Shown here: positions 1 through 64,000 of the stretch, one piece after another | How the letters are laid out: each line of letters starts with the position of its first letter | How positions within the stretch are numbered: the stretch's first letter is position 1 | Origin: a virus | Direction: 5' to 3' (one strand) | Virus record (IMG/VR): IMGVR_UViG_3300008267_000004 | Span: 32,001-96,000 of that record | DNA: 64,000 nucleotides | Program-made: the position numbers and the translations under genes | Notes under the pieces: generated by a model | Seen by the model: the letters and a program-made list of their open reading frames with translations, nothing else | Told to the model about the DNA's origin: nothing | The model's database searches: none

Positions 1-3000
1 TTATTATTTATCTCACTATCCCCAAAAGATCCAGTATTTATATAAGCAGGCCAATCACAGGCTATACCAGCTTTAATACTATTAAATAATATACCAGGTG
101 AAAATAAAGGTTGAGTTAAGGAAAGCATCTGTTGATTATATGTTGGACCGAGATAATCAGTTGCTCCATATGATACAGTATGTCTTCCCCTTTCTGTTGA
201 ATCCCCAACCCATGAATTACAAAAATGGTAAAATAATTGTACAGATCTCTCTGAAGGATAAAATCCTTTATATGGCAACAGCTTTTTGATACCATCAATA
301 GTTATTTCTAATTTCTTATTACCTATTTCTTCAAAAATATCAGAATGGAAGTTGTTGGTTAAATTTAGATTGCCTGTAACATTTATAAATTCTTCGTCTG
401 CTCCATCTAAAGATAAATAAGAAGAAGTATATATAGCATTAAAATCACCATTGTTATCTTTTATATAAAAGTCAGAAACATCATGAAATTTATATTCTGG
501 TACGTAAGAATATTCATATGCTGAATATTTAATATCTTCATAAAAATCTTGATAAGAATCAAAAAATGGTTTTTTACCACTAGAAGTCATTGTATATGTT
601 GTTCCTGTATTAAATGAAACAAACTCAACCCCTCCAGTAACAAACTTTGGGCCTGGATTCATAAAGAACAATTGTGGTCTTGGGATAAATTCACTATTTG
701 ACATTGATAATACAGAAAATAATGTCTCATATTCCGTATATGGAACCAACTCTCCATATATATAATTACTTCCAGTCATAATATGACTTAATCTTGATCC
801 TATCGTAACACTTCTTGTAATTAATGGACTAAATGATTTATCTAATTCAAAAATACTAGAAGTGTGGAAAGTATCAAAAGAAGAAGTTAGAGGGTGTACT
901 AAGTATAAATGGTTAGGATGTGCTAACCAATTATCATTATAATGACAAGCTGTAATTATATCTGATCTTACAGTTTTTCCTCTTAGAGTGTTAGATCCTG
1001 AAAAATAAGATGAATAAGAACTTGATTCAAGAGCACCAAAAGAACTGGTTGAAATATGTGTTGATCTTATTCTATTTAATATATTATCTTTCCAAAAAGT
1101 TCTCACATTAGCAATATTTCCATTTCTTCCATTTGATCCCGTAGTTCCATCTGATTCATAGTTTGGTTTACTTCTTATTCTACTAAGAGTTGAATATAAT
1201 TTAGAAGGGAATATTTTTTTCTTATGTTCCGCTCTTTTTAGCTCAAACGAAGAATTGTTCTCATATAAAAATCTATATTTAGAATAGTCTAGTTTATTTA
1301 TTTCCACATCTTTAATGTCTAGTTTTAATTGAAGACCTTCATTTGCGAATGAAGAAGAAATATTATCATATTCATTTAGCATGTATGGCTCATAAAATAT
1401 TTTATTTTCTTCTAATTTATATTGATTTGTTAAAATAGAGTTTTTTGTTTTATCTAGGATCACTTGCTTAATAGGATAGTTATACTGCACAGGCGGTTCT
1501 TTGTACGAGCTAAATGTATTCAAAAACCCACTTGATTGTCTATCCTGTGTAGATATTTCATTATCTTGAACTGTTATAATATTTTCTTTTTTGTTTAATC
1601 TAACTAAATTGTTATCGTTATTTCTTATCTGTTTCCAAGAAGGATATCTATAAACTGAGTTATTATTTAACAAAAATTCTCTATATGGATTTCTATTAGG
1701 TCCGCTTAAATCAGTTAATGCTTCATTATTTAAATATACAAGATTAGATGATCTATCATATGTTTTAGTATTTCCCATAAAGATATTGCTTACTGATACT
1801 GGTTCTACTTTTTTGATTACATTATAAATGTTCGGCGGAGAATTAAGGAAATCATATACATAGAAACTGATATTTTCTAATGTACCGCTTGTATCTCTAA
1901 CATATAAACCAGCTGCTGTCATATCATAATTAGTGAAGCTGGAATATTGAATTATTCTATTTGTAAGTCTTGCGGATGATATATCCCAAGCAGTTGAAAG
2001 AGTAAATTCATATAATCCGTCTGGTAACAACAATGGATCGTCGTCTTGAACGTCAGAACTGACATATAATTTTGTTCCATCAGAAGAAAATCTAATTGAG
2101 TCAGGATTTCCCATTAAAACAGCACATCCAGTAAGACTTGTTGCAAAACTACTAGATGTATGAATTTCTGCGCTATCGCGAGTAACACCAGCATTAATTG
2201 TAAACGGAGTAGCTAAAGAAAATTGATATATTTTTTTATCTACATTGTTAGCTATGTACATCTTTGTACCATCTGGTTTAAACTCTAATCCCTTACCCAT
2301 GTTAGAACCAGTAACTAGCGTTTGTGCTGCAACTGTAGATAATTTTAAAAAGTTCCAAGCATCTGCAGCTGCTAAAGTAGAAGATTTTGTTATTCTTGAG
2401 TTGTATTCATCTAGTATAAAAATTTCTCTTCCATTGGGATTAATCCAAATTCCTTGAGGATATATACCAGCAGCACTTCCACCTAAAAGAGTTCCAATGT
2501 TAATAGACCCAGTAGATATAATACTTGTTATATCCCAAGCATATTGAAGATCATATTGCCATAATGTAGAATTTGCAGCCACACCGCCAGCAGTAGCATA
2601 AAGTCTTTTTCCATCTGGTTTAAAATATATCTCTAGGCCATATTGAACTATTGAATCTCTATTTTTTACATAAATAGACTCTATTGTTTCATTGACACCT
2701 GTTAAGAAAGTTATATAGTTGGCTAAACTAGATGATGCTTGGCTGTTTATATAACCACCAATCCCTAAATTACCAGTTACAGAAGCTGTAATCCAGCTAT
2801 AATTTCTATCAGATCTAGGAATTTGGTGCTGGACAAATTGATTATCGTATTCTACTCCTTGAGTGGTTATGGTTGTTGAAGTACCTGATAAAACTGCTTG
2901 ATAAAGAGCATTTTTATTTACCTTGTGTAAAGAAGGAAAATTTGAATCAATACTAGAAGTATTTGAATGCCAAGCATTTAAATATTTTCTTACTTTTTGG

Positions 3001-6000
3001 TTTCTATTATTTATTGAGTTATATACACTATACTCTTCACTATCTTCGTCTAATGCTCCTCTTGCATTTGTTTCTGCACCAGGGGTTGAGAATCTATTAA
3101 CTATAACTGTTGAATTTGCTTTTCTTTCTCTTAATTGTTTTTCTCTAAATATACTATTAGAACTTGCAGTAGAAGAATAGTTCATGGCTCCACTGTTAAT
3201 CAATTCAGTGTTTGTATCATATCTGCTATTTAAAGATAATACTTCATATCCTTTACTATAATTACCAAGTTCTTCTTTAGAAATATTATGTTGAATATTT
3301 CTTATATTCACCGGACTTTTAATTCTTGTATTTCTGTATAACAATCCATTAATCGATGCAGCTGGTGCTACAGAAGAAGATCCATCTGTCAGATATAATT
3401 CTTTTCTATCTAAAGTTTGATTAATAGAATTATGTCTATGAGAGTTCCCGCCTACATGTGCATCGGTAAATGGTCCTTGTAAACCAATTTCTCTTGTTTC
3501 TGTATAGGCATCAGAAAAGTTATTAGTAATATAATTTGTATTATTTGATGTATTTTTAAATACACTGAAAGGTAAAATGCCTTCAGAGTTTAAAGAAAAT
3601 AGATCATCCAGATTCCCACTTATTGAAGTATACAATTTTTGCTTCAATAGCGATAAATCTTCAGTTGATTCATTGACACTGGCTGAGAAGATTATATTAA
3701 AATTATTTCCCTGTGCATATAGACTCTTTATAAATTTATACTTATTCATTGGTTTTAAGTCATGAACACTTGAAACCACTGATAATGCATTTGAAAATAA
3801 TCTAACTTTATCTTCATAATTGTTATAAGCTATATTTAAATTTTTATCAAATGCGTTATAAATTGTATTTATATTCTTATGATATGAAGCCTTTCTGATC
3901 TGTTCTCTATCTGCATCAACTTCTAAAACTCCACTCGAAGAGGAAACATCGGTCACTCTATTCGCTCTTTGTTTTGCCCATGTTTTTCCAGAAGGAGAAG
4001 AAGGTGGTTTAATATCGCTATAATTAATATTTGTTGTTGTGATAGATGTTGGACTAGAAATAAATATGCTTTTTTGTGGAGGATTGCTTATCATAGAAAA
4101 AGCTCTAGATTGACGGATTTTATTTCTTTCCATCACATGGCTTTCTATTGTATTTGATATAAAGTTATTAGATTGTGCTGAAGCTGGAACTAGTCTTGAT
4201 AGCATTTCTATTATAGAAGAATCTATCCATTTATAGAATTCTATATATTTTTCTAGATCTGGTGTAGAACCTAGTTTGTTAAAATATAGAGTTCTAAAAT
4301 ATTCTAATTGTTTATAGTTATCTGAATAGTTATTTATTTTGTGACCAATTATTGTATTTAAATCATTTACAGAAGAGAATAATTTTATAGCATCTTCTGA
4401 AATTGTTTGATACATGCTTTTTTCAAAAATCATCTGATAATCAGTTGTCTTAACATCTTTATTTGTTCTAATAGTTTCATTGCTTACTATTTGAATCATA
4501 TCATCACCAGAAATTATTTCTGGTAGCTTACTTTTATTTGATGAAAGATAATATGATTTACCGACTTCTGAATTACTAGATGGGAATCCGTATCCCCTCG
4601 CACTATGTTTTTTAAATAAGTTTTGACTATAATCACCATATCTTCTATCGTTTAAACTACCAGAAGATAAATCGTATGAGTAGAAATTACCACCAGAATT
4701 AGATCCTGTAATATTATCAAAATTCCAATGAAGAACTAATGTATCCAAATTAGTAATATTCAATGTTCTTAGGGAATTGATTCCTTTATAAGCTATGGCA
4801 TCAGGATCTTTTATTCCATAAAGATCAGGGTTTAATGCATGGTTATTTATCTGTGTGTTATCTAAGTAATTTAGCCAATACTTAACAGAAAACACTCCAA
4901 CATCAGAATAATTTATAACTGATCCTGTAAAGTTTTGTCTATTTGCTCCAACATATAACCTTCTAAAGTTTTTTAATGCAGAAACTGCTGTCGCGTTAGT
5001 TATTGTTGTGGAGCTAGAGAAAGAATTTACTATATCGCCGGCAACCGTATTTACGCCATAAAATTCTAATCTATAATCTTCACTGGCTGAAGCAAAAGAA
5101 ATGTCAGCTAATTCATATTTTGGATGCAATATTCTAACAGCTAAATTCCATCTTTCATCATTATAGGCATTATATATGATTGGCGATTCTAAGTATTTTC
5201 CTCCAAAAGCAGAAGAACTTAAAACAAATCTTATATGAGGACTCTCATATGAAGTTTTTACAGCATAGACTTGAAAATTAAAATTGTCTGGGGATTGAAA
5301 TGAAAGATCTCTTTCATCTGAAGCTGCTTGATACACACCATATATAGAAGATGTTAGGTATCCAAACTCAAAATATTGAGGTGAGTCATCTTCAAATTTT
5401 TTAGGAAGAAATATTTCTGCTTCTATTGTATTTGGCACTAATTCAAAATTATTTAAAGAAGAAGAAATTCTTAGATATCCTCTTTCATCTGATTGTCCAA
5501 ACACAGAAGCTGATTGAAATACAGTAGCTGAGAAACTTGAAGTATTATTAAAATTAACATATCTTCTTGTATATGTTTCTTGCTCCAAATTATCTTCTAT
5601 CAAATACTCTGAATTATTTGCATATATATTAGGTTTTACTATTTTTTCATCGATTCCAAAAGTTCTTAGAAGATTTCTTATTGATTTTGATGTTCCCTTA
5701 GATTTATATAAATAAATTAAATTATTGTATATATTTCTTAGTATTTGATTTTTTACTTCATGTACTTTTTCATCAAAATTTAAGTTTTTATTTTTTGAAT
5801 CCAATAATTCATATAAAGAGGTGTCTGAAAGAATATCCGACACATCGAAATCATATGAAGTTAAAATTTTATCGTAGAAAGGTAGTGCTTTTTCACTTCC
5901 AAATGAAGGATATTCTGAATATCCAAGAGTTTTTAATTTATCTATTTGTACATGCAAATTATCAAAATAACTTCCAATAATTTGCATCAAATTTTTAATT

Positions 6001-7367
6001 TCATCTCGTCCTTCTCTTTGCTCTTCTTCAACAATCCAAGAAGGAATTGTATTTATAAGCATATTTGGATTATTTTCATCATACTCACTACCAGTGGTTT
6101 CATATAGAGAGTATAAGTTTACAACATCAGAGTGATTTGCATAAATAATTGGATCTTTTGGTTCAGTAATGCTTGGATTAGCTAATTCCATAGCTGAACC
6201 AGTTGATCTATCAGAAGAATTAAAATAATTTACTATTGTTCCATTGCAGATATGTCCTGAGTAATCCAAACATATTGAATCTATACTAGAAGTTCCTGTA
6301 GTGCCTTCATTAAATTTATAGTAAACTCCTAAGTTTTGATTATTTTCATCATTGTTAACACCGCCTCCGACATGAGAATACATGTTTAATCTAATGTCAG
6401 ATTCATCTCTTTCCTCATTCCAGAATCTAAATTCATCAAATGAGCCATATACAGAATATAAAGTTGGACCCTGTGTTAGTCCAAGTGTAGATAACATACC
6501 ACTTCCCAGAACACCTGTAATATTATAAGAAGATGATAAAAATCCATTTGTAGTTTGTCCTGCTGAAGCACTTGTTGATACTAATACTCCATCTAAGTAA
6601 ACTTTTGTAACTAAGTTGGATCCGCTATTTATAACTGAAATAGCGTAATGATGCCAACTATCTATCTGTGTAGTTACGGAAGAAATTGTTTTAACACTAT
6701 TAACATATCCATATGAACCAGATCTATAAGTAAGAACTAAATTACTGTCCTGAAAGTAGCCAGCAAATCTTCCATAATCACTACTAGAAGCGGTTACATT
6801 ATTCCAAAAATCAAATACTCTTTGAATATTGCTTGGGGATCCATTTCTTTTAAACCAAAATTCAATAGTATTGCCTCTTCTACCATCTAAATTAAGATTA
6901 TAATTAATGTCTGATTCCGTTTTATCGGCTTTTGTAAAAATAGAACTAGAGTTATAGTTTCCATAAAATATTATATATTGAGGTCTTGATGTTGTGGTGG
7001 AAGAAACATAGTAAGAATTCCAAGATGAAGAACCTAAATTAATAAAGCCAGTTGTTTTTGGATAAGAATTGTCTAAAATATGCAAATCTAGATCAGTTGC
7101 ATTATTTCTCCACTCTTGTCTTTCTTTTTTAGATCCATCATATGGATAAGTTAAATAAATATTATTAATAGAATCTGTATAATATTTTTCTGCAGATCCA
7201 TACCTTGCAAAATAACTAGCAGTTGAGTAGTCTACTGGATAGTAGGTTCTTTCCCTCTCAGTAACTGCTTGCTCCATGTATTCCTTAGAGCCGAGTTTTT
7301 CATTTATACTATCTAATGATTCTTTTTGAGTGCTGTTATTTAATTCTAATAAGTCTTTTAGATTCAT
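1..7367 (-). CDS. Giant baseplate/tail protein (>2455 aa, runs off the left edge); gp7/P2-gpI-like wedge segment, LamG-like domains and beta-propeller repeats
   Basis: ATG at 7367 right after the previous stop. Frame is open wherever spot-translated (about 7367-5550, and near 4000, 2600, 2050 and 1-50). Motifs: YLYKSKGTSKSIRNLLRTFGI; TIEFWFK..WHHYAI..VYLDG..FDEFRFW (LamG-like); FKPDGKRLY/FKPDGTKMY/FSSDGTKLY repeats. Probably missing from the track because it has no stop in the window. Confidence 0.8.
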   Translation of the reverse strand, partial: MNLKDLLELNNSTQKESLDSINEKLGSKEYMEQAVTERERTYYPVDYSTASYFARYGSAEKYYTDSINNIYLTYPYDGSKKERQEWRNNATDLDLHILDNSYPKTTGFINLGSSSWNSYYVSSTTTSRPQYIIFYGNYNSSSIFTKADKTESDINYNLNLDGRRGNTIEFWFKRNGSPSNIQRVFDFWNNVTASSSDYGRFAGYFQDSNLVLTYRSGSYGYVNSVKTISSVTTQIDSWHHYAISVINSGSNLVTKVYLDGVLVSTSASAGQTTNGFLSSSYNITGVLGSGMLSTLGLTQGPTLYSVYGSFDEFRFWNEERDESDIRLNMYSHVGGGVNNDENNQNLGVYYKFNEGTTGTSSIDSICLDYSGHICNGTIVNYFNSSDRSTGSAMELANPSITEPKDPIIYANHSDVVNLYSLYETTGSEYDENNPNMLINTIPSWIVEEEQREGRDEIKNLMQIIGSYFDNLHVQIDKLKTLGYSEYPSFGSEKALPFYDKILTSYDFDVSDILSDTSLYELLDSKNKNLNFDEKVHEVKNQILRNIYNNLIYLYKSKGTSKSIRNLLRTFGIDEKIVKPNIYANNSEYLIEDNLEQETYTRRYVNFNNTSSFSATVFQSASVFGQSDERGYLRISSSLNNFELVPNTIEAEIFLPKKFEDDSPQYFEFGYLTSSIYGVYQAASDERDLSFQSPDNFNFQVYAVKTSYESPHIRFVLSSSAFGGKYLESPIIYNAYNDERWNLAVRILHPKYELADISFASASEDYRLEFYGVNTVAGDIVNSFSSSTTITNATAVSALKNFRRLYVGANRQNFTGSVINYSDVGVFSVKYWLNYLDNTQINNHALNPDLYGIKDPDAIAYKGINSLRTLNITNLDTLVLHWNFDNITGSNSGGNFYSYDLSSGSLNDRRYGDYSQNLFKKHSARGYGFPSSNSEVGKSYYLSSNKSKLPEIISGDDMIQIVSNETIRTNKDVKTTDYQMIFEKSMYQTISEDAIKLFSSVNDLNTIIGHKINNYSDNYKQLEYFRTLYFNKLGSTPDLEKYIEFYKWIDSSIIEMLSRLVPASAQSNNFISNTIESHVMERNKIRQSRAFSMISNPPQKSIFISSPTSITTTNINYSDIKPPSSPSGKTWAKQRANRVTDVSSSSGVLEVDADREQIRKASYHKNINTIYNAFDKNLNIAYNNYEDKVRLFSNALSVVSSVHDLKPMNKYKFIKSLYAQGNNFNIIFSASVNESTEDLSLLKQKLYTSISGNLDDLFSLNSEGILPFSVFKNTSNNTNYITNNFSDAYTETREIGLQGPFTDAHVGGNSHRHNSINQTLDRKELYLTDGSSSVAPAASINGLLYRNTRIKSPVNIRNIQHNISKEELGNYSKGYEVLSLNSRYDTNTELINSGAMNYSSTASSNSIFREKQLRERKANSTVIVNRFSTPGAETNARGALDEDSEEYSVYNSINNRNQKVRKYLNAWHSNTSSIDSNFPSLHKVNKNALYQAVLSGTSTTITTQGVEYDNQFVQHQIPRSDRNYSWITASVTGNLGIGGYINSQASSSLANYITFLTGVNETIESIYVKNRDSIVQYGLEIYFKPDGKRLYATAGGVAANSTLWQYDLQYAWDITSIISTGSINIGTLLGGSAAGIYPQGIWINPNGREIFILDEYNSRITKSSTLAAADAWNFLKLSTVAAQTLVTGSNMGKGLEFKPDGTKMYIANNVDKKIYQFSLATPFTINAGVTRDSAEIHTSSSFATSLTGCAVLMGNPDSIRFSSDGTKLYVSSDVQDDDPLLLPDGLYEFTLSTAWDISSARLTNRIIQYSSFTNYDMTAAGLYVRDTSGTLENISFYVYDFLNSPPNIYNVIKKVEPVSVSNIFMGNTKTYDRSSNLVYLNNEALTDLSGPNRNPYREFLLNNNSVYRYPSWKQIRNNDNNLVRLNKKENIITVQDNEISTQDRQSSGFLNTFSSYKEPPVQYNYPIKQVILDKTKNSILTNQYKLEENKIFYEPYMLNEYDNISSSFANEGLQLKLDIKDVEINKLDYSKYRFLYENNSSFELKRAEHKKKIFPSKLYSTLSRIRSKPNYESDGTTGSNGRNGNIANVRTFWKDNILNRIRSTHISTSSFGALESSSYSSYFSGSNTLRGKTVRSDIITACHYNDNWLAHPNHLYLVHPLTSSFDTFHTSSIFELDKSFSPLITRSVTIGSRLSHIMTGSNYIYGELVPYTEYETLFSVLSMSNSEFIPRPQLFFMNPGPKFVTGGVEFVSFNTGTTYTMTSSGKKPFFDSYQDFYEDIKYSAYEYSYVPEYKFHDVSDFYIKDNNGDFNAIYTSSYLSLDGADEEFINVTGNLNLTNNFHSDIFEEIGNKKLEITIDGIKKLLPYKGFYPSERSVQLFYHFCNSWVGDSTERGRHTVSYGATDYLGPTYNQQMLSLTQPLFSPGILFNSIKAGIACDWPAYINTGSFGDSEINN

Positions 7368-7369
7368 TT

Positions 7370-8794
7370 TTATTCAACCCTAAATTTATATACTTGCTTA
7401 TATTCTTCTAAAACGTTTCCATCCCACCTAGCTAATTGTAAACCATAAGAATAATCAGGCTCTAAAATATTCATGTCAAAATTAAAATAATTTCCATTTG
7501 TGTCATATGAGGTTTTTGTATATTCTAATGAGCCAGTTGAGTATGGTACTATTTCAAGTCCATCATCTATTCTATATATTCTATAGAATAGATTTTTAAC
7601 AACAGAATTTTCTATATTTCTTGTTGAGACACTATAGACGTTTGGATCCCAATCTTTCAGTCTACTAAATATTCTAAATATAACATTTTCTCCACTTGAG
7701 TATTTAGTTTTCATATTGGTAATTGAAAAAACATATTGTTCATTTGAATAAAAATCTTGTGCATTATATTGATTAACATCAAAAGAACTAGAAAAGTATA
7801 TTACTGATTGGTTACCAGATAAATGCCATTTATCATATAAAGCACTTGCAGTAGTAGACACTCTAATACTTGCTTTATAAACCCCAATAGAAGGATTACT
7901 TACAGAAGAAGAAACAACAGATACTTGATTTGTATAATTACTGTCTGAATATAATTTAATTTGTAGATTAGGATTGGAATTTATATTTTTTAATTTTCCA
8001 TTAAATCTATTGTAAAAATATAAATTATATGTATTATCAGAATCACTTAAAAGACTGCTTGTAGAATAAAAGGATCCCCTATCGTCTTTAACTACATCTT
8101 CCCATCTACATTCTATTATTGGTTTTTTAAAGAAATATTGAGTTCCTCTTGAGAAGAATTTTTTTGTATAATAACTATTTCGCTTACTTCCATCTTCGTA
8201 AGAACCAGATAATTTTACTAAAAATCCATTATTATTTAATGTACCACTTATCCAATTTTCTACTAAGTTTGTTACATCTACTTCTAAATCTTCATTTCCT
8301 TTTAAAAAGTGTTGTTTTATATCATAACTTTGGGTTATAAAAGAACTACCAGTTCCTTCCCATGCAGATCCAGATTTTGCATATATCCAGTTAGTCCCGT
8401 ACCCATTATAAACTCCAAACCCTGGATCTGAATAATTTTCCATATCTAATCCATATCCTTCATCCCACGATTGAGATAGCGGATAAACAGAAAGATAATA
8501 ATCTTTTGGAAGGCTGAATGGATGTTGTGCGTTATATAATTTAAAAAAGAAACTTACGCTACCAGAGGCTGGAATTTTTCCAGAAGCTCTATCGGATATA
8601 ATATCTGATACTGGGAATCTTACTAGTGCTCTTGATAATTCTAAAGAAGAGGTTGTAACTTGAGCATATAAAGAAAATACCTCCATAGAATCAGAAGCCC
8701 CCATATTTGAGCCAGTTGCCCTATAGACAAGATTTTCTTTATAAGCATTTGTTATGGTAGTATCTGCTTCCGCATTATATCTTTTGATAGACAT
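7370..8794 (-). CDS. Virion structural protein of the baseplate module
   Basis: 474-aa ORF coupled to the gp6-like gene; Ser/Asn/Tyr-rich beta-type sequence. Confidence 0.6.
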   Translation of the reverse strand: MSIKRYNAEADTTITNAYKENLVYRATGSNMGASDSMEVFSLYAQVTTSSLELSRALVRFPVSDIISDRASGKIPASGSVSFFFKLYNAQHPFSLPKDYYLSVYPLSQSWDEGYGLDMENYSDPGFGVYNGYGTNWIYAKSGSAWEGTGSSFITQSYDIKQHFLKGNEDLEVDVTNLVENWISGTLNNNGFLVKLSGSYEDGSKRNSYYTKKFFSRGTQYFFKKPIIECRWEDVVKDDRGSFYSTSSLLSDSDNTYNLYFYNRFNGKLKNINSNPNLQIKLYSDSNYTNQVSVVSSSVSNPSIGVYKASIRVSTTASALYDKWHLSGNQSVIYFSSSFDVNQYNAQDFYSNEQYVFSITNMKTKYSSGENVIFRIFSRLKDWDPNVYSVSTRNIENSVVKNLFYRIYRIDDGLEIVPYSTGSLEYTKTSYDTNGNYFNFDMNILEPDYSYGLQLARWDGNVLEEYKQVYKFRVE

Positions 8795-10599
8795 TAAATT
8801 ATTCTTCCTTCAACGTCAGATGTTGGGTATTTTAATTCCATTACAACATTTTTTGGAACTCTAATAAATGTACCGTCTTTAGTCATATTTTCATCAAAAT
8901 TAAATGAATAGTTTGAATAAGATACGGTTGATGAATCTAATTTATTTGTGATCATTACAGATCTTACGTCTATTAATCCATCAACCTTTCTTAATGCATT
9001 GTACACTCTAGCAATATGTAAATGTTCTCCTATGTCCATTTTTATAGAAAATTCATTTATAACAGCTTGAATTCCATTAGCTAAAACATCGTATTTATTA
9101 TAATTTCTGTCTATCATAGCAGTAAAATATATTCCAAAGTTAACTACATATGGATCTAAAATTTCTATATTATCATTTATCATTTTACTCTTATTTAGCC
9201 AATTCTTTAAATTATTTTTTGTAGAATTATTAGCAGACACTAAATTTCCATCATCATCCTCTGAAAGAACATAGAGGTTAATTTTCTTTTGTCCAGCGTG
9301 ATAACCCTGCATTGCTCTTACTCTTCTTATTGCACCATATTTTCCAGGCATATTATAACATAAAGCTTCATAATCACTTGTTGTTACTGCTCTGTTTTGT
9401 GCTGAAAAAGTACCATAGATTTTATTTTTTATTTCTTCGGATGTAAATTCATCTTGAAATCCAACTATAGGGAACTCATTTGTAACTCTTATTCCATTTC
9501 TTACTATAGCTAACATTCCTATATCTAGATTTTGCTGGTCTTGAAATTCCAGTACTGGATTTGCAACTCTTGTTATAGAATTTGATGGGGTTGCCATCAT
9601 AATTGTTTCGTCTGCTCGATATTTAATGGTAATTATTGTATTCGATGGTGCTATTCCTAGTTTATCATTTGATACTAAAATAGAAGGATCAAAACTTTCA
9701 TCCGTTATGTAGTCTTTTCCATAAGAATTAATTACAACATTGGATGGATCTAATTTTTTATTATTATTAAATATTGTAGAGGAATCACTAGCACCTCCAA
9801 ATTGTATATAAACACCATCATCTTCTCGTACAACAATAAACCTTCTTGCAACTCCATAAGGTTTTAAAAGAGAAGGAGTCTGAGATCTTTGCGAAGCGTC
9901 TGGATTTAAAGTAGATCTATAAATTACATTTTGCGTTAGATAATCGACTTCATAATACTCATTTCCGTTTGTATCTACTACTGATAATATCTCACTTATA
10001 TTATTAAAGCCTACTTTTACTTTTTTAAATTTTTCAAAATCTCCTATTGAAATAGTAGTTTCTTCCTCTAGACCAGAAATTACTTTTCCATATGTTTTAG
10101 CAACAAATTGAAAAGGGCTATTTTCATTAATTTTTGATTTTCTAATTTCTGTATTAGATGTTGTCATCACAACATCATCTATTAATGTATAATTATTTCC
10201 GTTATTGGAAGAAAAAGAAGTACCTTTTTTTATAACTGGGAGATAGTTGCTATCATAAGAAGTACCGAAAGAGTTGGCTGGAATTGGAACATAAATTGTT
10301 ACAATTCCAGATGCTGCAGTTGCTAATTTTGGCCTGTATCCTAATGCTTTTCCTAGTTTTAAAATATTTCCATACTCTATCGCTGTTGCCAAAAATGATT
10401 CATTTGCCTGGTAATCTAGGTAGTACGATAAAACATCTCCAACATAAGCAACCATATCAGTAACAAGAGATCCAAAAGATCCCTCATTAAAATCTTGATG
10501 AACATCTGGATAATATTTCTTGGCGTAATTAACTAAATCAGTTTTTATACTATCAAAATCCCTTGATGTATACCTAATAATTGGCGTTCTTTTAGACAT
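8794..10599 (-). CDS. Baseplate wedge subunit, T4 gp6/baseplate J-like
   Basis: N-terminal YTSRDFDSIKTDL..DFNEGS..DMVAYVGDVLSYYLDYQANESFLATA; later QNRAVTTSDYE. Confidence 0.9.
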   Translation of the reverse strand: MSKRTPIIRYTSRDFDSIKTDLVNYAKKYYPDVHQDFNEGSFGSLVTDMVAYVGDVLSYYLDYQANESFLATAIEYGNILKLGKALGYRPKLATAASGIVTIYVPIPANSFGTSYDSNYLPVIKKGTSFSSNNGNNYTLIDDVVMTTSNTEIRKSKINENSPFQFVAKTYGKVISGLEEETTISIGDFEKFKKVKVGFNNISEILSVVDTNGNEYYEVDYLTQNVIYRSTLNPDASQRSQTPSLLKPYGVARRFIVVREDDGVYIQFGGASDSSTIFNNNKKLDPSNVVINSYGKDYITDESFDPSILVSNDKLGIAPSNTIITIKYRADETIMMATPSNSITRVANPVLEFQDQQNLDIGMLAIVRNGIRVTNEFPIVGFQDEFTSEEIKNKIYGTFSAQNRAVTTSDYEALCYNMPGKYGAIRRVRAMQGYHAGQKKINLYVLSEDDDGNLVSANNSTKNNLKNWLNKSKMINDNIEILDPYVVNFGIYFTAMIDRNYNKYDVLANGIQAVINEFSIKMDIGEHLHIARVYNALRKVDGLIDVRSVMITNKLDSSTVSYSNYSFNFDENMTKDGTFIRVPKNVVMELKYPTSDVEGRII

Positions 10600-10622
10600 T
10601 TTTTTCCCTCTCAGAAATATAA

Positions 10623-11009
10623 TTAGTCTGGGTTAAGAATTAATTCGATACTATCTCTTTCTTTTAGAGAAGGAACAGAATAAGAAATTGAAATAAAAAC
10701 AGCATTTTGTTCTTGTGGCAAAATATCCGTTATATCTATATCTTGAATTATAATATATGGCATATATTTTTGTATTTGATTCCTTATTATTCTTTCCATA
10801 TCTATTTCAGATACTGATTCTTTTCTGTTAAAAAATAGCAATCTTTTAGCACCGACTCCATAATCAGTATTCATAATTCTCTCACCGGGATTAGTTAAGA
10901 TAAGCATTTTTAAATTTTGCTTTATAACCTCTCGTAGATCTTTATTCATCTTATAAAAACCATCACCAGCATCATATTTTAATGGAACTTGAACGGAATA
11001 CCCTTTCAT
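10623..11009 (-). CDS. Baseplate gp25-like protein (sheath initiator)
   Basis: QNLKMLILTNPGERIMNTDYGVG motif; next to the gp6-like gene. Confidence 0.9.
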   Translation of the reverse strand: MKGYSVQVPLKYDAGDGFYKMNKDLREVIKQNLKMLILTNPGERIMNTDYGVGAKRLLFFNRKESVSEIDMERIIRNQIQKYMPYIIIQDIDITDILPQEQNAVFISISYSVPSLKERDSIELILNPD

Positions 11010-11025
11010 CTATTTTCCTCATATT

Positions 11026-14000
11026 TTAAGAATATTGTAGATCTATCATTTGTTCTTCTGTCAATTCGATCTTTGGTTTTAGTGCTTTTTTTGCCATTCT
11101 AGCAATATTACAAGAATCTGCTTTGTAGTTAGATTTTACATTTAAAAAGTTAATTGCATTAGTTGTATTTACTGTTTCATTATTTGATGTATCATCAATA
11201 AAATCGTCATACCAACATCCTAATAAATAATACGCTAAACCAAAAGGAGTTGGAGGAATAAAACAGAATGTTAATGCAAGACCCGCAGCTGGTGTTGCGT
11301 AAAATAAACCGTGAGACATGTTAAAACCTATTCTTCTCATGACATCTTCCGCATAAGGTAATCCTTTTAATGCACCTTCTTCATAAATTCTTGGAGGAGG
11401 AGGCTTTAAATCATCAGGACCATATGTTTTTTCTGGTAACATGGGGATCTGATTCATTATAGCAAGAGTGATAGGTCTTGCTATATTATACGGTAGTGAT
11501 GCTAAAAATACGTTAGGATCACCTACTTCACACAAACCTTTTAACATCTGCCATGGTGTTTGTACAGCAAGCCTTAAAATAAGAGGTAGAAGAGATTGCC
11601 ATCCGGCTTCTTGATCTCCAGAATTAGCTGTAGAATTTCCTCCATTTGCTGGAGCGCCACCAAGATCATTATTATTTTTATAGCCATTTCCAGCCATTAA
11701 AGAGTTGTGTCTAGCCTTTAGAGCTGCTTTTGTACTAAAAAATGTTTTCATGCTTTGTAATCTTGCATTGTTAGCCATTATGGCTTGCATTGTAACTACG
11801 CTTATATATTTTCTAATTGGAAAACAGAACTCAAACAAGAATTTAAATGTTATAGATTTTTTAAATTTGCTCTTAGTTACCAATATCTTCTTTGATTTAA
11901 AATATAACTCTAAAGTTTCTCCTTTTGTATCAATCACTCTCCCGCCTGCAACAGGTACTTTGGTTTGAGAGCTGTTTTTTACAACTGTAAATATTTTTTC
12001 AGATGGATCTCTATTTTCAAAAAACTTCAATATATGACCTTGGATATTGTCATAGTTTTCAAATTGTTGTAATTCATATTGTGACTCATATTTTTTTGTT
12101 TCATCTCCATATACAAAAAGTCTTTGCCAAGGAGCTGCATTCTTTTCATTTATTACATTGTTGATTTTTTTTGTTACTCTAGTAGAAATATAAAGTATTT
12201 GCGATTTTATAACTTTTTTAAAAATTTCTTTTTTGGTTCTCGCTGATAGTGTATCGTATCTCTCTCCTGTTTTAATTTCTATTTTTTTAGATTCAGTGGG
12301 ATTTTTCTTATAGAAGTAAGAAACACATTGATCTAAAAATCTTTGATAGTAAATAGGTTCAAAAGATTTCATTTCTATCTCAAAACATCTAGATAAAAAT
12401 TCCAACATTGGATCAGTAGCTACAATACCAATAGGATATTTATCAAATAAGAAAATTCCTTTTAAGAAATAATCATATATATAGACTCTTAAGGTTGCTA
12501 GTAAAAATGCATCAGACATAGCTCTTTCTGTAGGATGCATATTTTCTCTTTTACCTCCAGTTGGATTAGGAGGCTCATTGTTACATGCTTCCTCTCTAAA
12601 ATCGTTAATCACATCTTCGATTATTTCGTCTAAATCCAGGGAATTATTATTAATTCCACAAAATTGATCACTATTTGTTCCTGGTGGCTCTCTTAAAGTT
12701 GCTTGAAACTTTTTAAGATTTGACATATTTTTATAAGGTGTATTTCCAATATTATCAGGCTTCTTATAAAAGAAACTTTGTTTTAAATCATTATATATAT
12801 CAGACATAAATTCACTCTCTATGTCAGAATAATTTATTTCTTTTGGATCTATTTTTCTAATTTGCGTCATATATTTTTCAAAAGCATATTGTTGTATACT
12901 AGAGCTTCCATTATAACCAGCTAGAAGATTATTATTTTTTATATACATCGCAATGTCTGGGCTTATTTCTTCCAAATAAGATGAAGAAATAAATGGATTT
13001 AAATTTTTTGTAATGTTAATGTTGCTTACTTGGGATAAAAATTCACTAGTTCTTGCTCTCTCGGGTGAGATCACAGATCCAAAAGTATATTTTATATCAT
13101 AATTTGGAAAAGCAATATCTGCTGATGCTAATTGCTTTCTAGCGTCTTCTAATTGTGCATCTAAAGTACTAACCTCTGATTGCAAACCACTTATTGCATC
13201 TAAAATTGTTGTCCAAATACCAGAAATAGCTTTAAATGCAAATGATTCTTCAAATAATTTAATATCCCTACTTATACCCTCCGCCAAACTATCTATCCCA
13301 GCAAATAATTCGGTTGTTCCCAGTTTATTTTCAGGAATCAAAAATTCATCTTGTCTTTGAGCATTATCTAAATTTGCTGTAGCTGTTTTTTCTGCCTGTT
13401 TGGCTGCATCTAATCCCTGTTGAGTAGTTTCTGTAATTCCAAATCTCTCGGCAGCACTTTTCGCATTTGGATCACTAGGGTTATTTAAATAATTTTCATA
13501 TGCCGCTCTTTTGTCTATTGCCGCTTTTTTTTCATTTTCAAGAACCACAACTTCTGCTGAGGTTTTTCCTTTTGATTGAATTGTAGATGCGTAAGAGGAA
13601 TCATATGTAGCAACAATTGTATCACCAGAAGTAACAGTATACACAGAATCAGCTCTTTTTGCTACAGCAACACGAGTTCCAGCTGGAGCCGCTCTTGCGG
13701 CTTCTGTTCTAATACTTCTATTTACGGTAGATATCTGTGATACATCTCCTATGCCTACTCTTTGCGCTCCTTGTGTTCTCACAGCACCGGTAATATCAGC
13801 AATAAACACATCTAATAATTCATATATTGCCCATAATCCAGCTAGAAGCGTACTCCACCATCCATCCCAGCCGCCCTTATAACGTTTTTCTAGATCCTGT
13901 AAACCAATCCAAAATCCTGCATCTTCTTCAATAGTGCCAGCGGCCCATTGTTCTAGTAGTGTTATACCTCCGTTTACAAGTTCGGTTGTTATTTGATAAT

Positions 14001-17000
14001 AAATTGTACCCATCTTTTCGGCGGCTATTCTTTTAATTTCATCTTGTATGCCTGTATTTAACTGTGCTTCTGCTAATATTTTAAATTTTTCTCTCTCTAT
14101 GTCTGAATTAACTCTTGTGTTTATAATTATTTCAGATAAATTTTTAGTAATCTCTAGAAAATCCACTCTTTCTAGCGTTTGTGTTAATATTGGAGAAATT
14201 ACCATATTTGAGGTATCTACATTATTTTTATTTTCATTACTTTCAGATTGTTGAGATTGATCATTGGATTTTGGTTTTGGAAATGCATCATCTGACAATT
14301 TCCATTGTTTTACTCCGTTTATTTCTTTTTGTTTCGCCCCAGTTTTCTTTTCATAATCTTCATACTTAATACCACCATTTTCGTCTAATACATAATCTGC
14401 TACTAATATGCCTTTTGCAATTAACATTGCTAAAAGTTTTTCTCTATTTTCTTCTGCAGCTTTAGTATTTGAAGCGTTAGAGCCGCCCAAAGGAGATGTT
14501 GAAGCAGCTGAAAGAGTTTTTATCTCTTCTGGAGTCAGACTTATTTTAGGATTTTCAATCATATTAGCTGACCACTCTTTTAAGTCGCTATTAAACATTT
14601 CATAATATGGCTGTAAAGATCCTTGTAGTGTACCTTGGAACATATCAAGATAGTTAGTATCAACTTTTGCAGGATTTATAATTCCTGGCTTTCCATTTCT
14701 ACACAACATAGGTAATTGTTCCGGGGTTCTTGTCACACCGTCCAATAAATCGGAAAGTCTTTTATTTTTTTCATCCTCTGCATCAGCAATTAAACCCTCA
14801 ATTTGTTCTGGTGTTAGGCCGTTTTGTGCTAGAGCATCTTTTAATGCTTTTGTAGCAGATTCCGTAGAACAAATATTGGTATTTTCTTGAGCTATTTGAT
14901 CTCCTAATTTTTTGCACACGTCTGAAATATTTAAAATCTGTCCTAATTTTTGAAATAAGTATTCCACTTCAGATCTGGTTTTTAGTACTGATGATATATT
15001 TGGATACTTAGCTTCTATTATAGCTCTGACCAAAGATAAAATATCATCTGTTGCTGTACCTTCTGCAATCAATCTACAAATCTCTGTAGGATTCATAAGA
15101 CATGCAATATCTGCAATTAAATTTTTTAAGTCTTCTTTTGCTCTCTCTCTTTCTTGTATGTCTTCATCAGAATTTCCTGTAGGAAGCCCCATTGCTCCAT
15201 ATATGTCCGCAATAGAACTATTAGAAAAAGGATTATCTTGATTATCTAAAATTGCATCTAGTGCTGCAGAAAGACCTAGTTCTTGATCTGAAGTAAAAGG
15301 AGAATTTTTGCCTTGTCCTTGTTTTGAACAATTAGCCATAAGTTTTATAAGCTCTTTTATAGCAATATTGAAAGTTTCAATTATAGCTTGTGATAATGCA
15401 GTAACATACGCATCTCTTAAGGCTTTTGACATATCAGAAGGATTAAATTTTGGAACTTTGTAAGCAGCTAAAGCTTTAATTAACATATCCATGAAAGGAG
15501 TGCAGAAAAATTTAGTTAAAGCTTCTTGTATCCTTTTTTTTAAATCACTATTAAATTGTGAATCTAAATTAGCCAATGCTTGTTGATTATTTGCATCCCT
15601 TATCCAACAAATAATTTGTTGTAATAAAGCTCTCTGAAAGTTTGTCTCTCTTAGAGTTTTTTTGAGAAGATGCAAAGCAGCAGGACCAGGTTTACTCCAA
15701 TCTCCATAACCAGCATTTTTAATTGCACTAAGGGTATCATCACCAAAGGTAGGAGGTTCAGGATCTGTTGTTGGTAAAGTAGCTGCTGGAGTTGATGCTG
15801 CCTGTTTGTCTGCTTCTGCATCAAAATCTATCCATCTTCTTTTGCCGCCTCTAGCATAAGCTAGTTGTTTTTTAAAGTTAGCTTCTGCAACAGGTGCTAC
15901 GGCTTTTATTGAATTATAACCTTTTATAATTCCATCTTCCCAAAGTTTTTTCATGTTATTTTTTGCACAATCAAAATCTCTTTTAGGGATATCTATTTCT
16001 TTTGGCTGTGGAATAACAAATTTTTCTATATACTTATCGATATCTAAATTATTTCTAAGCTCTTTATTCCATTCTCCTTCATATGTTGCTAAATCGGTAA
16101 TAATTTTATATGTACAGTAGTTATATAAAAAGAAGCCGCTTCTATTTGATATAACCCCATAACTTCCAAATTCATTTTCAAATATATACCCATCAATTAC
16201 AAAAGTTTGTGCTATACCATCTCTAACGATATCTATATATGCTATATTAAATTGATCTGTCAATCCAAAAGCTATATTATTTTTTGTAGCATCTGTATAT
16301 AAAACATCATGTTCTATGGTATTTATTTCTAATAATTTTTTAATAGTTATTAAAAAGTTTCCTACATTATCTTTATCATAGAATTTTTTAGCTTCTTTTC
16401 TTAAATCTAATTCTATCAACTCTAAATAATTGTCAGCCGTTAAAGCACCCATGTACTGATCAGCTGCTTTTAAGGCAAAATTAAATTGCTCCTCTCCTCT
16501 ACTAGCTAAAATTTTAGATATATCTTTTATAGTTTCAGCAAAGCTATTATAGTTTAAAAAACTATAAGTTACTATGTATTTAATATCTTCTGGATTTACT
16601 GAGGGATCTAATAGGCCACCAGTAACTCCATCTTTAGCAGCTTGTAGTGGATCTGCTCTATAATCAATTAAATCAGTAGAAGATAGATATTTTTTAGGAA
16701 ACACTACAAGTGTATAAAAATTTGAACAAGGTCTAAGTTTTATAGCCCAATCTCTAGCATATCCGAATAGATAAAATCTATCAGACATTTGTTTTATATA
16801 ATCTTCAGAGTTTTTCTTAGCGTTAGATTTAAAAATTAATCTTAAGCCGGTGAAATAAGCATCTTCAACATATTTTTGTATTTTTTCATCAGTAAGTTCA
16901 AGGCCATCATATTCCGCTTCTACTGAACAGTAATACAATTCACTCCTTTCATCATAATAAACAATAAATGGTTTTTTATCAGACCATCCAATTATATCTG

Positions 17001-17706
17001 TTTCCTGTAAATAACCAATCCTAGGTATTTCTACTGGCTTTAAAAAGCTATATTCTAATCCTTCAATTGGAGTAAGCTGGTTTCTTCTTACAAAAAATTC
17101 AATAGGGCCAGAATCTAACATTAAAGACACTTTACTAAACAATCCAAGAATGCCGATAAAATCTTCTACTATGGTAACTGAATATTCAACCTCGGTTTGC
17201 TCTGCTTCTCTAGGTGGTCCCAAAGTTTCATTAAAGAAAGTTTGAGATATTAAATCTGTTGTTGTGGGTATTGCACCATATAAACCTTCAGATTCTCTTC
17301 TATCAATTACTGTATTTGCAACAGTTTTTGGAAATGAAAATTCTTGTGTTTCTGTAGATGATAAATTATTATCAATCCCCAAATCAGCAGCATAAGGCTC
17401 TTGTGGTTGAGCGTCTGGGAATGTAAGACCTTTTAATTCTTCGTCTGTAAGTTCGTCAAAAATTATCTCTTCTTCTTCCATATTTGATACTGGTGTTTCA
17501 GTATTAAAATCTGGCAACACTGAAAATTTAGTGTCTGAATTAGAAAATCTTTCAACAACTGGCTGTGTTAAATCTTGGTTAACTATACTATCAAAATCAT
17601 AGTATACAATCGATCCAACTGATAAAATATGAGTTGGCTTTTCTTCTCTATATGGTAATCTATTATTTTTATTTAATCTAGCGTATCTATCTGGGCTGTT
17701 AGACAT
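11026..17706 (-). CDS. Very large hypothetical protein, probably virion-associated
   Basis: 2226-aa intact ORF inside the baseplate module; no recognisable catalytic motif. Confidence 0.6.
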   Translation of the reverse strand: MSNSPDRYARLNKNNRLPYREEKPTHILSVGSIVYYDFDSIVNQDLTQPVVERFSNSDTKFSVLPDFNTETPVSNMEEEEIIFDELTDEELKGLTFPDAQPQEPYAADLGIDNNLSSTETQEFSFPKTVANTVIDRRESEGLYGAIPTTTDLISQTFFNETLGPPREAEQTEVEYSVTIVEDFIGILGLFSKVSLMLDSGPIEFFVRRNQLTPIEGLEYSFLKPVEIPRIGYLQETDIIGWSDKKPFIVYYDERSELYYCSVEAEYDGLELTDEKIQKYVEDAYFTGLRLIFKSNAKKNSEDYIKQMSDRFYLFGYARDWAIKLRPCSNFYTLVVFPKKYLSSTDLIDYRADPLQAAKDGVTGGLLDPSVNPEDIKYIVTYSFLNYNSFAETIKDISKILASRGEEQFNFALKAADQYMGALTADNYLELIELDLRKEAKKFYDKDNVGNFLITIKKLLEINTIEHDVLYTDATKNNIAFGLTDQFNIAYIDIVRDGIAQTFVIDGYIFENEFGSYGVISNRSGFFLYNYCTYKIITDLATYEGEWNKELRNNLDIDKYIEKFVIPQPKEIDIPKRDFDCAKNNMKKLWEDGIIKGYNSIKAVAPVAEANFKKQLAYARGGKRRWIDFDAEADKQAASTPAATLPTTDPEPPTFGDDTLSAIKNAGYGDWSKPGPAALHLLKKTLRETNFQRALLQQIICWIRDANNQQALANLDSQFNSDLKKRIQEALTKFFCTPFMDMLIKALAAYKVPKFNPSDMSKALRDAYVTALSQAIIETFNIAIKELIKLMANCSKQGQGKNSPFTSDQELGLSAALDAILDNQDNPFSNSSIADIYGAMGLPTGNSDEDIQERERAKEDLKNLIADIACLMNPTEICRLIAEGTATDDILSLVRAIIEAKYPNISSVLKTRSEVEYLFQKLGQILNISDVCKKLGDQIAQENTNICSTESATKALKDALAQNGLTPEQIEGLIADAEDEKNKRLSDLLDGVTRTPEQLPMLCRNGKPGIINPAKVDTNYLDMFQGTLQGSLQPYYEMFNSDLKEWSANMIENPKISLTPEEIKTLSAASTSPLGGSNASNTKAAEENREKLLAMLIAKGILVADYVLDENGGIKYEDYEKKTGAKQKEINGVKQWKLSDDAFPKPKSNDQSQQSESNENKNNVDTSNMVISPILTQTLERVDFLEITKNLSEIIINTRVNSDIEREKFKILAEAQLNTGIQDEIKRIAAEKMGTIYYQITTELVNGGITLLEQWAAGTIEEDAGFWIGLQDLEKRYKGGWDGWWSTLLAGLWAIYELLDVFIADITGAVRTQGAQRVGIGDVSQISTVNRSIRTEAARAAPAGTRVAVAKRADSVYTVTSGDTIVATYDSSYASTIQSKGKTSAEVVVLENEKKAAIDKRAAYENYLNNPSDPNAKSAAERFGITETTQQGLDAAKQAEKTATANLDNAQRQDEFLIPENKLGTTELFAGIDSLAEGISRDIKLFEESFAFKAISGIWTTILDAISGLQSEVSTLDAQLEDARKQLASADIAFPNYDIKYTFGSVISPERARTSEFLSQVSNINITKNLNPFISSSYLEEISPDIAMYIKNNNLLAGYNGSSSIQQYAFEKYMTQIRKIDPKEINYSDIESEFMSDIYNDLKQSFFYKKPDNIGNTPYKNMSNLKKFQATLREPPGTNSDQFCGINNNSLDLDEIIEDVINDFREEACNNEPPNPTGGKRENMHPTERAMSDAFLLATLRVYIYDYFLKGIFLFDKYPIGIVATDPMLEFLSRCFEIEMKSFEPIYYQRFLDQCVSYFYKKNPTESKKIEIKTGERYDTLSARTKKEIFKKVIKSQILYISTRVTKKINNVINEKNAAPWQRLFVYGDETKKYESQYELQQFENYDNIQGHILKFFENRDPSEKIFTVVKNSSQTKVPVAGGRVIDTKGETLELYFKSKKILVTKSKFKKSITFKFLFEFCFPIRKYISVVTMQAIMANNARLQSMKTFFSTKAALKARHNSLMAGNGYKNNNDLGGAPANGGNSTANSGDQEAGWQSLLPLILRLAVQTPWQMLKGLCEVGDPNVFLASLPYNIARPITLAIMNQIPMLPEKTYGPDDLKPPPPRIYEEGALKGLPYAEDVMRRIGFNMSHGLFYATPAAGLALTFCFIPPTPFGLAYYLLGCWYDDFIDDTSNNETVNTTNAINFLNVKSNYKADSCNIARMAKKALKPKIELTEEQMIDLQYS

Positions 17707-17717
17707 ATTTATTCCCT

Positions 17718-18722
17718 TTAATTACAAAATACATAACTGCTTAGTATATTTGCTGAATTTTCCATTCCATCGTCTGGCACTAAGATGTATCTAGCTTTAG
17801 AGGCTTCAATAAATCCAGTTAATTCCATAGTCGATGCTTTAACATCTGTTAAAAGTCTTATTGCTTGATTATATCCATTAAATATCAATGACTGAGAAGG
17901 CAATCCTACATTTCCATAGAAAGAATCTCTATGTGTATGATTTAATACTAACATATTTAAAGCATTTTGGCTAATAACAAAAGACTCTAGAGTGGATATA
18001 ATATGATGCATTGCATCTGTAATTTCTACTAAAAATCCTTGTAAATTTTCTCCTTTTACCAAAGGCTGTAGAAGATCATCTCTATTATCTCCTATTAAAC
18101 ATATTCTGTGTCCAATAGGATAATCTACGCCAACTGCATTACCATGTGAGTCATAAAAATCAGTTCCAGAGACTATTTTTATATCTTTTCTGCCAATGAT
18201 TCTAACTGAATCAGCTTTTATTCCTATACCGGAACAATTTTCAGACGGTGCGGCTAAACTACTTCTTATTCTAAAATTATGATCTAAATTTGTTCTTTGG
18301 CTTATAACTATTCTTGCTGCATCCATAGTATAGTTATTTTCAGTAAATATTGGATTATTTGTAGAATCGGTAGATTTTGGATTTGGACCCATTCTTCCTA
18401 CGACTATATCTATCGCTGCAGATCTTTTTACCGCAGCACCTCCATATCCAGATAATCTATCTGATGGTCTGTCTCTACCAAAAACTATTGAACAATTTAA
18501 ATTGTGATAGGATAAAACATTTTCACAGTCTGCTTTATTAAAAATAGGTATAGCTTCAATTAATTCAGTATTTCCTATTCCAAGTTTTGAAGTTATATTT
18601 TCTGAATTTCTTTGTGACAAAATTACGCTAGCTGGTACATCACCTATTTTCATAGAATTAGGTGATGTTATTTCTCTGGCGTCTTCACTTTCTATTATTA
18701 CTTTTTTAAAGGATTCAAACAT
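17718..18722 (-). CDS. Putative baseplate spike/hub component
   Basis: 334-aa ORF; function inferred from position only. Confidence 0.4.
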   Translation of the reverse strand: MFESFKKVIIESEDAREITSPNSMKIGDVPASVILSQRNSENITSKLGIGNTELIEAIPIFNKADCENVLSYHNLNCSIVFGRDRPSDRLSGYGGAAVKRSAAIDIVVGRMGPNPKSTDSTNNPIFTENNYTMDAARIVISQRTNLDHNFRIRSSLAAPSENCSGIGIKADSVRIIGRKDIKIVSGTDFYDSHGNAVGVDYPIGHRICLIGDNRDDLLQPLVKGENLQGFLVEITDAMHHIISTLESFVISQNALNMLVLNHTHRDSFYGNVGLPSQSLIFNGYNQAIRLLTDVKASTMELTGFIEASKARYILVPDDGMENSANILSSYVFCN

Positions 18723-18731
18723 ATTTTTTCT

Positions 18732-20426
18732 CTATACAGTACGTGATTTAGATGCTGTTATTGCTTTACCACCACCAGCGATAGCTGGTGTTCCAGACAT
18801 CGGATTTGCCGAGCCTTTTCTTCTTCCACTTCTTTGATGAAGATTGTTTGCTAATAACCAAACTCTTCTTTCTTTTGCTATATCTGGAGCTTTTATTACA
18901 GCTGGTGGATGGACAGAAACGGATGCAGGATATTTATATTGATTCGCATAATTTTTAGGAAAATTACCACTTTTCTCTAAAGCCCCAGATGTTGATAAAA
19001 GTTCTTTTCTAGCAAATTGAGGTTTTACTCGATAATATCCAGCAAAAGCTTTCCACCAATCTCCATATTGTGGTTTAAACCATACATCATGATTGTATTC
19101 TTTACTTTTTGCACACCAAGATTTAGCTCCTGGGGTATCTACTCCTATTCCAGAATCTGCCATATCTGCATCACAAGGCGCTCCAGGTCCATTTGCTCCC
19201 CAAACTATAGAATGATTACCATGTGAAGGATCAGGATATGATACAACCATCATAATGTGAGCACCACCAGCGTATATAACTACATCTCCAGGAACTTGTT
19301 GTCCAATTGGTACTCTGTTACAAAATAGTTGAAAAAACCCTTTTGCGTTATTTTGACCAATTCCATATGCAACAGTACTGTAACCAGGTGGCCCTGGTGC
19401 TTTTGGATCTAAAGCTCCTATTTTTATTAGGCAATATCTGCAATATCCAATACAGTCAAGTCCTACATACATAGCTTCCCATGGTCCACTTGGATACCAA
19501 TTTGCATTAGGATACTTGGCACTATAATTTTTCCATCCTTCATGTGTTAAACATTCGTCTGGTGGGCTTCTATTGCCTTTGCCATTTAATGCACCAGAAA
19601 ATTTTCCTGGTTCATAAAAATTTGGATACCATCCATATCTATATAGACATCCTTTTGAATTTATCATGGTATCAATAATTTCACTATAATCAACTATCCA
19701 TCTTCCATTATATCCAGGTGGCATAGATGGATCACCTTTATTACCATCGGGAGCAACAGAGCCGCCAGTAAATGCAGCACCAACGATTCCAGAGCCAGCT
19801 GGGCCTCCAGCAGCTGAACCATATGCTCCATTTGGACCAGACATGTTTGGTTCAGATACTATTTTAGATATTAAAAAGCCATTCTCTCTAGTTCTAGCAT
19901 TTTGGAACATAATCCAAACGCCATCACCCGGCTGGATGTTCTCATTTTTACCTGGATTAAATTCTGCTACTTGCGTATAACTTGCCATTTTTTGTTCTGT
20001 TCTGGCAAATTTTTCTTTATCTTCTTTAGAGGCTTCTAGGCCATTTTGTAATTCTGGTAGCGTTTCCGGTGCTGGCAATCCAGCATGAACTTCTGGGATA
20101 TATACAATAAATTTTCGTATAACCAATGAAGTATCTGCAACTGGTGCTTGTTCGGAAGTAACAGATTCGCCTTCTGGCGGTGTGCCGGTTGAAGGTCTAG
20201 GTGGAATATTCATAAATGCCAAGGAGAAAGTTTCTTCACCTGGGTCTGCTGATTCTATTTGTTTTAGAACTGTTCCTGCGTAAAATACAGTTCCACCTAG
20301 AGCATCCGGCGTATATTTTTCTCTTAGGACTTCTTTTAGTGCGCTTTGCACGGTAGAAGTTTGAGCATTTAATTCGCTCCTAAATAAATCAGCAGAAACG
20401 AAATTTAAACCTCTAACTTGACTCAT
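18732..20426 (-). CDS. Tail-associated NlpC/P60-family peptidoglycan hydrolase with gp5-like N-terminal region
   Basis: GLDCIGY (catalytic Cys) and PGDVVIYAGGAHIMMV (His); N-terminal IQPGDGVWIMF resembles a gp5 OB-fold segment. Confidence 0.7.
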   Translation of the reverse strand: MSQVRGLNFVSADLFRSELNAQTSTVQSALKEVLREKYTPDALGGTVFYAGTVLKQIESADPGEETFSLAFMNIPPRPSTGTPPEGESVTSEQAPVADTSLVIRKFIVYIPEVHAGLPAPETLPELQNGLEASKEDKEKFARTEQKMASYTQVAEFNPGKNENIQPGDGVWIMFQNARTRENGFLISKIVSEPNMSGPNGAYGSAAGGPAGSGIVGAAFTGGSVAPDGNKGDPSMPPGYNGRWIVDYSEIIDTMINSKGCLYRYGWYPNFYEPGKFSGALNGKGNRSPPDECLTHEGWKNYSAKYPNANWYPSGPWEAMYVGLDCIGYCRYCLIKIGALDPKAPGPPGYSTVAYGIGQNNAKGFFQLFCNRVPIGQQVPGDVVIYAGGAHIMMVVSYPDPSHGNHSIVWGANGPGAPCDADMADSGIGVDTPGAKSWCAKSKEYNHDVWFKPQYGDWWKAFAGYYRVKPQFARKELLSTSGALEKSGNFPKNYANQYKYPASVSVHPPAVIKAPDIAKERRVWLLANNLHQRSGRRKGSANPMSGTPAIAGGGKAITASKSRTV

Positions 20427-20430
20427 TTTT

Positions 20431-20715
20431 TTAGTTCTCCTTTATCATGTCAAAGAGACCATCAATTTCTCTTTCGGAAAGCTTTTCTTTATTTCCTTCT
20501 TTCTTTTGAACGATTGCAGTTAATTTAACCATCTGTTCATTTGATCTTTGAAGAGTTTCTAAATATTGTGCTGCAATATGACCTAAGTTTTGGTGTGAAG
20601 ATGCATCATCTTTCATTTTATCTACTAAACGAGTTAAAAGATAGGAAGCAACTGCTCTATCTTGCTCTATATTTTGTACAGATTTTTCTATAAAATCTTG
20701 TAATGATTTACTCAT
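20431..20715 (-). CDS. Hypothetical helical protein
   Basis: 94-aa ORF in operon context. Confidence 0.6.
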   Translation of the reverse strand: MSKSLQDFIEKSVQNIEQDRAVASYLLTRLVDKMKDDASSHQNLGHIAAQYLETLQRSNEQMVKLTAIVQKKEGNKEKLSEREIDGLFDMIKEN

Positions 20716-21427
20716 CTTCTTCGCTCCATAGATGTGTTATCTTTCCTTCATCCCAATCATTTTTAAAGTGTGTATATCTACCTCTAAATTTTTTTAAGTT
20801 GTTTACAACTTGTTTTGTACTTAAACCAGTCATCTCTCTTATGTAAAGATAAATAGCTTTTTTATTAAAAATTTGTATACTTTCGGGACTTTCTAGTAAA
20901 ACTTTTATAGCCTTAAAGACTTTTAATTCATTTTGCTTCATTTTTTCAGGTTGCCATGAATCTATTTCTTTCCATAGAGCTGTCCAAAATTCTGTTTCTT
21001 CTCTTTTTTGATCGTATGTATTATAAGATATAAAATTTTCATCCTCGGCTAAATTTCCTATATCATCTATACACACTTCTTTACTGTTTTGTATTTTTTT
21101 TACCTTATGGATGAACCAATTTTTTGTAATAACCGAAAAATAAGAAAAGGCTTTAGACCCTTTGGATACATCGTATTTATCCAATATGGTCGTAAGCCAA
21201 ATTTTACATTCATCTTTTAAGTCTTGAATATTAGGAAGCGTATTAAATTTATACGTATATACAATTTTATCAACCATTTCATTAAACGCTGGTTGTATTA
21301 GAGTTATATATAATTCTGTTCTTCTTTTATGATCTATTATAGTTGCGTATTCTAAAATCGCATCTTCATGCGTCTTAGAAAAATAGATCTTATTTTCTTT
21401 GTTATCATTCTCTGTTCTTTTCTTCAA
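20708..21427 (-). CDS. Sigma-70-like phage RNA polymerase sigma factor
   Basis: Region 2-like QDLKDEC..LDKYDVSKGSKAFSYFSVITKNWF; C-terminal HTH-like IREMTGLSTKQV. Confidence 0.75.
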   Translation of the reverse strand: MKKRTENDNKENKIYFSKTHEDAILEYATIIDHKRRTELYITLIQPAFNEMVDKIVYTYKFNTLPNIQDLKDECKIWLTTILDKYDVSKGSKAFSYFSVITKNWFIHKVKKIQNSKEVCIDDIGNLAEDENFISYNTYDQKREETEFWTALWKEIDSWQPEKMKQNELKVFKAIKVLLESPESIQIFNKKAIYLYIREMTGLSTKQVVNNLKKFRGRYTHFKNDWDEGKITHLWSEEDE

Positions 21428-21707
21428 CTTTTTTTTCTTCCTGTTTTTGAATTATAGTTTCTTTATATACACGACATGCTTCAACGATTAATTTTGTATT
21501 CTCTATAGCAATTTTAATTGTTTCATCACCATAGAATTCTTCTAATTCATAAACAGACTGTAAAGAATTTGAATATTCATTTAATAGTTTCTGAAGTTCA
21601 TCTACATTAGATATACCATACCATAGATTTTTTACTAACTTTCTACAATACCAAATTAATACAATATTTATAAGTGCCGATAAAAAAAGGATTGTTAAAA
21701 GTATCAT
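21405..21707 (-). CDS. Membrane-anchored coiled-coil protein
   Basis: N-terminal hydrophobic helix followed by heptad-like sequence. Confidence 0.6.
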   Translation of the reverse strand: MILLTILFLSALINIVLIWYCRKLVKNLWYGISNVDELQKLLNEYSNSLQSVYELEEFYGDETIKIAIENTKLIVEACRVYKETIIQKQEEKKVEEKNRE

Positions 21708-21964
21708 TTATATTCTCTTCCTTTAAGTTCTTGTTTAGAATCCAATAATAACTTTCTGGAATCCTCTATAAATTTTTCGACTCTTTCACCAGCCATGTCT
21801 CTTTCGGATTTTTGTTTAGAATAGGAAGTTAATAGTTGTGGGATTCTTTCCAAAGTTTCTTTTCCGCACTTTTCACATAGTTTTAAACTTTCATTCATGC
21901 TGTGAAAAGAATCAAATTTATATTCACACTGTTTACATTCGTATGTATATAATGGCATGATCAT
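21704..21964 (-). CDS. FmdB-family zinc-ribbon protein
   Basis: MPLYTYECKQC..LCEKCG (two CxxC). Confidence 0.8.
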   Translation of the reverse strand: MIMPLYTYECKQCEYKFDSFHSMNESLKLCEKCGKETLERIPQLLTSYSKQKSERDMAGERVEKFIEDSRKLLLDSKQELKGREYK

Positions 21965-22140
21965 TCTCCCGCTTGGTCTTCCGATAGTTTCATAGCAACA
22001 GGTGGATTTACAACAACTAACTCTCCATCTTCTAATTCTAGATCAAAACTTTTCATAAGTGGAACAATATCAGTTTGTTCCATTAGACTTTTTTGTAAAG
22101 CTACCATAACACATGTTAAAGCTTGGTCAGATAATTTCAT
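21961..22140 (-). CDS. Small hypothetical protein (59 aa, not in track)
   Basis: Translated by hand: MKLSDQALTCVMVALQKSLMEQTDIVPLMKSFDL...; fills the gap exactly. Confidence 0.75.
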   Translation of the reverse strand: MKLSDQALTCVMVALQKSLMEQTDIVPLMKSFDLELEDGELVVVNPPVAMKLSEDQAGE

Positions 22141-22141
22141 T

Positions 22142-23086
22142 TTATACTCCTCTTATATTTGGATAATTTTTTTTAAACCAGTCACAAGTCTTCTTTATCC
22201 CTACTTCTAAACTTGTATACGTTTCTTCTTTCCATCCTAAATCTAGAAATTTTTTATTAGAAGTTGGTTTACGAATTTGTCCTTTTGGTTTTTTATTATC
22301 ATACGTTATATCACCATTATATTCTAATTCTTTAGAAATTAAAGTAATAACATCTTTTAATTTGTATTCTTTAGTAGATCCAATATTTACTGGATCTCCG
22401 GTATAATTATTATCTAATAAGAATTTTATCGCTTTAGCAATATCTTCAGCATAAGTAAACTCACGATAAACTTCACCATCACCCCAAACTTCAAACGATG
22501 GTTTATTATTAATTTTTGCCTCCCAGATTTTACGGATTAAAGATGGGATAACATGACCATTCTCAAGATCAAAATTATCATGTTCTCCATACATGTTGTT
22601 TGGAATAACTGATATATATTCTGTACTGTATTGTTGATTTGCTGCTTTTAATTGAACATCAACCATACGTTTTGCATAAGCATATCCAAAATTTGAATCA
22701 TGTGGAGGGCCATTATGAAGCTGATCTTCAGTTAGTGGATAATTTACATATTTTTCGTCTGGGTATATACACGTTGATAGACAACAAATTAACTTTGGGA
22801 CATCTGTAAATATACAAGATTGAATAATGTTGTTATTTATCTCAGAGTTTGTGTTATAAAAATCAGAAATATAGCGAGTATTTGCTTTTACTCCTCCAAC
22901 CTTTCCTGCTAAATGTATTACTGCTTTTATTTTTGATTCGGAGAATTCATTAAAATTATCAAAATATCGATGAGTATCATCATAGTTTTCTAAGTTTAAT
23001 TCTTTATGTGTTGGATAGAGAGCATCCGGTAATATTTTTTTAAATGCACTTCCAAGTAATCCAGAGCCGCCAGTTATAATAATCAT
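22142..23086 (-). CDS. fcl: GDP-L-fucose synthase (epimerase/reductase)
   Basis: TGGSGLLG, HLAGKVGGV, LSTCIYP, YAYAKR, PNNMYG, WGDGEVYREF. Confidence 0.9.
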   Translation of the reverse strand: MIIITGGSGLLGSAFKKILPDALYPTHKELNLENYDDTHRYFDNFNEFSESKIKAVIHLAGKVGGVKANTRYISDFYNTNSEINNNIIQSCIFTDVPKLICCLSTCIYPDEKYVNYPLTEDQLHNGPPHDSNFGYAYAKRMVDVQLKAANQQYSTEYISVIPNNMYGEHDNFDLENGHVIPSLIRKIWEAKINNKPSFEVWGDGEVYREFTYAEDIAKAIKFLLDNNYTGDPVNIGSTKEYKLKDVITLISKELEYNGDITYDNKKPKGQIRKPTSNKKFLDLGWKEETYTSLEVGIKKTCDWFKKNYPNIRGV

Positions 23087-23095
23087 ATAATTCCT

Positions 23096-23509
23096 CTAAT
23101 ATAATTCAGGAAAATCGGTACATACCCCTAATATATTTTTAGGTAGGTTTTTGTTGTGTCCAAATTCTACCGTAATCCCATCTTGTATATAAACACCAGG
23201 AAAACACCATAAATAATTTTTACTAGTTAAAGTAATTTTATCATTTTCATGCCAAAACCAATTTAACTCAGTATTTTTCAGTCTGATACAAGCATCAAAA
23301 TTTTTAGCATGTAGCCACATTTTATTGCTAAAGAAAAAATTTGTTACTTCGTATGTTGGTAAATCGTGTCCTAAAAACCATTTATTATTTACATACCAAA
23401 CATCTACTTCAACTTCAAATTTTTTTATTACTTCTAAGATCCTATCTGGATTGTTTTCCAGATTTCTTTCTATGCCATTTAAATTTCCTCTATGTGATAT
23501 AATTTTCAT
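23096..23509 (-). CDS. Short glycerophosphodiester phosphodiesterase-like protein
   Basis: IISHRGN..EVEVDVW..LGHD..WLHAKN. Confidence 0.7.
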   Translation of the reverse strand: MKIISHRGNLNGIERNLENNPDRILEVIKKFEVEVDVWYVNNKWFLGHDLPTYEVTNFFFSNKMWLHAKNFDACIRLKNTELNWFWHENDKITLTSKNYLWCFPGVYIQDGITVEFGHNKNLPKNILGVCTDFPELY

Positions 23510-24275
23510 CAGAAATTCTTTCTTTGTATTGTTCTTCTGTTAAATAACATGATAAATATTCTGGTTGATTAATCCATTTTCCAATATTTATAATACCTGC
23601 AGTGCTTTTTGTATCTATAACCTTATAGTTGTTTAATATATATTTCCACGAATCTCTTGTCAGAGTTATGTAGTCTTCTAGGGTTAAATCCTTGTAGATA
23701 TATTTTTTTATCAGATTAAAAGATAATATATGTTCAGTTCCAAAAAAAGAATTAGAAAAGTCTGTTTTCTCTAAGTCATCATATACATCACAAATTTTTT
23801 TAATATCTTCTTTCATGCCTAAATAAAACCAATCAGAAATTCTAAACCAAGGTTTTGGTTCTGATGTGGAGTCTGGGTTTATGGTCATCATATTACTGAC
23901 CACTACTTTACTATCAAAGATTTTATATTCTCCAAATGCTTTTTCAAAATTAAAATAACTAAAAATATTTTTAGTTACCAAACAATCATTTCTTATCTTG
24001 AATATAAGATCATTTGAACTTTCTTCTAGTGCTTTTTTAAGCCCATATAACTGTCTTTTTAGATTGCAATGTTGTTGTACAGGCAATAAACCATTAAAAG
24101 GCCCAGGTCCGGGATCTTTACAAAATAATATTTTATCATATCCGCTTAAATTATTATTTTGTCCTTCCCAAGTTGATATTATTAATTCTCCATCAAACCA
24201 TTCCCTTATTTGGTTTATGGATCTCTGCACCATATTATTTTGTATTTCGCCTTGAATTATTACTGTTTTTTCCAT
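23490..24275 (-). CDS. WavE-like polysaccharide synthesis protein
   Basis: TVIIQG..IISTW..KIRND..SDWFYLG; start moved to MEKTV at 24275. Confidence 0.6.
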   Translation of the reverse strand: MEKTVIIQGEIQNNMVQRSINQIREWFDGELIISTWEGQNNNLSGYDKILFCKDPGPGPFNGLLPVQQHCNLKRQLYGLKKALEESSNDLIFKIRNDCLVTKNIFSYFNFEKAFGEYKIFDSKVVVSNMMTINPDSTSEPKPWFRISDWFYLGMKEDIKKICDVYDDLEKTDFSNSFFGTEHILSFNLIKKYIYKDLTLEDYITLTRDSWKYILNNYKVIDTKSTAGIINIGKWINQPEYLSCYLTEEQYKERISDENYIT

Positions 24276-24868
24276 ACAAAAGAAATTCCATGATCTGTTA
24301 AACATTCTTTCTGAACTACCCAATCAAAATTTAAATTTTGGACAAACAGTTTTGGTCCTGGATGGTTGTTCGTATCGTGAAATCCAACAATTCCATATTC
24401 GGATAATAAGTTTGTAAATTCCCACTCTGCATATACTTGATTTATACTATGCCAACCATCTATAAAAATAAAATCTATTTCCTCAACTCCTTTAGATTTT
24501 ATGAATTCTAATATTTCAGAATAATTTTCAGATTTTGTTTGAAGAGTATAAACATTATTCTCTTCGTCATTCAAAAATGAACAATCTCTGATATCTACTC
24601 CAATATATACACAGTCTTTGTTTTTGTTTTTTACAAGTGTATATGAACTACCAAATTCACTTCTAGCAATTCCTATCTCTAAAATAGCTCTACATCTATC
24701 TTTAACTGTTAAAAAATATTTTTTTAAGCTTTCATGATTGCATGGAGTAAATTCACCATTTTGTCCATCATAATATACATCAGTTGTTTCACTTAGAGGA
24801 AGATCTGAATCATCTCTTGAATCATTAAATCTTATGTCTCTTAATAAATCAGATTGCCATTTTTTCAT
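24260..24868 (-). CDS. Class I SAM-dependent methyltransferase
   Basis: ILEIGIA..GVDI..IDFIFIDGWHS..GIVGFHD. Confidence 0.8.
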   Translation of the reverse strand: MKKWQSDLLRDIRFNDSRDDSDLPLSETTDVYYDGQNGEFTPCNHESLKKYFLTVKDRCRAILEIGIARSEFGSSYTLVKNKNKDCVYIGVDIRDCSFLNDEENNVYTLQTKSENYSEILEFIKSKGVEEIDFIFIDGWHSINQVYAEWEFTNLLSEYGIVGFHDTNNHPGPKLFVQNLNFDWVVQKECLTDHGISFVWKKQ

Positions 24869-26061
24869 TATTTTACCAATCCCCATTTTTCTATAGCTAT
24901 ATTATATTCAGATTTATAATTTTTATCAATTGACTGTCTCATTGCCATAGCACCAGAAATTGTACCATTAGGATGACCATGGACAGCACCACCCGCATTT
25001 GCTAGATAGTCAATACCAACTTTTGAAGTTACATACTCCACTAACCCTGGGTGCATACCACAACTTAATGCTGGGAGTGTGTTTCCATTTCTTAAAGTTG
25101 AGATACATTCTAAAATTTCTTCTGGATCGTCATTACTATATCCACCAATCATACCAGTTTGGATGGTATCAACGCCCATTAAAGTAGCTAAATAACACAT
25201 AACCTTCCAAGAAATACTGTATTTATGATCTTTCTCTGTAAAAACTTTTGCGCCGCTACTCTGATAGTGTAAAAATAAAGGTAGATTTAATTTTCTTATG
25301 CTATTATAAGAACCTAAGCCGCTAAACACGTTAATATGTACACCATTTCCTCCTAATTCATATACTCTTTTTACTCTATCTACAAGAATATGTGGATCAC
25401 AATTTATGGTGTGACAGAAAACAACTTTACGGTTTTGGCTTGCTAGATAATTTGAAACAATCTCTACTCTTTTTTCAAGAGGAGCCACCACTGGGTTGCT
25501 CATGATTTCATCTTCTTTGATAAAGTCGGCACCACCATCAACCATTTGTTTTACCATTTCTAGTAAAATATATGGAGTTACTCCAATTTTTGGCTTAACA
25601 ATACTTCCGAACAGGGGTTTATTATATTGTCCTGTAAAATTCCTAAATCCACTGATTCCAAATTTTGGACCTAAAAAATTGTCTGTAACAGATTTAGGTA
25701 ATTTTAAATCAATTAATCTACATCTTTCAACTATATCTATATCAACATGACCACCCATTAATTGGCATATCATGTGAGAAATTCCATCAGATTGCCAGTC
25801 ATTGTTTGCAACAGGAAATGCAATATTTACTTCACCTTCAGTTTTTTCGCTCAATTCTGATTCTGAATGTAAAATAAGGCAAGAATGATTTTGAAACAAT
25901 TCTTCAGTTTCCCATTCGTTTCTAACATTTGGATTGCCAACGCTTTGTCCGATTGCTAAATTCCAAGCAGCATCCTTTAAATTAGTTTTTGACTTAATTT
26001 TATATTTTGCTATATAATATTTCTCGTAATCCAACTCACTAGTAAAAATATTAAATTTCAT
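24868..26061 (-). CDS. RuBisCO-like protein (form IV)
   Basis: IVKPKIG (K175/K177), GGADFIKEDE (K201/D203/E204), GGAVHGHP. Equivalents of E60, N123, H294, R295, H327 and K334 appear substituted. Confidence 0.9.
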   Translation of the reverse strand: MKFNIFTSELDYEKYYIAKYKIKSKTNLKDAAWNLAIGQSVGNPNVRNEWETEELFQNHSCLILHSESELSEKTEGEVNIAFPVANNDWQSDGISHMICQLMGGHVDIDIVERCRLIDLKLPKSVTDNFLGPKFGISGFRNFTGQYNKPLFGSIVKPKIGVTPYILLEMVKQMVDGGADFIKEDEIMSNPVVAPLEKRVEIVSNYLASQNRKVVFCHTINCDPHILVDRVKRVYELGGNGVHINVFSGLGSYNSIRKLNLPLFLHYQSSGAKVFTEKDHKYSISWKVMCYLATLMGVDTIQTGMIGGYSNDDPEEILECISTLRNGNTLPALSCGMHPGLVEYVTSKVGIDYLANAGGAVHGHPNGTISGAMAMRQSIDKNYKSEYNIAIEKWGLVK

Positions 26062-26068
26062 ATTTTCC

Positions 26069-26959
26069 TCATAATTGTAAAATATTTTTTACAATTTCAT
26101 AATATTTTTCGAAGCATTTTTCGGGAGTGTGAAACTTTGTGTAAGATTCATACGCAGCTTCTCCATAGTCAATATATCTCTTATTTTCCATTGTGTAAAG
26201 TATTTTTTCTTTTAAATCCTGAAAATCATCTCTTATTTCTATATAACTATCGAATAGTATACCATCTTTTGATGTAGATTTTAGTTTTAATTTTGGCATT
26301 ATTATAGCGCATTTTGTACTTGCCAATTCCCAAGTTCTTTTAGAGTCATAAGAATTACCAAAATAATTTAGTCCTATTTTTGAAGAATTTATAACTTCTG
26401 TATATTTTTTAGTAATTTTATCAGCTACACCTACATGATCATCAACATCAATATGCCAGTTCATATTTTTTAACTCATTCACTGATAGTTGCTTAATGTG
26501 CTCAACAAACGGTTTCCTTCTTCCAGAAGTCATTCTTCCTATAAAAGATAAATCGATCTCTTTTAATTGAAATCTTTGATCATATTTTGTAGCAACAGGA
26601 AAATGAAATCCATATACAGGGCTTTTCCATGGATTTTTTGAATTATCTGTCAACTCTCTATGCATTATTAAGTCTGGTTTTCTATTGCTCCAAATTTGTA
26701 TATCTTCAAAGTCGGTATCATCGTGTTGAATAAGATTAGAGAATCTATAATATGTATCTATTATTTTATTAGTTATTGGTATAGTATTCCACTCATGAAG
26801 ATATAAAACAATATTTTGATAATCATGTACTGGCTTAAAATCTGCTAGGTTTGTTTCATATACATAATCACACTTATAGCCTAATTCTTCAAATTTTTTG
26901 AAATAAAAATTTGCATTATCAACCCAAGAATAAGAAAAAAATAAAAAATCTTTAGTCAT
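26069..26959 (-). CDS. Glycosyltransferase-like protein (CgeB-type C-terminus)
   Basis: DLSFIG..INSSKIGLNY..KRTWELAS. Confidence 0.6.
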   Translation of the reverse strand: MTKDFLFFSYSWVDNANFYFKKFEELGYKCDYVYETNLADFKPVHDYQNIVLYLHEWNTIPITNKIIDTYYRFSNLIQHDDTDFEDIQIWSNRKPDLIMHRELTDNSKNPWKSPVYGFHFPVATKYDQRFQLKEIDLSFIGRMTSGRRKPFVEHIKQLSVNELKNMNWHIDVDDHVGVADKITKKYTEVINSSKIGLNYFGNSYDSKRTWELASTKCAIIMPKLKLKSTSKDGILFDSYIEIRDDFQDLKEKILYTMENKRYIDYGEAAYESYTKFHTPEKCFEKYYEIVKNILQL

Positions 26960-27280
26960 TTATACCTCATATTTATCATTTGGAACAGAAGCTGTTTTTA
27001 CAACAACTATTTTGCAATCTTCTAAAAATTCAGGATCTGCTATTTCTAGCGGTTCAAGAATAAAAATATCACCTGGGTTGATTTCTTTTCCGCATATTAC
27101 CATCTTACCAGAAATTAAGCAGTTAATTTCTGTAGCAATTTTATGATAATGTTTAGGCCACTTTTCACCTTTTTTATGAATAAGTATTCCAACTTCAAAG
27201 AGGTCAGTTTTATAAACGCTCGGATTGAAATTTCCTACCATCCAACCTCTCCACATATTATTTATATTATCTATTTTCAT
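26960..27280 (-). CDS. Cupin-fold protein
   Basis: GWMVGNFNP..KHYHKIATEIN..INPGDIF. Confidence 0.75.
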   Translation of the reverse strand: MKIDNINNMWRGWMVGNFNPSVYKTDLFEVGILIHKKGEKWPKHYHKIATEINCLISGKMVICGKEINPGDIFILEPLEIADPEFLEDCKIVVVKTASVPNDKYEV

Positions 27281-28017
27281 CTCTTAAGCCTATATTCTAA
27301 ATCATATCTTAAATTATTATCTATTGTTAAAGGTATTTTTAGATCATTATTTTTTAAAGTATATTCAAGCATGGTTTCTGCAGAAAAATTATTATATTTT
27401 TTAAAATTTTCAATACTCAAAGCATAGATATTTTTCATAATATCAAAAGCTTCAGGTTTTATATATACGATATAGTCTCTTATATTGTAATAATTTTCTA
27501 CTCCATAAGAATCTCCAACGACAATTTTTTCATCCACAAAATTAAATGGCTTTAATAAATCAATATCAAATCGACTTCTGATAAGAAAATCATATTTTTC
27601 ATAGTTTTTTATAGATTTAAAACCCTCAGACACAGCATACCATTGCGAAGTTAATCTATTTACTGCCTCTTCTGGTACATTTCCACCTTGATATGTTTTG
27701 TATTGACTATTTTCCGTATTCCAAGTTCCATATTTGGTAGGATGTATTTCTATATTTTTTTTATTGTATTCAAAAAAACCCCTAGATTCATTTATTACTA
27801 TCACCTTAGTCCAAGGAGAATAAACAGATAATAATTTTTTCATAGACTCTTCAGAGTGATAAAAATCAGTAAGATGATCCGTATTATTCCAGGTGGAGAT
27901 GTATATATCACAATCATATAAATCTAATAAATTTTTCTTTAAATTAAGAAATGTATCCATATATGTTCTTAAATGACCGCTTAGTACTAATGCTATTTTT
28001 TTATTTTCTGTTTTCAT
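27277..28017 (-). CDS. Glycan-locus protein (GT/WavE-like)
   Basis: KIALVLSGHLR..DIYISTW..YDFLIRSRFD. Confidence 0.55.
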   Translation of the reverse strand: MKTENKKIALVLSGHLRTYMDTFLNLKKNLLDLYDCDIYISTWNNTDHLTDFYHSEESMKKLLSVYSPWTKVIVINESRGFFEYNKKNIEIHPTKYGTWNTENSQYKTYQGGNVPEEAVNRLTSQWYAVSEGFKSIKNYEKYDFLIRSRFDIDLLKPFNFVDEKIVVGDSYGVENYYNIRDYIVYIKPEAFDIMKNIYALSIENFKKYNNFSAETMLEYTLKNNDLKIPLTIDNNLRYDLEYRLKR

Positions 28018-28729
28018 AAATTTTTATGTCCTCCGGCGTTCCTAAAGAATAAAATTCACCCTTATTGAGAGAGTGATAACCTATGTTCATACCTTTTTTT
28101 ATTAAATAATTATATGTTTTAGATACATAAAATTCATTATTAACTCTATCATTGTTTTTTAACAATTCCACCGCAGAGTTTACAAAATAGCTTCCTTTTC
28201 TCCAATAATGAATACCGCATAAAGCCAAATTAGAAATAGCAGTTTTTTCATCTAACAGTAGACCTAAATTATTTTCATCTGTTTTTATAAAACTATAAGG
28301 ACTCTTTTCTCCCACTATTATATTATCATAAGGATAAGTAGCAACACAGCCATCGAGATTTTTTCTTCGACATGAATTTAAAAATAAGTTACTATCCCAG
28401 ATAGTTCTTTGATCACAATTTGTAGTGATAAGTTCTGTATCATTATCTATAAATTCTTTTGCTAATAATATAGAGCTTACTGTACCATCAGTTAAATAAT
28501 CAATTTCAATAATTATAGAGTCGGGCTTAGTATTATATAATACATCTTTTAGCTTATCAGAAAAGTTACTTTTTCTAATTACAAATATATATTGTCCTTC
28601 TATTCCTAGACTATCTATAGCGTGTTGAACTATTGTTTTTTCCTCTATTTTAATTAATGGTTTTGGATCTAAATATCCCGCATCAAAAAATCTCTTCCCA
28701 AGACCAACCATCGGTATAACTATATTCAT
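28001..28729 (-). CDS. Sugar-phosphate nucleotidyltransferase
   Basis: IVIPMVGLGKRF..GY..PKPLI..NCD..NNEFYV. Confidence 0.85.
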   Translation of the reverse strand: MNIVIPMVGLGKRFFDAGYLDPKPLIKIEEKTIVQHAIDSLGIEGQYIFVIRKSNFSDKLKDVLYNTKPDSIIIEIDYLTDGTVSSILLAKEFIDNDTELITTNCDQRTIWDSNLFLNSCRRKNLDGCVATYPYDNIIVGEKSPYSFIKTDENNLGLLLDEKTAISNLALCGIHYWRKGSYFVNSAVELLKNNDRVNNEFYVSKTYNYLIKKGMNIGYHSLNKGEFYSLGTPEDIKIYENRK

Positions 28730-29334
28730 ATGTATTCCTTCATAAGGTCTATATTAACCTGTTTAGCATTATCGACTTTTATTATAAAAGCGCCGGCACC
28801 AGAAGCTGCTTCAATTCCTTTTGGAGAATCTTCCACTATTATAGTTTCGTTTGGAGAGACATTAAAAAAATTAATACAATTTATATAACCTTCTGGGTTT
28901 GGTTTTGGAGAATTAACGTCTTGATTTGTGATCAGTTTATCTAACGAGGATAAAACACCTGCTTTTTTCAGGATCAATTCGGCAGTTTTTCTTATGCTAT
29001 TAGTATAGCAAGCAATTTTAATATTTTTATCTTTTAAGTATTTTAATAGTTCTACTTTAGAAGAATCATACGCGCAAAGATCATTTATTAATTTTATAGT
29101 ATTTTCTTGTTTTAGTGATTCTATGGTATCAAATAAATTTTCTGTGACCATCCCTTTATCTTTTAATTTTTTTAATTTTATTTTTGTCGGTAAACCATTA
29201 TATTCTTTATAGTGTTCTTCCAGGGATAGCTCATAATTACAAACATTCTTAAGTGCTAAATTAAAAGCTATTCTATGCCAATCACATGCGTCTACTAAAA
29301 CGCCGTCCATATCAAAGATAACTAATTTAATCAC
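28726..29334 (-). CDS. HAD-family phosphatase/phosphomutase
   Basis: FDMDGVL, TNS, KPNP, VEDS..G. Confidence 0.85.
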   Translation of the reverse strand: MIKLVIFDMDGVLVDACDWHRIAFNLALKNVCNYELSLEEHYKEYNGLPTKIKLKKLKDKGMVTENLFDTIESLKQENTIKLINDLCAYDSSKVELLKYLKDKNIKIACYTNSIRKTAELILKKAGVLSSLDKLITNQDVNSPKPNPEGYINCINFFNVSPNETIIVEDSPKGIEAASGAGAFIIKVDNAKQVNIDLMKEYI

Positions 29335-29686
29335 CTTTTTCTATCCTTATGCTATCCTCATCAAAATGTTGAGTAGAAAATTCAAATAGTTCTGTATCTT
29401 GTAAAGCAACCATTTGATGTCTTAGGCCCGTTTTTACATGAAAACTATCGCCTTTTTCTAAAATAATAGTATTTGCATTTAAAATATTGTCATCATCCCC
29501 ATAAAAAACTTTTAATTTTCCACTTTGAATATAAAAAACTTCATCTTTTACTTTATGATAATGCCAAGAGCATTTTTTTCCTTTTATAAAATAAAGTAAC
29601 TTACCGCAATATTTGTTATTATTTGTAATCCATTTTTCAAATCCCCATCCTTTGGGAACAAAAATTTGCTCAGAAGAAGTCAACAT
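29327..29686 (-). CDS. Cupin, mannose-6-phosphate isomerase/lyxose isomerase-like
   Basis: VPKGWGFEKW..CSWHYHKVKDE..GLRHQM. Confidence 0.75.
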   Translation of the reverse strand: MLTSSEQIFVPKGWGFEKWITNNNKYCGKLLYFIKGKKCSWHYHKVKDEVFYIQSGKLKVFYGDDDNILNANTIILEKGDSFHVKTGLRHQMVALQDTELFEFSTQHFDEDSIRIEKGD

Positions 29687-29999
29687 CTTTAAACCCCTTA
29701 TCATCTACGTAGAAATCGGCGGCTGGCTTACCTAGCTTTAGGTAGCTAAATTTCAAACCCCAACTTTTCAATTGTTCAAGAGTAAAATAAAAAAATCTTT
29801 CATTAGCCCTATCAACATCTCCATTATATCTATCCATTCCTCTAGCTGTATACATCACTATCCTATGACCCTCATCGTAAAGTTTGTTAATTTTTTCAAT
29901 CCTATCTACAAAGGGTTTTGCGTCTTCGTACTTTCCATTTGTTAAAGTACATATTGTTCCATCTATATCAAAAACGTAAGTCATTTTTAACATCCTCAA
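29670..29999 (-). CDS. Short HAD phosphatase of capsule-locus type
   Basis: FDIDGTIC..YTARG..KPAADFYVDDK. Confidence 0.8.
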   Translation of the reverse strand: MRMLKMTYVFDIDGTICTLTNGKYEDAKPFVDRIEKINKLYDEGHRIVMYTARGMDRYNGDVDRANERFFYFTLEQLKSWGLKFSYLKLGKPAADFYVDDKGFKDVDFF

Positions 30000-30741
30000 A
30001 GTTTATAATTGCAGTCCCAGATTTACTAACAACACTGGAGGCGCATAGATTGGCAAATATTATAGCCTCTGATATAGAATTAGTTAATAAATATTGCACA
30101 CAAAGAGCTGCTATAAAAGTATCCCCAGCTCCACTAACATCAAATACGTCTACCTTTTTACTAGGATATATATTCCCATTATATAAAGCGCCTTTTTCTC
30201 CCATGGTAACTATTAATCTATTTTTTTGAGGAAGGGATTTAGATCTATTGTATTCATCTTGATTTATTTTTACAAATACATTTTCACGATCAAAAATTTG
30301 TAAATCCGGCTTTTTTGAATCAACGAAAATGGGACCACTAAAGTTGAATAAGGATCTTATATTGTTTTCATTTATAGATCCTTTATTATAGTCAGATACT
30401 ATAATTGCATGATATTTATCTAATTTTTCTTTAGGAATTTTAATTTCTTCAGATTGTTTTTCATAGTCTACTCTTAATAGGTGCTGCTTTGACTTGCTAT
30501 CAATATATCTTTCTTTAATCGTATCCATGTTAGAAACAATTAAATGCGCCTGTACATTTAACGCTAACAAGTTTTTATAAACGTTTCCAGACATACCTTC
30601 TGTTTTTATCTCTCTCTCAAAACAAAACACTGGGACAGGTGCTTCCGGGCTTAGTCTTTCACATTTTCCATACTTAAATACATCTTGACAATAATCACCT
30701 ATTACCAATATTTTTAATAATGTTAGTTGTTGAATATCCAT
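29968..30741 (-). CDS. rfaE1: HldE-like heptose-7-phosphate kinase domain (PfkB family)
   Basis: RLSPEAPVPV, IVSDYNKG, DVSGAGDTF. Confidence 0.85.
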   Translation of the reverse strand: MDIQQLTLLKILVIGDYCQDVFKYGKCERLSPEAPVPVFCFEREIKTEGMSGNVYKNLLALNVQAHLIVSNMDTIKERYIDSKSKQHLLRVDYEKQSEEIKIPKEKLDKYHAIIVSDYNKGSINENNIRSLFNFSGPIFVDSKKPDLQIFDRENVFVKINQDEYNRSKSLPQKNRLIVTMGEKGALYNGNIYPSKKVDVFDVSGAGDTFIAALCVQYLLTNSISEAIIFANLCASSVVSKSGTAIINFEDVKNDLRF

Positions 30742-31090
30742 TTATATATTTAAAAATTACAACTTCAGCTAGGTCATTTCCTACAACCTCTTCTTTAGTG
30801 TAATCTCCACCTTTCACTATAATATGTGGTTTTATTTTTTGTAAAAGTTTATACGGTGTATCTTCTTCAAAAATTATAACCTGGTCTACAAATCTAATAC
30901 ATTCTAAAATATATTTTCTATCTTTTTCTTTATTTATGGGTCTAGTCTCACCCTTTAATCTTTTAATACTATCATCGCTATTTAGGCCGACTATTAGATA
31001 ATCTCCTAAGCTTTTAGCGTATTCTAATAATCTTATATGCCCAGTATGTATTATATCAAAACATCCATTTGTAAAGATAATTTTACTCAT
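30695..31090 (-). CDS. rfaE2: HldE-like heptose-1-phosphate adenylyltransferase domain
   Basis: FTNGCFDIIHTGH, VGLNSD, KGGDY, YSTT. Confidence 0.9.
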   Translation of the reverse strand: MSKIIFTNGCFDIIHTGHIRLLEYAKSLGDYLIVGLNSDDSIKRLKGETRPINKEKDRKYILECIRFVDQVIIFEEDTPYKLLQKIKPHIIVKGGDYTKEEVVGNDLAEVVIFKYINGYSTTNIIKNIGNR

Positions 31091-31766
31091 TTAATATTAC
31101 CCAATTATTTTTATAATATGGATTTGCATTATTTTTTCTTATATATCTATGTATAAACTTTGGCTTATCTTTTAATTCTGGGATATGATCAATCATGGCC
31201 GCAAAAGAACTATCCATACAATGTATTTCTTCGCTATCCTCTATCAATTTAATATAATCAAAAATACTATTTTGTGAATCTTTTCCGAGTATATGATTTG
31301 GCCGGTATATTTTATGTTTAAAATTATTTTTTATAACAAGACCTCTGCTGATATCATCGTGAACAAATATATATTTATGCCCTATTTCAGATCTAAGTAA
31401 GTTTTCTTTTTCTTTATCTCTATTAATATAAAAACTTTCCCATCTTTTTTCATAATCAATATTACTTTGTCTATAAAATGCTTTACAAAAATCCTCATTT
31501 CGTAATATAAAATTAGGCTGTTCAAAACATCCAATTTTTATTGGTAGGAATACTCTCTGATATTTTTTTATCATATCATTATCATCGTCTACTGGGAGGA
31601 TAGTTATATCCTCTAGATCTTTGAACATTGCCTTGACGTTTAACAAATTATGTTTTTTAACGGGATACACGATAGTATCATATGTTTTTAATAATTCTCT
31701 TGTCATACCATTACAAATTATGTGATCACCTAATCCAAGGTGATGAAATAAATAACCATTTTTCAT
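31083..31766 (-). CDS. Glycan-locus hypothetical protein (GT-like)
   Basis: HHLGLGDHIICNG..IHCMDSSF. Confidence 0.55.
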   Translation of the reverse strand: MKNGYLFHHLGLGDHIICNGMTRELLKTYDTIVYPVKKHNLLNVKAMFKDLEDITILPVDDDNDMIKKYQRVFLPIKIGCFEQPNFILRNEDFCKAFYRQSNIDYEKRWESFYINRDKEKENLLRSEIGHKYIFVHDDISRGLVIKNNFKHKIYRPNHILGKDSQNSIFDYIKLIEDSEEIHCMDSSFAAMIDHIPELKDKPKFIHRYIRKNNANPYYKNNWVILNE

Positions 31767-32425
31767 TTAATAGCCGCCTTTAAAATTTCTCTATGGGATG
31801 GATCACATACAGTATCGTCATGATTAAAAGGTTCTCCAACAAAATTATATTCTTCTCTTTTGCTTGGAAATGGATTTTTTACAAAAAATTCATCGTGTAT
31901 TACGCAATTATTCTTAAAAATATTCCATATATATTTTTGTAAAAAAATTTGATCATAGTGATATTGCTCTGGGACGTTCTTAGCTAAATTAAGTAAATTT
32001 TCTACGTCAGGTATTAACCCACCAACTATGCCAAACATGCCAGCTAATATTGGAAAATTACCATGATATGGATGATCTTTCATTATATGTAAATATTTTT
32101 CTGAGCCTATCCATTCATTAACGGCATCTACTTCTCTTTTAGAAAATCTAGAATCTGTATCTCGAAAAATTATTCTTTCTATACCATCTTCCGACATAGG
32201 AAGAAATCTTTTTGTTGTAAAAGTCCAATCAGGATTATCGTTACATACTATTACTTCTGAGTTTTTTTCTAGTTCCTCTAATATATTTTTTGGAACATTA
32301 TTAGAACAATAAAAACGACAAACCCAGCCGGGATAAAATTTCTCGGCTAGGTTTGCATTTTTTATAGCACCAATTGTATACTTTGGATTATTTCCCCATA
32401 AAGAATAAGAAATTATTTTTTTCAT
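31763..32425 (-). CDS. Glycan-locus hypothetical protein (GT-like)
   Basis: ISYSLWG..FRDTDSR..HIMKDH..DQIFL; start moved to MKKII at 32425. Confidence 0.55.
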   Translation of the reverse strand: MKKIISYSLWGNNPKYTIGAIKNANLAEKFYPGWVCRFYCSNNVPKNILEELEKNSEVIVCNDNPDWTFTTKRFLPMSEDGIERIIFRDTDSRFSKREVDAVNEWIGSEKYLHIMKDHPYHGNFPILAGMFGIVGGLIPDVENLLNLAKNVPEQYHYDQIFLQKYIWNIFKNNCVIHDEFFVKNPFPSKREEYNFVGEPFNHDDTVCDPSHREILKAAIK

Positions 32426-34386
32426 TACGCAGCTTGCGTCAACCTTTTTTGGAAAATAGCAAGATATTTTTGGAAGATTTCTTTTTCTTCTTTTCGTTTC
32501 CAAGAATTATTATCTTGATTGGTTGACATTCCTTTAGGATTAAAATAATACAATCCTAAAGTTTTGTTAAGCTTTAAAAACTTAGAACCTTCAAAAGTGC
32601 ATCTTAGCCACATTTCCCAATCACTTGCACTACGATATTTTTCTTCAAAATATCCATATTTATCATGTATTGATTTACGCCACATTGGCATACAATGCAA
32701 AGGATTTCCTCTTAACATAGATTCTTCACTAAATGGTTCTGATGGATAATTTGATTTAGCAGTATTTTTATCCCATGTTTCATTAGCGTTGTTAGTTACT
32801 AAGTTGTTTGCATATACCCCATCAATCTCCGGACTTGTATATAATTTTTTTGCTAATTCTTCAAGAGCATTTGGAAATTTACGATCATCTAAATTAGCAT
32901 TAGTAATATACTCACCAGAAGCTTCTTTAATTGCAATATTCCAAGCGGCATAAATACCTGGGTCTTTCTCCAGCTTAATGTATTTAATATTTTCAGGATA
33001 CTGTTCTAAATATTTATTTATTGTTTCTTCTTCATTTTCTGGTGAGTTACAGTTGACTAGAATTAGTTCACATTTTTCTTTAAAAATACTTTGGGAAGTT
33101 ATGTCCTCTAAAAATCCTTTAATATGTTCTTCCCCGTTGTACACTGATGTAATTACAGATATTTTTGGAAGATCAGAAATTTCAACTTTTTGATTTTTCT
33201 CTCCAGTAACTAATTCACAAAATCTTGTATACATTTTTTCTTCAGTGAATTGCTCTCTGACTGCTTTATTTAATTTCTTTGACCAACTCTTAAATCTATT
33301 ATAGTCTTTATAAACTTCTCTTAATTTAGCCTTATAGCTTCTATGTACTGGGTAAGCCCAACTGGTTCCCTCTTCTAAAACTCCTTGCCAAACATGCTCT
33401 TTAGCAATTGGTTTTAACTCATAGTCTACTTTTGCAAATAATTTTTTCTGTGCGCCATCTTCATCTTCCACTGTAAGAAAATCTAAATGCCCGCTCCAAT
33501 CAGTTGCTACAACAGGTAGTTCGTTTGTGGTGGCTTCAAATAGTGGAAAACCAAATCCTTCTCCATGCGTTGTTGATACTATTGCTTTTATTTTTGGATT
33601 ACTATACAAACTAGCCATTTCAGATTCTGTTAAGTACCCATGAAGTAAATAAACAGAACATTTACGATCTTTATGGCTAGATAATAGATTTTGTAATCTT
33701 TGATCAACTGTTTCTCTATCTAAGATAGAATCATTTGTCATATTAATTTTTAATACAAGTCCAACTTCTTCGTTTTTAAATTCTTCTAAAAATCCTACAA
33801 TTGTTTGCTCTAAATTTTTTCTTGGACCCCACTGACATACAGACAAAAAATTAAAATCGTGTTTAAGGTCTAGTTCTATTGGAGATACAGTAAAATCTCT
33901 TACCGGAAAATGGCAAACATCCACTCTTTTTTCCACTTTATAATTCTGGCCCTTGTCATCTGAGAATATAGTGTTAATAAATGAAGACTTTGCGTGCTCA
34001 CTAATAACAATAATTTGATCCATTTGATTAGAGGGATTTAGCCATGCTGGGGAGATATTATTTGTCTCTATACCAGCTGTATAGCCTATATTTTTAGCTG
34101 CTATTGGCTTCCATTCATTTGGAATTGAAATTTGAACTGATATGTCAAAATTTGGATTATTATTTGTTGACGCAATGTAATTATGGGTCTCTAAACAAAT
34201 TTTATGTAACTCTCTTGTCTCTTCATCTTTATCCGCAATATTTCCGTTTCCTCCCCAATTTGTAGGGATAATGTATAGGTCATTATAGTCTAATGTATTT
34301 TTTAAAGATCTAAATGCAAACCTTGCCATCTCTCCATAGCCACTTCTACTAAATACTGGTCCTGTGATAACTATTTTTTTCTTCAT
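32425..34386 (-). CDS. Fused GT4-like plus GT2 glycosyltransferase
   Basis: GEGFGFPLFEA in the N-terminal part; ISVITSVYN..TNANLDD in the C-terminal part. Confidence 0.85.
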   Translation of the reverse strand: MKKKIVITGPVFSRSGYGEMARFAFRSLKNTLDYNDLYIIPTNWGGNGNIADKDEETRELHKICLETHNYIASTNNNPNFDISVQISIPNEWKPIAAKNIGYTAGIETNNISPAWLNPSNQMDQIIVISEHAKSSFINTIFSDDKGQNYKVEKRVDVCHFPVRDFTVSPIELDLKHDFNFLSVCQWGPRKNLEQTIVGFLEEFKNEEVGLVLKINMTNDSILDRETVDQRLQNLLSSHKDRKCSVYLLHGYLTESEMASLYSNPKIKAIVSTTHGEGFGFPLFEATTNELPVVATDWSGHLDFLTVEDEDGAQKKLFAKVDYELKPIAKEHVWQGVLEEGTSWAYPVHRSYKAKLREVYKDYNRFKSWSKKLNKAVREQFTEEKMYTRFCELVTGEKNQKVEISDLPKISVITSVYNGEEHIKGFLEDITSQSIFKEKCELILVNCNSPENEEETINKYLEQYPENIKYIKLEKDPGIYAAWNIAIKEASGEYITNANLDDRKFPNALEELAKKLYTSPEIDGVYANNLVTNNANETWDKNTAKSNYPSEPFSEESMLRGNPLHCMPMWRKSIHDKYGYFEEKYRSASDWEMWLRCTFEGSKFLKLNKTLGLYYFNPKGMSTNQDNNSWKRKEEKEIFQKYLAIFQKRLTQAA

Positions 34387-34387
34387 A

Positions 34388-35629
34388 TTAATATTCCTTT
34401 ATGCTCCAAGCTTTGTAGTTTTTTCTTGTTTCCCAAGATCCATATTTTTCATATACCTTTTCAAAAACATTATCCCATCTTTGAACAAAATCTTTAAAAT
34501 TGAAATTCTTTGACACAAATTCACTTCCCCTTCTTCCCAATTCTTTTCTTTCTTCTCTCGTCATATTATGAATTTTTAATAATGCCGATATAAAGTCTTC
34601 TTTTGAAATTCTATCTTCATAAATATACGGAACTTCTTGACTACCAATAACCGCCCTTGAAACTGGGTCTATTAATACTCCAAAGGTTTCATTTCCATCT
34701 GTTAGTTGATCCTGCATACCACCAGTTCTATTAGCAATTACTGGTGTTCCGCAAGACAAAGACTCTAGAACGGAAAGACCAAAACCTTCCGCATCACTTA
34801 CGTTAATAGTGCAATCAGCAGCATTATAAAATTTTGCCATATGCTCCAAAGGAACTTTTGCAGTAGAGATTGCAAAATTTTCTCTGCTTAATCCAACTTC
34901 TTTTGCAATAGCTTCTAAGTCTTGTCCATTTGGATCTTTTGGATCCGTATGCATTAATAACAATGCCTTATCGTGTCCAACTATATCTAAAAATTCTTTA
35001 AACCACCAAACTACAGAGCCGCTCATCTTTCTTCTAGCATTTCTATTAGTCCAAAAGAATAATGTTTTATTTTTTTCTCTATATTCAGAATATGAAGACT
35101 CATCTAAAATTTTATAAAAATCAGTATTAACGGCATGGGGTAAATATTCTTCTTCAACTTCTGGTGAAACAGTTTTTACGATATCACTTGTTAATTTGCT
35201 GATCGTTACAATTTTATCATTTGATAGATAAAATTTACGATTAAATTTTGGATATGGATAGTTGTCCCATACATGGTAATAAACCATTGGAACGTTTCCT
35301 CTAATTTCTTGAGCAAAATTCCATAACCAGCCATAAAATCTTGGATCTGTCATAAACCACATAACATCAGGCTTAAAATCTCTAATAGCAGCTCTAACTT
35401 GTTCTGGTGTTCCATAGCCATCAACTGGAATTACGGTTAAATCTTCTCCGTGTTCTTGAAATCTTACTGGTCTATAATCACTATGTTTAACTGCGCCACC
35501 AAAACATAAAAATTGATATTTACCAGTCTTTAGCAAACCATTTACCATGTAATTAGTTTGAGTTCCAACTCCGCTAGGAGCTAAAAGATGATCAGAGATT
35601 ACAAATACTTTTAATTTTCTATCTAACAT
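34388..35629 (-). CDS. GT4-family glycosyltransferase
   Basis: NRNARRK, EGFGLSVLESLSCGTPVI. Confidence 0.85.
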   Translation of the reverse strand: MLDRKLKVFVISDHLLAPSGVGTQTNYMVNGLLKTGKYQFLCFGGAVKHSDYRPVRFQEHGEDLTVIPVDGYGTPEQVRAAIRDFKPDVMWFMTDPRFYGWLWNFAQEIRGNVPMVYYHVWDNYPYPKFNRKFYLSNDKIVTISKLTSDIVKTVSPEVEEEYLPHAVNTDFYKILDESSYSEYREKNKTLFFWTNRNARRKMSGSVVWWFKEFLDIVGHDKALLLMHTDPKDPNGQDLEAIAKEVGLSRENFAISTAKVPLEHMAKFYNAADCTINVSDAEGFGLSVLESLSCGTPVIANRTGGMQDQLTDGNETFGVLIDPVSRAVIGSQEVPYIYEDRISKEDFISALLKIHNMTREERKELGRRGSEFVSKNFNFKDFVQRWDNVFEKVYEKYGSWETRKNYKAWSIKEY

Positions 35630-36599
35630 TTATTGTTTCCTTTTCTAAGTCATTTAAATACATTATTTCCGCTAATTGAGACAATGTTGTAGCTGGATTC
35701 CATTTTAAAATATTTCTAGCTTTTGCCGGATTGGCTTGTAGTAGTGGTACTTCACTTGGTCTCTTAAATGAATCATCTATCACTACATACTCCATTAGAT
35801 TATAACCAGCAATTTCAGAAACGCAAGAAATAAAATCTTTAATTGTATAAGTTTTTCCAGTTCCCAAAACAAAGTCATCAGCTGCTGTATTTTGTAACAT
35901 CAACCACATACCTTTAACATATTCAGGAGCGTATCCCCAATCTCTTCTTGCTTCTAAATTTCCTAATCTTAACTCTTTTTGAAGTCCTAGTTTAATCCTT
36001 GCAGCTGCTTTTGTAATTTTTCTTGTTACGAATTGCTCTCCTCGTCTTTCACTTTCGTGATTAAAAAGGATACCAGAACAACAAAAAAGCCCATAAGCCT
36101 TGCGGTAATTAACCACAAGGTTATGGGCTGCAACTTTAGCACAGGCATAGGGAGAAACAGGAGAAAATGGTGTCTGCTCATTTTGTGGAGCAGCACTATT
36201 ATCGCCATACATTTCACTTGTACTAGCTTGGTAAAATTTTGTAGAAGGAGATAGATTTCTAATTGCCTCTAGACAATTTAAAACCCCTGTTGTATTTATT
36301 TCTAAAGTGCTTTCTGGAGAAGTAAACGAAGCGGCCACATGGGACTGTGCAGCTAAATTATAGAATTCATCAGGCTTATAGCAAGATACGAGTCTCCAAA
36401 TAGAAGAAGAATCTGTTACATCTCCATTTTCTATTTTTAGATTTTTATCATCTAAAAGATGATTAATATTATAATATTTCTTATCTTCCATGGCTGATCT
36501 TCTTACTAGACCAATTACTTTATAATTGTTTTTAAGCAGCAATTCAGCCAAAAAAGAACCGTCTTGTCCTGTTATTCCTGTAACTATAGCTGTCTTCAT
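35619..36599 (-). CDS. gmd: GDP-mannose 4,6-dehydratase
   Basis: TGITGQDGSFL, YNLAAQSHV, QASTSEMYG, SPYACAK, FNHES, GNLEARRDWG. Confidence 0.95.
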   Translation of the reverse strand: MKTAIVTGITGQDGSFLAELLLKNNYKVIGLVRRSAMEDKKYYNINHLLDDKNLKIENGDVTDSSSIWRLVSCYKPDEFYNLAAQSHVAASFTSPESTLEINTTGVLNCLEAIRNLSPSTKFYQASTSEMYGDNSAAPQNEQTPFSPVSPYACAKVAAHNLVVNYRKAYGLFCCSGILFNHESERRGEQFVTRKITKAAARIKLGLQKELRLGNLEARRDWGYAPEYVKGMWLMLQNTAADDFVLGTGKTYTIKDFISCVSEIAGYNLMEYVVIDDSFKRPSEVPLLQANPAKARNILKWNPATTLSQLAEIMYLNDLEKETINVR

Positions 36600-36607
36600 T
36601 TTAATCC

Positions 36608-37393
36608 TTATGGGCATTCGACTGTATTTTTGAATTCACAGTTTTTACAGTTTAATTTATTTTTTGGATACATCCCAACTTTGATATTATATAAGGCTTT
36701 ATCCAAAAGTTTAAACGCATTTTGCGTTTTTACTGTTCCACTTGTTACCCTAAAGATTTCAATATTATCTTTTTTCGCAGTTCTCTTTAAGAGAGCAAAA
36801 TGAGTTTCAATATTTTTTGGATCCACATTGTGTTTTTTAGCGTAAAAATGCTTATAAAACGTTAGCTGATACGTTGTCATCGCATCACTTTTCTTTTTTG
36901 CATCCCAACCCCAAGCACAACTTTTCCAATCGATAATATGAATCTTATTATCAGAAGTTTGGATAATAAGATCAATAAAACCTTTAAAAGAATAATTTAG
37001 CTCTGGTATTGATTCGACTACCTCATAAATATCTTCTTCTGCTGCAAGCACTTTAAATTCACCAAAGTGATTTTGTAATGCAGGAAGAATTTGTTTAGAC
37101 AAATCTTCACCCTGCTTACGCATTTGCGTAAGCAATTTTTCGTCTATCTTTGATGAATTTTCTTTCAGAATTTTAATTTCACTATCAAACTTATTTAAGA
37201 AAATTTCTACTTCGTTTACTGAAGTGTCCTGAACTTTTAATTCAGCTGCTTCATGTAGTGCTGTTCCAAATGCTGTATATTCAGAGCCAGAAAATTTCTT
37301 AACTTCATCCTGATAGATGAGTTTAAACTTGTAAGGACAATCGTTCCAAACCTTTAGTGCAGAAAATGAAATATGCGACATAATAATCTCCAA
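36608..37393 (-). CDS. PD-(D/E)XK exonuclease (Cas4/AddB/RecB-like)
   Basis: SFSAL..CPY, GTALH, GFIDL, IDWKS, terminal CKNCEF..C. Confidence 0.8.
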   Translation of the reverse strand: MEIIMSHISFSALKVWNDCPYKFKLIYQDEVKKFSGSEYTAFGTALHEAAELKVQDTSVNEVEIFLNKFDSEIKILKENSSKIDEKLLTQMRKQGEDLSKQILPALQNHFGEFKVLAAEEDIYEVVESIPELNYSFKGFIDLIIQTSDNKIHIIDWKSCAWGWDAKKKSDAMTTYQLTFYKHFYAKKHNVDPKNIETHFALLKRTAKKDNIEIFRVTSGTVKTQNAFKLLDKALYNIKVGMYPKNKLNCKNCEFKNTVECP

Positions 37394-37403
37394 TGTTGAG
37401 ACT

Positions 37404-37432
37404 ATTATAACCTACGACAGATTTTTTGTCAA
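37404..37432 (-). promoter_or_regulatory. Consensus sigma-70 promoter
   Basis: TTGACA-17 nt-TATAAT upstream of the nuclease gene. Confidence 0.85.
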
Positions 37433-38095
37433 GTACTTTATTTTAGAGCATAATTTAGGGCTTATTCTATTGATATAGTCTTGGTCTTTCATAAAATAAC
37501 ATTCAAAACCATTACTAAAATACTCTCTTAAAGATGTACAAGCATAAGCAGATGCAAACAATCCAGAACATAAACGATTTAATAAATCGTATCCAACTTT
37601 TTTATAGAAAAATTCATCAAGTTCTGGATCATAAGAGGTATTTATCATTTTTCTTACATCGCTATCAATACCTTGTTGTTTTAATAACAAAAGAAGTTTT
37701 TTTCTCTTAGAGATAAATTCGTCTATAATTTCAGAATCACCATAAATATCTTCACCATACGCATCTTCAAGAGAGTGTGCAATTTCATGAATGATGGTTG
37801 ATACCATCAACTCTTCTGAATCTTGTCGATTTGAGATCCATATATCGTGATTATAATATATTGACTCTACTTCTCGATCAGAAAGAATATCATAGTTTCC
37901 TACGAAGATATTATTTAAATTATTTGCTAATTGGTAAGGCAAATATTTTTCAATTTGCCTTACCACATTAGTCATATTTATTTCCCTAGGGAGAGGACTA
38001 TCAATTAATATCCAGTGCTTATTAAATAATTGATATTCCCTCCTCTCTAGAAGGTTTCTTTCGTGAGATTTTTTTATAAAACTTTGTGTGGTCAT
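37412..38095 (-). CDS. Putative zinc metallopeptidase-like protein
   Basis: IIHEIAH (HExxH) and a later REYF. Confidence 0.55.
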   Translation of the reverse strand: MTTQSFIKKSHERNLLERREYQLFNKHWILIDSPLPREINMTNVVRQIEKYLPYQLANNLNNIFVGNYDILSDREVESIYYNHDIWISNRQDSEELMVSTIIHEIAHSLEDAYGEDIYGDSEIIDEFISKRKKLLLLLKQQGIDSDVRKMINTSYDPELDEFFYKKVGYDLLNRLCSGLFASAYACTSLREYFSNGFECYFMKDQDYINRISPKLCSKIKYLTKNLS

Positions 38096-38382
38096 TACTT
38101 ACGTCTTTTAGCTTTTTTACTTTTCTTGACTTCAGCTGACTCAACATCAGCAATTGCTTGCTTATAGCCTCTTATAAAATTTTCTTCTGCCAACGCTAAA
38201 ACAAACTCTGGGAATTCTTCTGCTAAAACATCTACAATCATCTCGACTGTAACATTATCATCTTTTGGTTGTAGTTTATTGCCTACATAAGTTACGAATA
38301 ATTCTTTTAGGGCGTTATCAACTTTTACTGTAGATTTTAGATCCGGGTTTTCAAAGTCTTTTTCCTTTAAAGCTGTCTCCAT
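38095..38382 (-). CDS. Hypothetical protein
   Basis: 95-aa ORF in operon context. Confidence 0.65.
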   Translation of the reverse strand: METALKEKDFENPDLKSTVKVDNALKELFVTYVGNKLQPKDDNVTVEMIVDVLAEEFPEFVLALAEENFIRGYKQAIADVESAEVKKSKKAKRRK

Positions 38383-38390
38383 TTTTTCTC

Positions 38391-39725
38391 CTATAATACT
38401 GATGCAGCTAGTGTAGCAACTGCAGAACGTTCACCTTTTTGCAATGTTATATGACCTGTTAGCTCGAATGGTTTAAATTTTTCAACAGCATAAGTTAAAC
38501 CATTGTTAGTCGCATCAAGAAAAGCACTATCAATCTGTTCAATATCACCTGTTAAAACAATTTTAGTATTTTCACCAACTCTTGTAATTATAGTCTTTAA
38601 TTCGTGCATTGTTAAGTTCTGCGCTTCATCAATGATAATAAATGCGTTTGCAATAGAGCGTCCACGAATAAATGTAAGAGCTTCTACTTCAATTGTACCC
38701 TTTTCTTGAAGCATTTGTAGATGCTCTTTATCATCACCCATAAGGAACTCAAGGTTATCTTGGATTGGAGCAACCCAAGGAGCCATTTTTTCTTCTAATG
38801 TTCCTGGCAAGAAACCAATATCACGACCCATCGGTTGCACTGGACGGGATACAATTATTTTCTTATATGTTGTAGACGCTAGAGTTTGCTCTAGTGCTGA
38901 TGCAAGAGCAATAAGTGTCTTACCACACCCAGCAAGACCTACAAGAGACACTATTTTAACATTATCATCCATTAGAAGATCAAAAGCAAATTGTTGCTCT
39001 TTGTTTTTTGCACGCACATCCCATACGCCTTCCTTAAATTCCCGAACTTTTGTTAATGCAAAGTTATAATTACGGAACTTGCATAGGGCGGTTTTCTTTT
39101 CGTTGGCATTTGATACAAGCATTACATACTGATTTGGGTGTAACTTGATGTCTTTTTCTTCTAGGAAGATTTTTTCTCCGTTATAAAAACGATCAACAAG
39201 ATGATCGTCAACAAGATGAGAGGTAAATCCAGTATAAATCTCTTCTTTCATCTCAACAATTTTATTTGTTGTATAATCTTGTGCAAGAATACCAAGGGCA
39301 TCTGCTTTAACTCGCATGTTAATATCTTGTGAAACTAGATACACAGGGCGGCTGGTAGCTGGAATATTCTCTTCTTCCGACATAACGGATAATACAGTAG
39401 CAAGAATTTGATTATCTGGATCTTGCATAGACATTTCTGCAGGGAGTAAACTCTTACCATAGTTTACTACAGTAAGTGTGCCTTTACGACTACCAATTTT
39501 AACACCTTTGTCTAGCTGTCCTTTTTCTCTTAGACCATCAAAAATACGAATTACTTGACGAGCATTTGCGCCAACTCCGTCTTGACGTTTTTTGTGTTTA
39601 TCGATTTCTTCTAGGACTTTTAGTGGCACCACTATATCATTATCTTGAAATGCATATACTGCATTAAAGTCGCTTAAAAAAACATTTGTATCAATTACAT
39701 AAACTTTTTTTGATTTTTTTGCCAT
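38391..39725 (-). CDS. phoH: PIN-PhoH fusion (PhoH2/YlaK type)
   Basis: N-terminal PIN VIDTNV..EEID..DNQI..SQD; Walker A GLAGCGKT; GFLPG; RGRS; DEAQN; GDIEQID. Confidence 0.9.
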   Translation of the reverse strand: MAKKSKKVYVIDTNVFLSDFNAVYAFQDNDIVVPLKVLEEIDKHKKRQDGVGANARQVIRIFDGLREKGQLDKGVKIGSRKGTLTVVNYGKSLLPAEMSMQDPDNQILATVLSVMSEEENIPATSRPVYLVSQDINMRVKADALGILAQDYTTNKIVEMKEEIYTGFTSHLVDDHLVDRFYNGEKIFLEEKDIKLHPNQYVMLVSNANEKKTALCKFRNYNFALTKVREFKEGVWDVRAKNKEQQFAFDLLMDDNVKIVSLVGLAGCGKTLIALASALEQTLASTTYKKIIVSRPVQPMGRDIGFLPGTLEEKMAPWVAPIQDNLEFLMGDDKEHLQMLQEKGTIEVEALTFIRGRSIANAFIIIDEAQNLTMHELKTIITRVGENTKIVLTGDIEQIDSAFLDATNNGLTYAVEKFKPFELTGHITLQKGERSAVATLAASVL

Positions 39726-39745
39726 TTGATTTTGGTCCTTAGAAT

Positions 39746-39778
39746 AAAAAAGGGGAAGTCGAAAAAATCGACTTCCCC
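39746..39778 (-). terminator. Intrinsic terminator
   Basis: GGGGAAGTCGA-5 nt-TCGACTTCCCC followed by a T run on the minus strand. Confidence 0.8.
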
Positions 39779-39831
39779 AATGGTACTACATAAAATGTAT
39801 TTTTTTAAATAAAGTGCTCATATAATAATAC

Positions 39832-40389
39832 TTAAATAGTTTTATTATTATATTTGGTGACAAAATCATTCATAATAATGCTACCAGCCACAGCAGCATT
39901 GAGAGAACGCACACTTCCGTACTGAGGAATATAAACAAACTTTTCACAAAGCTCAAGGGTTTCTGGAGTGATCCCGACACCTTCTTCGCCCAATATAAAT
40001 AGAGGAGGACGGCTATATGTGGCATCGACCAAAGAAGTAGCAGACGGCACAGTATTTTCAAGAGCCACAAGTTCGTATTCCTCTTTTAACTTGAGCAATT
40101 GGTCGCGGGTATTTAGATGGATTACATCAGTATAATTATGAGTTCCAACAGTTCCACGACGATCATAATGCTTACGTCCTAAATAGTATACAGCGCGTAC
40201 ATTAAACGCATTTGCAGAACGAATTACTGTACCAATATTAAAATCTCCAAGAAAATTTTCCATAAGGATTGCATATGGAAATGCTTTTTGTTTCAAATCT
40301 TTCTTGATCAATTCTTTATTCCATTTTGTAAGACGATCATTTTTATATTTGTCAATTACATTCCAATTTTCAATCCCAGGTACTTCCAC
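39832..40389 (-). CDS. TrmH/SpoU-family RNA methyltransferase
   Basis: NIGTVIRSANAF, ILGEEGVG, YIPQYGSVRSLNAAVA. Confidence 0.9.
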   Translation of the reverse strand: MEVPGIENWNVIDKYKNDRLTKWNKELIKKDLKQKAFPYAILMENFLGDFNIGTVIRSANAFNVRAVYYLGRKHYDRRGTVGTHNYTDVIHLNTRDQLLKLKEEYELVALENTVPSATSLVDATYSRPPLFILGEEGVGITPETLELCEKFVYIPQYGSVRSLNAAVAGSIIMNDFVTKYNNKTI

Positions 40390-40390
40390 T

Positions 40391-40615
40391 TTATTCTCCT
40401 TTTTCAGATTTTACCTTTAAAACGCTAGCACTAATCGCATCTTGAATTGTTTTTTCAAAATGTTTTTGGTCCCATTCTTCAAGATTAAAAGTTTCTAGAT
40501 AGTTATTTATAAACTCTGGATCTGCATCGAAAGTGACATATGCAGAACCATCATCCAACTCTTTAACCTCAAGACACTTTATATGTCCAAGAACTTTTTC
40601 AACTTTATCACTCAT
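40391..40615 (-). CDS. Hypothetical protein
   Basis: 74-aa ORF in operon context. Confidence 0.6.
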   Translation of the reverse strand: MSDKVEKVLGHIKCLEVKELDDGSAYVTFDADPEFINNYLETFNLEEWDQKHFEKTIQDAISASVLKVKSEKGE

Positions 40616-40623
40616 TTTTTTTC

Positions 40624-41982
40624 CTATTTATCTGTATTTAGATTTCCTTGAATAGACCAAGCAAAATCTAATTGCACATCATTTGCAAACATCGGATCAA
40701 ACATATTAATGTTTTGATCTGTTGTATATCCTAGTTTACCAGAAGAAGTAGCTAGTGCATGGCACGACATACAATTTGTCTGTACTCCGTACTGGAAGTC
40801 TGGGTTTGTTTTATTTGCCATCTTAAACACTTGTGGTCCAAAACCAGCTTCAAGATATGGATTATAACAAATCATAGGCTCGTCTTTTGAAGTTGTCATT
40901 GCATAGCAAGGGGATACAGCATAGTGTCTGGCTTCTTCTTTTACCGAATCAGGCATTAAATCAGCATAATTGGTTGCACTTGGATGCCCAGGATTTTTTG
41001 GATCCGAAACCCAAAAATATGTTTGCCAAGTCCAATTTTTAATTTCTTTACTCGTTACATGCATTGCAACAAGTAATGCTACGCTCCCTTCTTGGAATTG
41101 ATGTGCCGGATCGTTACCTCTGTCTTGAAGTGTGTTTAAATATTCAGCAGTTTCTTTATCGATTCTAAAGCTGATAAAATCAGTCATATTGCAAGTGGCA
41201 GCTGCAATTTCTTCTTGGCTTGGATTTTCTGATGTAACTGGTACTAATTTTTTGTTAGGATCTTGTTTGTTGTCAACATCTACATAAATATAATTTTTCC
41301 AATCATGGTGACCAAATACCTTTGGAGGAACTGGTGTTGTTGTCCACGCTGGGACTCTTACTAAGCCATTTGTAGCTTTTGCTACGTAATAGGTAGGTTT
41401 TGTTGTAATTGATCTAACAGGAAAATCAGGAATTTTTCCAATATCACCTTCTACTAACAGTCTATCCAATACTGATTTATTAAATAATAAATTAGCTGTA
41501 GCAAAGCAGGCAGCATCAGGACTATAAGCAACAGTTTCTAAAATTGCATAATCATTTGTAATTGTTGAATTTAACACTCCTGCATGAGCTAGTTGCTTAG
41601 GGACTTTTAATTTTGTTGCTGTGTGTGAATTTAAATTACAACCGTAGTCTCTGTTACCAAAGGCTGCAGCGTCTGCTAATTGTCCAACACCGTGCCACGT
41701 TTCATAGACTCGTAAATTTCTTCCTTTATAGGTTTGACCTGTTTTTTCTGTCAAACCCGCCCAAATACCCCATGCATGTTTTGTTACTGATGCACTATCA
41801 TTTTTAGTGACCCACTCATAAATCGTTTCTTCACTCTCTGGGAAATTAAATGATTGTGATTGTACTTCTGCAAAGTCTACAGGACTAATTGTAGATGGCT
41901 TTTTAGCACCATAAATAAAAATACTTACAGAAGTTACTAACAGAACTAGAAATCCTAGAAATATAATTGTTGATCTTTTCAT
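40624..41982 (-). CDS. Exported protein with C-terminal CxxCH heme-binding motif (c-type cytochrome-like)
   Basis: N-terminal signal/anchor MKRSTIIFLGFLVLLV; QTNCMSCH near the C-terminus. Confidence 0.7.
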   Translation of the reverse strand: MKRSTIIFLGFLVLLVTSVSIFIYGAKKPSTISPVDFAEVQSQSFNFPESEETIYEWVTKNDSASVTKHAWGIWAGLTEKTGQTYKGRNLRVYETWHGVGQLADAAAFGNRDYGCNLNSHTATKLKVPKQLAHAGVLNSTITNDYAILETVAYSPDAACFATANLLFNKSVLDRLLVEGDIGKIPDFPVRSITTKPTYYVAKATNGLVRVPAWTTTPVPPKVFGHHDWKNYIYVDVDNKQDPNKKLVPVTSENPSQEEIAAATCNMTDFISFRIDKETAEYLNTLQDRGNDPAHQFQEGSVALLVAMHVTSKEIKNWTWQTYFWVSDPKNPGHPSATNYADLMPDSVKEEARHYAVSPCYAMTTSKDEPMICYNPYLEAGFGPQVFKMANKTNPDFQYGVQTNCMSCHALATSSGKLGYTTDQNINMFDPMFANDVQLDFAWSIQGNLNTDK

Positions 41983-41995
41983 TTTTTTCTCCTAT

Positions 41996-42025
41996 AAAAA
42001 AACCCACCTCATAAGAGATGGGTTA
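41996..42025 (-). terminator. Intrinsic terminator after tRNA-Ala
   Basis: AACCCATCTC-TTAT-GAGGTGGGTT followed by a T run. Confidence 0.65.
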
Positions 42026-42029
42026 AAAT

Positions 42030-42103
42030 TGGTGGACCGAGTGGGAATCGAACCCACAAGACCGCCGTGCAAAGGCGGCAGTTTACCATTAGCTTACCAG
42101 CCC
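42030..42103 (-). tRNA. trnA: tRNA-Ala(UGC)
   Basis: 74-nt cloverleaf; anticodon arm CCGCC-TTTGCAC-GGCGG; G3:U70 pair, A73, encoded CCA. Confidence 0.95.
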
Positions 42104-42106
42104 AAT

Positions 42107-42250
42107 TTATTTTTTATTTTGATTCTCCAAACATTGCTTATCAATATATTGTATATAAGGCTCTGTGTATTTATAGCCACCATCCATATTAGCTACTAAA
42201 TCTTGGCAGTATGTAATACATAAATATATAAAACACTTTGTCGCTAACAT
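42107..42250 (-). CDS. Small hypothetical protein (47 aa, not in track)
   Basis: Translated by hand; ATG overlaps the upstream stop. Confidence 0.5.
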   Translation of the reverse strand: MLATKCFIYLCITYCQDLVANMDGGYKYTEPYIQYIDKQCLENQNKK

Positions 42251-42492
42251 TACTTCGTTAAACACTCCAACGCAAGTATATCTTCATCTGGAACTGATCC
42301 AACTATTTTACAAACATATTGATTTACTACATTTTTCTTTACATAATCTGGTTGTTTTTTACCATATACTACAACACCAATTATTACACCTAACGTAACT
42401 AATGCAACACCTAAATAAAATTTTATTTTTCTCTTAGCTAGAACTATTTGTGTATCTAATTTAGATGTTGGTTCTTTTTTCTTTTTTGTCAT
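42250..42492 (-). CDS. Small membrane protein
   Basis: Start MTKKKK at 42492 with AAGGAG RBS; one TM helix. Confidence 0.7.
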   Translation of the reverse strand: MTKKKKEPTSKLDTQIVLAKRKIKFYLGVALVTLGVIIGVVVYGKKQPDYVKKNVVNQYVCKIVGSVPDEDILALECLTK

Positions 42493-42524
42493 GACCACTA
42501 TCTCCTTGCAATAAATAGTCACCA

Positions 42525-42660
42525 AAACAAGAACCAGCTTTTTATCAAGAAGCTGGAAACTTGTGTCGATCAAGACAAGTTTACGGTGGCCGAATCACCG
42601 AATCTTTTTTCTATGGATTGATCGCCCAGAAAGAAAACATAGAAGGTAGATTAAACCTAA
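42525..42660 (-). ncRNA. Candidate structured ncRNA (five hairpins, loop-loop complementarity)
   Basis: Five consecutive stems directly 3' of tRNA-Gly; loop CGATCAA complementary to loop TTGATCG. Confidence 0.55.
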
Positions 42661-42661
42661 T

Positions 42662-42736
42662 TGGAGCGGGTGGACGGATTTGAACCGACGACATCTAGTT
42701 TGGAAGACTAGAGTTCTACCACTGAACTACACCCGC
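42662..42736 (-). tRNA. trnG: tRNA-Gly(UCC)
   Basis: GCGGGTG/CACCCGC acceptor, CTAGT-CTTCCAA-ACTAG anticodon arm, U73, encoded CCA. Confidence 0.95.
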
Positions 42737-42737
42737 A

Positions 42738-42929
42738 TTATTCTACAGCAGTAGCTGTTTCTGTGTTAGTTGTAGTATCCGTAACTACATCGGTATCTAC
42801 AACAGTTTCTGAAGACGTATCCACACCAACATCAGTAGAAGTTGTTGGATCGTTTACACAAGCTACTACACAACCAGCAATCATTGCTAAAATTCCTACT
42901 ACAATTACTTTTTTCATATTTATTTGCAT
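42738..42929 (-). CDS. Small putative lipoprotein, Thr/Val/Asp-rich
   Basis: MKKVIVVGILAMIAGC lipobox-like signal. Confidence 0.6.
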   Translation of the reverse strand: MQINMKKVIVVGILAMIAGCVVACVNDPTTSTDVGVDTSSETVVDTDVVTDTTTNTETATAVE

Positions 42930-43132
42930 CCTTTGTTATAGTTAATTGTTTCCATTACTTCCTCTGCGAGGAAGTCAAACTCTCTTGTTTCTGGGTCTGG
43001 GCAGACATTTTTGCTTATTCTTTCCAGACATTGAACGGAATATGGATCACACTCCTTCACACTTAAGGTATTTTGCTCTTCTTTTAGGCAACTAACTAGT
43101 AATAGTGAAGATAAAAAGACAATTTTTTTCAT
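42920..43132 (-). CDS. Small putative lipoprotein
   Basis: MKKIVFLSSLLLVSC lipobox. Confidence 0.65.
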   Translation of the reverse strand: MKKIVFLSSLLLVSCLKEEQNTLSVKECDPYSVQCLERISKNVCPDPETREFDFLAEEVMETINYNKGCK

Positions 43133-43134
43133 GT

Positions 43135-43728
43135 TTATTCCATAATCTTATCTACAAGACCATACTTGAGACAAGTTTTTGCATCCATATATATATCACG
43201 TTTTAAAATTTCTTTTAAGACACTTTTTGGTATTTTTGTATATTTTGTATAAATTTCATTGATTGTATTCATGAACATTGTTGCATTTTCAATTTCGTCT
43301 TTCATACTCTCAAATTTACCCCACATACCGGCAGATAGTTGATGAATAAGCATAACAGAATGTTTTGTAATTGAACGCTTTTTTGCAACAACACTCATAA
43401 GCGTTGCAGCAGAAGCTGCATGACCCTCAATAATAGAATGCACTGGGGCTTTACTGTTTCTAATGTAGTCAATTGCAGAAAAACAGTCTAGCAAACTTCC
43501 ACCACCGCTATTAATGTGTAGTTTGATTTCTGGTGTTGGAATATCTAGCTCAATTCCAGTAAGGACTAGAGCTTTTGACGTTGAAGCGATTTTTTTATTT
43601 AGTTCAAAAATTGACTTCTTCGAAACTCCAGCATAGAAATAAATATTATTATCGTTATCTTCTACATCGCTAGACTCATCAACTGAGTCTTCATCTAATT
43701 TTGGATTTGCATTAAGAATATATTTCAT
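43135..43728 (-). CDS. clpP: ClpP-family serine protease
   Basis: HINSGGGS, GHAASAA (Ser), MLIHQ (His), RDIYM-A..LKYGLVDKI. Confidence 0.85.
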   Translation of the reverse strand: MKYILNANPKLDEDSVDESSDVEDNDNNIYFYAGVSKKSIFELNKKIASTSKALVLTGIELDIPTPEIKLHINSGGGSLLDCFSAIDYIRNSKAPVHSIIEGHAASAATLMSVVAKKRSITKHSVMLIHQLSAGMWGKFESMKDEIENATMFMNTINEIYTKYTKIPKSVLKEILKRDIYMDAKTCLKYGLVDKIME

Positions 43729-43740
43729 TTTTTATCCCTA

Positions 43741-44049
43741 TTATTTGTTGTTCTTCTTGTTTTTCTTGCTAAACATTTTTTCTTCTAGAGCTTCTAACTC
43801 AGCTTTAGCATTTTGATCAATACGAGACTTAACAACAAACAGGGTTCCACCCTCACCGCAACGTTTTACTTTAAATTGCATCATACCAGCACGGTCTTGT
43901 GACCGTAGTGACTTACGCATTGCATCAGCTTCCTCAAAGCTTGAAAAATAACGTACATTCGTCCATGAATCACCATTCTTCACTTCATCCTTAGTAACAG
44001 TCACGATTGTCTCCTCGGCACAGCGGCCATTGTTTGAGTATAATACCAC
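43741..44049 (-). CDS. Hypothetical protein
   Basis: ORF in context; true start probably a GTG after GAGGAG near 44005. Confidence 0.6.
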   Translation of the reverse strand: MVLYSNNGRCAEETIVTVTKDEVKNGDSWTNVRYFSSFEEADAMRKSLRSQDRAGMMQFKVKRCGEGGTLFVVKSRIDQNAKAELEALEEKMFSKKNKKNNK

Positions 44050-44052
44050 GGC

Positions 44053-44105
44053 AAAAAACTCCCGTCAACAGGAAAAAATCCTGTAAAATATAAACTCTGA
44101 CGGGA
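44053..44105 (-). terminator. Hairpin terminator 3' of tmRNA
   Basis: TCCCGTCA...TGACGGGA stem enclosing ACAGGA/TCCTGT, followed by GTTTTTT. Confidence 0.6.
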
Positions 44106-44117
44106 TAGTATAAAATT

Positions 44118-44406
44118 TGGTGGAGATGCGGGGAGTCGAACCCCGGTCCAAAAATACGTATTCTACAAAATGATACACAGGATTATCTTACAAGATATTA
44201 CAATTTATTACAGTTTAAAACAAAATTGCAACTTTTCTGTTTCGAGGCAAGTTGCCAGCCCAAGAATTACGCAGCTAGGGCGTAGAATTCAGAGTCAACG
44301 TCATCGTTGGCTTTTGTGTTGTTGAACCGTTTATTAAAGTCTGTAGCTGTTCGCAGACTTCCTGCATTTTGTTTTTAGTTACCTTTGTCGAAACCAAGTC
44401 ATCCCC
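44118..44406 (-). ncRNA. ssrA: tmRNA, tag peptide ANDDVDSEFYALAA
   Basis: 5' GGGGATGA..TTCGAC; 3' GGGGTTCGACTCCCCGCATCTCCACCA; pk1 AAGTCTG/CAGACTT with GAAC/GTTC; tag frame GCC AAC GAT...GCT GCG TAA. Confidence 0.95.
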
Positions 44407-44419
44407 AAATTACGCACCT

Positions 44420-44448
44420 ATTATAGCGCGCTAAAATAGCAGCGTCAA
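44420..44448 (-). promoter_or_regulatory. Sigma-70 promoter of ssrA
   Basis: TTGACG-17 nt-TATAAT. Confidence 0.85.
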
Positions 44449-44456
44449 GAACTTTT

Positions 44457-44675
44457 TTATTCTATTTCTATAGGTTCTTTGCAGAGACATTTCTTTTTAG
44501 AGAATGTCTCTATAATATCTTTAGGTTTACAAATTTCTCTACATTCATCTAAATGTTTTTCAATTTTATTAGAATCACATTTAATAACACCAATTATTAA
44601 CATCATTAGCAAAAAATAAGATAAAAATATAACTAAATTTATACTAATTTTTTTATTACTTATACCATCATCCAT
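44457..44675 (-). CDS. Small membrane protein with Cys-rich C-terminus
   Basis: TM helix followed by CxxxC..CxC. Confidence 0.6.
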   Translation of the reverse strand: MDDGISNKKISINLVIFLSYFLLMMLIIGVIKCDSNKIEKHLDECREICKPKDIIETFSKKKCLCKEPIEIE

Positions 44676-44688
44676 GATCGTTCTCCAA

Positions 44689-45291
44689 CTAACCAGCTGA
44701 TAGAACTTTTAATGCCCTTTCTGAATAAATTACTCTTTGATCGTGATGCAATTTAGCTGTTCCATTTACTCTTTTAGTAACTTCGTCAAGATTCCAATCA
44801 TCAGCAAATTTTAGTAGCGAACGATCTTTAAAATATTGACAAGCTATTTTTACAGAAACTTCTGGTGTTGCTGCTAGTTCTGGATTTCCGATTAAATCAA
44901 TTCCTAGTTTTTTACCATACGAATCGTAATTTGCTCTACCTGTTAATTGAAGAACGCCGCGCCCAATAAACTTTGGGCCATCTCCAGGTGTTGTATTTCC
45001 CAAGTTTTTGCGACCCTCGTACAAAGTTCCAGTAGGTTCATTTGGGTTTTTTGGATCTTTTTTATTCCATTTAGAAGGAAGTTCTTTATCATATTTTAAC
45101 TCTCCAGACTCTACTGCTACTTGTCCTAAAAAAGCTGCAATACGTTTTGGTGTATTGATATTAAATGTAGGCCATACTTTATTAAAGGCTTCAGTATAAT
45201 ATTTTATTTTATCAGGTTTGCAATTAGGATAAATCTTTTTTAGTTGATCCTCTGTTATTAGACTCATTATTATCGTTTCCTTTGGGATCAT
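44689..45291 (-). CDS. GH19 endolysin
   Basis: AAFLGQVAVESG, GNTTPGDGPKFIGRGVLQLTGRANY, VTKRVNG. Confidence 0.9.
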   Translation of the reverse strand: MIPKETIIMSLITEDQLKKIYPNCKPDKIKYYTEAFNKVWPTFNINTPKRIAAFLGQVAVESGELKYDKELPSKWNKKDPKNPNEPTGTLYEGRKNLGNTTPGDGPKFIGRGVLQLTGRANYDSYGKKLGIDLIGNPELAATPEVSVKIACQYFKDRSLLKFADDWNLDEVTKRVNGTAKLHHDQRVIYSERALKVLSAG

Positions 45292-45628
45292 TAAAATAGT
45301 CCCTTAAACCATAATTAGTTAGATAACGATAAAATGTTTTACTATCTAGTCCTAAAAATTGAATTGCTTTTGTTTTAGATTGAGTTGATGCTAATGCATA
45401 TCTTAGCATTGCGTCTTTTACAATAAAACTTAATGATCTCCATAATGGTAAGCCGTATAAATTACTTCCTACAGATTTACTTACTAACTCTAATTTAAGA
45501 GCAATTATTTCTTCAAATGTTAAGTTTGATAACATTATTTCAAATATATCATTACTTTTATTTTCTTCTCTAAGTTTTTTAACTATAGAAAACTTATCTC
45601 TAGGAGCGGCTTTTTTCGCCATTTGCAA
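45224..45628 (-). CDS. Protein with C-terminal Fis-type HTH
   Basis: YALASTQSKTKAIQFLGLDSKTFYRYL. Confidence 0.6.
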   Translation of the reverse strand: MQMAKKAAPRDKFSIVKKLREENKSNDIFEIMLSNLTFEEIIALKLELVSKSVGSNLYGLPLWRSLSFIVKDAMLRYALASTQSKTKAIQFLGLDSKTFYRYLTNYGLRDYFNDPKGNDNNESNNRGSTKKDLS

Positions 45629-45884
45629 TTCCTAAAAGCGCATATCCAGCAATATCACGCCAAGGTGATTCACCAAACGCATCTTTATTTGTAGCTATAC
45701 GAAATAATTTATCAATTACTCGAATAATAGCAAGAGCGTCCGTGTACTGTTCAGGTTTAATACCATTAGGGTACAGGACGCTCAAAATTTTATAACTCTC
45801 TGCAAACGAGCTACCATATGCAGCATTTTTTTCTTGTACTAATTTTCCTACTTCTTCCGCTATTTGTATATATGTTTTGTTCAT
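45600..45884 (-). CDS. DUF1599/nucleotide-modification-associated helical protein
   Basis: KNAAYGSSF..DKLFRI..WRDIAGYALL. Confidence 0.65.
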   Translation of the reverse strand: MNKTYIQIAEEVGKLVQEKNAAYGSSFAESYKILSVLYPNGIKPEQYTDALAIIRVIDKLFRIATNKDAFGESPWRDIAGYALLGIANGEKSRS

Positions 45885-45928
45885 AAAAACAGTATACTAT
45901 AGAAAAAAAGTACAGTAAAGAAAGAAAA

Positions 45929-46537
45929 TTATGGAGGGCTTCCTACTATAATTTTAGTTACTCTTTTATCTCCAATAGTTCTAGTATACCATCCATCTCC
46001 ATAATCTACAGAAGGATCTGGGTGTTTTCCTCTAAATTCAATATCGTCTTGGGGTAGATTTTTTAATAAAGCTCTTATTTCTTTTTCAGAAGAGACATAC
46101 TCTAACCCTAATTTTTTTATTGCTATATTAGCTGGAGCACCAGAAACTTCTATCCAACTTCCTGGATTTCCGAAGAAATCTTTCATCAGCTTTCTAACAG
46201 CTGCTTTACCATCTTGTGATTCATCGGAAACAATTGCAGAAGCTTTTTTTGAACCACCCCAATCTGTATAATAAATTCCTGCATCTGGTTCAGGATCTTC
46301 ATCTACATCTATTAGATAGAAATTTGTAAATCTTTTCTTTAGTGCTTCGGGTGTTTCTAAACCTTTCCAGCCGCCCATAAATTGGTAGCTGTTCTGTAAC
46401 ATATCTACCAAACTATCCTCTAAATCTTTTATAGAAGAAAAAGAAGATTTAATGTCTTTAGGTTCATTTTTTATACCTAATTTAGACATTTCTTCTAGTA
46501 TGATTTTTTTTAATTTTGAACTAGAAATTTTAAGCAT
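45929..46537 (-). CDS. Hypothetical protein with KKIILEE-type leader
   Basis: 202-aa ORF. Confidence 0.6.
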   Translation of the reverse strand: MLKISSSKLKKIILEEMSKLGIKNEPKDIKSSFSSIKDLEDSLVDMLQNSYQFMGGWKGLETPEALKKRFTNFYLIDVDEDPEPDAGIYYTDWGGSKKASAIVSDESQDGKAAVRKLMKDFFGNPGSWIEVSGAPANIAIKKLGLEYVSSEKEIRALLKNLPQDDIEFRGKHPDPSVDYGDGWYTRTIGDKRVTKIIVGSPP

Positions 46538-46541
46538 TATT

Positions 46542-46733
46542 TTATTCCGCTACTGTTTGTTTTTTCTTTTTAGGTTTAACCTCTACATTATTTTCAACAT
46601 CTGGTATTACAACAACTTCTTCATTTTTATCTTCTTCTAAAATAATCTCTGACTCTTTAACAGTTTCTTTTTCCATTGCAGATCTATATGCCTGCACTTT
46701 TCTAGCTTTTTTTCTTTTATGTGGATTTCCCAT
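46542..46733 (-). CDS. Small charged protein
   Basis: 63-aa ORF filling the gap, with RBS. Confidence 0.55.
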   Translation of the reverse strand: MGNPHKRKKARKVQAYRSAMEKETVKESEIILEEDKNEEVVVIPDVENNVEVKPKKKKQTVAE

Positions 46734-46779
46734 AATTATTTCTCCTTAACTTCAAAATTTTAGTAGAGTACAAATGTAT

Positions 46780-47586
46780 CTATGTCGCCTCTTCTTCCCC
46801 ACCTAGTTCAGCCCCTGGTTCTTCTTCTGGCATTTCTGCTGGAGCTTCGGCAGGACCGCCTCCTAACATTGAAGCTTTTTTCTGTTTCTCTTCTTCATAC
46901 TCAGGAGTTGTTGGCTCTTCTAGATTTTTTTGTAATTCGTCTTCAAACTTATCAAAATATAATTTTAAGTTTGTTATTAGATAATCATAAAAAACTTCCC
47001 TATCCTCATCTTTTCCAAGTAAGGAATAAGAATCTAAAATTTGTTTTTGAATCTTTTGAAATGCACGTAAAGCAAAACCTCTACCGGTTGGATCCTCTCC
47101 TGCTATAGGCATAAAAGCATCTTCTGGTTTTGGTTCTGATGCTTGTTTTTCTTTAGCTTTTTTCTCTTTTTCAATATCAATAAAGGCTGGATCATCTTCA
47201 ACTGGTGCTTTCTCTTCCGCTTCTGTGATCGCTACTTGTTGTTGTGGAGTGGCACCTCTAGCTTTATCGTGTTTAAAATATATAGATTCTGTAGAAAGTA
47301 AATTTTGTACAGCTCTAAGGATATGTGATCTAAAAGATTTTCTTTGGTTAACATCTGTAGTTAAACGTTTATAACTTGCTTCTAAGATAGGAACAATTGT
47401 TTTTAACAAATCTTCTAATACGTTGACACCTGTTGATTCATGAGGTGAAACTTCTTCTACTTCACGTAGAATTTTTCTAATATATCTTCTTAACCTCATT
47501 TCTTCTTTTAATTTTGTTTTTTGTTCGCCTTTAATTTTTCGCGCGATCTCTCTTACGGCTTCTCTAATTTTATCTACAGAATTCAT
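46780..47586 (-). CDS. Hypothetical protein, probably head-associated
   Basis: 268-aa ORF; acidic Pro/Ala/Glu tail. Confidence 0.6.
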   Translation of the reverse strand: MNSVDKIREAVREIARKIKGEQKTKLKEEMRLRRYIRKILREVEEVSPHESTGVNVLEDLLKTIVPILEASYKRLTTDVNQRKSFRSHILRAVQNLLSTESIYFKHDKARGATPQQQVAITEAEEKAPVEDDPAFIDIEKEKKAKEKQASEPKPEDAFMPIAGEDPTGRGFALRAFQKIQKQILDSYSLLGKDEDREVFYDYLITNLKLYFDKFEDELQKNLEEPTTPEYEEEKQKKASMLGGGPAEAPAEMPEEEPGAELGGEEEAT

Positions 47587-47589
47587 ATT

Positions 47590-49746
47590 TTATTCCTCTT
47601 TATCGTTGTTTATTTTAGCAGGAAAGCCAGCAACAGCACCAGCAGACATCTGTTCTTTGTTGAGGTGTTTAAAATAATTTACTTGCTTTTCTCTTTTTGA
47701 TGCTCCAACTTTAGAATCATAACATCCTAAATTTTTTTTATTTTTCTTGGAAATTAAGCAATACTTATCGCCTATTTTTTTTATTGTTTCGGAAATTATA
47801 TCATAAATCAATGATTCTGTAATTCCATCAGAAGAAAACATAGAAAGTATTTTTTCTGCAATTTTCTTTTTTTCTTTTCCAAAATCATCTGGTATAAAAT
47901 TCATTAAACTCTTTATATCTTTTTCCGATATTGCTTTACGCATATCAGTAGCAGATAAATTTTCAAAAGGTTTTACAGGAACAACTTCAACTTTTACACC
48001 TTCTCTAGCGTATTTTTGAGCATTTGCTTTAAAACGTGAATCGTCTCCGCCTTTTGTACTAGTTCCTAAAATAACCGTTTCTCCTTTTTGTGCATATTCT
48101 GGTTTGTCTTCTTCATTACCAACAAATGCAAAACTTGCACCAACTGGTGAATTAATAGGAGACTCTAATACCTCAACCATATCTGCTATTCCAGCCTCAC
48201 TTAGAAAAATGTCAAATATTTTTTTAGATGTTTCAAATGATACAGGACGATTATCTGGCAACATACGTGGAAGTGGAGATACTAGTACGACAACACGTTT
48301 TGCCATATTTGCATATGAAGCAATCATATCAATATGACCTTTATGTGGAGGTTTAAAAGCCCCAGGTATGACTGCAACATCTGCCAATTTAAGTGCTATT
48401 TCATTTATATTTTTATCTTTCTTTTCTTGTAACGAATCTTTTTTAATTGGTGGAACTTTGCCGCGACCGTATTTGAAGAGACCTAAAATTTGATTTACGG
48501 GCGCAAAGTTACCTGTAAATTTATAGGTAACACCGTCGTAATCAAAAACAAAACCTTCCGCCGTTGCAGTAACATTATCTGCTGACTTTAACTTTTTTAA
48601 TTGGTGTGATAGTATGCCCATAGCCTCTTCATTGCCTGAGCCTTGAATGGCTGTAATTGCAGAATGTACTTCACCTCTCAATCTTTTAACTTCTCTAGAA
48701 TTATCTAAAATAAATGCACTTTCAAGGCCGCGTAACATCTCGGTAGCAAAATCTGAAACAATCATTTCAATTGGTGTTATAGCTGCTTTTAACATATTAG
48801 ACATGCTAGTTGCATTTAGTAAATTTTCTTTAGCATAATTTTTTTGTTCTGGTGTTAGCTTTTTAACTATATCAGTAATTTTTATTCCGCTAACTCCTAA
48901 TATTCTTTTAGCGATGTTCATCTTGGCATAAGGATCTACTTGACCAATCTCAGCAGAAGCACGATCTAAAATAGAACTTATTAATATATAAATTCTAGCC
49001 ATCATAAATTCTGATATAGTAGACTCATCACTTAAAAATAATTCTTTGTTTCCGATCAAATAATTTACAGAAGATATAACAGAATTTAATCTGCTTATAG
49101 CTGTATTAAGAGGTGCATTATTTGACAATGCAGATAACCTTCTAACAGCATTTACTTGAACACCATAATCTTCATTTTTTAATCTTTCTTGTGCTGTAGA
49201 AATAATAGATTCTAATTTGGTAGCCTTTGCAGATAGGTCAACCTGTAAGCGTTCACCGGTAGTTCTATTAAATTCAGCATGACCAGCCCTATGAATAACT
49301 AATGTTTTTGTATCATAGTTTATAACATTTGGAGTTCTTGGGTCCATAACCTCAGCATTGTAGTATATACTAGTATCTTCTCCAAATAATTCTATTTGTT
49401 CTTCATAAGAAATTCCTTGAATAGCTCTTTCAAAAGCTTTTAAGGCATCTTTAAATGTTTCTTTTAAGGCTGGATTTGCACGATCAGCAAATTTAGCTGC
49501 AAGTTGTTCTGGTGTTAAACCTCCACTTTTAATTTCTGTTTTGTTTCTAACGCCTTTTGCTCTACCATCTTTTACAGAATATGAGATCATAAGATTTTGA
49601 CCATCAGTTTTTTCTGTACCTTCTAGTTTACCGGCAGCAGCAGCTGTAAAAATTTCTTTCATCTTTGTAAAGGTTAGATCGCCGTTATCATAAAGATGAT
49701 TCATATGACCAGCAGCACCACCCTCAACTAATAAATCTAAATTCAT
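47590..49746 (-). CDS. Fusion of a KxDG-motif (DUF6267-like) domain and an HxGH cytidylyltransferase-like domain
   Basis: EGGAAGHMNH..EKTDGQN in the N-terminal part; IPGAFKPPHKGH..SATDMR in the C-terminal part. Confidence 0.7.
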   Translation of the reverse strand: MNLDLLVEGGAAGHMNHLYDNGDLTFTKMKEIFTAAAAGKLEGTEKTDGQNLMISYSVKDGRAKGVRNKTEIKSGGLTPEQLAAKFADRANPALKETFKDALKAFERAIQGISYEEQIELFGEDTSIYYNAEVMDPRTPNVINYDTKTLVIHRAGHAEFNRTTGERLQVDLSAKATKLESIISTAQERLKNEDYGVQVNAVRRLSALSNNAPLNTAISRLNSVISSVNYLIGNKELFLSDESTISEFMMARIYILISSILDRASAEIGQVDPYAKMNIAKRILGVSGIKITDIVKKLTPEQKNYAKENLLNATSMSNMLKAAITPIEMIVSDFATEMLRGLESAFILDNSREVKRLRGEVHSAITAIQGSGNEEAMGILSHQLKKLKSADNVTATAEGFVFDYDGVTYKFTGNFAPVNQILGLFKYGRGKVPPIKKDSLQEKKDKNINEIALKLADVAVIPGAFKPPHKGHIDMIASYANMAKRVVVLVSPLPRMLPDNRPVSFETSKKIFDIFLSEAGIADMVEVLESPINSPVGASFAFVGNEEDKPEYAQKGETVILGTSTKGGDDSRFKANAQKYAREGVKVEVVPVKPFENLSATDMRKAISEKDIKSLMNFIPDDFGKEKKKIAEKILSMFSSDGITESLIYDIISETIKKIGDKYCLISKKNKKNLGCYDSKVGASKREKQVNYFKHLNKEQMSAGAVAGFPAKINNDKEE

Positions 49747-49757
49747 TTTATAATTCC

Positions 49758-49946
49758 TTATTTTCTTTTAGAAGCAGTTACTGTGTAAGGTAAATTAGTT
49801 CCTTTTAGTGATAGAGGACCGTCTATGGTAAACAAAATAGGAGCAGAGCCAGAACTTTCCGGTGCTATATATTGTTGTTGTTCCTGAAACGAACCTGTAA
49901 TATCATCAATTACATAATTACTATAAGATTTAACTGGATTAGGCAT
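49758..49946 (-). CDS. Small hypothetical protein
   Basis: 62-aa ORF overlapping the upstream stop. Confidence 0.5.
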   Translation of the reverse strand: MPNPVKSYSNYVIDDITGSFQEQQQYIAPESSGSAPILFTIDGPLSLKGTNLPYTVTASKRK

Positions 49947-50811
49947 TTTTAATAAATCTTTCCATCAAAGTATTAAACACAAGATTTTCTTTTCTTTCAA
50001 AAACTTCTTTTAGTAGTCTTTCTTTTGTTTCAAACAAATTAGAATATGGAATCTTAGATTCTTCTAAAGATTCCTCTTCTTTTAATTCTTCTATATCTTT
50101 TCCTCTTTGGTGTTTAATGTGTTTTTTTGCATCTTCTTTTGCTTTCTTCTTAGCTTCCTCAACCTCTTTTTTTGAGGAACAAGATTTTTGTTCTTTAACT
50201 TTTTTTACAGGTTTTTTATTTTTAGACATGGCTTTTTGAATAGCCTCGCCACGCTTTTTTTCATATCCTGATAATTTATTATCTTTATTTAAATCTGCTT
50301 TCTCTTTGTCGATCTTTACATTTTCAGCCATAATATCTTTCTCCTTTTCTCTTTTTACTTTTAAAGAATCTGTCCAATCACGAAAAAACATATTTCCTCT
50401 CGTAAAAGCATCTTTCTCAGCTTTACGTAATTTTGGATCTGTTGATGCATAATCTATTTTATGAGTGTTGGATAAATTAATAGTTGCAGTAAATCCACTA
50501 CAATTTTGTTCGTGATGCACAACTTCGTGTGCAAAAGATCTTAACACATCTTTTGCATGTCTATCAGTTATAAATAAATGTATTTCTTCAGATTTAGGAT
50601 CATAAAATCCTGTTTTACCTAATAGATCTTCTGCATTTTCCTTGTCAGACTCTAAAAAAACTTTAGGATCTCTATCGATTTTTGGCATTTTTTCCTTTAA
50701 ATAAAGGTATAATTCTTTCATATAATCTTTCATTTCTTCTCTAGAAATTTTTTCTAATAATAAATATGCCATATTTTTTGCCAAAAAAAAACTACCTATG
50801 AACTTAATCAT
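49939..50811 (-). CDS. HExxH metallopeptidase-like protein
   Basis: RSFAHEVVHHEQ; later DLNKDNKLSGYE EF-hand/dockerin-like motif. Confidence 0.6.
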   Translation of the reverse strand: MIKFIGSFFLAKNMAYLLLEKISREEMKDYMKELYLYLKEKMPKIDRDPKVFLESDKENAEDLLGKTGFYDPKSEEIHLFITDRHAKDVLRSFAHEVVHHEQNCSGFTATINLSNTHKIDYASTDPKLRKAEKDAFTRGNMFFRDWTDSLKVKREKEKDIMAENVKIDKEKADLNKDNKLSGYEKKRGEAIQKAMSKNKKPVKKVKEQKSCSSKKEVEEAKKKAKEDAKKHIKHQRGKDIEELKEEESLEESKIPYSNLFETKERLLKEVFERKENLVFNTLMERFIKNA

Positions 50812-50844
50812 AAGTAGTTTCTAAAATGAATAAATGTATTTGTT

Positions 50845-50997
50845 TTAATAAACATCTATAATTATAACAGTATTTTCTTTTTTAGACTCTTTTTTTTCTT
50901 CCTCTTGCTTTTTTTTCTGATACCACTCCCATTCCTGCTGAACTTCAAATAGATCAATCTGTAACATTGGCCTTTCTTCATGTTCCTGCTTTTTCAT
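50845..50997 (-). CDS. Small charged protein (50 aa, not in track)
   Basis: GGAGG RBS; MKKQEHEERPMLQIDLF... Confidence 0.65.
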   Translation of the reverse strand: MKKQEHEERPMLQIDLFEVQQEWEWYQKKKQEEEKKESKKENTVIIIDVY

Positions 50998-51014
50998 GGA
51001 TTTTGCCTCCTAAA

Positions 51015-51302
51015 TTAAATAGCGGGCAAAAAATCATCTGGGATATCTTTTTCACTACGAATTATTTTAATATTACTATATTCAAAGTTTTCATATGATT
51101 CGTATAATTCACCACTAGATATTGGAAATCTTGGTTCTGGCGACCATAAAACTTTATAAGTAGGAGATTGAGTATAGAGAGAATAATAATCAACTATTAC
51201 ACCTGTTATAACCCAATCTGTATCTGGTATTTTCTTTGCAACAAAATCTCCAATCCTAGGCTCGTACAATTGTTTTTTCATACATCTCACCCAATCTTTC
51301 AA
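51015..51302 (-). CDS. Small SH3/KOW-like protein
   Basis: IGDFV..GVIV..YKVLW. Confidence 0.55.
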   Translation of the reverse strand: MKDWVRCMKKQLYEPRIGDFVAKKIPDTDWVITGVIVDYYSLYTQSPTYKVLWSPEPRFPISSGELYESYENFEYSNIKIIRSEKDIPDDFLPAI

Positions 51303-51477
51303 TTATCTGAGGATAATTTTCCGGATATTTAACTATCATTGATGCTAAAAATGAGTAACGTGCTGCAGTTGAAAGCCTATAAAATATAGACGATAATTTT
51401 TCCAATTCGGTGTCTGTTAATGGTCTTTTTTGTTGTTCATTCATGTTATTTGTTGTATGGATCAAAAGGAGCCTCAT
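51256..51477 (-). CDS. Hypothetical protein
   Basis: ORF in operon context. Confidence 0.55.
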   Translation of the reverse strand: MRLLLIHTTNNMNEQQKRPLTDTELEKLSSIFYRLSTAARYSFLASMIVKYPENYPQIIERLGEMYEKTIVRA

Positions 51478-52021
51478 ATGAGAAAAAATCTACGTCAGTT
51501 TCTTTTATCAGTCTTAACCAAACATTTAATGTTCTCTGACAGTCAACTAAAGCTGTATGTGCGCGCCCTTGAAACTTAATTTGGTAGTGTTCGCACAATT
51601 TATCCATTGCAGCACTTTTTAATAAACCTTTAGATACTAGTTTACTAGCCATGTGTTTTGTATCGGCGTAGTGCGGAAAAGTTATTTTTTTTTCTTTGAA
51701 AGCTAAACTAATAAATCTTAGATCAAAGATAAGATTTTGGCCTAATAAGAAAGAAGAATTTGTAATAAACGACTCAATTGCAGGCAAATGGTGTTCAATT
51801 TCTAAAGAATCTTCCCACGCTTCGGGCGTGAACCCATTAACCTTCAATGCTTGCGGCGAAGCCGCCGCGAGATTTTTAGGTTTAATTTTTATATCTAATT
51901 TATCAAGTATACAGATACTGCTGTCATCTTTCAATGAAAAACGAACAGCAGCAAACTGTATAATTTCGTGAACTTTAGGATCTAATCCTGTTGTTTCTGT
52001 ATCAAGAACTGTTACAAGCAT
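51446..52021 (-). CDS. DEDDh 3'-5' exonuclease (DnaQ-like)
   Basis: LDTETTG, GQNLIFD, HTALVD. Confidence 0.9.
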   Translation of the reverse strand: MLVTVLDTETTGLDPKVHEIIQFAAVRFSLKDDSSICILDKLDIKIKPKNLAAASPQALKVNGFTPEAWEDSLEIEHHLPAIESFITNSSFLLGQNLIFDLRFISLAFKEKKITFPHYADTKHMASKLVSKGLLKSAAMDKLCEHYQIKFQGRAHTALVDCQRTLNVWLRLIKETDVDFFSYEAPFDPYNK

Positions 52022-52534
52022 TTATCTATTCAACCAGAACTTCCAAGTTGGGTGCAGAGAACTATCAGTAAAAGAAGTTTCTGATTCTTGAACAAATGGA
52101 AGAGACATGGGTTTGATTGGAGTTTTTAAAAGCCCCATACCAGACTCCTTCAAAGTTTGGTTTCCTTTCTTCTGGTTACATTCATAGCAACACGCCACGA
52201 CGTTTGTCCAGACGGTTTTACCACCTGTGCTTTTAGGCACAACGTGATCTAGTGTGAAGTTTTTTAGTGAAATTCGTCTTGAGCAATATTGACATCTACC
52301 TTCATCTCGAAGCCAAACATTACGACGTGAAAAACGTACAGAATTAATCTTACGCCATTTGCTGCTCTTATATACAATAACTGATGGTAGCTTCATTGTA
52401 TAAGATGGCGAACGAATTTCTTGATCATACTCACCGACTGTTAAAACTTTATCGTTAAATATTAAACCAATTGCTTTTTCCCAAGAAACAGTTCCTAGTG
52501 GTTCATAATTACAGCTTAGGGCTAAGACTCTCAT
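52022..52534 (-). CDS. HNH endonuclease (McrA-like)
   Basis: RDEGRCQYC..TLDHVVP..NVVACCYECNQKKG. Confidence 0.9.
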   Translation of the reverse strand: MRVLALSCNYEPLGTVSWEKAIGLIFNDKVLTVGEYDQEIRSPSYTMKLPSVIVYKSSKWRKINSVRFSRRNVWLRDEGRCQYCSRRISLKNFTLDHVVPKSTGGKTVWTNVVACCYECNQKKGNQTLKESGMGLLKTPIKPMSLPFVQESETSFTDSSLHPTWKFWLNR

Positions 52535-52545
52535 ATTTGTTTACC

Positions 52546-52767
52546 TTATTCTTGCCGCTCAGGCGGGAGAAAACTTTTGTTGATGTGTGAACACTTGCTA
52601 CAAGCAAATGTCGGGATTGGTGCATTAATCTCTTGACCACTCGGGGAAAGTAGGGCAGAAATTTGTTTAATCATGTAGACATTCACAAATGTATTATTTC
52701 CACACGATTCACAAACTAATGTTTTTGCGTTAAATAAATCTTTTTCTGTTAATCTAGGACCGTTCAT
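52546..52767 (-). CDS. Zinc-ribbon protein
   Basis: CESCG..CSKC. Confidence 0.7.
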   Translation of the reverse strand: MNGPRLTEKDLFNAKTLVCESCGNNTFVNVYMIKQISALLSPSGQEINAPIPTFACSKCSHINKSFLPPERQE

Positions 52768-52781
52768 GTTTTTCTCTTTTC

Positions 52782-53024
52782 TTATGACTCCTCTAGGAGT
52801 TCTTGTAAATTTTTCTTCATAATTGAGATATTTGCATCAAGATGATGCGTTTCAATTTTATTGTTTGATACAAACGGATTCATGTTCCAATGAACTTTAT
52901 AAAATAATCCATCAAATTTAACAATTGTACCAATAGATTGGTCAATTTTACACATACACACCATTTCGCCAATATTATGTTTTTGAGTTGAGGTTTGCTT
53001 AATCATGGTACTATAATACCACAT
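52782..53024 (-). CDS. Small SH3/KOW-like protein
   Basis: IGEMV..GTIV..YKVHW; true start probably MIKQT. Confidence 0.55.
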   Translation of the reverse strand: MWYYSTMIKQTSTQKHNIGEMVCMCKIDQSIGTIVKFDGLFYKVHWNMNPFVSNNKIETHHLDANISIMKKNLQELLEES

Positions 53025-53041
53025 ATTAATGGGCCGGTCAA
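53013..53041 (-). promoter_or_regulatory. Sigma-70 promoter
   Basis: TTGACC-17 nt-TG-n-TATTAT. Confidence 0.7.
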
Positions 53042-53075
53042 GAAAAAAAAATATATATTATAGGATTATAACATA

Positions 53076-53927
53076 TTATCTGTCAAAAATTATAACAACG
53101 GGATTATTTGGGTCACTTTGTTTTGTTACACCCATATTACGAACAGCTGTATCTTGCAGAGACCATCCTGATTGTTCAGCCTCCCAGAAAGCACCTAAAA
53201 TGGCTTCTGCTTCCTGTCTTGTGAACGGTTCATAATTACTTCGGGCATGAGCAAGCATAAAAAGTGTCATTTGTACTGCATCTTCTTTTGTCATATCTAA
53301 CACTTTATTTTTTCTTGCTTCACGGCGCATCTCGTCATAGAATGAAATAAGAGGACTTAAACCATCACGCGCATCAGATTCATTTCCGCGTTTTGTATAG
53401 ATAATCCATTTATCAAGCGGCATAACTTCAGCCATTTCAACAAAATGAATATCTGCCCCATCACCAGGATCAAACGATCCAAAATCATATATAGGTAGTG
53501 TATTTAAATTTGCGCTTCCTTCAAATGCTTTATCATACGCTTCTTTGTACCATTCAAGATCATCTTGAACATTTAATGAATCAGAAAATATTTTAAGCAT
53601 ATGACCATTACTCATTTTAAATACTTTACCAAATGAGCGACCTGTTACAGCTTTTTCAATTTTAAAAGATTTTAGGCAGGAGATATTGTTTATAAGACCG
53701 CGAATATTGTTAGCTTTTTCTTCTTTCTCCTCATCGCTATATTCACCAGTAAAAGCTCCAAAAACATCCCCAGCCGATCCAAATATGCTATCATAGATCA
53801 TACCAGATTGGTCACTCCAAGCTTGTTTAAAGATGATATCAAAATTGTGTTCAGCGGGAGAAGAACTATTTTCTATTAGCGATATCTGCTCTTTTATTAT
53901 TTTTAATATTTTATTTTTTATTTTCAT
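53076..53927 (-). CDS. Protein kinase-like protein, paralog 1
   Basis: GRSFGKVF, MLKIF, VEMAE, DTAVRN, VIFD. Confidence 0.75.
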   Translation of the reverse strand: MKIKNKILKIIKEQISLIENSSSPAEHNFDIIFKQAWSDQSGMIYDSIFGSAGDVFGAFTGEYSDEEKEEKANNIRGLINNISCLKSFKIEKAVTGRSFGKVFKMSNGHMLKIFSDSLNVQDDLEWYKEAYDKAFEGSANLNTLPIYDFGSFDPGDGADIHFVEMAEVMPLDKWIIYTKRGNESDARDGLSPLISFYDEMRREARKNKVLDMTKEDAVQMTLFMLAHARSNYEPFTRQEAEAILGAFWEAEQSGWSLQDTAVRNMGVTKQSDPNNPVVIIFDR

Positions 53928-53933
53928 CTTGTT

Positions 53934-54872
53934 TTACCTATCGAAAATAACTATTTTTGGATTGCTTACGCTGCTTTGTTTTAAAACTCCCATATTTCGA
54001 GGTGCAATATCGCTTAATTGATATCCAAGTTTAACCATATCATAAAATGCTTCTAGGATGCTAGAAGCTTCTTCGTCTGTTAATGGGCGATAGATTCCAC
54101 CACCATAATCTGGGCCTTCTTCCCCATCGTCGTCTTTTTTGCCATATAAATATGGAGAGTCGAATGTATTTACTCTTTTTTTAACATATTCTTTGATTCC
54201 ATCAATATTTTTTATATTCTCTCTATAATATGCCTCAATAAAGTAAGCTTGTAACTTAGAAACAATATCAGATCCTGGACTATCATCACTTAAGGCTCTT
54301 TTAGTTCCCTTTAGATAAATGTCTAGTGGCTCTACTTCCGCCATTTCAACATAGGCAACAAAAGCGTCTGGCATGGCTTTTAGTTTGACTTCTCCATAAT
54401 CATACACAGGTAGGGTGGTTAGTTTAGCACCCTTTTTGTGCATTAGGTCGTGGCATTTTTTATACCATTCCATATCCTCTTTAACATCTATGCCACCAAA
54501 AAATATTTTTAATATGTGCTCATTGTCGAGTTTAAATATTTTGCCGTAGGATCTGCCGGTTATAGCCTTTATTAATTTTGCATGGGTAAGTGGTTTAATT
54601 TTTTTAACTAGATCTTCCATAACCTTTGGAGCAGTTAGGGCTGCTGGAGGGTTATCATATAGATCAAAATTACCGGTTCTATCCATTTCAGAATCAATTA
54701 TAGAACTTATAATTTCATCAGAAATGTCGTCCTCTTGTGGTCCAACTCCAATTTCAAATTTACTTAGCAATAAGAAATTTAAATTCTTTTTTTGAACGTC
54801 GTTTAAATCGTTGGGTCTACTTTTTTTATCGTTCTCCAACATTCTTTTTTTAGAAATTTTTATTTTTATCAT
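53934..54872 (-). CDS. Protein kinase-like protein, paralog 2
   Basis: GRSYGKIF, ILKIF, VEMAE, DIAPRN, VIFD. Confidence 0.75.
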   Translation of the reverse strand: MIKIKISKKRMLENDKKSRPNDLNDVQKKNLNFLLLSKFEIGVGPQEDDISDEIISSIIDSEMDRTGNFDLYDNPPAALTAPKVMEDLVKKIKPLTHAKLIKAITGRSYGKIFKLDNEHILKIFFGGIDVKEDMEWYKKCHDLMHKKGAKLTTLPVYDYGEVKLKAMPDAFVAYVEMAEVEPLDIYLKGTKRALSDDSPGSDIVSKLQAYFIEAYYRENIKNIDGIKEYVKKRVNTFDSPYLYGKKDDDGEEGPDYGGGIYRPLTDEEASSILEAFYDMVKLGYQLSDIAPRNMGVLKQSSVSNPKIVIFDR

Positions 54873-54879
54873 ATTTTAA

Positions 54880-55077
54880 TTAGTCCTTATCCATCTTATC
54901 AAGCAAATTCTTTCTTAGATTTTCTACCTCTTCTTCTGTGTATGATCCATAGAATCGGTGACAGTACCACTCAACAAGATATTTGCTGCTGTAATGATCT
55001 TTAGAGATTGCTATAATCATCCCTAAACAATCGTATAGTGAGTATACGAGGGTGCCTATTTTGTATTTATTATACAC
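54880..55077 (-). CDS. Small SH3/KOW-like protein
   Basis: IGTLV..GMII..YLVEW. Confidence 0.55.
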   Translation of the reverse strand: MYNKYKIGTLVYSLYDCLGMIIAISKDHYSSKYLVEWYCHRFYGSYTEEEVENLRKNLLDKMDKD

Positions 55078-55098
55078 AAAATAATTAGTTTTTTAGGC

Positions 55099-55149
55099 AA
55101 TAAAAAACCCAAGTTACCGGATTTTAACCAGCGACTTGGGTTTTTTATT
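55099..55149. terminator. Bidirectional intrinsic terminator
   Basis: AATAAAAAACCCAAGT...ACTTGGGTTTTTTATT, 16-bp inverted repeat. Confidence 0.8.
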
Positions 55150-55162
55150 TATAAAATTTATA

Positions 55163-55642
55163 TTATACCGCATATAGTGCTTTGATGCGATCTAGAAGTT
55201 TTTTACGACTTTCTGGTGGGAAAGGCTCAAGAGCGTCGTTGCCTACTGCTAGGTTTCTAGCGTAAAACATGCCTAGTCCTCTTGCAGCGTTGGTAGGATC
55301 TTTGTAATATGCGTTAGCTTGTTGCACTGATTGATCACCGATCATGTTTTCTAGGTATCCAAATATTTTTGTTAATCCGCTAACTAGCGTTTTAGAATTT
55401 GGACTACCTGGTGGTGTTACCTTCATAAAATCAGCATGTTGTTTAAACATATTTCCTAGATCTGGAATTGGGTTCTTTCCTTGCAAACCTTTAAAATCGT
55501 ATTCGTTTTTATTGATTTCTGATAATTTCTCGGCTATGAATTCTAACTCTTTTACGATAGAGTTCATCTCGCCTGAACTATCTACCTCTCTCTGTAATTC
55601 TTCCGCGATTACTCTTCTTAAAAACTCTCTTGTAATTTTCAT
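55163..55642 (-). CDS. Hypothetical protein with RRVIAEE-type leader
   Basis: 159-aa ORF. Confidence 0.65.
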   Translation of the reverse strand: MKITREFLRRVIAEELQREVDSSGEMNSIVKELEFIAEKLSEINKNEYDFKGLQGKNPIPDLGNMFKQHADFMKVTPPGSPNSKTLVSGLTKIFGYLENMIGDQSVQQANAYYKDPTNAARGLGMFYARNLAVGNDALEPFPPESRKKLLDRIKALYAV

Positions 55643-55865
55643 GTTTTTTTCCCCATTTTTCTGTGGTACAGTTTACCAGTAAGTAGTTAATTGAAAACTA
55701 AAAAGTTTCAAAAAATGACCCGCGATATATTTTTGACCTAGGCGCGTTATTATATGAAAATAGTAATCACGGTAGACATACTTTCCGTATATATACCACC
55801 ATGAGGGTAGGGGGAGGGGAAGTCCCCCTTCTACCCCTAGAAGTTTTTTAGCGATAGCAATAACA

Positions 55866-56249
55866 TTAAAACAGCTGTCGATAGAAGCTCATTGTTTCAT
55901 TTGCTAAGAGTTCACGCTGCTTATCAGGCAAAGTATCCTCAAGCAAACTAACCGTATCCGATGCAGCTGCAAACGTATTAGACCACCGAGCAATCTCGTT
56001 GCTCTGCTCAACAGTATTGCATGGACCGCTGTCGGGATCAGTATAGTCTGCAAAGCGTCTAGCTAGATGTGCAACAGCACGCTGCAAGCTGTAAACATTT
56101 TGATACTCATCGCGATCACTCCACACAGCTGATCGAATGATCGAGGCAGTCTGGTGACAAAAAGTATCACCACTCAAACTCCAATCCTCGTTGAGTCTAA
56201 CCAGCTGAATCTTTGCCGTGTCAAACAAGTGTTGCGCCTTTGCACTCAT
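55866..56249 (-). CDS. Hypothetical protein
   Basis: Start MSAKAQ at 56249 after GGAG RBS. Confidence 0.65.
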   Translation of the reverse strand: MSAKAQHLFDTAKIQLVRLNEDWSLSGDTFCHQTASIIRSAVWSDRDEYQNVYSLQRAVAHLARRFADYTDPDSGPCNTVEQSNEIARWSNTFAAASDTVSLLEDTLPDKQRELLANETMSFYRQLF

Positions 56250-56392
56250 TAGTCCATCTCCTTTGGTTCGCACCGCTTACAGTACCGTGCAACAATACAC
56301 CCACCCAGGTACTGAGTGAGTACCCAGGTGAATCTAGCACAGGTATCACATTGACCCCGCTCCTTGCTATAGCTTATCTGATCATCCCCCAT
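56249..56392 (-). CDS. 47-aa zinc-ribbon microprotein
   Basis: CDTC..CKRC; start and stop overlap both neighbours. Confidence 0.6.
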   Translation of the reverse strand: MGDDQISYSKERGQCDTCARFTWVLTQYLGGCIVARYCKRCEPKEMD

Positions 56393-56463
56393 TACCCTAC
56401 TACCTCCGTGGTAACTCCTACGATCAAAGCAACTACCGCAAACCAGACTGTCAACGCGATCAT
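56392..56463 (-). CDS. 23-aa hydrophobic microprotein
   Basis: MIALTVWFAVVALIVGVTTEVVG; TAATG coupling. Confidence 0.5.
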   Translation of the reverse strand: MIALTVWFAVVALIVGVTTEVVG

Positions 56464-56465
56464 AT

Positions 56466-56567
56466 CTACCCCAGTTCAAAAATGTAAACAACCCAGAACG
56501 CAGCAACCACTACAGCTGCCAAACCAACCGCAGTCAAAGCCTCGATAACAACTTCCTTATTAATCAC
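56466..56567 (-). CDS. 33-aa single-TM microprotein
   Basis: GTG start after GAGGT; ..ALTAVGLAAVVVAAFWVVYIFELG. Confidence 0.5.
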   Translation of the reverse strand: MINKEVVIEALTAVGLAAVVVAAFWVVYIFELG

Positions 56568-56655
56568 GCGGCACCTCGATTGCCTTATAAACCATCTTGC
56601 CAAACGCCCAGCTAACTCCAAGCATCATTGACGCAATCAGTACACCTGCCATCAT
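56560..56655 (-). CDS. 31-aa single-TM microprotein
   Basis: MMAGVLIASMMLGVSWAFGKMVYKAIEVPRD; ATGA coupling. Confidence 0.5.
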   Translation of the reverse strand: MMAGVLIASMMLGVSWAFGKMVYKAIEVPRD

Positions 56656-56786
56656 CGCCTCGCATTCTTATCAAGCATCATATACCAGAGAGCAACGCAA
56701 TCCTTTTCGCTCACCTTGCACTCCTTTTCTGCTACACAGTTTGTTAGGGTTACAACCGCCAAAACGGCGGCTAGCACACGCTTCAT
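56652..56786 (-). CDS. 44-aa putative lipoprotein
   Basis: MKRVLAAVLAVVTLTNC lipobox; AAGGA RBS. Confidence 0.6.
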   Translation of the reverse strand: MKRVLAAVLAVVTLTNCVAEKECKVSEKDCVALWYMMLDKNARR

Positions 56787-56794
56787 TTCCTTAG

Positions 56795-56998
56795 TTACTC
56801 CGAACGCGAAAGGGTATACCAATCAACATAACCCTTCTTGATTTCCCCATATGTCTTGGGGTCCAGCTTACGCAGCGAATGCAGTCGATCACTTGCAATC
56901 GTGCGCTGCTTTGTAAGTTCACGCTCCAGCTCCTCGATGCGAGCAATCGCGTACTTGTGGTCAACCTTCGCCTTTTCTAGCTTCTCATGCTTCGTCAT
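56795..56998 (-). CDS. Small coiled-coil protein
   Basis: Start MTKHEK after GGGAG RBS. Confidence 0.6.
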   Translation of the reverse strand: MTKHEKLEKAKVDHKYAIARIEELERELTKQRTIASDRLHSLRKLDPKTYGEIKKGYVDWYTLSRSE

Positions 56999-56999
56999 T

Positions 57000-57167
57000 T
57001 TACTGCTCCCGATTAAAGGTTTGAATAACTTCCGCCTCGATGCCTTCCTCATACAGATCTGCGATTGTCACTTCACCACTTGTCAAACGCTCATATTGAT
57101 CGTCCGAGAGTGTAACAATGTCCGCACAGATATCCCAAGTGCCGTCACTCAGTGCTACGATTCGCAT
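57000..57167 (-). CDS. Small acidic protein (55 aa)
   Basis: Start MRIVAL after AAGGAG RBS. Confidence 0.6.
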   Translation of the reverse strand: MRIVALSDGTWDICADIVTLSDDQYERLTSGEVTIADLYEEGIEAEVIQTFNREQ

Positions 57168-57189
57168 TACTTTCTCCTTTTTTCCAGTT

Positions 57190-57232
57190 ACCCGTTGCGC
57201 CATGCGGGCGGCTGGAAACCGCCCGAACGGGT
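57190..57232 (-). ncRNA. Two-stem RNA motif, copy A
   Basis: ACCCGTT-CGGGCGG-TTTCCAG-CCGCCCG-CATGGCGC-AACGGGT. Confidence 0.55.
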
Positions 57233-57243
57233 TAGTTTGTTTG

Positions 57244-57621
57244 CTACTTGGTCTTGCGATTAGAAGCAGCAACCTTCTTCTTCTCGCACTCGGCGTTATA
57301 CCGAGCAACCAGAGCATGAGCAGTCTCAACCATCTTTGCATCACCGTTGCCATTAGCAACTGCCGTGATGAAAGCGACCATATCGGCCTTGAGAGAATCC
57401 TTCACCTTAGCCTTAGAAGTCTTAACAACCTCACCAGCAGGGAAGAAACCACCATCGGTTCCCTTAGTCGAAACAATCTGACCCTTATCCTTAGCGGTCT
57501 TAATGTCCTTCTTCGAGAATCCACCGACGTACTCAATCGCACCAACAGGGCAACCACGACCCTCCTTGGCATTGAAAGCACGAACGAACTCAACGATAGA
57601 GGTAGCCATTTTATTTCCCAT
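57244..57621 (-). CDS. Winged-helix-like protein, paralog 1
   Basis: Shares FVRxFNAxExRGCPxGAIEYVGGFSK..K..GxxxSxKGxxGGFF with 59614..60000; wing resembles the Rrf2 SxRGxxGGY motif. Confidence 0.6.
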   Translation of the reverse strand: MGNKMATSIVEFVRAFNAKEGRGCPVGAIEYVGGFSKKDIKTAKDKGQIVSTKGTDGGFFPAGEVVKTSKAKVKDSLKADMVAFITAVANGNGDAKMVETAHALVARYNAECEKKKVAASNRKTK

Positions 57622-57695
57622 TCCTTCTGACGGTCAAACCGTCTTTGAGTGATAGGTTCAAGGGAACCATTCCCTCTCACCAACTTACAGGACAG

Positions 57696-57749
57696 AGTGT
57701 ACCACGACCGGGTTGTGAAGTCCAGTACAAAGAAACACTCACCTTAGAA
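57696..57749 (-). promoter_or_regulatory. Promoter cassette, class B
   Basis: TTCTAA-N7-GTTT box, TGGACT-17-TACACT, TAAGTTG after the start. Confidence 0.6.
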
Positions 57750-57751
57750 CT

Positions 57752-57792
57752 TTCGCTGCGCCTTGGGCGGCTGGATTTCACCGCCAGCGAAC
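57752..57792 (-). ncRNA. Two-stem RNA motif, copy C
   Basis: TTCGCT-GGCGG-TGAAATCCAG-CCGCC-CAAGGCGC-AGCGAA. Confidence 0.55.
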
Positions 57793-57795
57793 CTT

Positions 57796-57972
57796 CTATG
57801 TCTCAGCGTCGAACTTCACTCGACGCATCTCGCGGTGATACATACGCTTGAGGTCGCGGACCCACTTGCGAACCCCGCGCTTTCCGCGAGCAATCGTGTG
57901 ACCATCAATCTTGACGTGAATGGTCCAACGCTCGTTCTTCATTCCCTCGACACCACGCTTGAAATCCTTCAT
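57796..57972 (-). CDS. Small basic protein (58 aa, not in track)
   Basis: MKDFKRGVEGMKNERW..KWVRDLKRMYHREMRR. Confidence 0.65.
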   Translation of the reverse strand: MKDFKRGVEGMKNERWTIHVKIDGHTIARGKRGVRKWVRDLKRMYHREMRRVKFDAET

Positions 57973-57974
57973 TC

Positions 57975-58076
57975 CTACTCCTTGATCTTGAGGTTGATTG
58001 AAAGTCCGAAAACAAATCCCAGCGAGAGGCTGGCAATCCCAATGCAGACCATTTGCACGATAATCATATCTTCCAT
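57975..58076 (-). CDS. 33-aa single-TM microprotein
   Basis: MEDMIIVQMVCIGIASLSLGFVFGLSINLKIKE; AAGGA RBS. Confidence 0.55.
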   Translation of the reverse strand: MEDMIIVQMVCIGIASLSLGFVFGLSINLKIKE

Positions 58077-58089
58077 GCTCTTTCCTTTC

Positions 58090-58473
58090 TTACCGCTTAC
58101 CCATGAGGAAAGCGGTGGTTGCATTGACGTTGCTTGCCTTGATCCGAGTGATACCGTTTGCCTTAGCAGTAACGGCGGCTGACTTCCGCATTTCAGCGGG
58201 GATTCCAGTCTGACGCTCAAGTTCCATACCCAGATACTCATTCCAGATAAGCAACTTGCGAGTCTCGCGGGTATCACCAAGCTCAAAACCCAGAGCGTTG
58301 AGCTTTTCACCCTCACGACGCAGCACGGCATTGTTCTTGCCAATGTGCGACATGATCGCGTTTCGCGTAAGCAGTCGAGCCTTACGCATAGTCTGGATCG
58401 TGTTACGAATCTCATTCACCAGAGTTTCAATCTCGTTCTGCGTCATAGTCTCAACCGTCATTTGATTCCTCAT
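58090..58473 (-). CDS. Hypothetical early protein
   Basis: 127-aa ORF after a promoter cassette and AAGGA RBS. Confidence 0.7.
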   Translation of the reverse strand: MRNQMTVETMTQNEIETLVNEIRNTIQTMRKARLLTRNAIMSHIGKNNAVLRREGEKLNALGFELGDTRETRKLLIWNEYLGMELERQTGIPAEMRKSAAVTAKANGITRIKASNVNATTAFLMGKR

Positions 58474-58520
58474 TCCTTATTGTTGGGAGGGACCATTCCC
58501 TCTCTCAACCTTACCTGCAC

Positions 58521-58595
58521 ATTCTACCACAAGACCCCATGCCTTGGAAGCGACTGTCAGTAAAACCGACCCACTATTAAACTCGACAGTTAGAG
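58521..58595 (-). promoter_or_regulatory. Promoter cassette, class A
   Basis: CTCTAA-N7-GTTT-N4-GTGGGT, ending 43 nt upstream of TG-n-TAGAAT. Confidence 0.7.
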
Positions 58596-58678
58596 CAAAG
58601 ATCCGAGTTTAGTACTATCCCAAGGATAGCGGCGGCTGGGGCCTTTCGTGCATCCACCAGCGCGTCGATGATGTGTGT

Positions 58679-58753
58679 ATATTACACCAAGTCGGTCGAG
58701 AACGGAAGAGACTGAGAGTGAGATTGACCCACTTTAAAACAACATCGTTAGAG
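58679..58753 (-). promoter_or_regulatory. Promoter cassette, class A, with no adjacent ORF
   Basis: Same box, 43 nt upstream of TAATAT. Confidence 0.55.
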
Positions 58754-58771
58754 TTAACTTCTGGACACATG

Positions 58772-58843
58772 GGCGGCGGCGGGCAACCTCTATCCCTAGA
58801 ATATCCAACATTTAACACTTGGGATAGAGTGCCAGCCCCCGCC
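58772..58843. repeat. Long imperfect inverted repeat
   Basis: GGCGG..CTCTATCCC / GGGATAGAG..CCGCC arms. Confidence 0.65.
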
Positions 58844-58880
58844 TCTATTGATAGAACTAACTATCATCGAGGCTCTAGCG

Positions 58881-59117
58881 TTAGAGGAACTCGTTGCTTG
58901 TATCATACCAATCCGCATTGGGATCAGTATCATCTTCCTCTTCCTCGGTATCATCATCGAGGGTTTCCTCGTCCTCGACAATAAACTCGTTTGCGTGTGC
59001 CATATCCGCAACGTCGTCCTCGGACATATACTTGAGGCACGCATTGATTACCGTGTCACGGTCGAGGATTCCATCCTCAATCATCTCCAGAATCGTGTTT
59101 GTTACCTTGCGAGTCAT
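58881..59117 (-). CDS. Small protein with highly acidic C-terminus
   Basis: ..EDEETLDDDTEEEEDDTDPNADW.. Confidence 0.7.
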   Translation of the reverse strand: MTRKVTNTILEMIEDGILDRDTVINACLKYMSEDDVADMAHANEFIVEDEETLDDDTEEEEDDTDPNADWYDTSNEFL

Positions 59118-59329
59118 TATTCATCCCTTTCGTCAACCGTGACGGTTGCAATCTCAATCCTGGACGTATCGTGTCCAAAGTACAACCAAGCAGAATCGCC
59201 GTCGTACTTGTATTCACTCATGTCATACCTGCGCTCGACAAACGCCTTTGCCTTCTCATACGTCGAGAAAAGAGCAACCGTCTGCTCGCCCTGATATGCT
59301 TCAACATCCAAAACCGCGTAAACGTCCAT
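59117..59329 (-). CDS. Hypothetical early protein
   Basis: 70-aa ORF; VALFSTYEKAKAF. Confidence 0.7.
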   Translation of the reverse strand: MDVYAVLDVEAYQGEQTVALFSTYEKAKAFVERRYDMSEYKYDGDSAWLYFGHDTSRIEIATVTVDERDE

Positions 59330-59544
59330 TACCCACGCTCCACATTAAAAGTGTTTGACCAAGGATTCTCGTTTGTCCACTGATCCCAAAGCTGCCGAGT
59401 ATTGAGCAAAACATCGTCGCCATCATTAGCGTCGAGCATCTCGCGAGTAATACCAAGCACCTGCATCTCGTGCGTTTCGCAAAGCACAGCAGATGGAGCA
59501 AAAGTCTTTTCACCACAAGTAGCACAACCGAAAGTCTGCATCAT
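59329..59544 (-). CDS. Small protein with CxxC..C-H motif
   Basis: GCATCG..LCETH; AAGGAG RBS. Confidence 0.65.
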   Translation of the reverse strand: MMQTFGCATCGEKTFAPSAVLCETHEMQVLGITREMLDANDGDDVLLNTRQLWDQWTNENPWSNTFNVERG

Positions 59545-59561
59545 ATCTCCTTTTAAGTATT

Positions 59562-59608
59562 AACCCGTTGCGCCGTGCCGGGGGCTGGTTTGCCCCCGGA
59601 ACCGGGTT
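59562..59608 (-). ncRNA. Two-stem RNA motif, copy B
   Basis: AACCCGGTT-CCGGGGG-CAAACCAG-CCCCCGG-CACGGCGC-AACGGGTT. Confidence 0.55.
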
Positions 59609-59613
59609 ATATG

Positions 59614-60000
59614 CTAGTCGTCCGACTTGCGGCGCTTCGCGTTCTGCGCGTCGTAATCACGCAGAATCGCCTTTGCCTGCTCGACGGTATCCGCATCGAG
59701 CGTCTGACCAACCGACAGCATACGCATAAACGCAGCCATCTGATTCTTAACGGTTGCCTTCACAACCGGACCCTTTGCAACCGGCTTTGCACCAGCAACA
59801 AAGAAACCACCTTCCGAACCCTTGCCGGATTCCAGCTTACCGCTCGACTTTGCGGCCTTAATCTCGGCCTTCGAGAATCCGCCAACATACTCGATTGCAC
59901 CCATCGGGCAACCGCGATTCTCGTTAGCGTTGAACTTCCGAACGAAAGCAACAATCGCCTCCATCTTAGAAGCCGAAACCGTACCATTAGCCTTAGCCAT
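59614..60000 (-). CDS. Winged-helix-like protein, paralog 2
   Basis: Paralog of 57244..57621; GKLESGKGSEGGFF. Confidence 0.6.
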   Translation of the reverse strand: MAKANGTVSASKMEAIVAFVRKFNANENRGCPMGAIEYVGGFSKAEIKAAKSSGKLESGKGSEGGFFVAGAKPVAKGPVVKATVKNQMAAFMRMLSVGQTLDADTVEQAKAILRDYDAQNAKRRKSDD

Positions 60001-60070
60001 TGTCTTTCCTTACTTTCTGCGGGAAACCCGCATTGTTGGAGGCATTATTGCCTCTCAACCTTACCTGCAC

Positions 60071-60124
60071 ATTCTACCACAGCACCGCGCTGCGGTCAAG
60101 AACAAAAAAACACTCTCTTTAGAA
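60071..60124 (-). promoter_or_regulatory. Promoter cassette, class B
   Basis: TTCTAA-N7-GTTT box, TTGACC-17-TAGAAT, TAAGGTTGA leader. Confidence 0.75.
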
Positions 60125-60177
60125 CCTTCTCTTTTGTGTTGACCGCTTCACTTGCAGCGCGTCAACCTTACCAACAC

Positions 60178-60252
60178 ATTCTATCATGGGTCGCGCCGAG
60201 GGTCCAGAGACTAGCTGTGAACCCGACCCACTACTAAACCAGCTCTTTAGAG
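60178..60252 (-). promoter_or_regulatory. Promoter cassette, class A
   Basis: Full box 43 nt upstream of TG-n-TAGAAT; TAAGGTTGA leader. Confidence 0.7.
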
Positions 60253-60276
60253 TAGCTGGGAGTGAACCCACTTTCA

Positions 60277-60468
60277 CTACCGGGGACGGTTCATTGCCCA
60301 CGTATTGTAGAGATTGAAAGCGTCCTCATACTCGCGGACATAGAAAATCCGCATATCCTCAACAAAGAGTTCCATATCGACAGAATCGACAAAGAAATCC
60401 CAACCATTCGCATAGTTGGCCTTTGCGTGACCGAGGATATCATTGTACCAAGTTTCGAGAATCGTCAT
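60277..60468 (-). CDS. Hypothetical early protein (63 aa)
   Basis: Start MTILET after AAGGA RBS. Confidence 0.6.
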   Translation of the reverse strand: MTILETWYNDILGHAKANYANGWDFFVDSVDMELFVEDMRIFYVREYEDAFNLYNTWAMNRPR

Positions 60469-60522
60469 TCTTTCTTCCTTTTGTTTCCCGGTGGGGTCAT
60501 TCCCAACCATCGAACAGGTTCG

Positions 60523-60597
60523 ATTATACCGCAAGACGTGCCAGAACACCAGAGACTGACAGTGTACTCAACCCACTATTAAACTCGGTCTTTAGAA
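60523..60597 (-). promoter_or_regulatory. Promoter cassette, class A
   Basis: TTCTAA-N7-GTTT-N4-GTGGGT, 43 nt upstream of TATAAT. Confidence 0.7.
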
Positions 60598-60771
60598 GCT
60601 GTCACTGTGAGTGTTACCATCTTCACTCCAGATATTCCATGAATAAACAGGACCATCCCAAGTATCATTGTCAAACTTGACAATCCAGCGATCACCAAAA
60701 CCGCTCACAACAATGCCAGTTCCATTGATTCGCGTCGAGATTCGCATTCCGATCTTGATATTGTTTGTCAT
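60592..60771 (-). CDS. Small SH3/KOW-like protein (59 aa, not in track)
   Basis: MTNNIKIGMRISTRINGTGIVV..WIVKFD. Confidence 0.65.
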   Translation of the reverse strand: MTNNIKIGMRISTRINGTGIVVSGFGDRWIVKFDNDTWDGPVYSWNIWSEDGNTHSDSF

Positions 60772-60823
60772 TGTTTTATTCCTTCTTTATTGTGAGGTTC
60801 ATTCCTCATCAACTTATAGACCT

Positions 60824-60897
60824 ATTGTACCAGAACCACAGAAAACCACAAGCGACCAGGAGTGGAATCGACCCACAAAGAAACAACATGGTTAGAG
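60824..60897 (-). promoter_or_regulatory. Promoter cassette, class A
   Basis: Full box 42 nt upstream of TG-n-TACAAT; TAAGTTGA leader. Confidence 0.7.
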
Positions 60898-60948
60898 CAA
60901 AGCGGCACCCACACTACCAGCGAAGCCTCGAGACACCAGGAGTGAAAC

Positions 60949-61098
60949 GGCGGCTGGTTTACTCTATCCGTAGGATATAGGCGGCTGGCTTTGCCCACAC
61001 TCGCCACTCTCAGTAGTTTATCACAGATTCCCCACCCACACCAGCGACCCTGTGTGAAGTGGACAGGGAATCAAACACTACGGATAGAACCAGCCGCC
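60949..61098. repeat. 150-bp element with 21-bp terminal inverted repeats and nested hairpins
   Basis: GGCGGCTGGTT(tact)CTATCCGTAG ... CTACGGATAGAACCAGCCGCC; inner GATTCCC/GGGAATC. Confidence 0.7.
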
Positions 61099-61257
61099 TG
61101 TGTAATCGGTTTGACTGGCAGTGCGTGTGTTTACCTTATTCACCCGCAGCATATCTGTTTGCTGTTGAACACTGTGTAAGGGACTTCACCAACCGTGTTC
61201 TCTGATACTGGGATATCCTAAGTAATCAGTTTCTAGCTATATAGGTAACAGGGTTTA

Positions 61258-61446
61258 TCATGCATATGCTGGAACTAGTTTACCCATGCACATTTCACTA
61301 ACATATACAGTAACTTCCTTGCCTGTACGATTTACATAATTCTGGGATATAGTCCATGCTTCTTCATCATTTGAAGCTAATATAGCTTGTACATACTCGC
61401 GTCTGCTTTTATCTTTATCTGCTGTTTTCAGAACATAGCATACCAT
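61258..61446 (-). CDS. Small hypothetical protein
   Basis: 62-aa ORF with AAGGGG RBS. Confidence 0.55.
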   Translation of the reverse strand: MVCYVLKTADKDKSRREYVQAILASNDEEAWTISQNYVNRTGKEVTVYVSEMCMGKLVPAYA

Positions 61447-61473
61447 GTTTAAATCCCCTTATAAAGCTGCCCT

Positions 61474-61614
61474 TTAATATCCACCATTTAGCTTATCGGT
61501 TACAATCTCAATTGCCAGGTTATCATAATAGATCTTTACGATTTTGTTTTTTGTTTTCTCCCCACTTTCGACAATTACGGTTAGCGTTGGTTTAGTGTTC
61601 TTTACGGTATACAC
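61474..61614 (-). CDS. Small hypothetical protein (46 aa, GTG start)
   Basis: AAAGGA RBS; downstream of the promoter at 61668..61696. Confidence 0.45.
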   Translation of the reverse strand: MYTVKNTKPTLTVIVESGEKTKNKIVKIYYDNLAIEIVTDKLNGGY

Positions 61615-61667
61615 GGCATATCCTTTATATTGTTAAGTTACCCATATGGACCACAAATGCATCTTGC

Positions 61668-61696
61668 ATTATATCACGGGCTGATTGTGAAGTCAA
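61668..61696 (-). promoter_or_regulatory. Sigma-70 promoter
   Basis: TTGACT-17 nt-TATAAT. Confidence 0.8.
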
Positions 61697-61897
61697 CCCC
61701 TTTTTATACTGCACCGATAGAGTAGACACTTGCGCCTTATCCTATACCCCCTACTATATCGGTAGGATAGTGGCACCCTATGCGTAGAGCTATACTGGTG
61801 GAATACTACTCCCACATAGCAAATTCATCAGGTTGTATTGACATATCCGAGCAGCCCATATATAACCTAAATACCTTTTTTATGTCATTTTTTTCTA

Positions 61898-62179
61898 TTA
61901 GCCTATATACAGCAGGATATGCCGTATCTCTCCTATCTCCATTCCCCTATCTATTCCCCCCTCAACCAACTCATAAAACAATTGCAGCGATGATTCCGTT
62001 ATACACTCATAACTTCCATAATCTCTCTCCCTCTCTACATCTACATAATAGTATCTTGTTTGCAACGCTGTAGTCATTAACTGGTTAACACCTGTTGGTA
62101 TCAGGTAAGCTGGATATGGTGATGCTTTATTACTTGGTTTTCTTTTGTATATCCTCCCAAGCTTAATCATTCTTGCCAC
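61898..62179 (-). CDS. G[RK]xY[KR] paralog family member
   Basis: MIKLGRIYKRK..YPAYLIPT. Confidence 0.65.
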   Translation of the reverse strand: MARMIKLGRIYKRKPSNKASPYPAYLIPTGVNQLMTTALQTRYYYVDVERERDYGSYECITESSLQLFYELVEGGIDRGMEIGEIRHILLYIG

Positions 62180-62418
62180 TCACCTTCTTCTATAACCTTA
62201 TAGAACGATGTGATATCATACTCGCTTATAGGTCTCCCCGATACAGATGCATAACCTATATCGTAGTATCTATACATTGTCATATAATATTCTTTTTGTC
62301 GATATACTTTATGTGTTAATATCATGTATCTTGGAAATGTTGCAATTGCTGAATAGTTCTCTAATGACTTTAACTTATATACCTTCCCTAGATATACTTT
62401 TTCTTTTGTCATTCCCAA
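62167..62418 (-). CDS. G[RK]xY[KR] paralog family member
   Basis: VYLGKVYKLK. Confidence 0.65.
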   Translation of the reverse strand: MGMTKEKVYLGKVYKLKSLENYSAIATFPRYMILTHKVYRQKEYYMTMYRYYDIGYASVSGRPISEYDITSFYKVIEEGEWQE

Positions 62419-62612
62419 AAACTATCCTCCATGAGTCTCCATCTTGTTATAAACTCGCCTAGCTTCATTATTGCATAGTTACCAGTTTCAATCACATTAT
62501 ACTTAACAAACTGCGCCTCTATTATGTTGATAAACTCGGTTGGGACGATGTACTCATTTGTTTTTAAGCTCTTGTATATCCTACCAAGTTTTACCACTGT
62601 TGTCTCCAGCAT
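62409..62612 (-). CDS. G[RK]xY[KR] paralog family member
   Basis: VKLGRIYKS..EYIVPTEF. Confidence 0.65.
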   Translation of the reverse strand: MLETTVVKLGRIYKSLKTNEYIVPTEFINIIEAQFVKYNVIETGNYAIMKLGEFITRWRLMEDSFWE

Positions 62613-62840
62613 TTAAACATCATCCTCAACCAACTGGTAATGGAAATACAGATCCACATGGGATATATATGCAATTGATTCCTTGTCCTTGTCTATCCTG
62701 TGATATGAATATCTTTTGTTACCCATTCTATCGCCTACTGAGTAGTCGCCTGTTATCAGGACATATTCTGGATATATACTTTGTTGATTGGGGTTTCTTT
62801 TGTATATCCTGCCTATCTTGATTTTTTCTTTCTTGTCCAT
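62613..62840 (-). CDS. G[RK]xY[KR] paralog family member
   Basis: IKIGRIYKRN..YPEYVLIT. Confidence 0.65.
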   Translation of the reverse strand: MDKKEKIKIGRIYKRNPNQQSIYPEYVLITGDYSVGDRMGNKRYSYHRIDKDKESIAYISHVDLYFHYQLVEDDV

Positions 62841-63072
62841 CTAGTTCTTCCTCAATTAATTTTATCCACTCTCCCAATTCAATTGCAGTTTCCTCCACAT
62901 ATTTTGGATCACCGTGTTTCTGTTCTGCATCTGCTCTATTGTTCATCCATACAAACTCTACAAACTTTCCTTGTTCTTCTTGTCTAAACCCCGTTACACA
63001 ATATATGTCTGGAGGTCTTTTTTGATCAAGGATGTTTATATAAAGTTTTCCTATCTCTATTTTATTTCCCAT
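62728..63072 (-). CDS. G[RK]xY paralog family member with a C-terminal run-on over the next gene
   Basis: IEIGKLYIN; last ~38 codons overlap 62613..62840. Confidence 0.55.
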   Translation of the reverse strand: MGNKIEIGKLYINILDQKRPPDIYCVTGFRQEEQGKFVEFVWMNNRADAEQKHGDPKYVEETAIELGEWIKLIEEELDGQERKNQDRQDIQKKPQSTKYISRICPDNRRLLSRR

Positions 63073-63158
63073 TTAGCTTTTGCCTTATGCCATACTTCCA
63101 TAGAGATCCATGATTCTGTTGCCCTTATCTTATAAATCTTTCCTAGTTTTATTTTCAT
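63057..63158 (-). pseudogene. Short (33 aa), possibly truncated G[RK]xY[KR] family copy
   Basis: MKIKLGKIYKIRATESW..; about half the length of its paralogs. Confidence 0.4.
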
Positions 63159-63637
63159 GTCTCTCTCATATAATTTATGACCATCTCCAATTCCTCTAGG
63201 GTTGCATTGTTCTTTAATGCATTTGCCCTATAGCTTATAACTTTAATATTTCCTTTAATGTATCCTTTGTTATTGTCTACGCGATCCAAGGTTGGAAGAT
63301 TGGGTGAGTTTTTTGTTATTGCATCTGGGTTCTTTTCGATCTTGATTCCTAATACAGGGCAATACTCTGGAATGTTTATATCTTCTTTTGTGATATTGAA
63401 TTCAATATTTTTCTCTTTTGATCTTGTCTTTGCTTTTGTTAGCATTGTAGATACCCAACCACCTTTTGTTGACAAGGCCCACTTGCGGTTATTTATCTGC
63501 TTACATGATTTACAAACAAAGTATTTCCCTACGTTTCCACTTTTTTTATATTTTCTATCTGTGAACTCTGAAAGATCTTTTTCTTGTTTGCATCCATTAC
63601 AAAATTTTGTTGTTTTGTTTTCCATTATTTTACCCAT
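63155..63637 (-). CDS. HNH/endonuclease VII-like putative homing endonuclease
   Basis: CNGC..CKSC zinc finger; CPVLG..PTLDRVDNNKGYIKGNIKVISYRAN. Confidence 0.75.
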   Translation of the reverse strand: MGKIMENKTTKFCNGCKQEKDLSEFTDRKYKKSGNVGKYFVCKSCKQINNRKWALSTKGGWVSTMLTKAKTRSKEKNIEFNITKEDINIPEYCPVLGIKIEKNPDAITKNSPNLPTLDRVDNNKGYIKGNIKVISYRANALKNNATLEELEMVINYMRET

Positions 63638-63846
63638 TTAGTTACTAACTTCCAATGACCTATATAATCTATATCTGATCCGTGTGATGGTTCAAACATT
63701 CTACCATTTATTCCTTCAACTGGTTTTCCGCCAACAACTGTAAATGCTACATAATATCCACCAGCAGCATTTCTATCCTCTATTACCTCATCAACTAGTA
63801 CATATTCACAATTGCTTGCTCGATAGATTCTACCCGGTATTAACAT
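63625..63846 (-). CDS. G[RK]xY[KR] paralog family member
   Basis: MLIPGRIYRAS..EYVLV. Confidence 0.6.
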   Translation of the reverse strand: MLIPGRIYRASNCEYVLVDEVIEDRNAAGGYYVAFTVVGGKPVEGINGRMFEPSHGSDIDYIGHWKLVTKWVK

Positions 63847-64000
63847 TTTCCACCAACCCGTATCCGTCTATAAAACCTTTTACTGTTATATAACCATCAT
63901 GCTTGGGATCGTCTAAGCGGACAACATGAATCATATGAGAGTCTCTCATGTATTCAGTTGGAACGACATAATCATCACCTTGCCATCTTCTATTTTTATA
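63830..64000 (-). CDS. Partial G[RK]xY[KR] family member (5' end outside the window)
   Basis: ..YKNRRWQGDDYVVPTEY.., stop TAG at 63830. Confidence 0.55.
   Translation of the reverse strand, partial: YKNRRWQGDDYVVPTEYMRDSHMIHVVRLDDPKHDGYITVKGFIDGYGLVENVNTG

Follow-up and report, generated by a model that had tools for sequence, protein, structure and literature searches.

A large freshwater T4-like myophage encodes, within a glycan operon, a RuBisCO-like protein (RLP) that, judged by sequence, is a divergent form-IV RLP and belongs with neither the MtnW enolases nor the OiaX decarboxylases. We predict that it is a catalytically competent form-IV-like enzyme, which probably serves nucleotide-sugar or nucleotide-polyol biosynthesis. 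To our knowledge, characterised RLPs all act in sulfur salvage or sugar-acid catabolism; if our reading is true, this clade, which is tied and sometimes fused to a nucleotidyltransferase (NTPt) in glycan loci, would represent the first biosynthetic use of the RuBisCO fold and would also define an activated sugar or polyol of a new kind.

The RLP gene and its operon

The gene lies in the window (the whole 64,000-nucleotide stretch of DNA that was analysed), which is part of an IMG/VR record of 187450 bp with a CheckV completeness of 100%. The genome carries a T4-type baseplate wedge protein, PhoH, tmRNA and tRNAs, and the RLP gene is confirmed as phage-borne, on the complete 187-kb genome of a large freshwater T4-like myophage. 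DNA sequencing runs sharing at least half of the words were labelled freshwater, lake water and 'fungus' metagenome, and a search of sequencing runs for RNA data with matching words listed none. Elsewhere in the window, a GC-rich stretch at 56-62 kb was considered as an rRNA operon or other large known RNA, but nothing in Rfam matched it up to E 0.1 and the idea was rejected.

The initial annotation, made from the DNA letters alone, had placed an RLP at 24868-26061, translationally coupled to a methyltransferase and embedded in a sugar-biosynthesis operon, and all three points were borne out. The reading frame is intact (397 aa), has exactly this span on the minus strand, and matches both RuBisCO_large (PF00016; 1.9e-33, 116.5 bits, cut-off 30.1) and RuBisCO_large_N (PF02788; 4e-4, 21.0 bits, cut-off 20.7), with a GAGGA ribosome-binding site 7 nt past the stop of the upstream gene. 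Its own stop codon, TAA at 24870-24868, overlaps the start of the methyltransferase gene, which is either the ATG at 24886 (a 19-nt overlap) or the ATG within TAATG at 24868. Pfam annotation of the surrounding genes showed a glycan (LPS-type) operon adjoining giant tail-fibre-like ORFs, with the following features.

22142-23086, minus strand: NAD-dependent sugar epimerase/reductase at the downstream end of the operon (Pfam Epimerase, 7.6e-45)
23096-23509, minus strand: mini-GDPD (glycerophosphodiester-phosphodiesterase-like), 137 aa (HRG / EN / ExD / GHD motifs)
23490-24323, minus strand: WavE-like LPS-synthesis family protein (Pfam WavE, 7e-22)
24260-24886, minus strand: SAM-dependent methyltransferase (Methyltransf_24-like), coupled to RLP (Pfam 5e-4, below cut-off)
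24868-26061, minus strand: RLP, form IV-like, of the NTPt-linked clade, 397 aa (Pfam, residue map, clade support)
26069-26959, minus strand: glycosyltransferase-like protein, which in this phage separates the cupin gene from that of RLP (Pfam Glyco_trans_1_2, 1.6e-5)
26960-27280, minus strand: 106-aa cupin, probably a metal-dependent sugar-phosphate isomerase (invariant HxH...E motif)
27277-28017, minus strand: DUF7796-type viral protein, putative transferase (phrog_13607)
28001-28729, minus strand: NTPt, 4evw-like subfamily (Pfam NTP_transferase, 1.3e-4; family profile against PDB)
28726-29334, minus strand: HAD-IA (beta-phosphoglucomutase-like) phosphatase/mutase, overlapping the NTPt start (Pfam HAD_2, 5.5e-31)
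29327-31090, minus strand: accessory genes, comprising a 125-aa cupin, SIS-like ORF, PfkB kinase and cytidylyltransferase-like protein (split HldE-like heptose module; Pfam)
31083-36617, minus strand: upstream glycan operon, comprising two unknowns, a GT1+GT2 fusion, GT4 and GDP-mannose 4,6-dehydratase (Pfam)

The profile of the 106-aa cupin matched PDB cupins at 1.3e-6, and its AF2 model (pLDDT 94) was nearest to the mini phosphomannose isomerases 7zvm/7zvy (4e-6, 26% identity). Homology of this family with the PF06560 cupin of the outgroup locus P0137 was unsupported beyond the fold (hhalign E 0.36). The mini-GDPD profile matched the PDB GDPD 7e0v at 1.7e-3 and its AF2 model (pLDDT 96.7) had GDPDs as best folds (1v8e, probability 0.99); this protein is also present in DPANN loci and cyanophage S-CAM9, and is annotated as GDPD in phage DSL-LC03. 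The HAD matched an NCBIfam subfamily of the bPGM family at 1.2e-28, below cut-off, while clear Methyltransf_24 proteins are found in the Nanoarchaeia and P0140 cassettes. Protein-atlas matches of the DUF7796-type protein were viral clusters named DUF7796 or glycosyltransferase; its family occurs in 21 loci, with several copies in S-CAM9 and S-SKS1, and its profile gave no match against PDB sequences. The glycosyltransferase-like gene was found in only 4 related viral loci, and a WavE gene also follows the NTPt module on an Azospirillum plasmid. The accessory genes are not conserved beside RLPs elsewhere, and among them the SIS-like ORF is 34% identical (2e-14) to the S-SKS1 'phosphoheptose isomerase'. 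A like position beside tail-fibre-like genes is described for the host-recognition cluster of pelagimyophages, in a paper without mention of RuBisCO (PMC7029224).

Active-site residues

RLP has the two domains, PF02788 and PF00016, and the Mg2+/carbamate site that define the RuBisCO large-subunit superfamily, and among proteins of solved structure it is best matched by MtnW of G. kaustophilus (2oej; 7.6e-35, about 28% identity). Residues were assigned from a multiple alignment that included L066 (a form-III-like RuBisCO), P0212 and L117 (bona fide MtnW and OiaX, respectively) and P0137 (a basal clade member that forms a bridge), and are given below as RuBisCO position followed by RLP position. 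The alignment agreed with the initial annotation that the enolisation residues are kept (K175=K156, K177=K158, K201=K182, D203=D184 and E204=E185), and S379=S333, G381=G335 and G403/404=G357/358, which form the phosphate loop beside the carbonyl, are kept as well. By sequence, RLP thus retains all that Mg2+ binding through a carbamylated Lys and enolisation of a 2-keto sugar phosphate require.

Five of the six substitutions listed in the initial annotation, E60 to G38, H294 to Q267, R295 to S268, H327 to Q301 and K334 to Y308, were recovered, but the sixth was not: N123 corresponds to H105 and not to Gly, the Gly that had been named being its neighbour G104 (=G122). This position is Gln in 28 of the 65 clade members. 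A pairwise HMMER register to MtnW (H294=H265, R295=Y266) was overruled by the multiple alignment with form-III-like RuBisCO and P0137. The residues that bona fide RuBisCO uses for CO2 addition, hydration and C-C cleavage, K334, E60, N123 and H294, are thus all absent as read from the alignment (Y308, G38, H105 and Q267), and RLP is predicted to be unable to fix CO2. The protein of this phage also lacks the distal phosphate site, since R295/H298/H327 are S268/A271/Q301, with K/R, D and H at these positions in another half of the clade. Its scores against NCBIfam equivalog cut-offs were 159 against 497 for form III, 97 against 489 for form II and 158 against 438 for form I/large subunit.

Across 65 distinct clade sequences G38, Q39, N43, P44, K156, K158, K182, D184, E185, Q267, Y308, S333, G335 and G357 are invariant, which is far above chance, and the catalytic core is unchanged down to about 35% identity. 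RLP carries the clade signature, namely GQSxGNP (G38-P44), Q267 at H294 and Y308 at K334, and the invariance of these elements favours an altered active site maintained by selection over decay. The absence of several canonical RuBisCO residues could suggest a non-catalytic or decaying remnant, and a true carboxylase might also be considered, yet we regard either as extremely unlikely. The reading frame is intact, metagenomes hold thousands of matches, with the 90%-identity clusters at 73-84% identity numbering in the hundreds, and both the core and the clade-specific residues do not vary; a carboxylase is further opposed by the replacement of K334, E60, H294 and N123, with no small subunit or PRK.

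Placement relative to MtnW and OiaX

In our tree the NTPt-linked RLPs form a single branch (support 99-100) which takes in DPANN archaeal sequences, falls outside the described RLP groups labelled in it and is distant from bona fide MtnW and OiaX; the phylogeny suggested as a check in the initial annotation thus set the clade apart from methionine-salvage MtnW. Against the MtnW equivalogs TIGR03332 and NF007095 RLP scored 138 (cut-off 513.6) and 164 (cut-off 409), with the positive control P0212 scoring 706 and 677, and against the OiaX equivalog NF042437 it scored 141 (cut-off 700), with the control L117 scoring 782. The MtnW Lys at the N123 position, which we take to be the general base (K98 in G. 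kaustophilus), aligns with His105 of RLP, and this residue is His or Gln in the clade. Searching the phage genome for MtnA/IF-2B, PNP_UDP_1 (PNP/MtnP-type) and PRK genes returned none, and the conserved neighbours of the clade in about 60 loci included no methionine-salvage genes (mtnA, mtnK/P, mtnB, mtnX, mtnD).

These results bear on the possibility that RLP is a methionine-salvage-type auxiliary gene whose product takes an MTA-derived ketose 1-phosphate as substrate, being a DK-MTP-1-P enolase of the MtnW type or a DeepYkr-like 5-methylthioribulose-1-P 1,3-isomerase, with the cupin as a methylsulfurylase or dioxygenase and NTPt secondary or acting on a DXP-like product. The top PDB and NCBIfam matches of RLP are indeed MtnW, its operon has a HAD and a cupin as Bacillus has MtnX and MtnD, radical-SAM genes, whose products yield 5'-deoxyadenosine, often lie nearby, and the sole phosphate loop kept is on the carbonyl side, as expected for a ketose 1-phosphate. 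None-the-less, we consider a salvage role unlikely given the scores far under both equivalog cut-offs, the replaced base Lys, the position in the tree apart from bona fide MtnW, the missing salvage genes and a cupin closest to phosphomannose isomerases, while the RLP::NTPt fusion and conserved glycan context described below would go unexplained.

The basal sister of the clade, P0137, belongs to a bacterial sugar-catabolic locus with an FGGY kinase, transketolase and ABC transporter, where it directly follows a cupin-type sugar-phosphate isomerase (PF06560), and the pairing of an RLP with a cupin isomerase on sugar phosphates therefore predates the biosynthetic cassette. This locus, as nearest outgroup, and the fact that the characterised non-salvage RLPs known to us are all catabolic (apiose pathways; NCBIfam OiaX model) would fit a catabolic OiaX- or P0137-like RLP that feeds an unusual sugar into central metabolism during infection, with the adjacency of NTPt a coincidence of operon packing. 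However, the clade has no conserved kinase, transporter or transketolase, the OiaX score is a fraction of its cut-off, and NTPt adjoins RLP in about 90% of the loci, which span three domains, and is fused to it in one relative, so that coincidence does not explain the pairing; we therefore judge a catabolic role very unlikely.

Linkage to a nucleotidyltransferase

NTPt is encoded 1.9 kb upstream of RLP on the same strand, within a gapless run of overlapping genes. Its family profile matched PDB entry 4evw at 2.7e-35 and HddC/GMPP at about 1e-9, and its GxGxR...K and EK..SN motifs are invariant. Clustering of about 60 clade loci, drawn from phages, SAR11-type single-cell contigs, DPANN archaea and Nonomuraea, identified NTPt in 55, mini-GDPD in 43, cupin in 39 and methyltransferase in 30, and the IMG/VR loci (n=52) gave 48, 39, 36 and 29, respectively. 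Conversely, about 70 other RLP/RuBisCO loci (<=33% identity) were checked for NTPt and none had it. The pairing is seen on the SAR11-type contigs L055 and L056 and in Woesearchaeota, Nanoarchaeia and another archaeon, and in the more remote members P0140 and P0131 the gene order is still RLP, 111-aa ORF, NTPt. DPANN loci additionally contain a Wzx flippase, GT2, DegT, methyltransferases and a full-length GDPD, and the cultured actinomycete Nonomuraea rosea JCM 17326 has the full cassette (mini-GDPD, RLP, cupin, NTPt and GT2). The neighbourhood analysis of homologues that the initial annotation had called for therefore ties the clade to NTPt in glycan loci of phages, DPANN archaea and an actinomycete. 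Of the partners it had named, the NTP-transferase was right, whereas the conserved cupin is the 106-aa and not the 125-aa protein, and the HAD occurs only in a subset; the conserved partners are NTPt, the 106-aa cupin, the methyltransferase and mini-GDPD, although the cupin is absent in about a third of loci.

Fusions provide a second line of evidence. P0122 is a natural RLP::NTP_transferase fusion, 54% identical to RLP, and the NTPt subfamily is also fused to DHBP synthase (PF00926, 5e-65) in the cultured Synechococcus phage S-SKS1 and to HAD in the cultured cyanophage S-CAM9 and in L044, these fused NTPts being 36-39% identical to NTPt. DHBP synthase uses ribulose 5-phosphate and proceeds by an enediol route. 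A complex prediction for RLP and NTPt, run without control pairs, scored 0.00 and carries no weight either way. Related base modules exist in the cultured cyanophages S-CAM9, S-PRM1, DSL-LC03 and S-SKS1; for RLP itself tblastn gave no match in 50,697 GenBank phage records, so no cultured phage among these encodes it.

In many phage loci the cassette adjoins replication genes rather than structural genes, with DnaB-like and DEAD-box helicase genes flanking it, and phages with sugar-nucleotide pathways for DNA glycosylation are established. The same chemistry could thus yield an NDP product that is the sugar donor for hypermodification of phage DNA bases. We think this improbable, as the genome is without a thymidylate-synthase-like (dCMP/dUMP hydroxymethylase) gene, the cassette in this window is within an LPS-type operon beside tail-fibre-like genes, and the archaeal and Nonomuraea cassettes accompany Wzx flippase and GT2 genes.

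Proposed function

Our favoured reading, which we hold with moderate confidence, is that RLP works by enolisation as an isomerase or epimerase of ketose phosphates and that its product is nucleotide-activated for a glycan. We infer that it would remove a proton from a ketose monophosphate and return it elsewhere, its activity being that of a 3-epimerase or of a 1,2/1,3-isomerase; in loci that have it, the small cupin may carry out a further aldose-ketose isomerisation, and the HAD, where present, may move or remove the phosphate. NTPt would then turn the product into an NDP derivative, the phage transferases (DUF7796, WavE, GT-like) would put this on a glycan of the host envelope or virion, and the coupled methyltransferase would O-methylate it. 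A biosynthetic role on a ketose phosphate had been proposed in the initial annotation and is favoured by the NTPt linkage, the P0122 fusion and the separate clade, but the 'branched' sugar suggested there would be only one of several options.

Within this reading the leading candidate for the activated species is a primary phosphate ester, R-CHOH-CH2-OP, as in CDP-glycerol, CDP-ribitol and CDP-xylulose, which would account for the recurring mini-GDPD and for the fusion of NTPt to DHBP synthase; we know of no established role for mini-GDPD in nucleotide-sugar synthesis. As a counterpoint, the EK...SN...G.Y signature that marks sugar-1-phosphate nucleotidyltransferases is present in NTPt, and a glycosyl-1-phosphate route, with the HAD as mutase, would be the alternative. 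The RLP product is expected to have a primary phosphate and this route would therefore need a mutase step, but the HAD is absent from most loci.

For the clade as a whole, an evenly balanced proposition is that the RuBisCO fold was recruited for biosynthesis, RLP catalysing the reaction (enolisation, epimerisation or isomerisation) that commits a substrate to an undescribed pathway to a nucleotide-activated ketose, ketol or alditol phosphate, which some cyanophages would enter through DHBP synthase instead. The end product would decorate envelope or virion glycans, possibly phosphodiester-linked and O-methylated, in abundant aquatic phages, DPANN archaea and some bacteria. The RLP family is very abundant in aquatic metagenomes, and as its genes sit where large phages encode host recognition, the enzyme's product probably has an effect on recognition between phages and their hosts among the major bacterioplankton of fresh and marine waters.

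Comparison with known systems

The initial annotation had described the role as one not known before. Our literature search found no functional study of phage RLPs, but the proteins themselves are not new: Jaffe, Castelle, Dupont & Banfield (2019, Mol Biol Evol 36:435; PMC6389311) report 'form IV-like' RLPs of phages (Myoviridae) and Beckwithbacteria and leave the function 'unclear'. Those RLPs are on large myovirus-type contigs from many environments and diverge strongly from every other RLP; they retain some of the key residues, and relatives of them occur in prokaryotes with tiny cells. Our RLP resembles them in its myovirus-type genome (complete, 187 kb) and its divergent branch with DPANN relatives, and the NTPt-linked clade, judged by that published description, is almost certainly the same. 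The available portion of that paper differs in describing neither fusions nor any association of the RLPs with a nucleotidyltransferase, a cupin, a methyltransferase or a GDPD (PMC6389311).

Compared with MtnW/YkrW of Bacillus and Geobacillus (PDB 2oej, 2zvi), RLP shares the fold and length, K175, the carbamylated Lys, the Asp and Glu, and the GG phosphate loop, whereas MtnW has its catalytic Lys at N123 where the clade has His or Gln, retains H294 where RLP has Gln, and is found in another context. OiaX, the 3-oxo-isoapionate-4-phosphate decarboxylase, and related RLPs of apiose pathways act on sugar-derived ketoacid phosphates outside sulfur metabolism, but OiaX has KPALG in place of KPKIG, is catabolic and lies far off in the tree.

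The DeepYkr RLP (5-methylthioribulose-1-P 1,3-isomerase belonging to the MTA-isoprenoid shunt found in R. rubrum and R. palustris) has chemistry like that which we propose, performing enolisation only on a ketose monophosphate to give a ketose omega-phosphate, and it too is an RLP encoded beside a small cupin, in its case a methylsulfurylase. In the NTPt-linked clade, however, there is no mtnP/mtnA context, the loci are NTP-transferase-tied glycan loci, and the cupin, beside RLP in 39 of about 60 loci, is phosphomannose-isomerase-like, in a comparison set with no labelled DeepYkr RLP or Rru_A2000-type cupin.

Finally, in the TarI/TarJ pathway to CDP-ribitol, the S. pneumoniae AbpA/AbpB pathway from CDP-xylulose to CDP-arabinitol, and the IspD reaction, the primary phosphate of a pentulose phosphate or derivative is the site of activation, and transfer gives a phosphodiester-linked unit. 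We know of no RLP used in any of these. Their logic is the one proposed here, in which the RLP or DHBP-synthase step would be followed by NTPt, with mini-GDPD acting on the diester, although their nucleotidyltransferases are IspD-family enzymes whereas NTPt is RmlA/GMPP/HddC-like.

The RLP gene and its active site

The RLP gene (24868-26061, minus strand) is a single 397-aa ORF that fills these coordinates, with a ribosome-binding site (GAGGA) 7 nt past the stop of the upstream gene. Its own stop overlaps the start of the methyltransferase gene (24260-24886), the shared stretch being 19 nt or, if the start is the one in TAATG, a single base, which agrees with the translational coupling proposed in the initial annotation. 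Both RuBisCO large-chain domains were matched above Pfam cut-offs, and the closest solved structures were MtnW methionine-salvage enolases and archaeal form III RuBisCOs (~1e-35 to 1e-29). Every NCBIfam equivalog model matched by the RLP scored well under its cut-off, including those for MtnW (164, cut-off 409), form III (159, cut-off 497) and the catabolic decarboxylase OiaX (141, cut-off 700).

Active-site residues were mapped by alignment with L066 (a form-III-like RuBisCO with all canonical motifs), with the bona fide enzymes MtnW P0212 (706 bits) and OiaX L117 (782 bits), and with members of the NTPt-linked RLP clade. The pairwise HMMER register near H294 was two positions off and was corrected using P0137, a basal member of the clade ('VPIHVQRGGDMAYT' against 'VPIHMHRAMHAAFT').

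Active-site residues of RuBisCO and their equivalents in the RLP
K175, K177, K201, D203, E204: K156, K158, K182, D184, E185; kept
S379, G381, G403/404: S333, G335, G357/358; kept
E60: G38; replaced
N123: H105; replaced (initially read as Gly)
H294: Q267; replaced
R295: S268; replaced
H298: A271; replaced
H327: Q301; replaced
K334: Y308; replaced

All five enolisation residues said to be kept (K175, K177, K201, D203 and E204) aligned to identical residues. The replacements described for E60, H294, R295, H327 and K334 (by G, Q, S, Q and Y) also stood, but that of N123 had to be revised, as the alignment places H105 and not Gly at this position. Judged by this alignment, the enolisation site is intact and the carboxylase residues are lost. 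Across 65 distinct clade sequences the catalytic core was invariant together with G38, Q39, N43, P44, Q267 and Y308, and the pocket positions N123, R295, H298 and H327 occurred in two covarying versions, H-S-A-Q (the window phage's type, 29 sequences) and Q-K/R-D-H. This combination of an invariant core and invariant replacements with a pocket in two covarying versions points to an active site that works, has been re-specified and is under selection.

Linkage of the RLP clade to a nucleotidyltransferase

Metagenomic relatives of the RLP number in the thousands, with the best 120 clusters all 72-84% identical. It is encoded on 53 IMG/VR contigs (55-76% identity), and tblastn found it in no GenBank phage record. 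In a search of 1.8 billion representatives the clade was graded from 58% to ~32% identity, followed by the general RLP/RuBisCO background. Using tblastn with window proteins, the nucleotidyltransferase NTPt (28001-28729) was found in 48 of 52 IMG/VR RLP loci, a 137-aa ORF (23096-23509) in 39, a 106-aa ORF (26960-27280) in 36 and the methyltransferase in 29, the window's HAD (28726-29334), 125-aa cupin, PfkB kinase and Gmd being rare. De novo clustering of neighbours in ~60 loci left this ranking unchanged (55, 43, 39 and 30, respectively) and added FkbM methyltransferases and GT2-like, GT1 and radical-SAM/SPASM genes.

The window NTPt falls in the subfamily of PDB 4evw (2.7e-35), with heptose- and mannose-1-phosphate guanylyltransferases next (1e-9). 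The cupin encoded by the 106-aa ORF has an invariant HxH...E site, and its model (pLDDT 94) has 104-112-aa phosphomannose isomerases from Thermococcus as nearest folds. The 137-aa ORF has glycerophosphodiester phosphodiesterase motifs (HRG, EN, ExD and GHD) and is modelled as a reduced GDPD barrel (pLDDT 96.7); this mini-GDPD is a core cassette member.

Among species-representative genomes, the clade was carried on short contigs of a Pelagibacteraceae and another alphaproteobacterial single-cell genome, by Woesearchaeota, Pacearchaeota, Nanoarchaeia and one further archaeon, and by Nonomuraea rosea. NTPt adjoined the RLP in every clade locus with flanks and was absent from ~70 other RLP/RuBisCO loci in these genomes. 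The Nonomuraea locus comprises mini-GDPD, RLP, cupin, NTPt and GT2, bounded by an integrase and a transposase, while archaeal loci also hold a Wzx flippase, GT2, DegT, methyltransferases and full-length GDPD, and the cassette order is repeated on further contigs (P0140 and P0131). In P0122 (54% identical) the RLP is fused to an NTP_transferase domain. The initial annotation had set the RLP in a glycan cluster, and neighbourhood analysis of homologs bears this out by tying the clade to NTPt in glycan loci, a coupling that is almost always genomic and sometimes physical.

In a FastTree phylogeny of 179 sequences all NTPt-linked RLPs formed one branch (support 99; 100 including P0137), with a Pelagibacteraceae contig as nearest neighbour of the window RLP. 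MtnW and OiaX lay far from this branch, placing the RLP apart from the methionine-salvage enolase MtnW. P0137, the basal sister of the clade, has no NTPt link and lies directly behind a cupin-type sugar-phosphate isomerase (PF06560) in two bacterial assemblies, at a locus also encoding a GntR regulator, FGGY kinase, split transketolase, class II aldolase, glycosidases and an ABC transporter. The lineage thus seems to have started out in sugar-phosphate catabolism alongside a cupin isomerase, and the biosynthetic cassette looks to be derived from that setting. One P0137-type catabolic locus (L139:1-17287, bacterial assembly GCA_023488455.1), where the PF06560 cupin is a PGI, may encode a new sugar pathway that depends on an RLP.

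NTPt modules without an RLP

The cultured cyanomyophages S-CAM9, S-PRM1, DSL-LC03 and B23 encode a HAD::NTPt fusion and no RLP, followed by a DUF7796-like gene, HAD, mini-GDPD and glycosyltransferases. Alphaproteobacterial plasmids carry, in this order, GDPD-like, HAD, NTPt::NTPt tandem and NTPt-like genes, and Synechococcus phage S-SKS1 encodes an NTPt::DHBP-synthase fusion. Judging from these RLP-less examples, HAD, NTPt, mini-GDPD and transferases form a widespread base module, for which DHBP synthase and the RLP, together with its cupin, appear to be alternative front ends. RLP-type enzymes and DHBP synthase share pentulose phosphate substrates and enediol intermediates.

The plasmid modules are on Azospirillum lipoferum 4B plasmid AZO_p6 (L137), where WavE is added, and a Rhizobium sp. 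K1/93 plasmid (L138), where erythritol-catabolism-type genes adjoin; both tandems are annotated 'glycosyltransferase family 2'. The S-SKS1 fusion (475 aa; L135:6001-7428, NC_020851.1 38066-39493) is annotated as DHBP synthase only. Its N-terminal nucleotidyltransferase is 38% identical to the window NTPt, its DHBP_synthase domain is bona fide (5e-65), and a SIS-type isomerase and transaldolase lie downstream.

The phage genome

The source IMG/VR record is complete (187,450 bp, CheckV) and encodes PhoH and a T4-type baseplate wedge protein, for which the nearest cultured phages are only 31% identical; sequencing runs with DNA of this stretch included freshwater and lake metagenomes. Near PhoH are a tmRNA (tag ANDDVDSEFYALAA), tRNA-Ala and tRNA-Gly (42030-44406). 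Giant minus-strand ORFs of at least 2455 aa and of 2226 aa (3-17706) lie on either side of the baseplate wedge gene, directly downstream of the glycan operon, and are probably fibre or host-recognition proteins. Separate genes at 29670-31090 make up an ADP-heptose-type module. One, a SIS-like ORF, shares 34% identity with the 'phosphoheptose isomerase' of S-SKS1; the others encode a short PfkB kinase and a cytidylyltransferase-like protein of 131 aa. GC rises to 0.44-0.50 at 55800-61300, compared with ~0.30 elsewhere; ORFs here are all below ~230 aa and on both strands, and the stretch gave nothing in Rfam up to E 0.1, no tandem repeat and no blastn match to GenBank phages.

Proposed role and comparison with known systems

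MtnA/IF-2B, PRK, MtnP-type and thymidylate-synthase-like genes are missing from the phage genome, which weakens a role for the RLP in salvage, in RuBP-based metabolism or in DNA modification. We propose that the RLP would epimerise or isomerise a ketose monophosphate, the cupin and HAD would adjust the product, NTPt would activate it, and the transferases and methyltransferase would complete the final steps. Because of the mini-GDPD and the DHBP-synthase fusion, we favour as the activated species an ester of R-CHOH-CH2-OP type, by analogy with CDP-glycerol/ribitol/xylulose logic. A classical NDP-sugar route would be the alternative, since NTPt has motifs of the sugar-1-phosphate type.

Other architectures were seen among metagenomic representatives. 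P0174 (583 aa) has a TIR_2 domain fused to a full RLP 31% identical to the query, which looks like a defence-type architecture. P0155 (726 aa) and P0166 (742 aa) have an IF-2B family domain, of ribose-1,5-bisphosphate or MTR-1-P isomerase type, fused to RuBisCO with strong Pfam scores, and may place two consecutive nucleoside-pathway steps on one chain.

A 2019 report describes phage RLPs as a large divergent 'form IV-like' group of unclear function (PMC6389311). The window gene is almost certainly a new member of this published clade, and our literature search found no later functional study of phage RLPs. The role suggested here by sequence and gene context would add a new functional variant to the RuBisCO superfamily. 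RuBisCO itself makes a 3-epimer via misprotonation, and the R. rubrum RLP catalyses a 1,3-shift, which resembles the enolisation-only isomerisation that we propose.

Follow-up and report, generated by a model that had tools for sequence, protein, structure and literature searches.

The tRNA gene cluster of phage T4 encodes RNAC and RNAD (the species 1 and 2 stable RNAs), which are co-transcribed with the tRNAs. Both are described as small regulatory RNAs of unknown function and have been confirmed by Northern blotting (PMC9697503). [quoted passage not shown] 2015, cited in PMC9514646). This spacer, 3′ETS-leuZ of the glyW-cysT-leuZ operon, runs from the mature 3′ end of the final tRNA to the terminator behind it, is released by tRNA processing, and acts by base pairing; it is short, depends on Hfq, and sponges RyhB and RybB. 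Generic trans-acting bacterial sRNAs have a recurring order of parts, in which a 5′ stem-loop with the seed is followed by an A/U-rich linker and a Rho-independent terminator.

The spacer studied here, which follows a tRNA-Gly gene in a phage genome, was similar to each of these systems in part. Its layout was that of a tRNA 3′ETS, starting 1 nt after the tRNA CCA and ending in a hairpin (H5) and a U-run, and release by tRNA processing, which we infer for the phage element, would parallel that of 3′ETS-leuZ. It is, however, longer and multi-hairpin, its host is probably Flavobacterium-like, and it bears no likeness to 3′ETS-leuZ in sequence or structure. A second copy (c2) sits inside a tRNA array, as T4 RNAC and RNAD do; those RNAs were seen on gels, whereas the RNA proposed here is a candidate, and blastn against 50,697 records gave no homology between them. 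The order of parts is that of a generic sRNA, with a conserved loop and linker and covarying stems, but without a promoter of its own, a known chaperone site, or an identified target. Phage tRNA clusters are usually annotated for tRNAs alone; the spacers here hold at least one RNA family that bears signs of selection on its structure, in two diverged copies, with no entry in Rfam. Should this RNA accumulate, tRNA-trailer sRNAs and the unexplained T4 RNAC and RNAD would have a further phage counterpart in it, and its conserved loop and linker would offer a tractable handle on the role of such RNAs in infection. New in this study are an ortholog, the variability of the locus, a revised helix (P1/P2), and the negative searches.

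The window, meaning the whole 64,000-nt stretch of DNA that was analysed, comprises bases 32001-96000 of a 187,450-bp IMG/VR virus record of a freshwater phage with a G+C content of ca. 30%. The record carries 26 tRNA genes and a tmRNA gene. All genes around the spacer are on the minus strand, in the order endolysin, tmRNA, ClpP-type protease, two small ORFs, tRNA-Gly(UCC), and spacer, followed by an 80-aa membrane protein, a 47-aa ORF, tRNA-Ala, a terminator, a 452-aa protein, a SpoU methylase, and PIN-PhoH. The 452-aa protein has homologs in Flavobacterium genomes, which suggests a host within the Flavobacteriia. The features that frame the spacer are as follows.

43135-43728, minus strand: ClpP-type protease gene
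42662-42736, minus strand: tRNA-Gly(UCC), CCA encoded (ARAGORN; Rfam tRNA model, 71.7 bits)
42490-42520, minus strand: translation start region of the membrane gene, with AAGGAG (42502-42507) in a hairpin loop and AUG at 42490-42492
42250-42492, minus strand: gene for the 80-aa small membrane protein (ORF call; 93% identical in the ortholog, L038)
42030-42103, minus strand: tRNA-Ala(UGC)
42001-42024, minus strand: strong terminator after tRNA-Ala (-15.2 kcal/mol), the likely true end of the transcription unit

The spacer after tRNA-Gly is ca. 140 bases long, and the start of any spacer RNA is set by the 3′ end of that tRNA. Because the upstream ORF abuts tRNA-Gly, there is no gap for a separate promoter. 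The 80-aa membrane protein matched nothing in Pfam or PHROG, and weak homologs of its gene were found in two relatives (L048 and L050). Its start region forms a hairpin (42493-42520) with the stem GACUAU/GUGGUC (two G-U pairs), the 3′ arm of which ends at the start codon. The same hairpin, with the Shine-Dalgarno (SD) sequence in its loop, was found in L038 (2840-2868), L039 (3885-3913), L050 (805-832), and L051, with stems that covary among the relatives (GACUAU/AUAGUC versus AACUAUUU/AAAUAGUU); it lies outside the RNA element proper.

The preliminary description of this copy (c1) proposed five stacked hairpins with a kissing loop immediately after the tRNA CCA. All five inverted repeats and both loop heptamers were indeed present on the minus strand.

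42655-42658 / 42644-42647, minus strand: H1, AGGT/ACCT
42638-42644 / 42609-42615, minus strand: H2, TTCTATG/CATAGAA
42584-42600, minus strand: H3, CGGTG/CACCG (CGGUG-AUUCGGC-CACCG)
42557-42582, minus strand: H4, AAACTTGT/ACAAGTTT
42534-42556, minus strand: H5, CCAGCTT/AAGCTGG, then TTCTTGTTTT

Two details needed correction. H1 and H2 exist as repeats, but as written both use the T at 42644, and the element does lie right after tRNA-Gly, but begins one base past the CCA rather than immediately. The broader proposal of a non-coding, structured, minus-strand element directly after tRNA-Gly was borne out, and no ORF was common to its versions. Thermodynamics alone was unimpressive for c1. The advantage of the whole-spacer fold over shuffles was modest (z -2.0 to -2.15), and the RNAfold MFE structure (-31.8 kcal/mol), the first-described fold (-25.2 kcal/mol), and the comparative fold (-26.2 kcal/mol) all differ.

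Relatives were reached by following the ClpP neighbour into a large protein collection. The closest (L038/L047, ClpP 88% identical) shares the tRNA-Gly (100% identity in L038) and the membrane gene (93%), with a spacer of 131 nt between them; this spacer consists of a 5′ hairpin that leads straight to the segment ACAAGUUU, H5, and a U-run. A search of the phage's own genome returned the paralog c2 (G000:C1:109695-110126, minus strand), which lies 35 kb from c1, outside the window and inside a large tRNA array. It is preceded by tRNA-Lys(CUU) and followed by a tRNA-Tyr-like sequence and then tRNA-Pro, with no protein gene downstream. Two blocks of c2, ca. 110 nt after tRNA-Lys, are 83-84% identical to c1 and in the same order; block 1 corresponds to the H1/H2 region, and block 2 to the 3′ arm of H4 through H5 and the tail. 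Ahead of the blocks lies a further structured domain of ca. 110 nt. Taken as a 321-nt RNA, c2 folded far better than shuffles (z -4.4). Both copies are downstream of a tRNA, and the same hairpin and U-run end both. Contigs with identical neighbour proteins (L043-L046 and L123) add no information because their c1 and c2 are 100% identical to those here. The comparison set was thus three distinct versions (c1, c2, and L038) from two closely related phage lineages.

Comparison of the three versions yielded a common core, composed of a bulged P1/P2 hairpin, an apical region of 21-22 nt, the linker ACAAGUUU, and H5 with its U-tract. The revised parts of c1 are as follows.

42653-42661, minus strand: 5′ flank AUUAGGUUU, including the 5′ half of H1; AUGUAACCU in L038 and UUUUCGGUC in c2, not conserved and probably single-stranded
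42601-42652, minus strand: conserved 5′ hairpin, in c1, c2, and L038
42648-42652 / 42601-42605, minus strand: P1, AAUCU/AGAUU, an outer helix extending H2
42638-42644 / 42609-42615, minus strand: P2, UUCUAUG/CAUAGAA, the same as H2
42616-42637, minus strand: 22-nt apical region UUUUCUUUCUGGGCGAUCAAUC, with a pyrimidine run and a possible mini-hairpin
42575-42582, minus strand: H4 5′ arm AAACUUGU, deleted in L038
42565-42574, minus strand: H4 loop CUUGAUCGAC, including UUGAUCG (42567-42573), deleted in L038
42557-42564, minus strand: linker ACAAGUUU, invariant in all three versions and the H4 3′ arm in c1 only
42524-42556, minus strand: H5, with CCAGCUU (42550-42556), loop CUUGAUAAA, and AAGCUGG (42534-42540), then UUCUUGUUUU

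MAFFT alignments A1-A3 misplaced gaps around the variable domain and the L038 3′ arm; therefore, pairs were counted on a manual alignment that was checked against the sequences. On that alignment, the 11 inner pairs of P1/P2 showed three double compensatory changes and no disruptions. In L038, the fifth pair of P1 changed from U-A to C-G and the third pair of P2 from C-G to U-A, and in c2 the fifth pair of P2 changed from A-U to G-C. The chance of this pattern given the number of substitutions was p ~3e-4, a figure that rests on few events, as only three distinct sequences from two close lineages contributed. P1 and P2 are separated by a 3x3 internal loop (ACC/AAA) in c1, which is closed up in L038 to give AAUCCAU/AUGGAUU. 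Covariation in relatives, which the preliminary description had named as a check on its proposal, was present in the P1/P2 hairpin across c1, c2, and L038, and the comparison indicates that this pairing is under selection. H2 was in this way strongly supported as a helix selected for pairing, while the proposed H1 pairing (AGGU/ACCU) was kept in neither c2 nor L038.

The apical region was the best conserved part of the left block, and the loop was better conserved than its own stem. Between c1 and L038 it was identical at 19 of 22 positions, against an identity of only 63-85% for the locus on that side, and between c2 and L038 it was identical save for one indel. The c1 apical region differs at four positions, one of which is a G (42623) found only in c1 that makes the loop CGAUCAA. 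A 4-bp mini-hairpin (UGGG/UCCA) capped by this 7-nt loop (42618-42624) is possible and is present in the RNAfold MFE structure. An anti-SD interaction, in which the loop's pyrimidine run would bind AAGGAG ahead of the next gene, was considered and rejected, as the pairing was no better than that of shuffled loops.

The linker and the H5 stem were invariant in all three versions, each stem being followed by a U-run; H5 is uninformative for the comparative test because it does not vary, and between the orthologs the invariance of the linker, H5, and 5′ UTR may reflect recent shared ancestry and not selection, as this block is ca. 96% identical between the window and L038. With a 7-bp stem, four G-C pairs, and a 9-nt loop, H5 has a predicted stability of -7.8 kcal/mol (versus -15.2 for the tRNA-Ala terminator). 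Its tail, UUCUUGUUUU, is an interrupted U-tract with 6 U in the first 8 positions, and the c2 tail (ACUUUUUUU) is cleaner. A terminator consensus scan missed H5 owing to its loop limit of 8. H5 is thus predicted to be a weak hairpin of the intrinsic-terminator type, and because of that weakness a discrete 3′ end is uncertain.

As both are absent from the L038 ortholog, H3 and H4 make up a variable domain at the periphery, inserted where the core hairpin meets the linker. The size of this domain ranges from none in L038 to 38 nt in c1 and ca. 108 nt in c2. H3 has a counterpart at the same position in c2 (UUGGC-UUGGAACU-GCCAA), in which four of the five pairs are changed on both sides. In place of the H4 5′ arm and loop, the ca. 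108 nt of c2 include further hairpins; an H4-like closing helix (GCUUG/CAAGU) can be drawn there by inspection, although RNAfold prefers another register. On the plus strand, H3 (42584-42610) with a T-run (the complement of AGAAAAAAGAUU) has a terminator-like score, and no plus-strand genes lie nearby.

The kissing loop of the preliminary description rests on an exact complementarity in c1, where CGATCAA (42618-42624) matches TTGATCG (42567-42573) over 7 nt. When the five loops were shuffled 20,000 times, 1.0% of the shuffles gave a 7-nt complement between some pair of loops, and 0.2% gave one between the H2 and H4 loops. As a feature of the family, the pair failed, since L038 is missing the H4 loop, and the loops of c2 and L038 read CAAUCAA, for which no UUGAUUG partner was found in either. 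Complementarity was thus neither maintained nor covarying in the homologs, and the kissing pair exists in c1 only, where it would at most compact that version. The alternative partner proposed in the H5 loop (CUUGAU) gave only 3-5 bp in c2 and L038. Nor did the proposed architecture, five stacked hairpins and a kissing loop, hold for the family, as the closest ortholog has two hairpins only. Long-range pairings may be a recurring, non-homologous feature, as c2 has a 6-nt complement of its own between its H3 loop (UGGAAC) and GUUCCA in the insert. The eye-catching kissing loop is the least conserved part of the element, and the plain long hairpin is the part under selection.

In everything searched, only the three distinct versions were found. 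The view that the element matches no known family was upheld, as only tRNA and tmRNA passed the Rfam 15 gathering threshold in the window. When c1, c2, and the entire tRNA array were scanned permissively, only tRNA, tmRNA, and sub-threshold noise came up. Among the latter, wcaG RNA (RF01761) scored 21.2 and 14.9 bits against a gathering threshold of 42 (E 0.75 and 3.8), with only H5 of each copy matching weakly at model positions 55-84; the element is not a member. With 41900-44500 as the query, blastn (word 11) found no match beyond the tRNA-Gly segment among 50,697 phage records, which include T4 relatives. Pattern scans of IMG/VR with the H5 block, the frame of P1...AGAAAAAAGATT, and the apical loop gave two chance matches in coding DNA, and one scan was empty. 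The apical-loop pattern had 40 matches in JGI metagenome contigs, none with flanking stems and most in unrelated coding or high-GC DNA, and 20 in GTDB genome contigs, none with a P2-type flanking stem, so that no cellular or host homolog was seen there. A covariance model of P1/P2 and the loop (R1) gave 80.5, 80.5, and 71.4 bits for c1, c2, and L038, and these were the only scoring loci in the phage's own genome, in 21 + 4 related IMG/VR records, and in all orthologous loci. Matches to R1 of 23.4 bits in 13 near-identical records lay inside a 355-aa ATPase-type gene and were rejected. A search for RNA-seq runs that contain this stretch listed none.

The same site was variable among more distant relatives. 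L039/L040 (ClpP 84%) have an unrelated structured spacer of 107 nt; L048/L049 (ClpP 76%) have only 24 nt between tRNA-Gly and the homologous membrane gene; and L050/L051, without tRNA-Gly, have a plain terminator before the membrane-gene homolog. A hairpin and U-run of unrelated sequence precede the homologous gene in L039 (z -2.07) and L050 (z -2.25). In L042 (ClpP 74%), just 6 nt separate tRNA-Gly from tRNA-Ala (L042 4781-4935), and the spacer and the membrane gene are both missing; compared with L042, the spacer, 80-aa gene, and 47-aa ORF between tRNA-Gly and tRNA-Ala (42030-42736) resemble an inserted cassette. Synteny by way of the 452-aa neighbour led to relatives at 50-58% identity that had no tRNAs at this place, and to one at 83% whose contig stops short of the element. 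Because relatives at 74-84% ClpP identity are without it, the element is dispensable for this phage group. In these comparisons it is also confined to one lineage pair, at a hotspot of indels and replacement. Compared with L038, the window is 63-85% identical on the left side and ca. 96% identical from the linker to tRNA-Ala, with the break at the indel, and this recombination-like boundary falls inside the spacer.

The reading that we favour, tentatively and with considerable doubt, is that the spacer is a small non-coding RNA made from the tRNA-Gly trailer, ended by a leaky terminator, and belonging to a tiny phage-specific family. An RNA of ca. 135-140 nt would form the 3′ trailer of the tRNA-Gly transcript; maturation of the tRNA's CCA end would generate the 5′ end of this RNA, and the weak H5 hairpin with its U-tract would set the 3′ end. 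H5 probably would let part of transcription run on into the membrane gene and tRNA-Ala. The functional core would be the P1+P2 hairpin displaying the apical region (the pyrimidine run UUUYCUUUC and the 7-nt loop CRAUCAA), the single-stranded ACAAGUUU, and the terminator hairpin. Such a layout is that of a trans-acting base-pairing or decoy small RNA, in which the conserved unpaired segments would be the contact surfaces. A small RNA released from a tRNA trailer fits the element since a covarying hairpin with a conserved loop, an invariant linker, and a terminator occur together, and both copies are downstream of a tRNA. Selection on the P1/P2 hairpin does not by itself show a function in trans; accumulation of the RNA, formation of its ends, and any trans activity are what we infer. 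The phage genome itself contained no complementary target of at least 13 nt.

The main rival to this reading, which we consider unlikely but to be taken seriously, is that the spacer is structured for work in cis only, H5 being a leaky terminator or insulator and the 5′ hairpins protecting the 5′ end of the membrane-gene mRNA after the tRNA is cut, with no independent small RNA. H5 is weak, a strong terminator comes only after tRNA-Ala, and the membrane gene must be read through H5, since a promoter would not fit between H5 and the ribosome binding site (RBS). In L039 and L050, an unrelated hairpin and U-run likewise stand before the homologous gene, and because the spacers of relatives are unrelated in sequence, the job could seemingly be met by any structure; selection for P1/P2 pairing fits a stabilizer hairpin equally well. 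However, c2 keeps the hairpin, loop, linker, and H5, yet precedes tRNAs and not an mRNA, and the homologous gene of L048/L049 does with a 24-nt spacer. A mere stabilizer or terminator also would not need an apical loop better conserved than its stem. That the element has no RNA function is improbable. It would then be duplicated spacer DNA, such as a by-product of recombination among tRNA-flanking sequences, with hairpins that persist by descent. Its very narrow distribution (none in IMG/VR, JGI metagenomes, GTDB genomes, or 25 related phage records), its place in a hotspot of indels and replacement, and the boundary between 63-85% and 96% identity inside the spacer would suit such an origin. 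Set against it are the three compensatory double substitutions without a disruption, the substitution in c2 of another hairpin for H3 at that position, and the retention of two diverged copies in one genome.

A switchable leader of the membrane gene, also raised in the preliminary description, was disfavoured and appears very unlikely. As a riboswitch or attenuator, it would decide termination at H5 through alternative pairings, namely the H2 loop with the H4 or the H5 loop, or the H2 loop with the H5 5′ arm. H5 lies 30 nt before the RBS, the H2/H4 7-nt complement is unlikely by chance (p ~0.01), and, in c1 and L038, UCCAG of the H5 arm offers a pairing partner for CUGGG of the H2 loop. These alternative pairings, including that with the terminator arm, were not kept across the three versions, however: L038 has no H4 loop, CAAUCAA in L038 and c2 has no matching partner, and CUGGG reads CGGG in c2. 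Pairing of the loop with the translation initiation region of the next gene was equal to that of shuffles, and no riboswitch or leader in Rfam matched. Moreover, c2 precedes tRNAs and has no downstream protein gene, and relatives lack the element before the homologous membrane gene, having instead an unrelated spacer, one of 24 nt, or a plain terminator.

Beyond the favoured small-RNA reading, a more far-reaching version is doubtful, though a shade less so than an absence of RNA function. In it, the phage would release a new regulatory or decoy RNA from its tRNA transcripts, the apical region and ACAAGUUU of which would bind a host or phage RNA or protein, with long-range tertiary locks specific to each copy (H2/H4 in c1, H3 loop/insert in c2). 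This RNA would be one of several structured RNAs made by way of the tRNA operon, which would act as a launch pad for non-tRNA RNAs.

Several other observations were made in the same genome. Outside the window, the c2 terminator is directly followed by a sequence that resembles tRNA-Tyr(GUA) and has a long variable arm (G000:C1:109704-109784, minus strand, the same as L002:1248-1327, minus strand). It was not called by ARAGORN and scored 16.7 bits (E 1.3) with the Rfam tRNA model; Tyr is the sole amino acid missing from the called tRNA set. Two non-coding gaps of the array, likewise beyond the window (G000:C1:106904-107180 and 108414-108636, minus strand) have in common a 40-nt motif, CUAGUGUG-stem-AGCGAAGAU-stem-CCAUCGAMAAGG, which has no Rfam match and whose stem covaries (GGUAAC/GUUACC versus GCAAAC/GUUUGC), and a third trace of it (UCUAGUGUGGU) follows the last tRNA. 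A non-coding, G+C-richer spacer of 362 nt in the array (G000:C1:107355-107716, minus strand) also has no Rfam match.

Upstream of tRNA-Gly, a 63-aa lipoprotein-like ORF (42738-42929, minus strand) has a signal-peptide-like N-terminus with Cys and a tail rich in Thr, Asp, and Val. Its stop codon ends one base before the start of the tRNA-Gly gene, and at the DNA level it shares only 63% identity with its counterpart in L038, against 85-100% for its neighbours. The tmRNA (44118-44406, minus strand; tag ANDDVDSEFYALAA) is ca. 400 nt from the ClpP-type gene (43135-43728, minus strand), and the pair is kept in relatives with tag variants such as ANSDVEFESYALAA and ANDNVDFESYALAA. Elsewhere in the window, G+C rises to 0.44-0.50 at 56000-62000, against ca. 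0.30 in the remainder.

Follow-up and report, generated by a model that had tools for sequence, protein, structure and literature searches.

How the many small early genes of T4-type phages are timed and insulated from one another is partly understood. In the promoter-early stem-loop (PeSL) cassettes of these phages, a stem-loop rich in G/C tracts separates a stop codon from an early promoter, and in reporter tests such stem-loops lowered expression to about the same extent as a strong terminator (Arbiol et al. 2010, PMC2839356; Comeau et al. 2014, PMC4122927). PeSL stem-loops have so far been regarded as generic terminators and recombination linkers. Phage T7 carries RNase III sites, R0.3 to R1.3, among its early genes, with R1.1 as the model substrate. 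RNase III normally measures roughly two helical turns.

Here we describe a hairpin of an uncultured, T4-like freshwater phage, three copies of which lie on the borders between genes near a winged-helix gene that has been duplicated. The hairpin family is real and uncatalogued, has a narrow distribution and is a variant of the stem-loops already described among the early genes of T4-type phages; of the known elements, the PeSL cassettes come closest to it. This context, early-operon stem-loops of the PeSL type beside a winged-helix gene family, best explains the element and had been missed by a first-pass annotation of the sequence.

Results

We analysed a 64,000-nt stretch of the phage genome (hereafter the window). 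The first-pass annotation had described three hairpins of the layout P1-P2-loop-P2'-bulge-P1', and both coordinates and layout proved exact when read on the minus strand, which is the sense strand. All three copies are intergenic and share one architecture: stems P1 and P2, a loop whose last four bases are CCAG, and an 8-nt bulge on the 3' side, CANGGCGC. Copy c1 (57190-57232, minus strand; 65.9 bits with the R1 covariance model) has 7 bp each in P1 and P2 and reads, from 57232 to 57190, ACCCGUU / CGGGCGG / UUUCCAG / CCGCCCG / CAUGGCGC / AACGGGU, with CAUGGCGC as the bulge. It ends about 11 nt ahead of the AAGGAG of the next gene. Copy c2 (57746-57797, core 57752-57792, minus strand; 48.1 bits) has a P1 of 6 bp and a P2 of 5 bp; its core, from 57792 to 57752, is UUCGCU / GGCGG / UGAAAUCCAG / CCGCC / CAAGGCGC / AGCGAA, where UGAAAUCCAG is the loop and CAAGGCGC the bulge. 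An outer stem of 4 bp, P0 (AGAA/UUCU), overlaps both the stop codon of the gene at 57796-57972 and the initial bases of the promoter-upstream box; it covaries, being AGAG/CUCU in the related contigs L123 and L124. Copy c3 (59562-59608, minus strand; 52.6 bits) has a P1 of 7 bp with one bulged G and a P2 of 7 bp, and reads, from 59608 to 59562, ACCCG(G)UU / CCGGGGG / CAAACCAG / CCCCCGG / CACGGCGC / AACGGGU, with loop CAAACCAG and bulge CACGGCGC; behind it come AAAAGGAG and a start codon. The copies begin 11 nt (c1, gene 57244-57621), 3 nt (c2) and 5 nt (c3, gene 59614-60000) past a stop codon, in agreement with the earlier estimate of about 15 nt or less, and the two ribosome-binding sites noted at first are the AAGGAG motifs behind c1 and c3, each with a start codon. 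The pattern GCGCCNTGN{5,9}CTGG matched three times in the 64-kb window against 0.00 expected, and across the 187,450-bp genome it matched only c1, c2 and c3 (0 expected).

All three copies lie in an island of early genes (55800-61250, minus strand) with a GC content of about 50%, compared with 34% for the genome overall and about 30% for the rest of the window. The genome encodes a T4 gp23-type capsid protein; the small ORFs of the island are without Pfam or PHROG function. The RegB Pfam model PF10715 gave no match, and the control likewise gave none. The island holds 8 of the 20 CCAGCCSCC words of the genome, and the CCAG of the hairpin is the start of CCAGCCGCC, the most over-represented 9-mer of the genome. 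This 9-mer is also found in coding DNA and is enriched in related phages that lack the hairpin. Together with GGCGC it builds several other hairpin types in the phage clade, and the non-coding gaps of the island contain long hairpins, rich in GC and with arms measuring about 20 bp, made of the same words. As a Mot-box-like promoter element the 9-mer was rejected for want of a consistent -10 at a fixed distance, and as a Chi-like site because its orientation is mixed and its copies cluster in the island.

The genes beside the hairpins encode a protein family that we call GRGCP. Gene 1 (57244-57621, minus strand; 125 aa), whose homologues begin at its second ATG (MATS...), has c1 downstream and c2 upstream of its promoter. 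Gene 2 (59614-60000, minus strand; 128 aa) is a paralogue, 48% identical to gene 1, with c3 downstream. Roughly 20 further contigs encode homologues. The protein is modelled as a winged helix followed by C-terminal helices; in structure it comes closest to IscR/Rrf2/MarR regulators and linker histone domains, although even these best matches are weak. The early promoter of gene 1 (57696-57724, minus strand) is of the sigma-70 type with an extended -10, TGGACTTCACAA...TGGTACACT; its -35 hexamer follows the GGCGCA of c2 at a distance of 32 nt. That of gene 2 (60071-60099, minus strand) reads TTGACC-17-TGGTAGAAT and has a different hairpin in the position corresponding to c2; since there is no empty site, an MITE-like insertion of c2 was rejected. 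Neither c1 nor c3 is separated by a promoter from the genes behind it, so read-through past both copies is required. The 127-aa gene upstream of c2 shows no detectable relation to GRGCP. Between this gene and c2 the window contains two ORFs that L123 and L124 lack, and the number of genes behind c1 varies among L122, L124 and the window; indels between relatives occur away from the hairpins too.

Further homologues, on which the first-pass annotation had made its proposal depend, exist: five metagenome contigs (L122-L126) carry eight additional copies, giving 11 in total. A copy of the c1/c3 type stands behind the winged-helix gene in 7 of 7 loci (the window twice, L122-L126), and a c2-type copy precedes the promoter of that gene in four loci, where copies flank the gene on both sides. 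More distant members of the family in related phages also have a strong hairpin directly behind the gene. In L337, the same place is taken by a canonical terminator with an 11-bp stem, a GAAA loop and a U tract (z = -4.9), which is without GGCGC. The R1 covariance model recovered only the 11 known copies and gave no match in five related T4-like records. No Rfam 15 family matched the window at gathering scores, and over the hairpins themselves even a search up to E = 10 gave no match, consistent with the earlier statement that the element belongs to no recognised family. In IMG/VR, a first pattern scan was saturated with chance matches, none forming the hairpin, and a stricter pattern gave two matches, neither of them a copy. 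A pattern scan of 185,579 GTDB species genomes yielded 110 single, chance-type matches and zero arrays; two of the 110 fold similarly, both in DNA of 62-73% GC. As the matches are single and form no arrays, the hairpin is neither a mimic of a CRISPR repeat (an RNA anti-CRISPR) nor a host repeat. A literature search for the two sequence words returned primers only. Among the public runs listed, no RNA run contained the region; contigs from four DNA runs were short pieces, many ending inside hairpins, and had no variants within them. Two candidate fourth copies (61722-61786 and 60184-60236) were rejected because their structure was not significant (z about -0.9).

Minimum-energy folds of c1 and c3 reproduced P1 and P2 with the bulge unpaired (z = -3.05 and -3.15). 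For c2 the fold was weaker (z = -1.6), with an alternative pairing available to part of the bulge. A pseudoknot between the c1 loop UUUCCAG and CUGGAAA, about 3 nt past P1', was rejected: it is limited to the c1 type, being absent from c3 and L126, and a 3-nt linker would be unable to span both helices. In a manual alignment of eight distinct copies, both bases had changed at 5 of 7 P1 and 3 of 7 P2 positions, and one G-C to G.U change keeps pairing on the sense strand only. In a model-based alignment, 83.6% of the cells were paired against 75% in shuffles, a level that 0 of 500 shuffles reached, and 7 of 14 pairs had changed on both sides; the covariation score was 0.297, compared with 0.159 for shuffled and at most 0.108 for slid controls. 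Compensatory changes across copies and relatives thus bear out the original observation that the stems differ yet stay paired. In c3 the 9-mer itself is altered (G to C), and its partner base is altered with it; in L126 the entire loop is replaced by UUCG and P2 is a different helix of 8 bp (the c3-type P2 plus one U-A pair), with the bulge retained. Independent covariation events are few, mostly between the three paralogous types, with near-identical sequences inside each type; the duplication that produced the paralogues c1 and c3 covered both gene and hairpin, so these two copies are not fully independent. Watson-Crick covariation is equally consistent with a DNA hairpin, and the sole pointer to RNA is the one G.U pair.

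The unpaired parts differ in how well they are kept. GGCGC is invariant in 11 of 11 copies, L126 included despite its different loop and P2. Of the fixed bulge as first described, this core stands, while the CA that follows it does not, since L123 has UG there; like CCAG, CA is invariant only inside the source genome. The claim of an invariant CCAG loop fails, because CCAG is part of the clade-wide word CCAGCCGCC and is UUCG in L126. The hairpin is 95-100% identical in relatives, compared with 72-80% for the adjacent gene and 77-82% for the promoter/5'UTR. Its sequence therefore appears constrained beyond the need of a plain hairpin, which fits recognition by a factor; of the protein- or ligand-binding element proposed at first, the conservation agrees with a factor, and nothing points to a ligand. 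Antitermination, processing and mRNA stabilisation, the roles first suggested, are putative alternatives. The near-identity across diverged relatives could instead result from recombination at hairpin sites rather than purifying selection. The sense strand of the early island contains no GCGCC with which the bulge could pair.

The tails of the three hairpins, AACUGGAAAAAAGG, AAGUUCUAAGG and UAAUACUUAAAAGG, have no U run, as had been reported, and none of the three appears in the list of a terminator scan. The same genome has terminators of the hairpin-plus-U-run type elsewhere. Efficient intrinsic termination at the copies is thus unlikely, and a barrier formed by them would therefore need a factor or act after transcription.

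Discussion

We tentatively favour a reading that we consider plausible, if somewhat short of probable: the three copies form one lineage-specific family of cis-acting RNA hairpins in sense early transcripts, each a barrier at a cistron boundary. The copies would be the stem-loop part of PeSL-like early cassettes, with each hairpin forming directly past the stop codon of the promoter-proximal cistron: c1 and c3 behind the winged-helix paralogues, and c2 where the preceding unit ends, immediately ahead of the next early promoter. If transcribed, the hairpin may attenuate read-through, form a protected 3' terminus on the upstream message, or both, which would uncouple expression of the first cistron from that of the 3-7 genes behind; c2 may additionally shield the next promoter. 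The unpaired GGCGCA bulge, carried on a helix of variable sequence, would be the contact for a putative protein that sets the strength of the barrier.

An alternative that we consider unlikely gives this role to the adjacent protein, with the hairpin as the operator (as RNA, or as an inverted repeat in DNA) through which GRGCP controls its own operon, either by blocking the ribosome-binding site about 10 nt behind c1 and c3 or by switching from immediate-early to delayed-early read-through. Gene and hairpin occur together in all seven loci, with copies on both sides of the gene in four, the winged-helix model has weak regulator-like structural matches with which a lead from a protein atlas agrees, and conservation in the hairpin falls on its unpaired parts, which is what a protein contact would predict. 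The phage lambda cro-nutR layout is a possible analogue, as is the binding of T4 gp43 to a hairpin operator that has a specific loop (PMC3014915). Winged-helix regulators, however, normally read symmetric double-stranded sites, whereas the arms here differ and the conserved parts are asymmetric; moreover, c2 stands behind a different gene and ahead of a promoter rather than a ribosome-binding site, and the distant family member in L337 is followed by an ordinary terminator without GGCGC. A bolder version is quite unlikely: that the GGCGCA-bulge hairpin is the RNA operator of GRGCP as a new family of RNA-binding winged-helix proteins gating read-through or translation from the first cistron. 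Equally unlikely is its extension to a protein-plus-hairpin switch between immediate-early and delayed-early expression in T4-like phages, with CCAGCCGCC in the same recognition vocabulary.

The contrast between hairpins of 95-100% and flanks of 72-80% identity might also mean that the hairpin matters as DNA, as a linker for PeSL-type shuffling of early cassettes or as a small selfish repeat whose identity is kept by exchange, a reading we regard as improbable. It accords with the differing gene content beside the hairpins (the extra ORFs near c2, the variable gene number behind c1) and with the recurrence of CCAGCCGCC and GGCGC in other hairpin types of the clade. The compensatory changes and the sense-strand G.U, however, show selection on pairing, and there is no insertion footprint. 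The P1' of L123 is broken, its tail being unrelated AT-rich DNA; this only apparent breakpoint within a copy is discounted as a possible chimera, because the contig ends carry random-amplification primer. A role as DNA would in any case be compatible with the barrier model rather than exclusive of it.

Processing by host RNase III, as between T7 early genes, is decidedly improbable. Cleavage at the 3' bulge would leave P2 to stabilise the upstream message, and the stacking of two helices around an asymmetric 3'-side interruption, a position between cistrons of early polycistronic units, the missing U tract, the required read-through and the long GC-rich hairpins in the non-coding gaps of the island all suit such a site. 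The helices nevertheless fall short of T7-type length, measuring 11-16 bp in total, or 11-15 bp for P1 plus P2, with only 5-8 bp from bulge to loop, and only c2 gains 4 through P0; an invariant GGCGCA would also be unnecessary. Least probable of all are ordinary terminator-like hairpins whose CCAG and GGCGCA have no function of their own and are shared through recent duplication: the duplication behind c1 and c3, the common GC-rich hairpins of the island and the mere three copies in the genome agree with it, but 8 of the 14 stem pairs have diverged whereas 11 unpaired positions have not changed, the reverse of the neutral expectation, c2 lies outside the duplication, and GGCGC persists in all 11 copies, even in L126, with no U tract.

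Several known systems share parts of this arrangement. Like the T7 RNase III sites, the element is an irregular hairpin with a 3'-side interruption between early cistrons that requires read-through, and a 3' hairpin would remain on the upstream message; its helices are much shorter, and its interruption is one-sided and fixed in sequence. With the lambda nut site (boxA/boxB) downstream of cro it shares a small hairpin directly behind the first, regulator-encoding early gene, with varying stems and fixed unpaired bases. Unlike nut, it has no boxA-like element, no GNRA-like pentaloop, no known N-like protein and no Rfam match, and c2 lies ahead of a promoter, where antitermination makes no sense. 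The T4 gp43 operator (PMC3014915) likewise has sequence-specific unpaired bases and adjoins the gene of a small nucleic-acid-binding protein (putative here), but it lies in the 5' leader overlapping its own ribosome-binding site, whereas the present hairpin lies 3' of the gene. Intrinsic terminators resemble it as stable G/C-rich hairpins right behind a stop codon, and L337 has one in the same place; they differ in that 11 of 11 copies lack a U tract and have the 8-nt bulge, and the genes behind c1 and c3 need read-through.

The two-tier shape, the invariant bulge, the conservation above that of neighbouring genes and the tie to one family of winged-helix genes speak for a specific reader and against a generic hairpin. 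Such a reader would make the pair a compact, transplantable protein-hairpin control module and offer a first way into the GC-rich early island and the recurring words of the freshwater clade; if the bulge is dispensable, the hairpin is one more lineage-specific PeSL stem-loop.

The likeness to PeSL cassettes is the closest. The source phage has a T4-type capsid gene and a variable early region with small ORFans, and c2 is G/C-rich, with a stop codon on one side and, on the other, a strong sigma-70-type early promoter whose upstream region is A/T-rich. The element is repeated with lineage-specific sequence, and some gene-content differences between relatives adjoin the hairpin, with other indels lying away from it. 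A PeSL-like position ahead of a promoter is found for c2 and the c2-type copies in L122-L124. In contrast, c1 and c3 stand only ahead of ribosome-binding sites and, having no promoter behind them, are at best 'half' PeSLs; the U tract is missing; the stem is two-tiered, with a fixed-sequence 8-nt 3' bulge of a kind not described for PeSLs; and the genome has only three copies, tied to one gene family.

Three bulged hairpins with covarying stems

The first-pass annotation had described a repeated hairpin with stems P1 and P2, a loop containing CCAG and a 3' bulge containing GGCGC. We confirmed all three copies, c1 (57190-57232), c2 (57752-57792) and c3 (59562-59608), with these elements on the minus (sense) strand; the upstream stop codons, the lack of a U tract and the AAGGAG behind c1 and c3 were also as it had stated. 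The core pattern matched three times in the window (0 expected), and no site beyond these three was found in the whole 187,450-bp genome, an IMG/VR virus record of which the window covers bases 32001-96000. c1 and c3 folded as described (z about -3). The c2 fold was weaker, with an alternative pairing possible for part of the bulge, and c2 has an additional outer stem, P0, overlapping the stop codon. The hairpin had not been recognised as a member of a known family, and an Rfam search likewise gave no match. No copies were found in IMG/VR, where the searches included five PhoH-linked records, or in 185,579 species genomes.

c1 and c3 lie directly behind paralogous genes (57244-57621 and 59614-60000) encoding proteins of 125 and 128 aa with 48% identity, and the hairpin was included in the gene duplication. 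We named this family GRGCP after an invariant motif; public data contain 22 close homologues of it. Copies from relatives were read in five JGI/ENA metagenome contigs (L122-L126), which yielded eight further homologues of the hairpin. A c1/c3-type copy stands behind the GRGCP gene in every one of the five loci, and a c2-type copy stands upstream of the GRGCP promoter in three. Short contigs from DNA runs over the region gave no additional hairpin variants. The ends of L122 and L123, both from the OGVZ metagenome, carry a random-amplification primer of the GTTTCCCAGTCACGAT type, so that data set may contain chimeric joins.

In L124, a P1 A-U pair is swapped to U-A, and a P2 G-C pair is changed to G.U, which pairs on the sense strand only. 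P0 is AGAG/CUCU in L123 and L124, versus AGAA/UUCU. In L126, an inserted C repairs the bulged G of c3, P2 is a different, 8-bp helix (c3-type P2 plus one U-A pair), and the loop is UUCG, yet CACGGCGC is retained. Manual counting gave changes on both sides at 5/7 positions of P1 and 3/7 of P2. We used the copies to build a covariance model; in the window and the loci it matched only the 11 known sites. In its alignment, 83.6% of cells were paired versus 75% after shuffling (0/500 shuffles reached 83.6%). The stems covary yet stay paired, as first proposed, with both sides changed in 7 of 14 pairs and a covariation score of 0.297 (shuffled controls, 0.159; slid controls, 0.108 or less). Most of the changes, though, lie between three paralogous types, which leaves few independent events. 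Within types, identity was 95-100% for the hairpin, 72-80% for the neighbouring gene and 77-82% for the promoter/leader, which argues that selection, or exchange, acts on the hairpin sequence and not on pairing alone.

The CCAG loop belongs to a clade-wide 9-mer

CCAGCC(G/C)CC occurred 12 times in the window (0.11 expected) and 20 times in the genome. Its form CCAGCCGCC was the genome's most over-represented 9-mer, with 18 exact copies versus 0.15 expected; each single-mismatch neighbour occurred just 0-4 times. Sites of the word (in the window at 13867, 29718, 39347, 46367, 57207, 57766, 58631, 58832, 59580, 60949, 60980 and 61090) lie both between and within genes; several reading frames and both orientations are represented. 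Among five related IMG/VR records reached via a PhoH gene, four contained 8, 5, 9 and 4 copies (0-1 for the reversed control), and the bulged hairpin was found in none. c3 altered the 9-mer and its pairing partner together, and L126 lost it. The CCAG loop, earlier taken as an invariant of the hairpin, is part of a word enriched in hairpin-less phages. GGCGC(A) is the only invariant piece, in 11/11 copies. The hairpin borrows the 9-mer word and is not defined by it.

The 9-mer also recurs in other structures. In one composite element, a small A/U-rich hairpin stands between two direct copies of it (window 60949-60988; 122216-122253 of the whole genome; G001 13798-13845, L318; G004 29556-29603, L319). 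This element precedes an early promoter. Three phages conserve it; the stem sequence varies between them, with pairing kept. A long hairpin, GCGGUUGG...CCAGCCGCCGCAAAU, with a U run behind it, lies outside the window at genome 118870-118930 and also in L321 and L326. Compensatory changes accompany its conservation in three phages, and it looks like a canonical terminator embedding the 9-mer. A non-coding gap of ~400 nt (58540-58885, minus strand) holds long GC-rich hairpins (z = -3.5) with arms built from GGCGGCUGG and CCAGCCGCC; similar arms precede UUCUAUCC in L334-L337, which are more distant GRGCP loci.

Placement in early cassettes

The phage genome has 34% GC and carries nearly all genes on the minus strand. 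The major capsid protein is of the T4 gp23 type (PF07068, E = 3e-58), and the genome also encodes tRNAs and a tmRNA. The tmRNA (44118-44406; tag ANDDVDSEFYALAA) adjoins tRNA-Gly and tRNA-Ala. The hairpins sit in a sharp-edged island of ~50% GC (55800-61250). Several extended -10 promoters of the sigma-70 type drive its small ORFs, to which neither Pfam nor PHROG assigned a function. An assembly chimera was rejected as the source of the island because it shares the promoter type TTGACTTCACAA...TGGTA and the 9-mer with the AT-rich rest of the genome. A G/C-tract hairpin at the island's downstream edge (GGGGUAG...CUACCC; 55800-55840, minus strand) folded no better than shuffled sequences.

The hairpins are arranged as in early cassettes. 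c2 follows a stop codon and precedes an early promoter with its upstream box, T-rich tract, -35 and extended -10. c1 and c3 separate the first cistron from the remainder of the operon, seven genes for c1 and three for c3; no promoter lies behind either copy, and both must be read through. The absent U tract is meaningful, since hairpin-plus-U-run terminators occur elsewhere in the same genome. In related phages, more distant members of the GRGCP gene family also have a hairpin immediately 3': a textbook terminator in L337, a GC-rich double hairpin made of the same recurrent sequence words in L336, and a weak two-tier hairpin with GGCGC on the 3' side in L334 and L335.

Early-promoter transcripts start with a common leader, GUAAGGUUGAGAG (57640-57700, 58480-58530 and 60020-60070, minus strand; also L126 and L334-L336), followed by a short hairpin and a ribosome-binding site. 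Between one early promoter, TGGACC-17-TGATAGAAT (60104-60206, minus strand), and the next lie only a hairpin and a U7 run; this promoter may yield a short non-coding RNA of ~70 nt.

A tentative role at cistron boundaries

We tentatively propose, as the likeliest of several possible readings, that the hairpin, if transcribed, would act as a barrier at the cistron boundary, by attenuation or stabilisation, and that the bulge would be the part recognised by a factor. The GRGCP protein, in constant company with the hairpin, is the obvious candidate for this putative reader. Its structure model (pLDDT 80) shows a winged helix with further helices C-terminal to it; the best structural matches, all weak, were IscR, Rrf2 and MarR regulators and linker-histone domains, and protein atlas leads agreed with them. 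With 38 clusters at 50% identity, the family is small, and it carries no annotation. A rival reading takes the hairpin as an operator of this winged-helix protein. A DNA-level recombination linker is another alternative, compatible with a barrier hairpin. A T7-like RNase III site would need longer helices than these. Plain hairpins alike merely by descent are contradicted by the unpaired bases, which are fixed while the adjacent stems have diverged.

The hairpin is narrowly distributed and belongs to a known kind, the early-region stem-loops of T4-type phages. In the promoter/early stem-loop (PeSL) cassettes of those phages, G/C-tract stem-loops mark gene-exchange points, and their effect in reducing reporter expression was similar to that of a strong terminator (PMC2839356; PMC4122927); c2 shares their arrangement of stop codon, stem-loop and early promoter.
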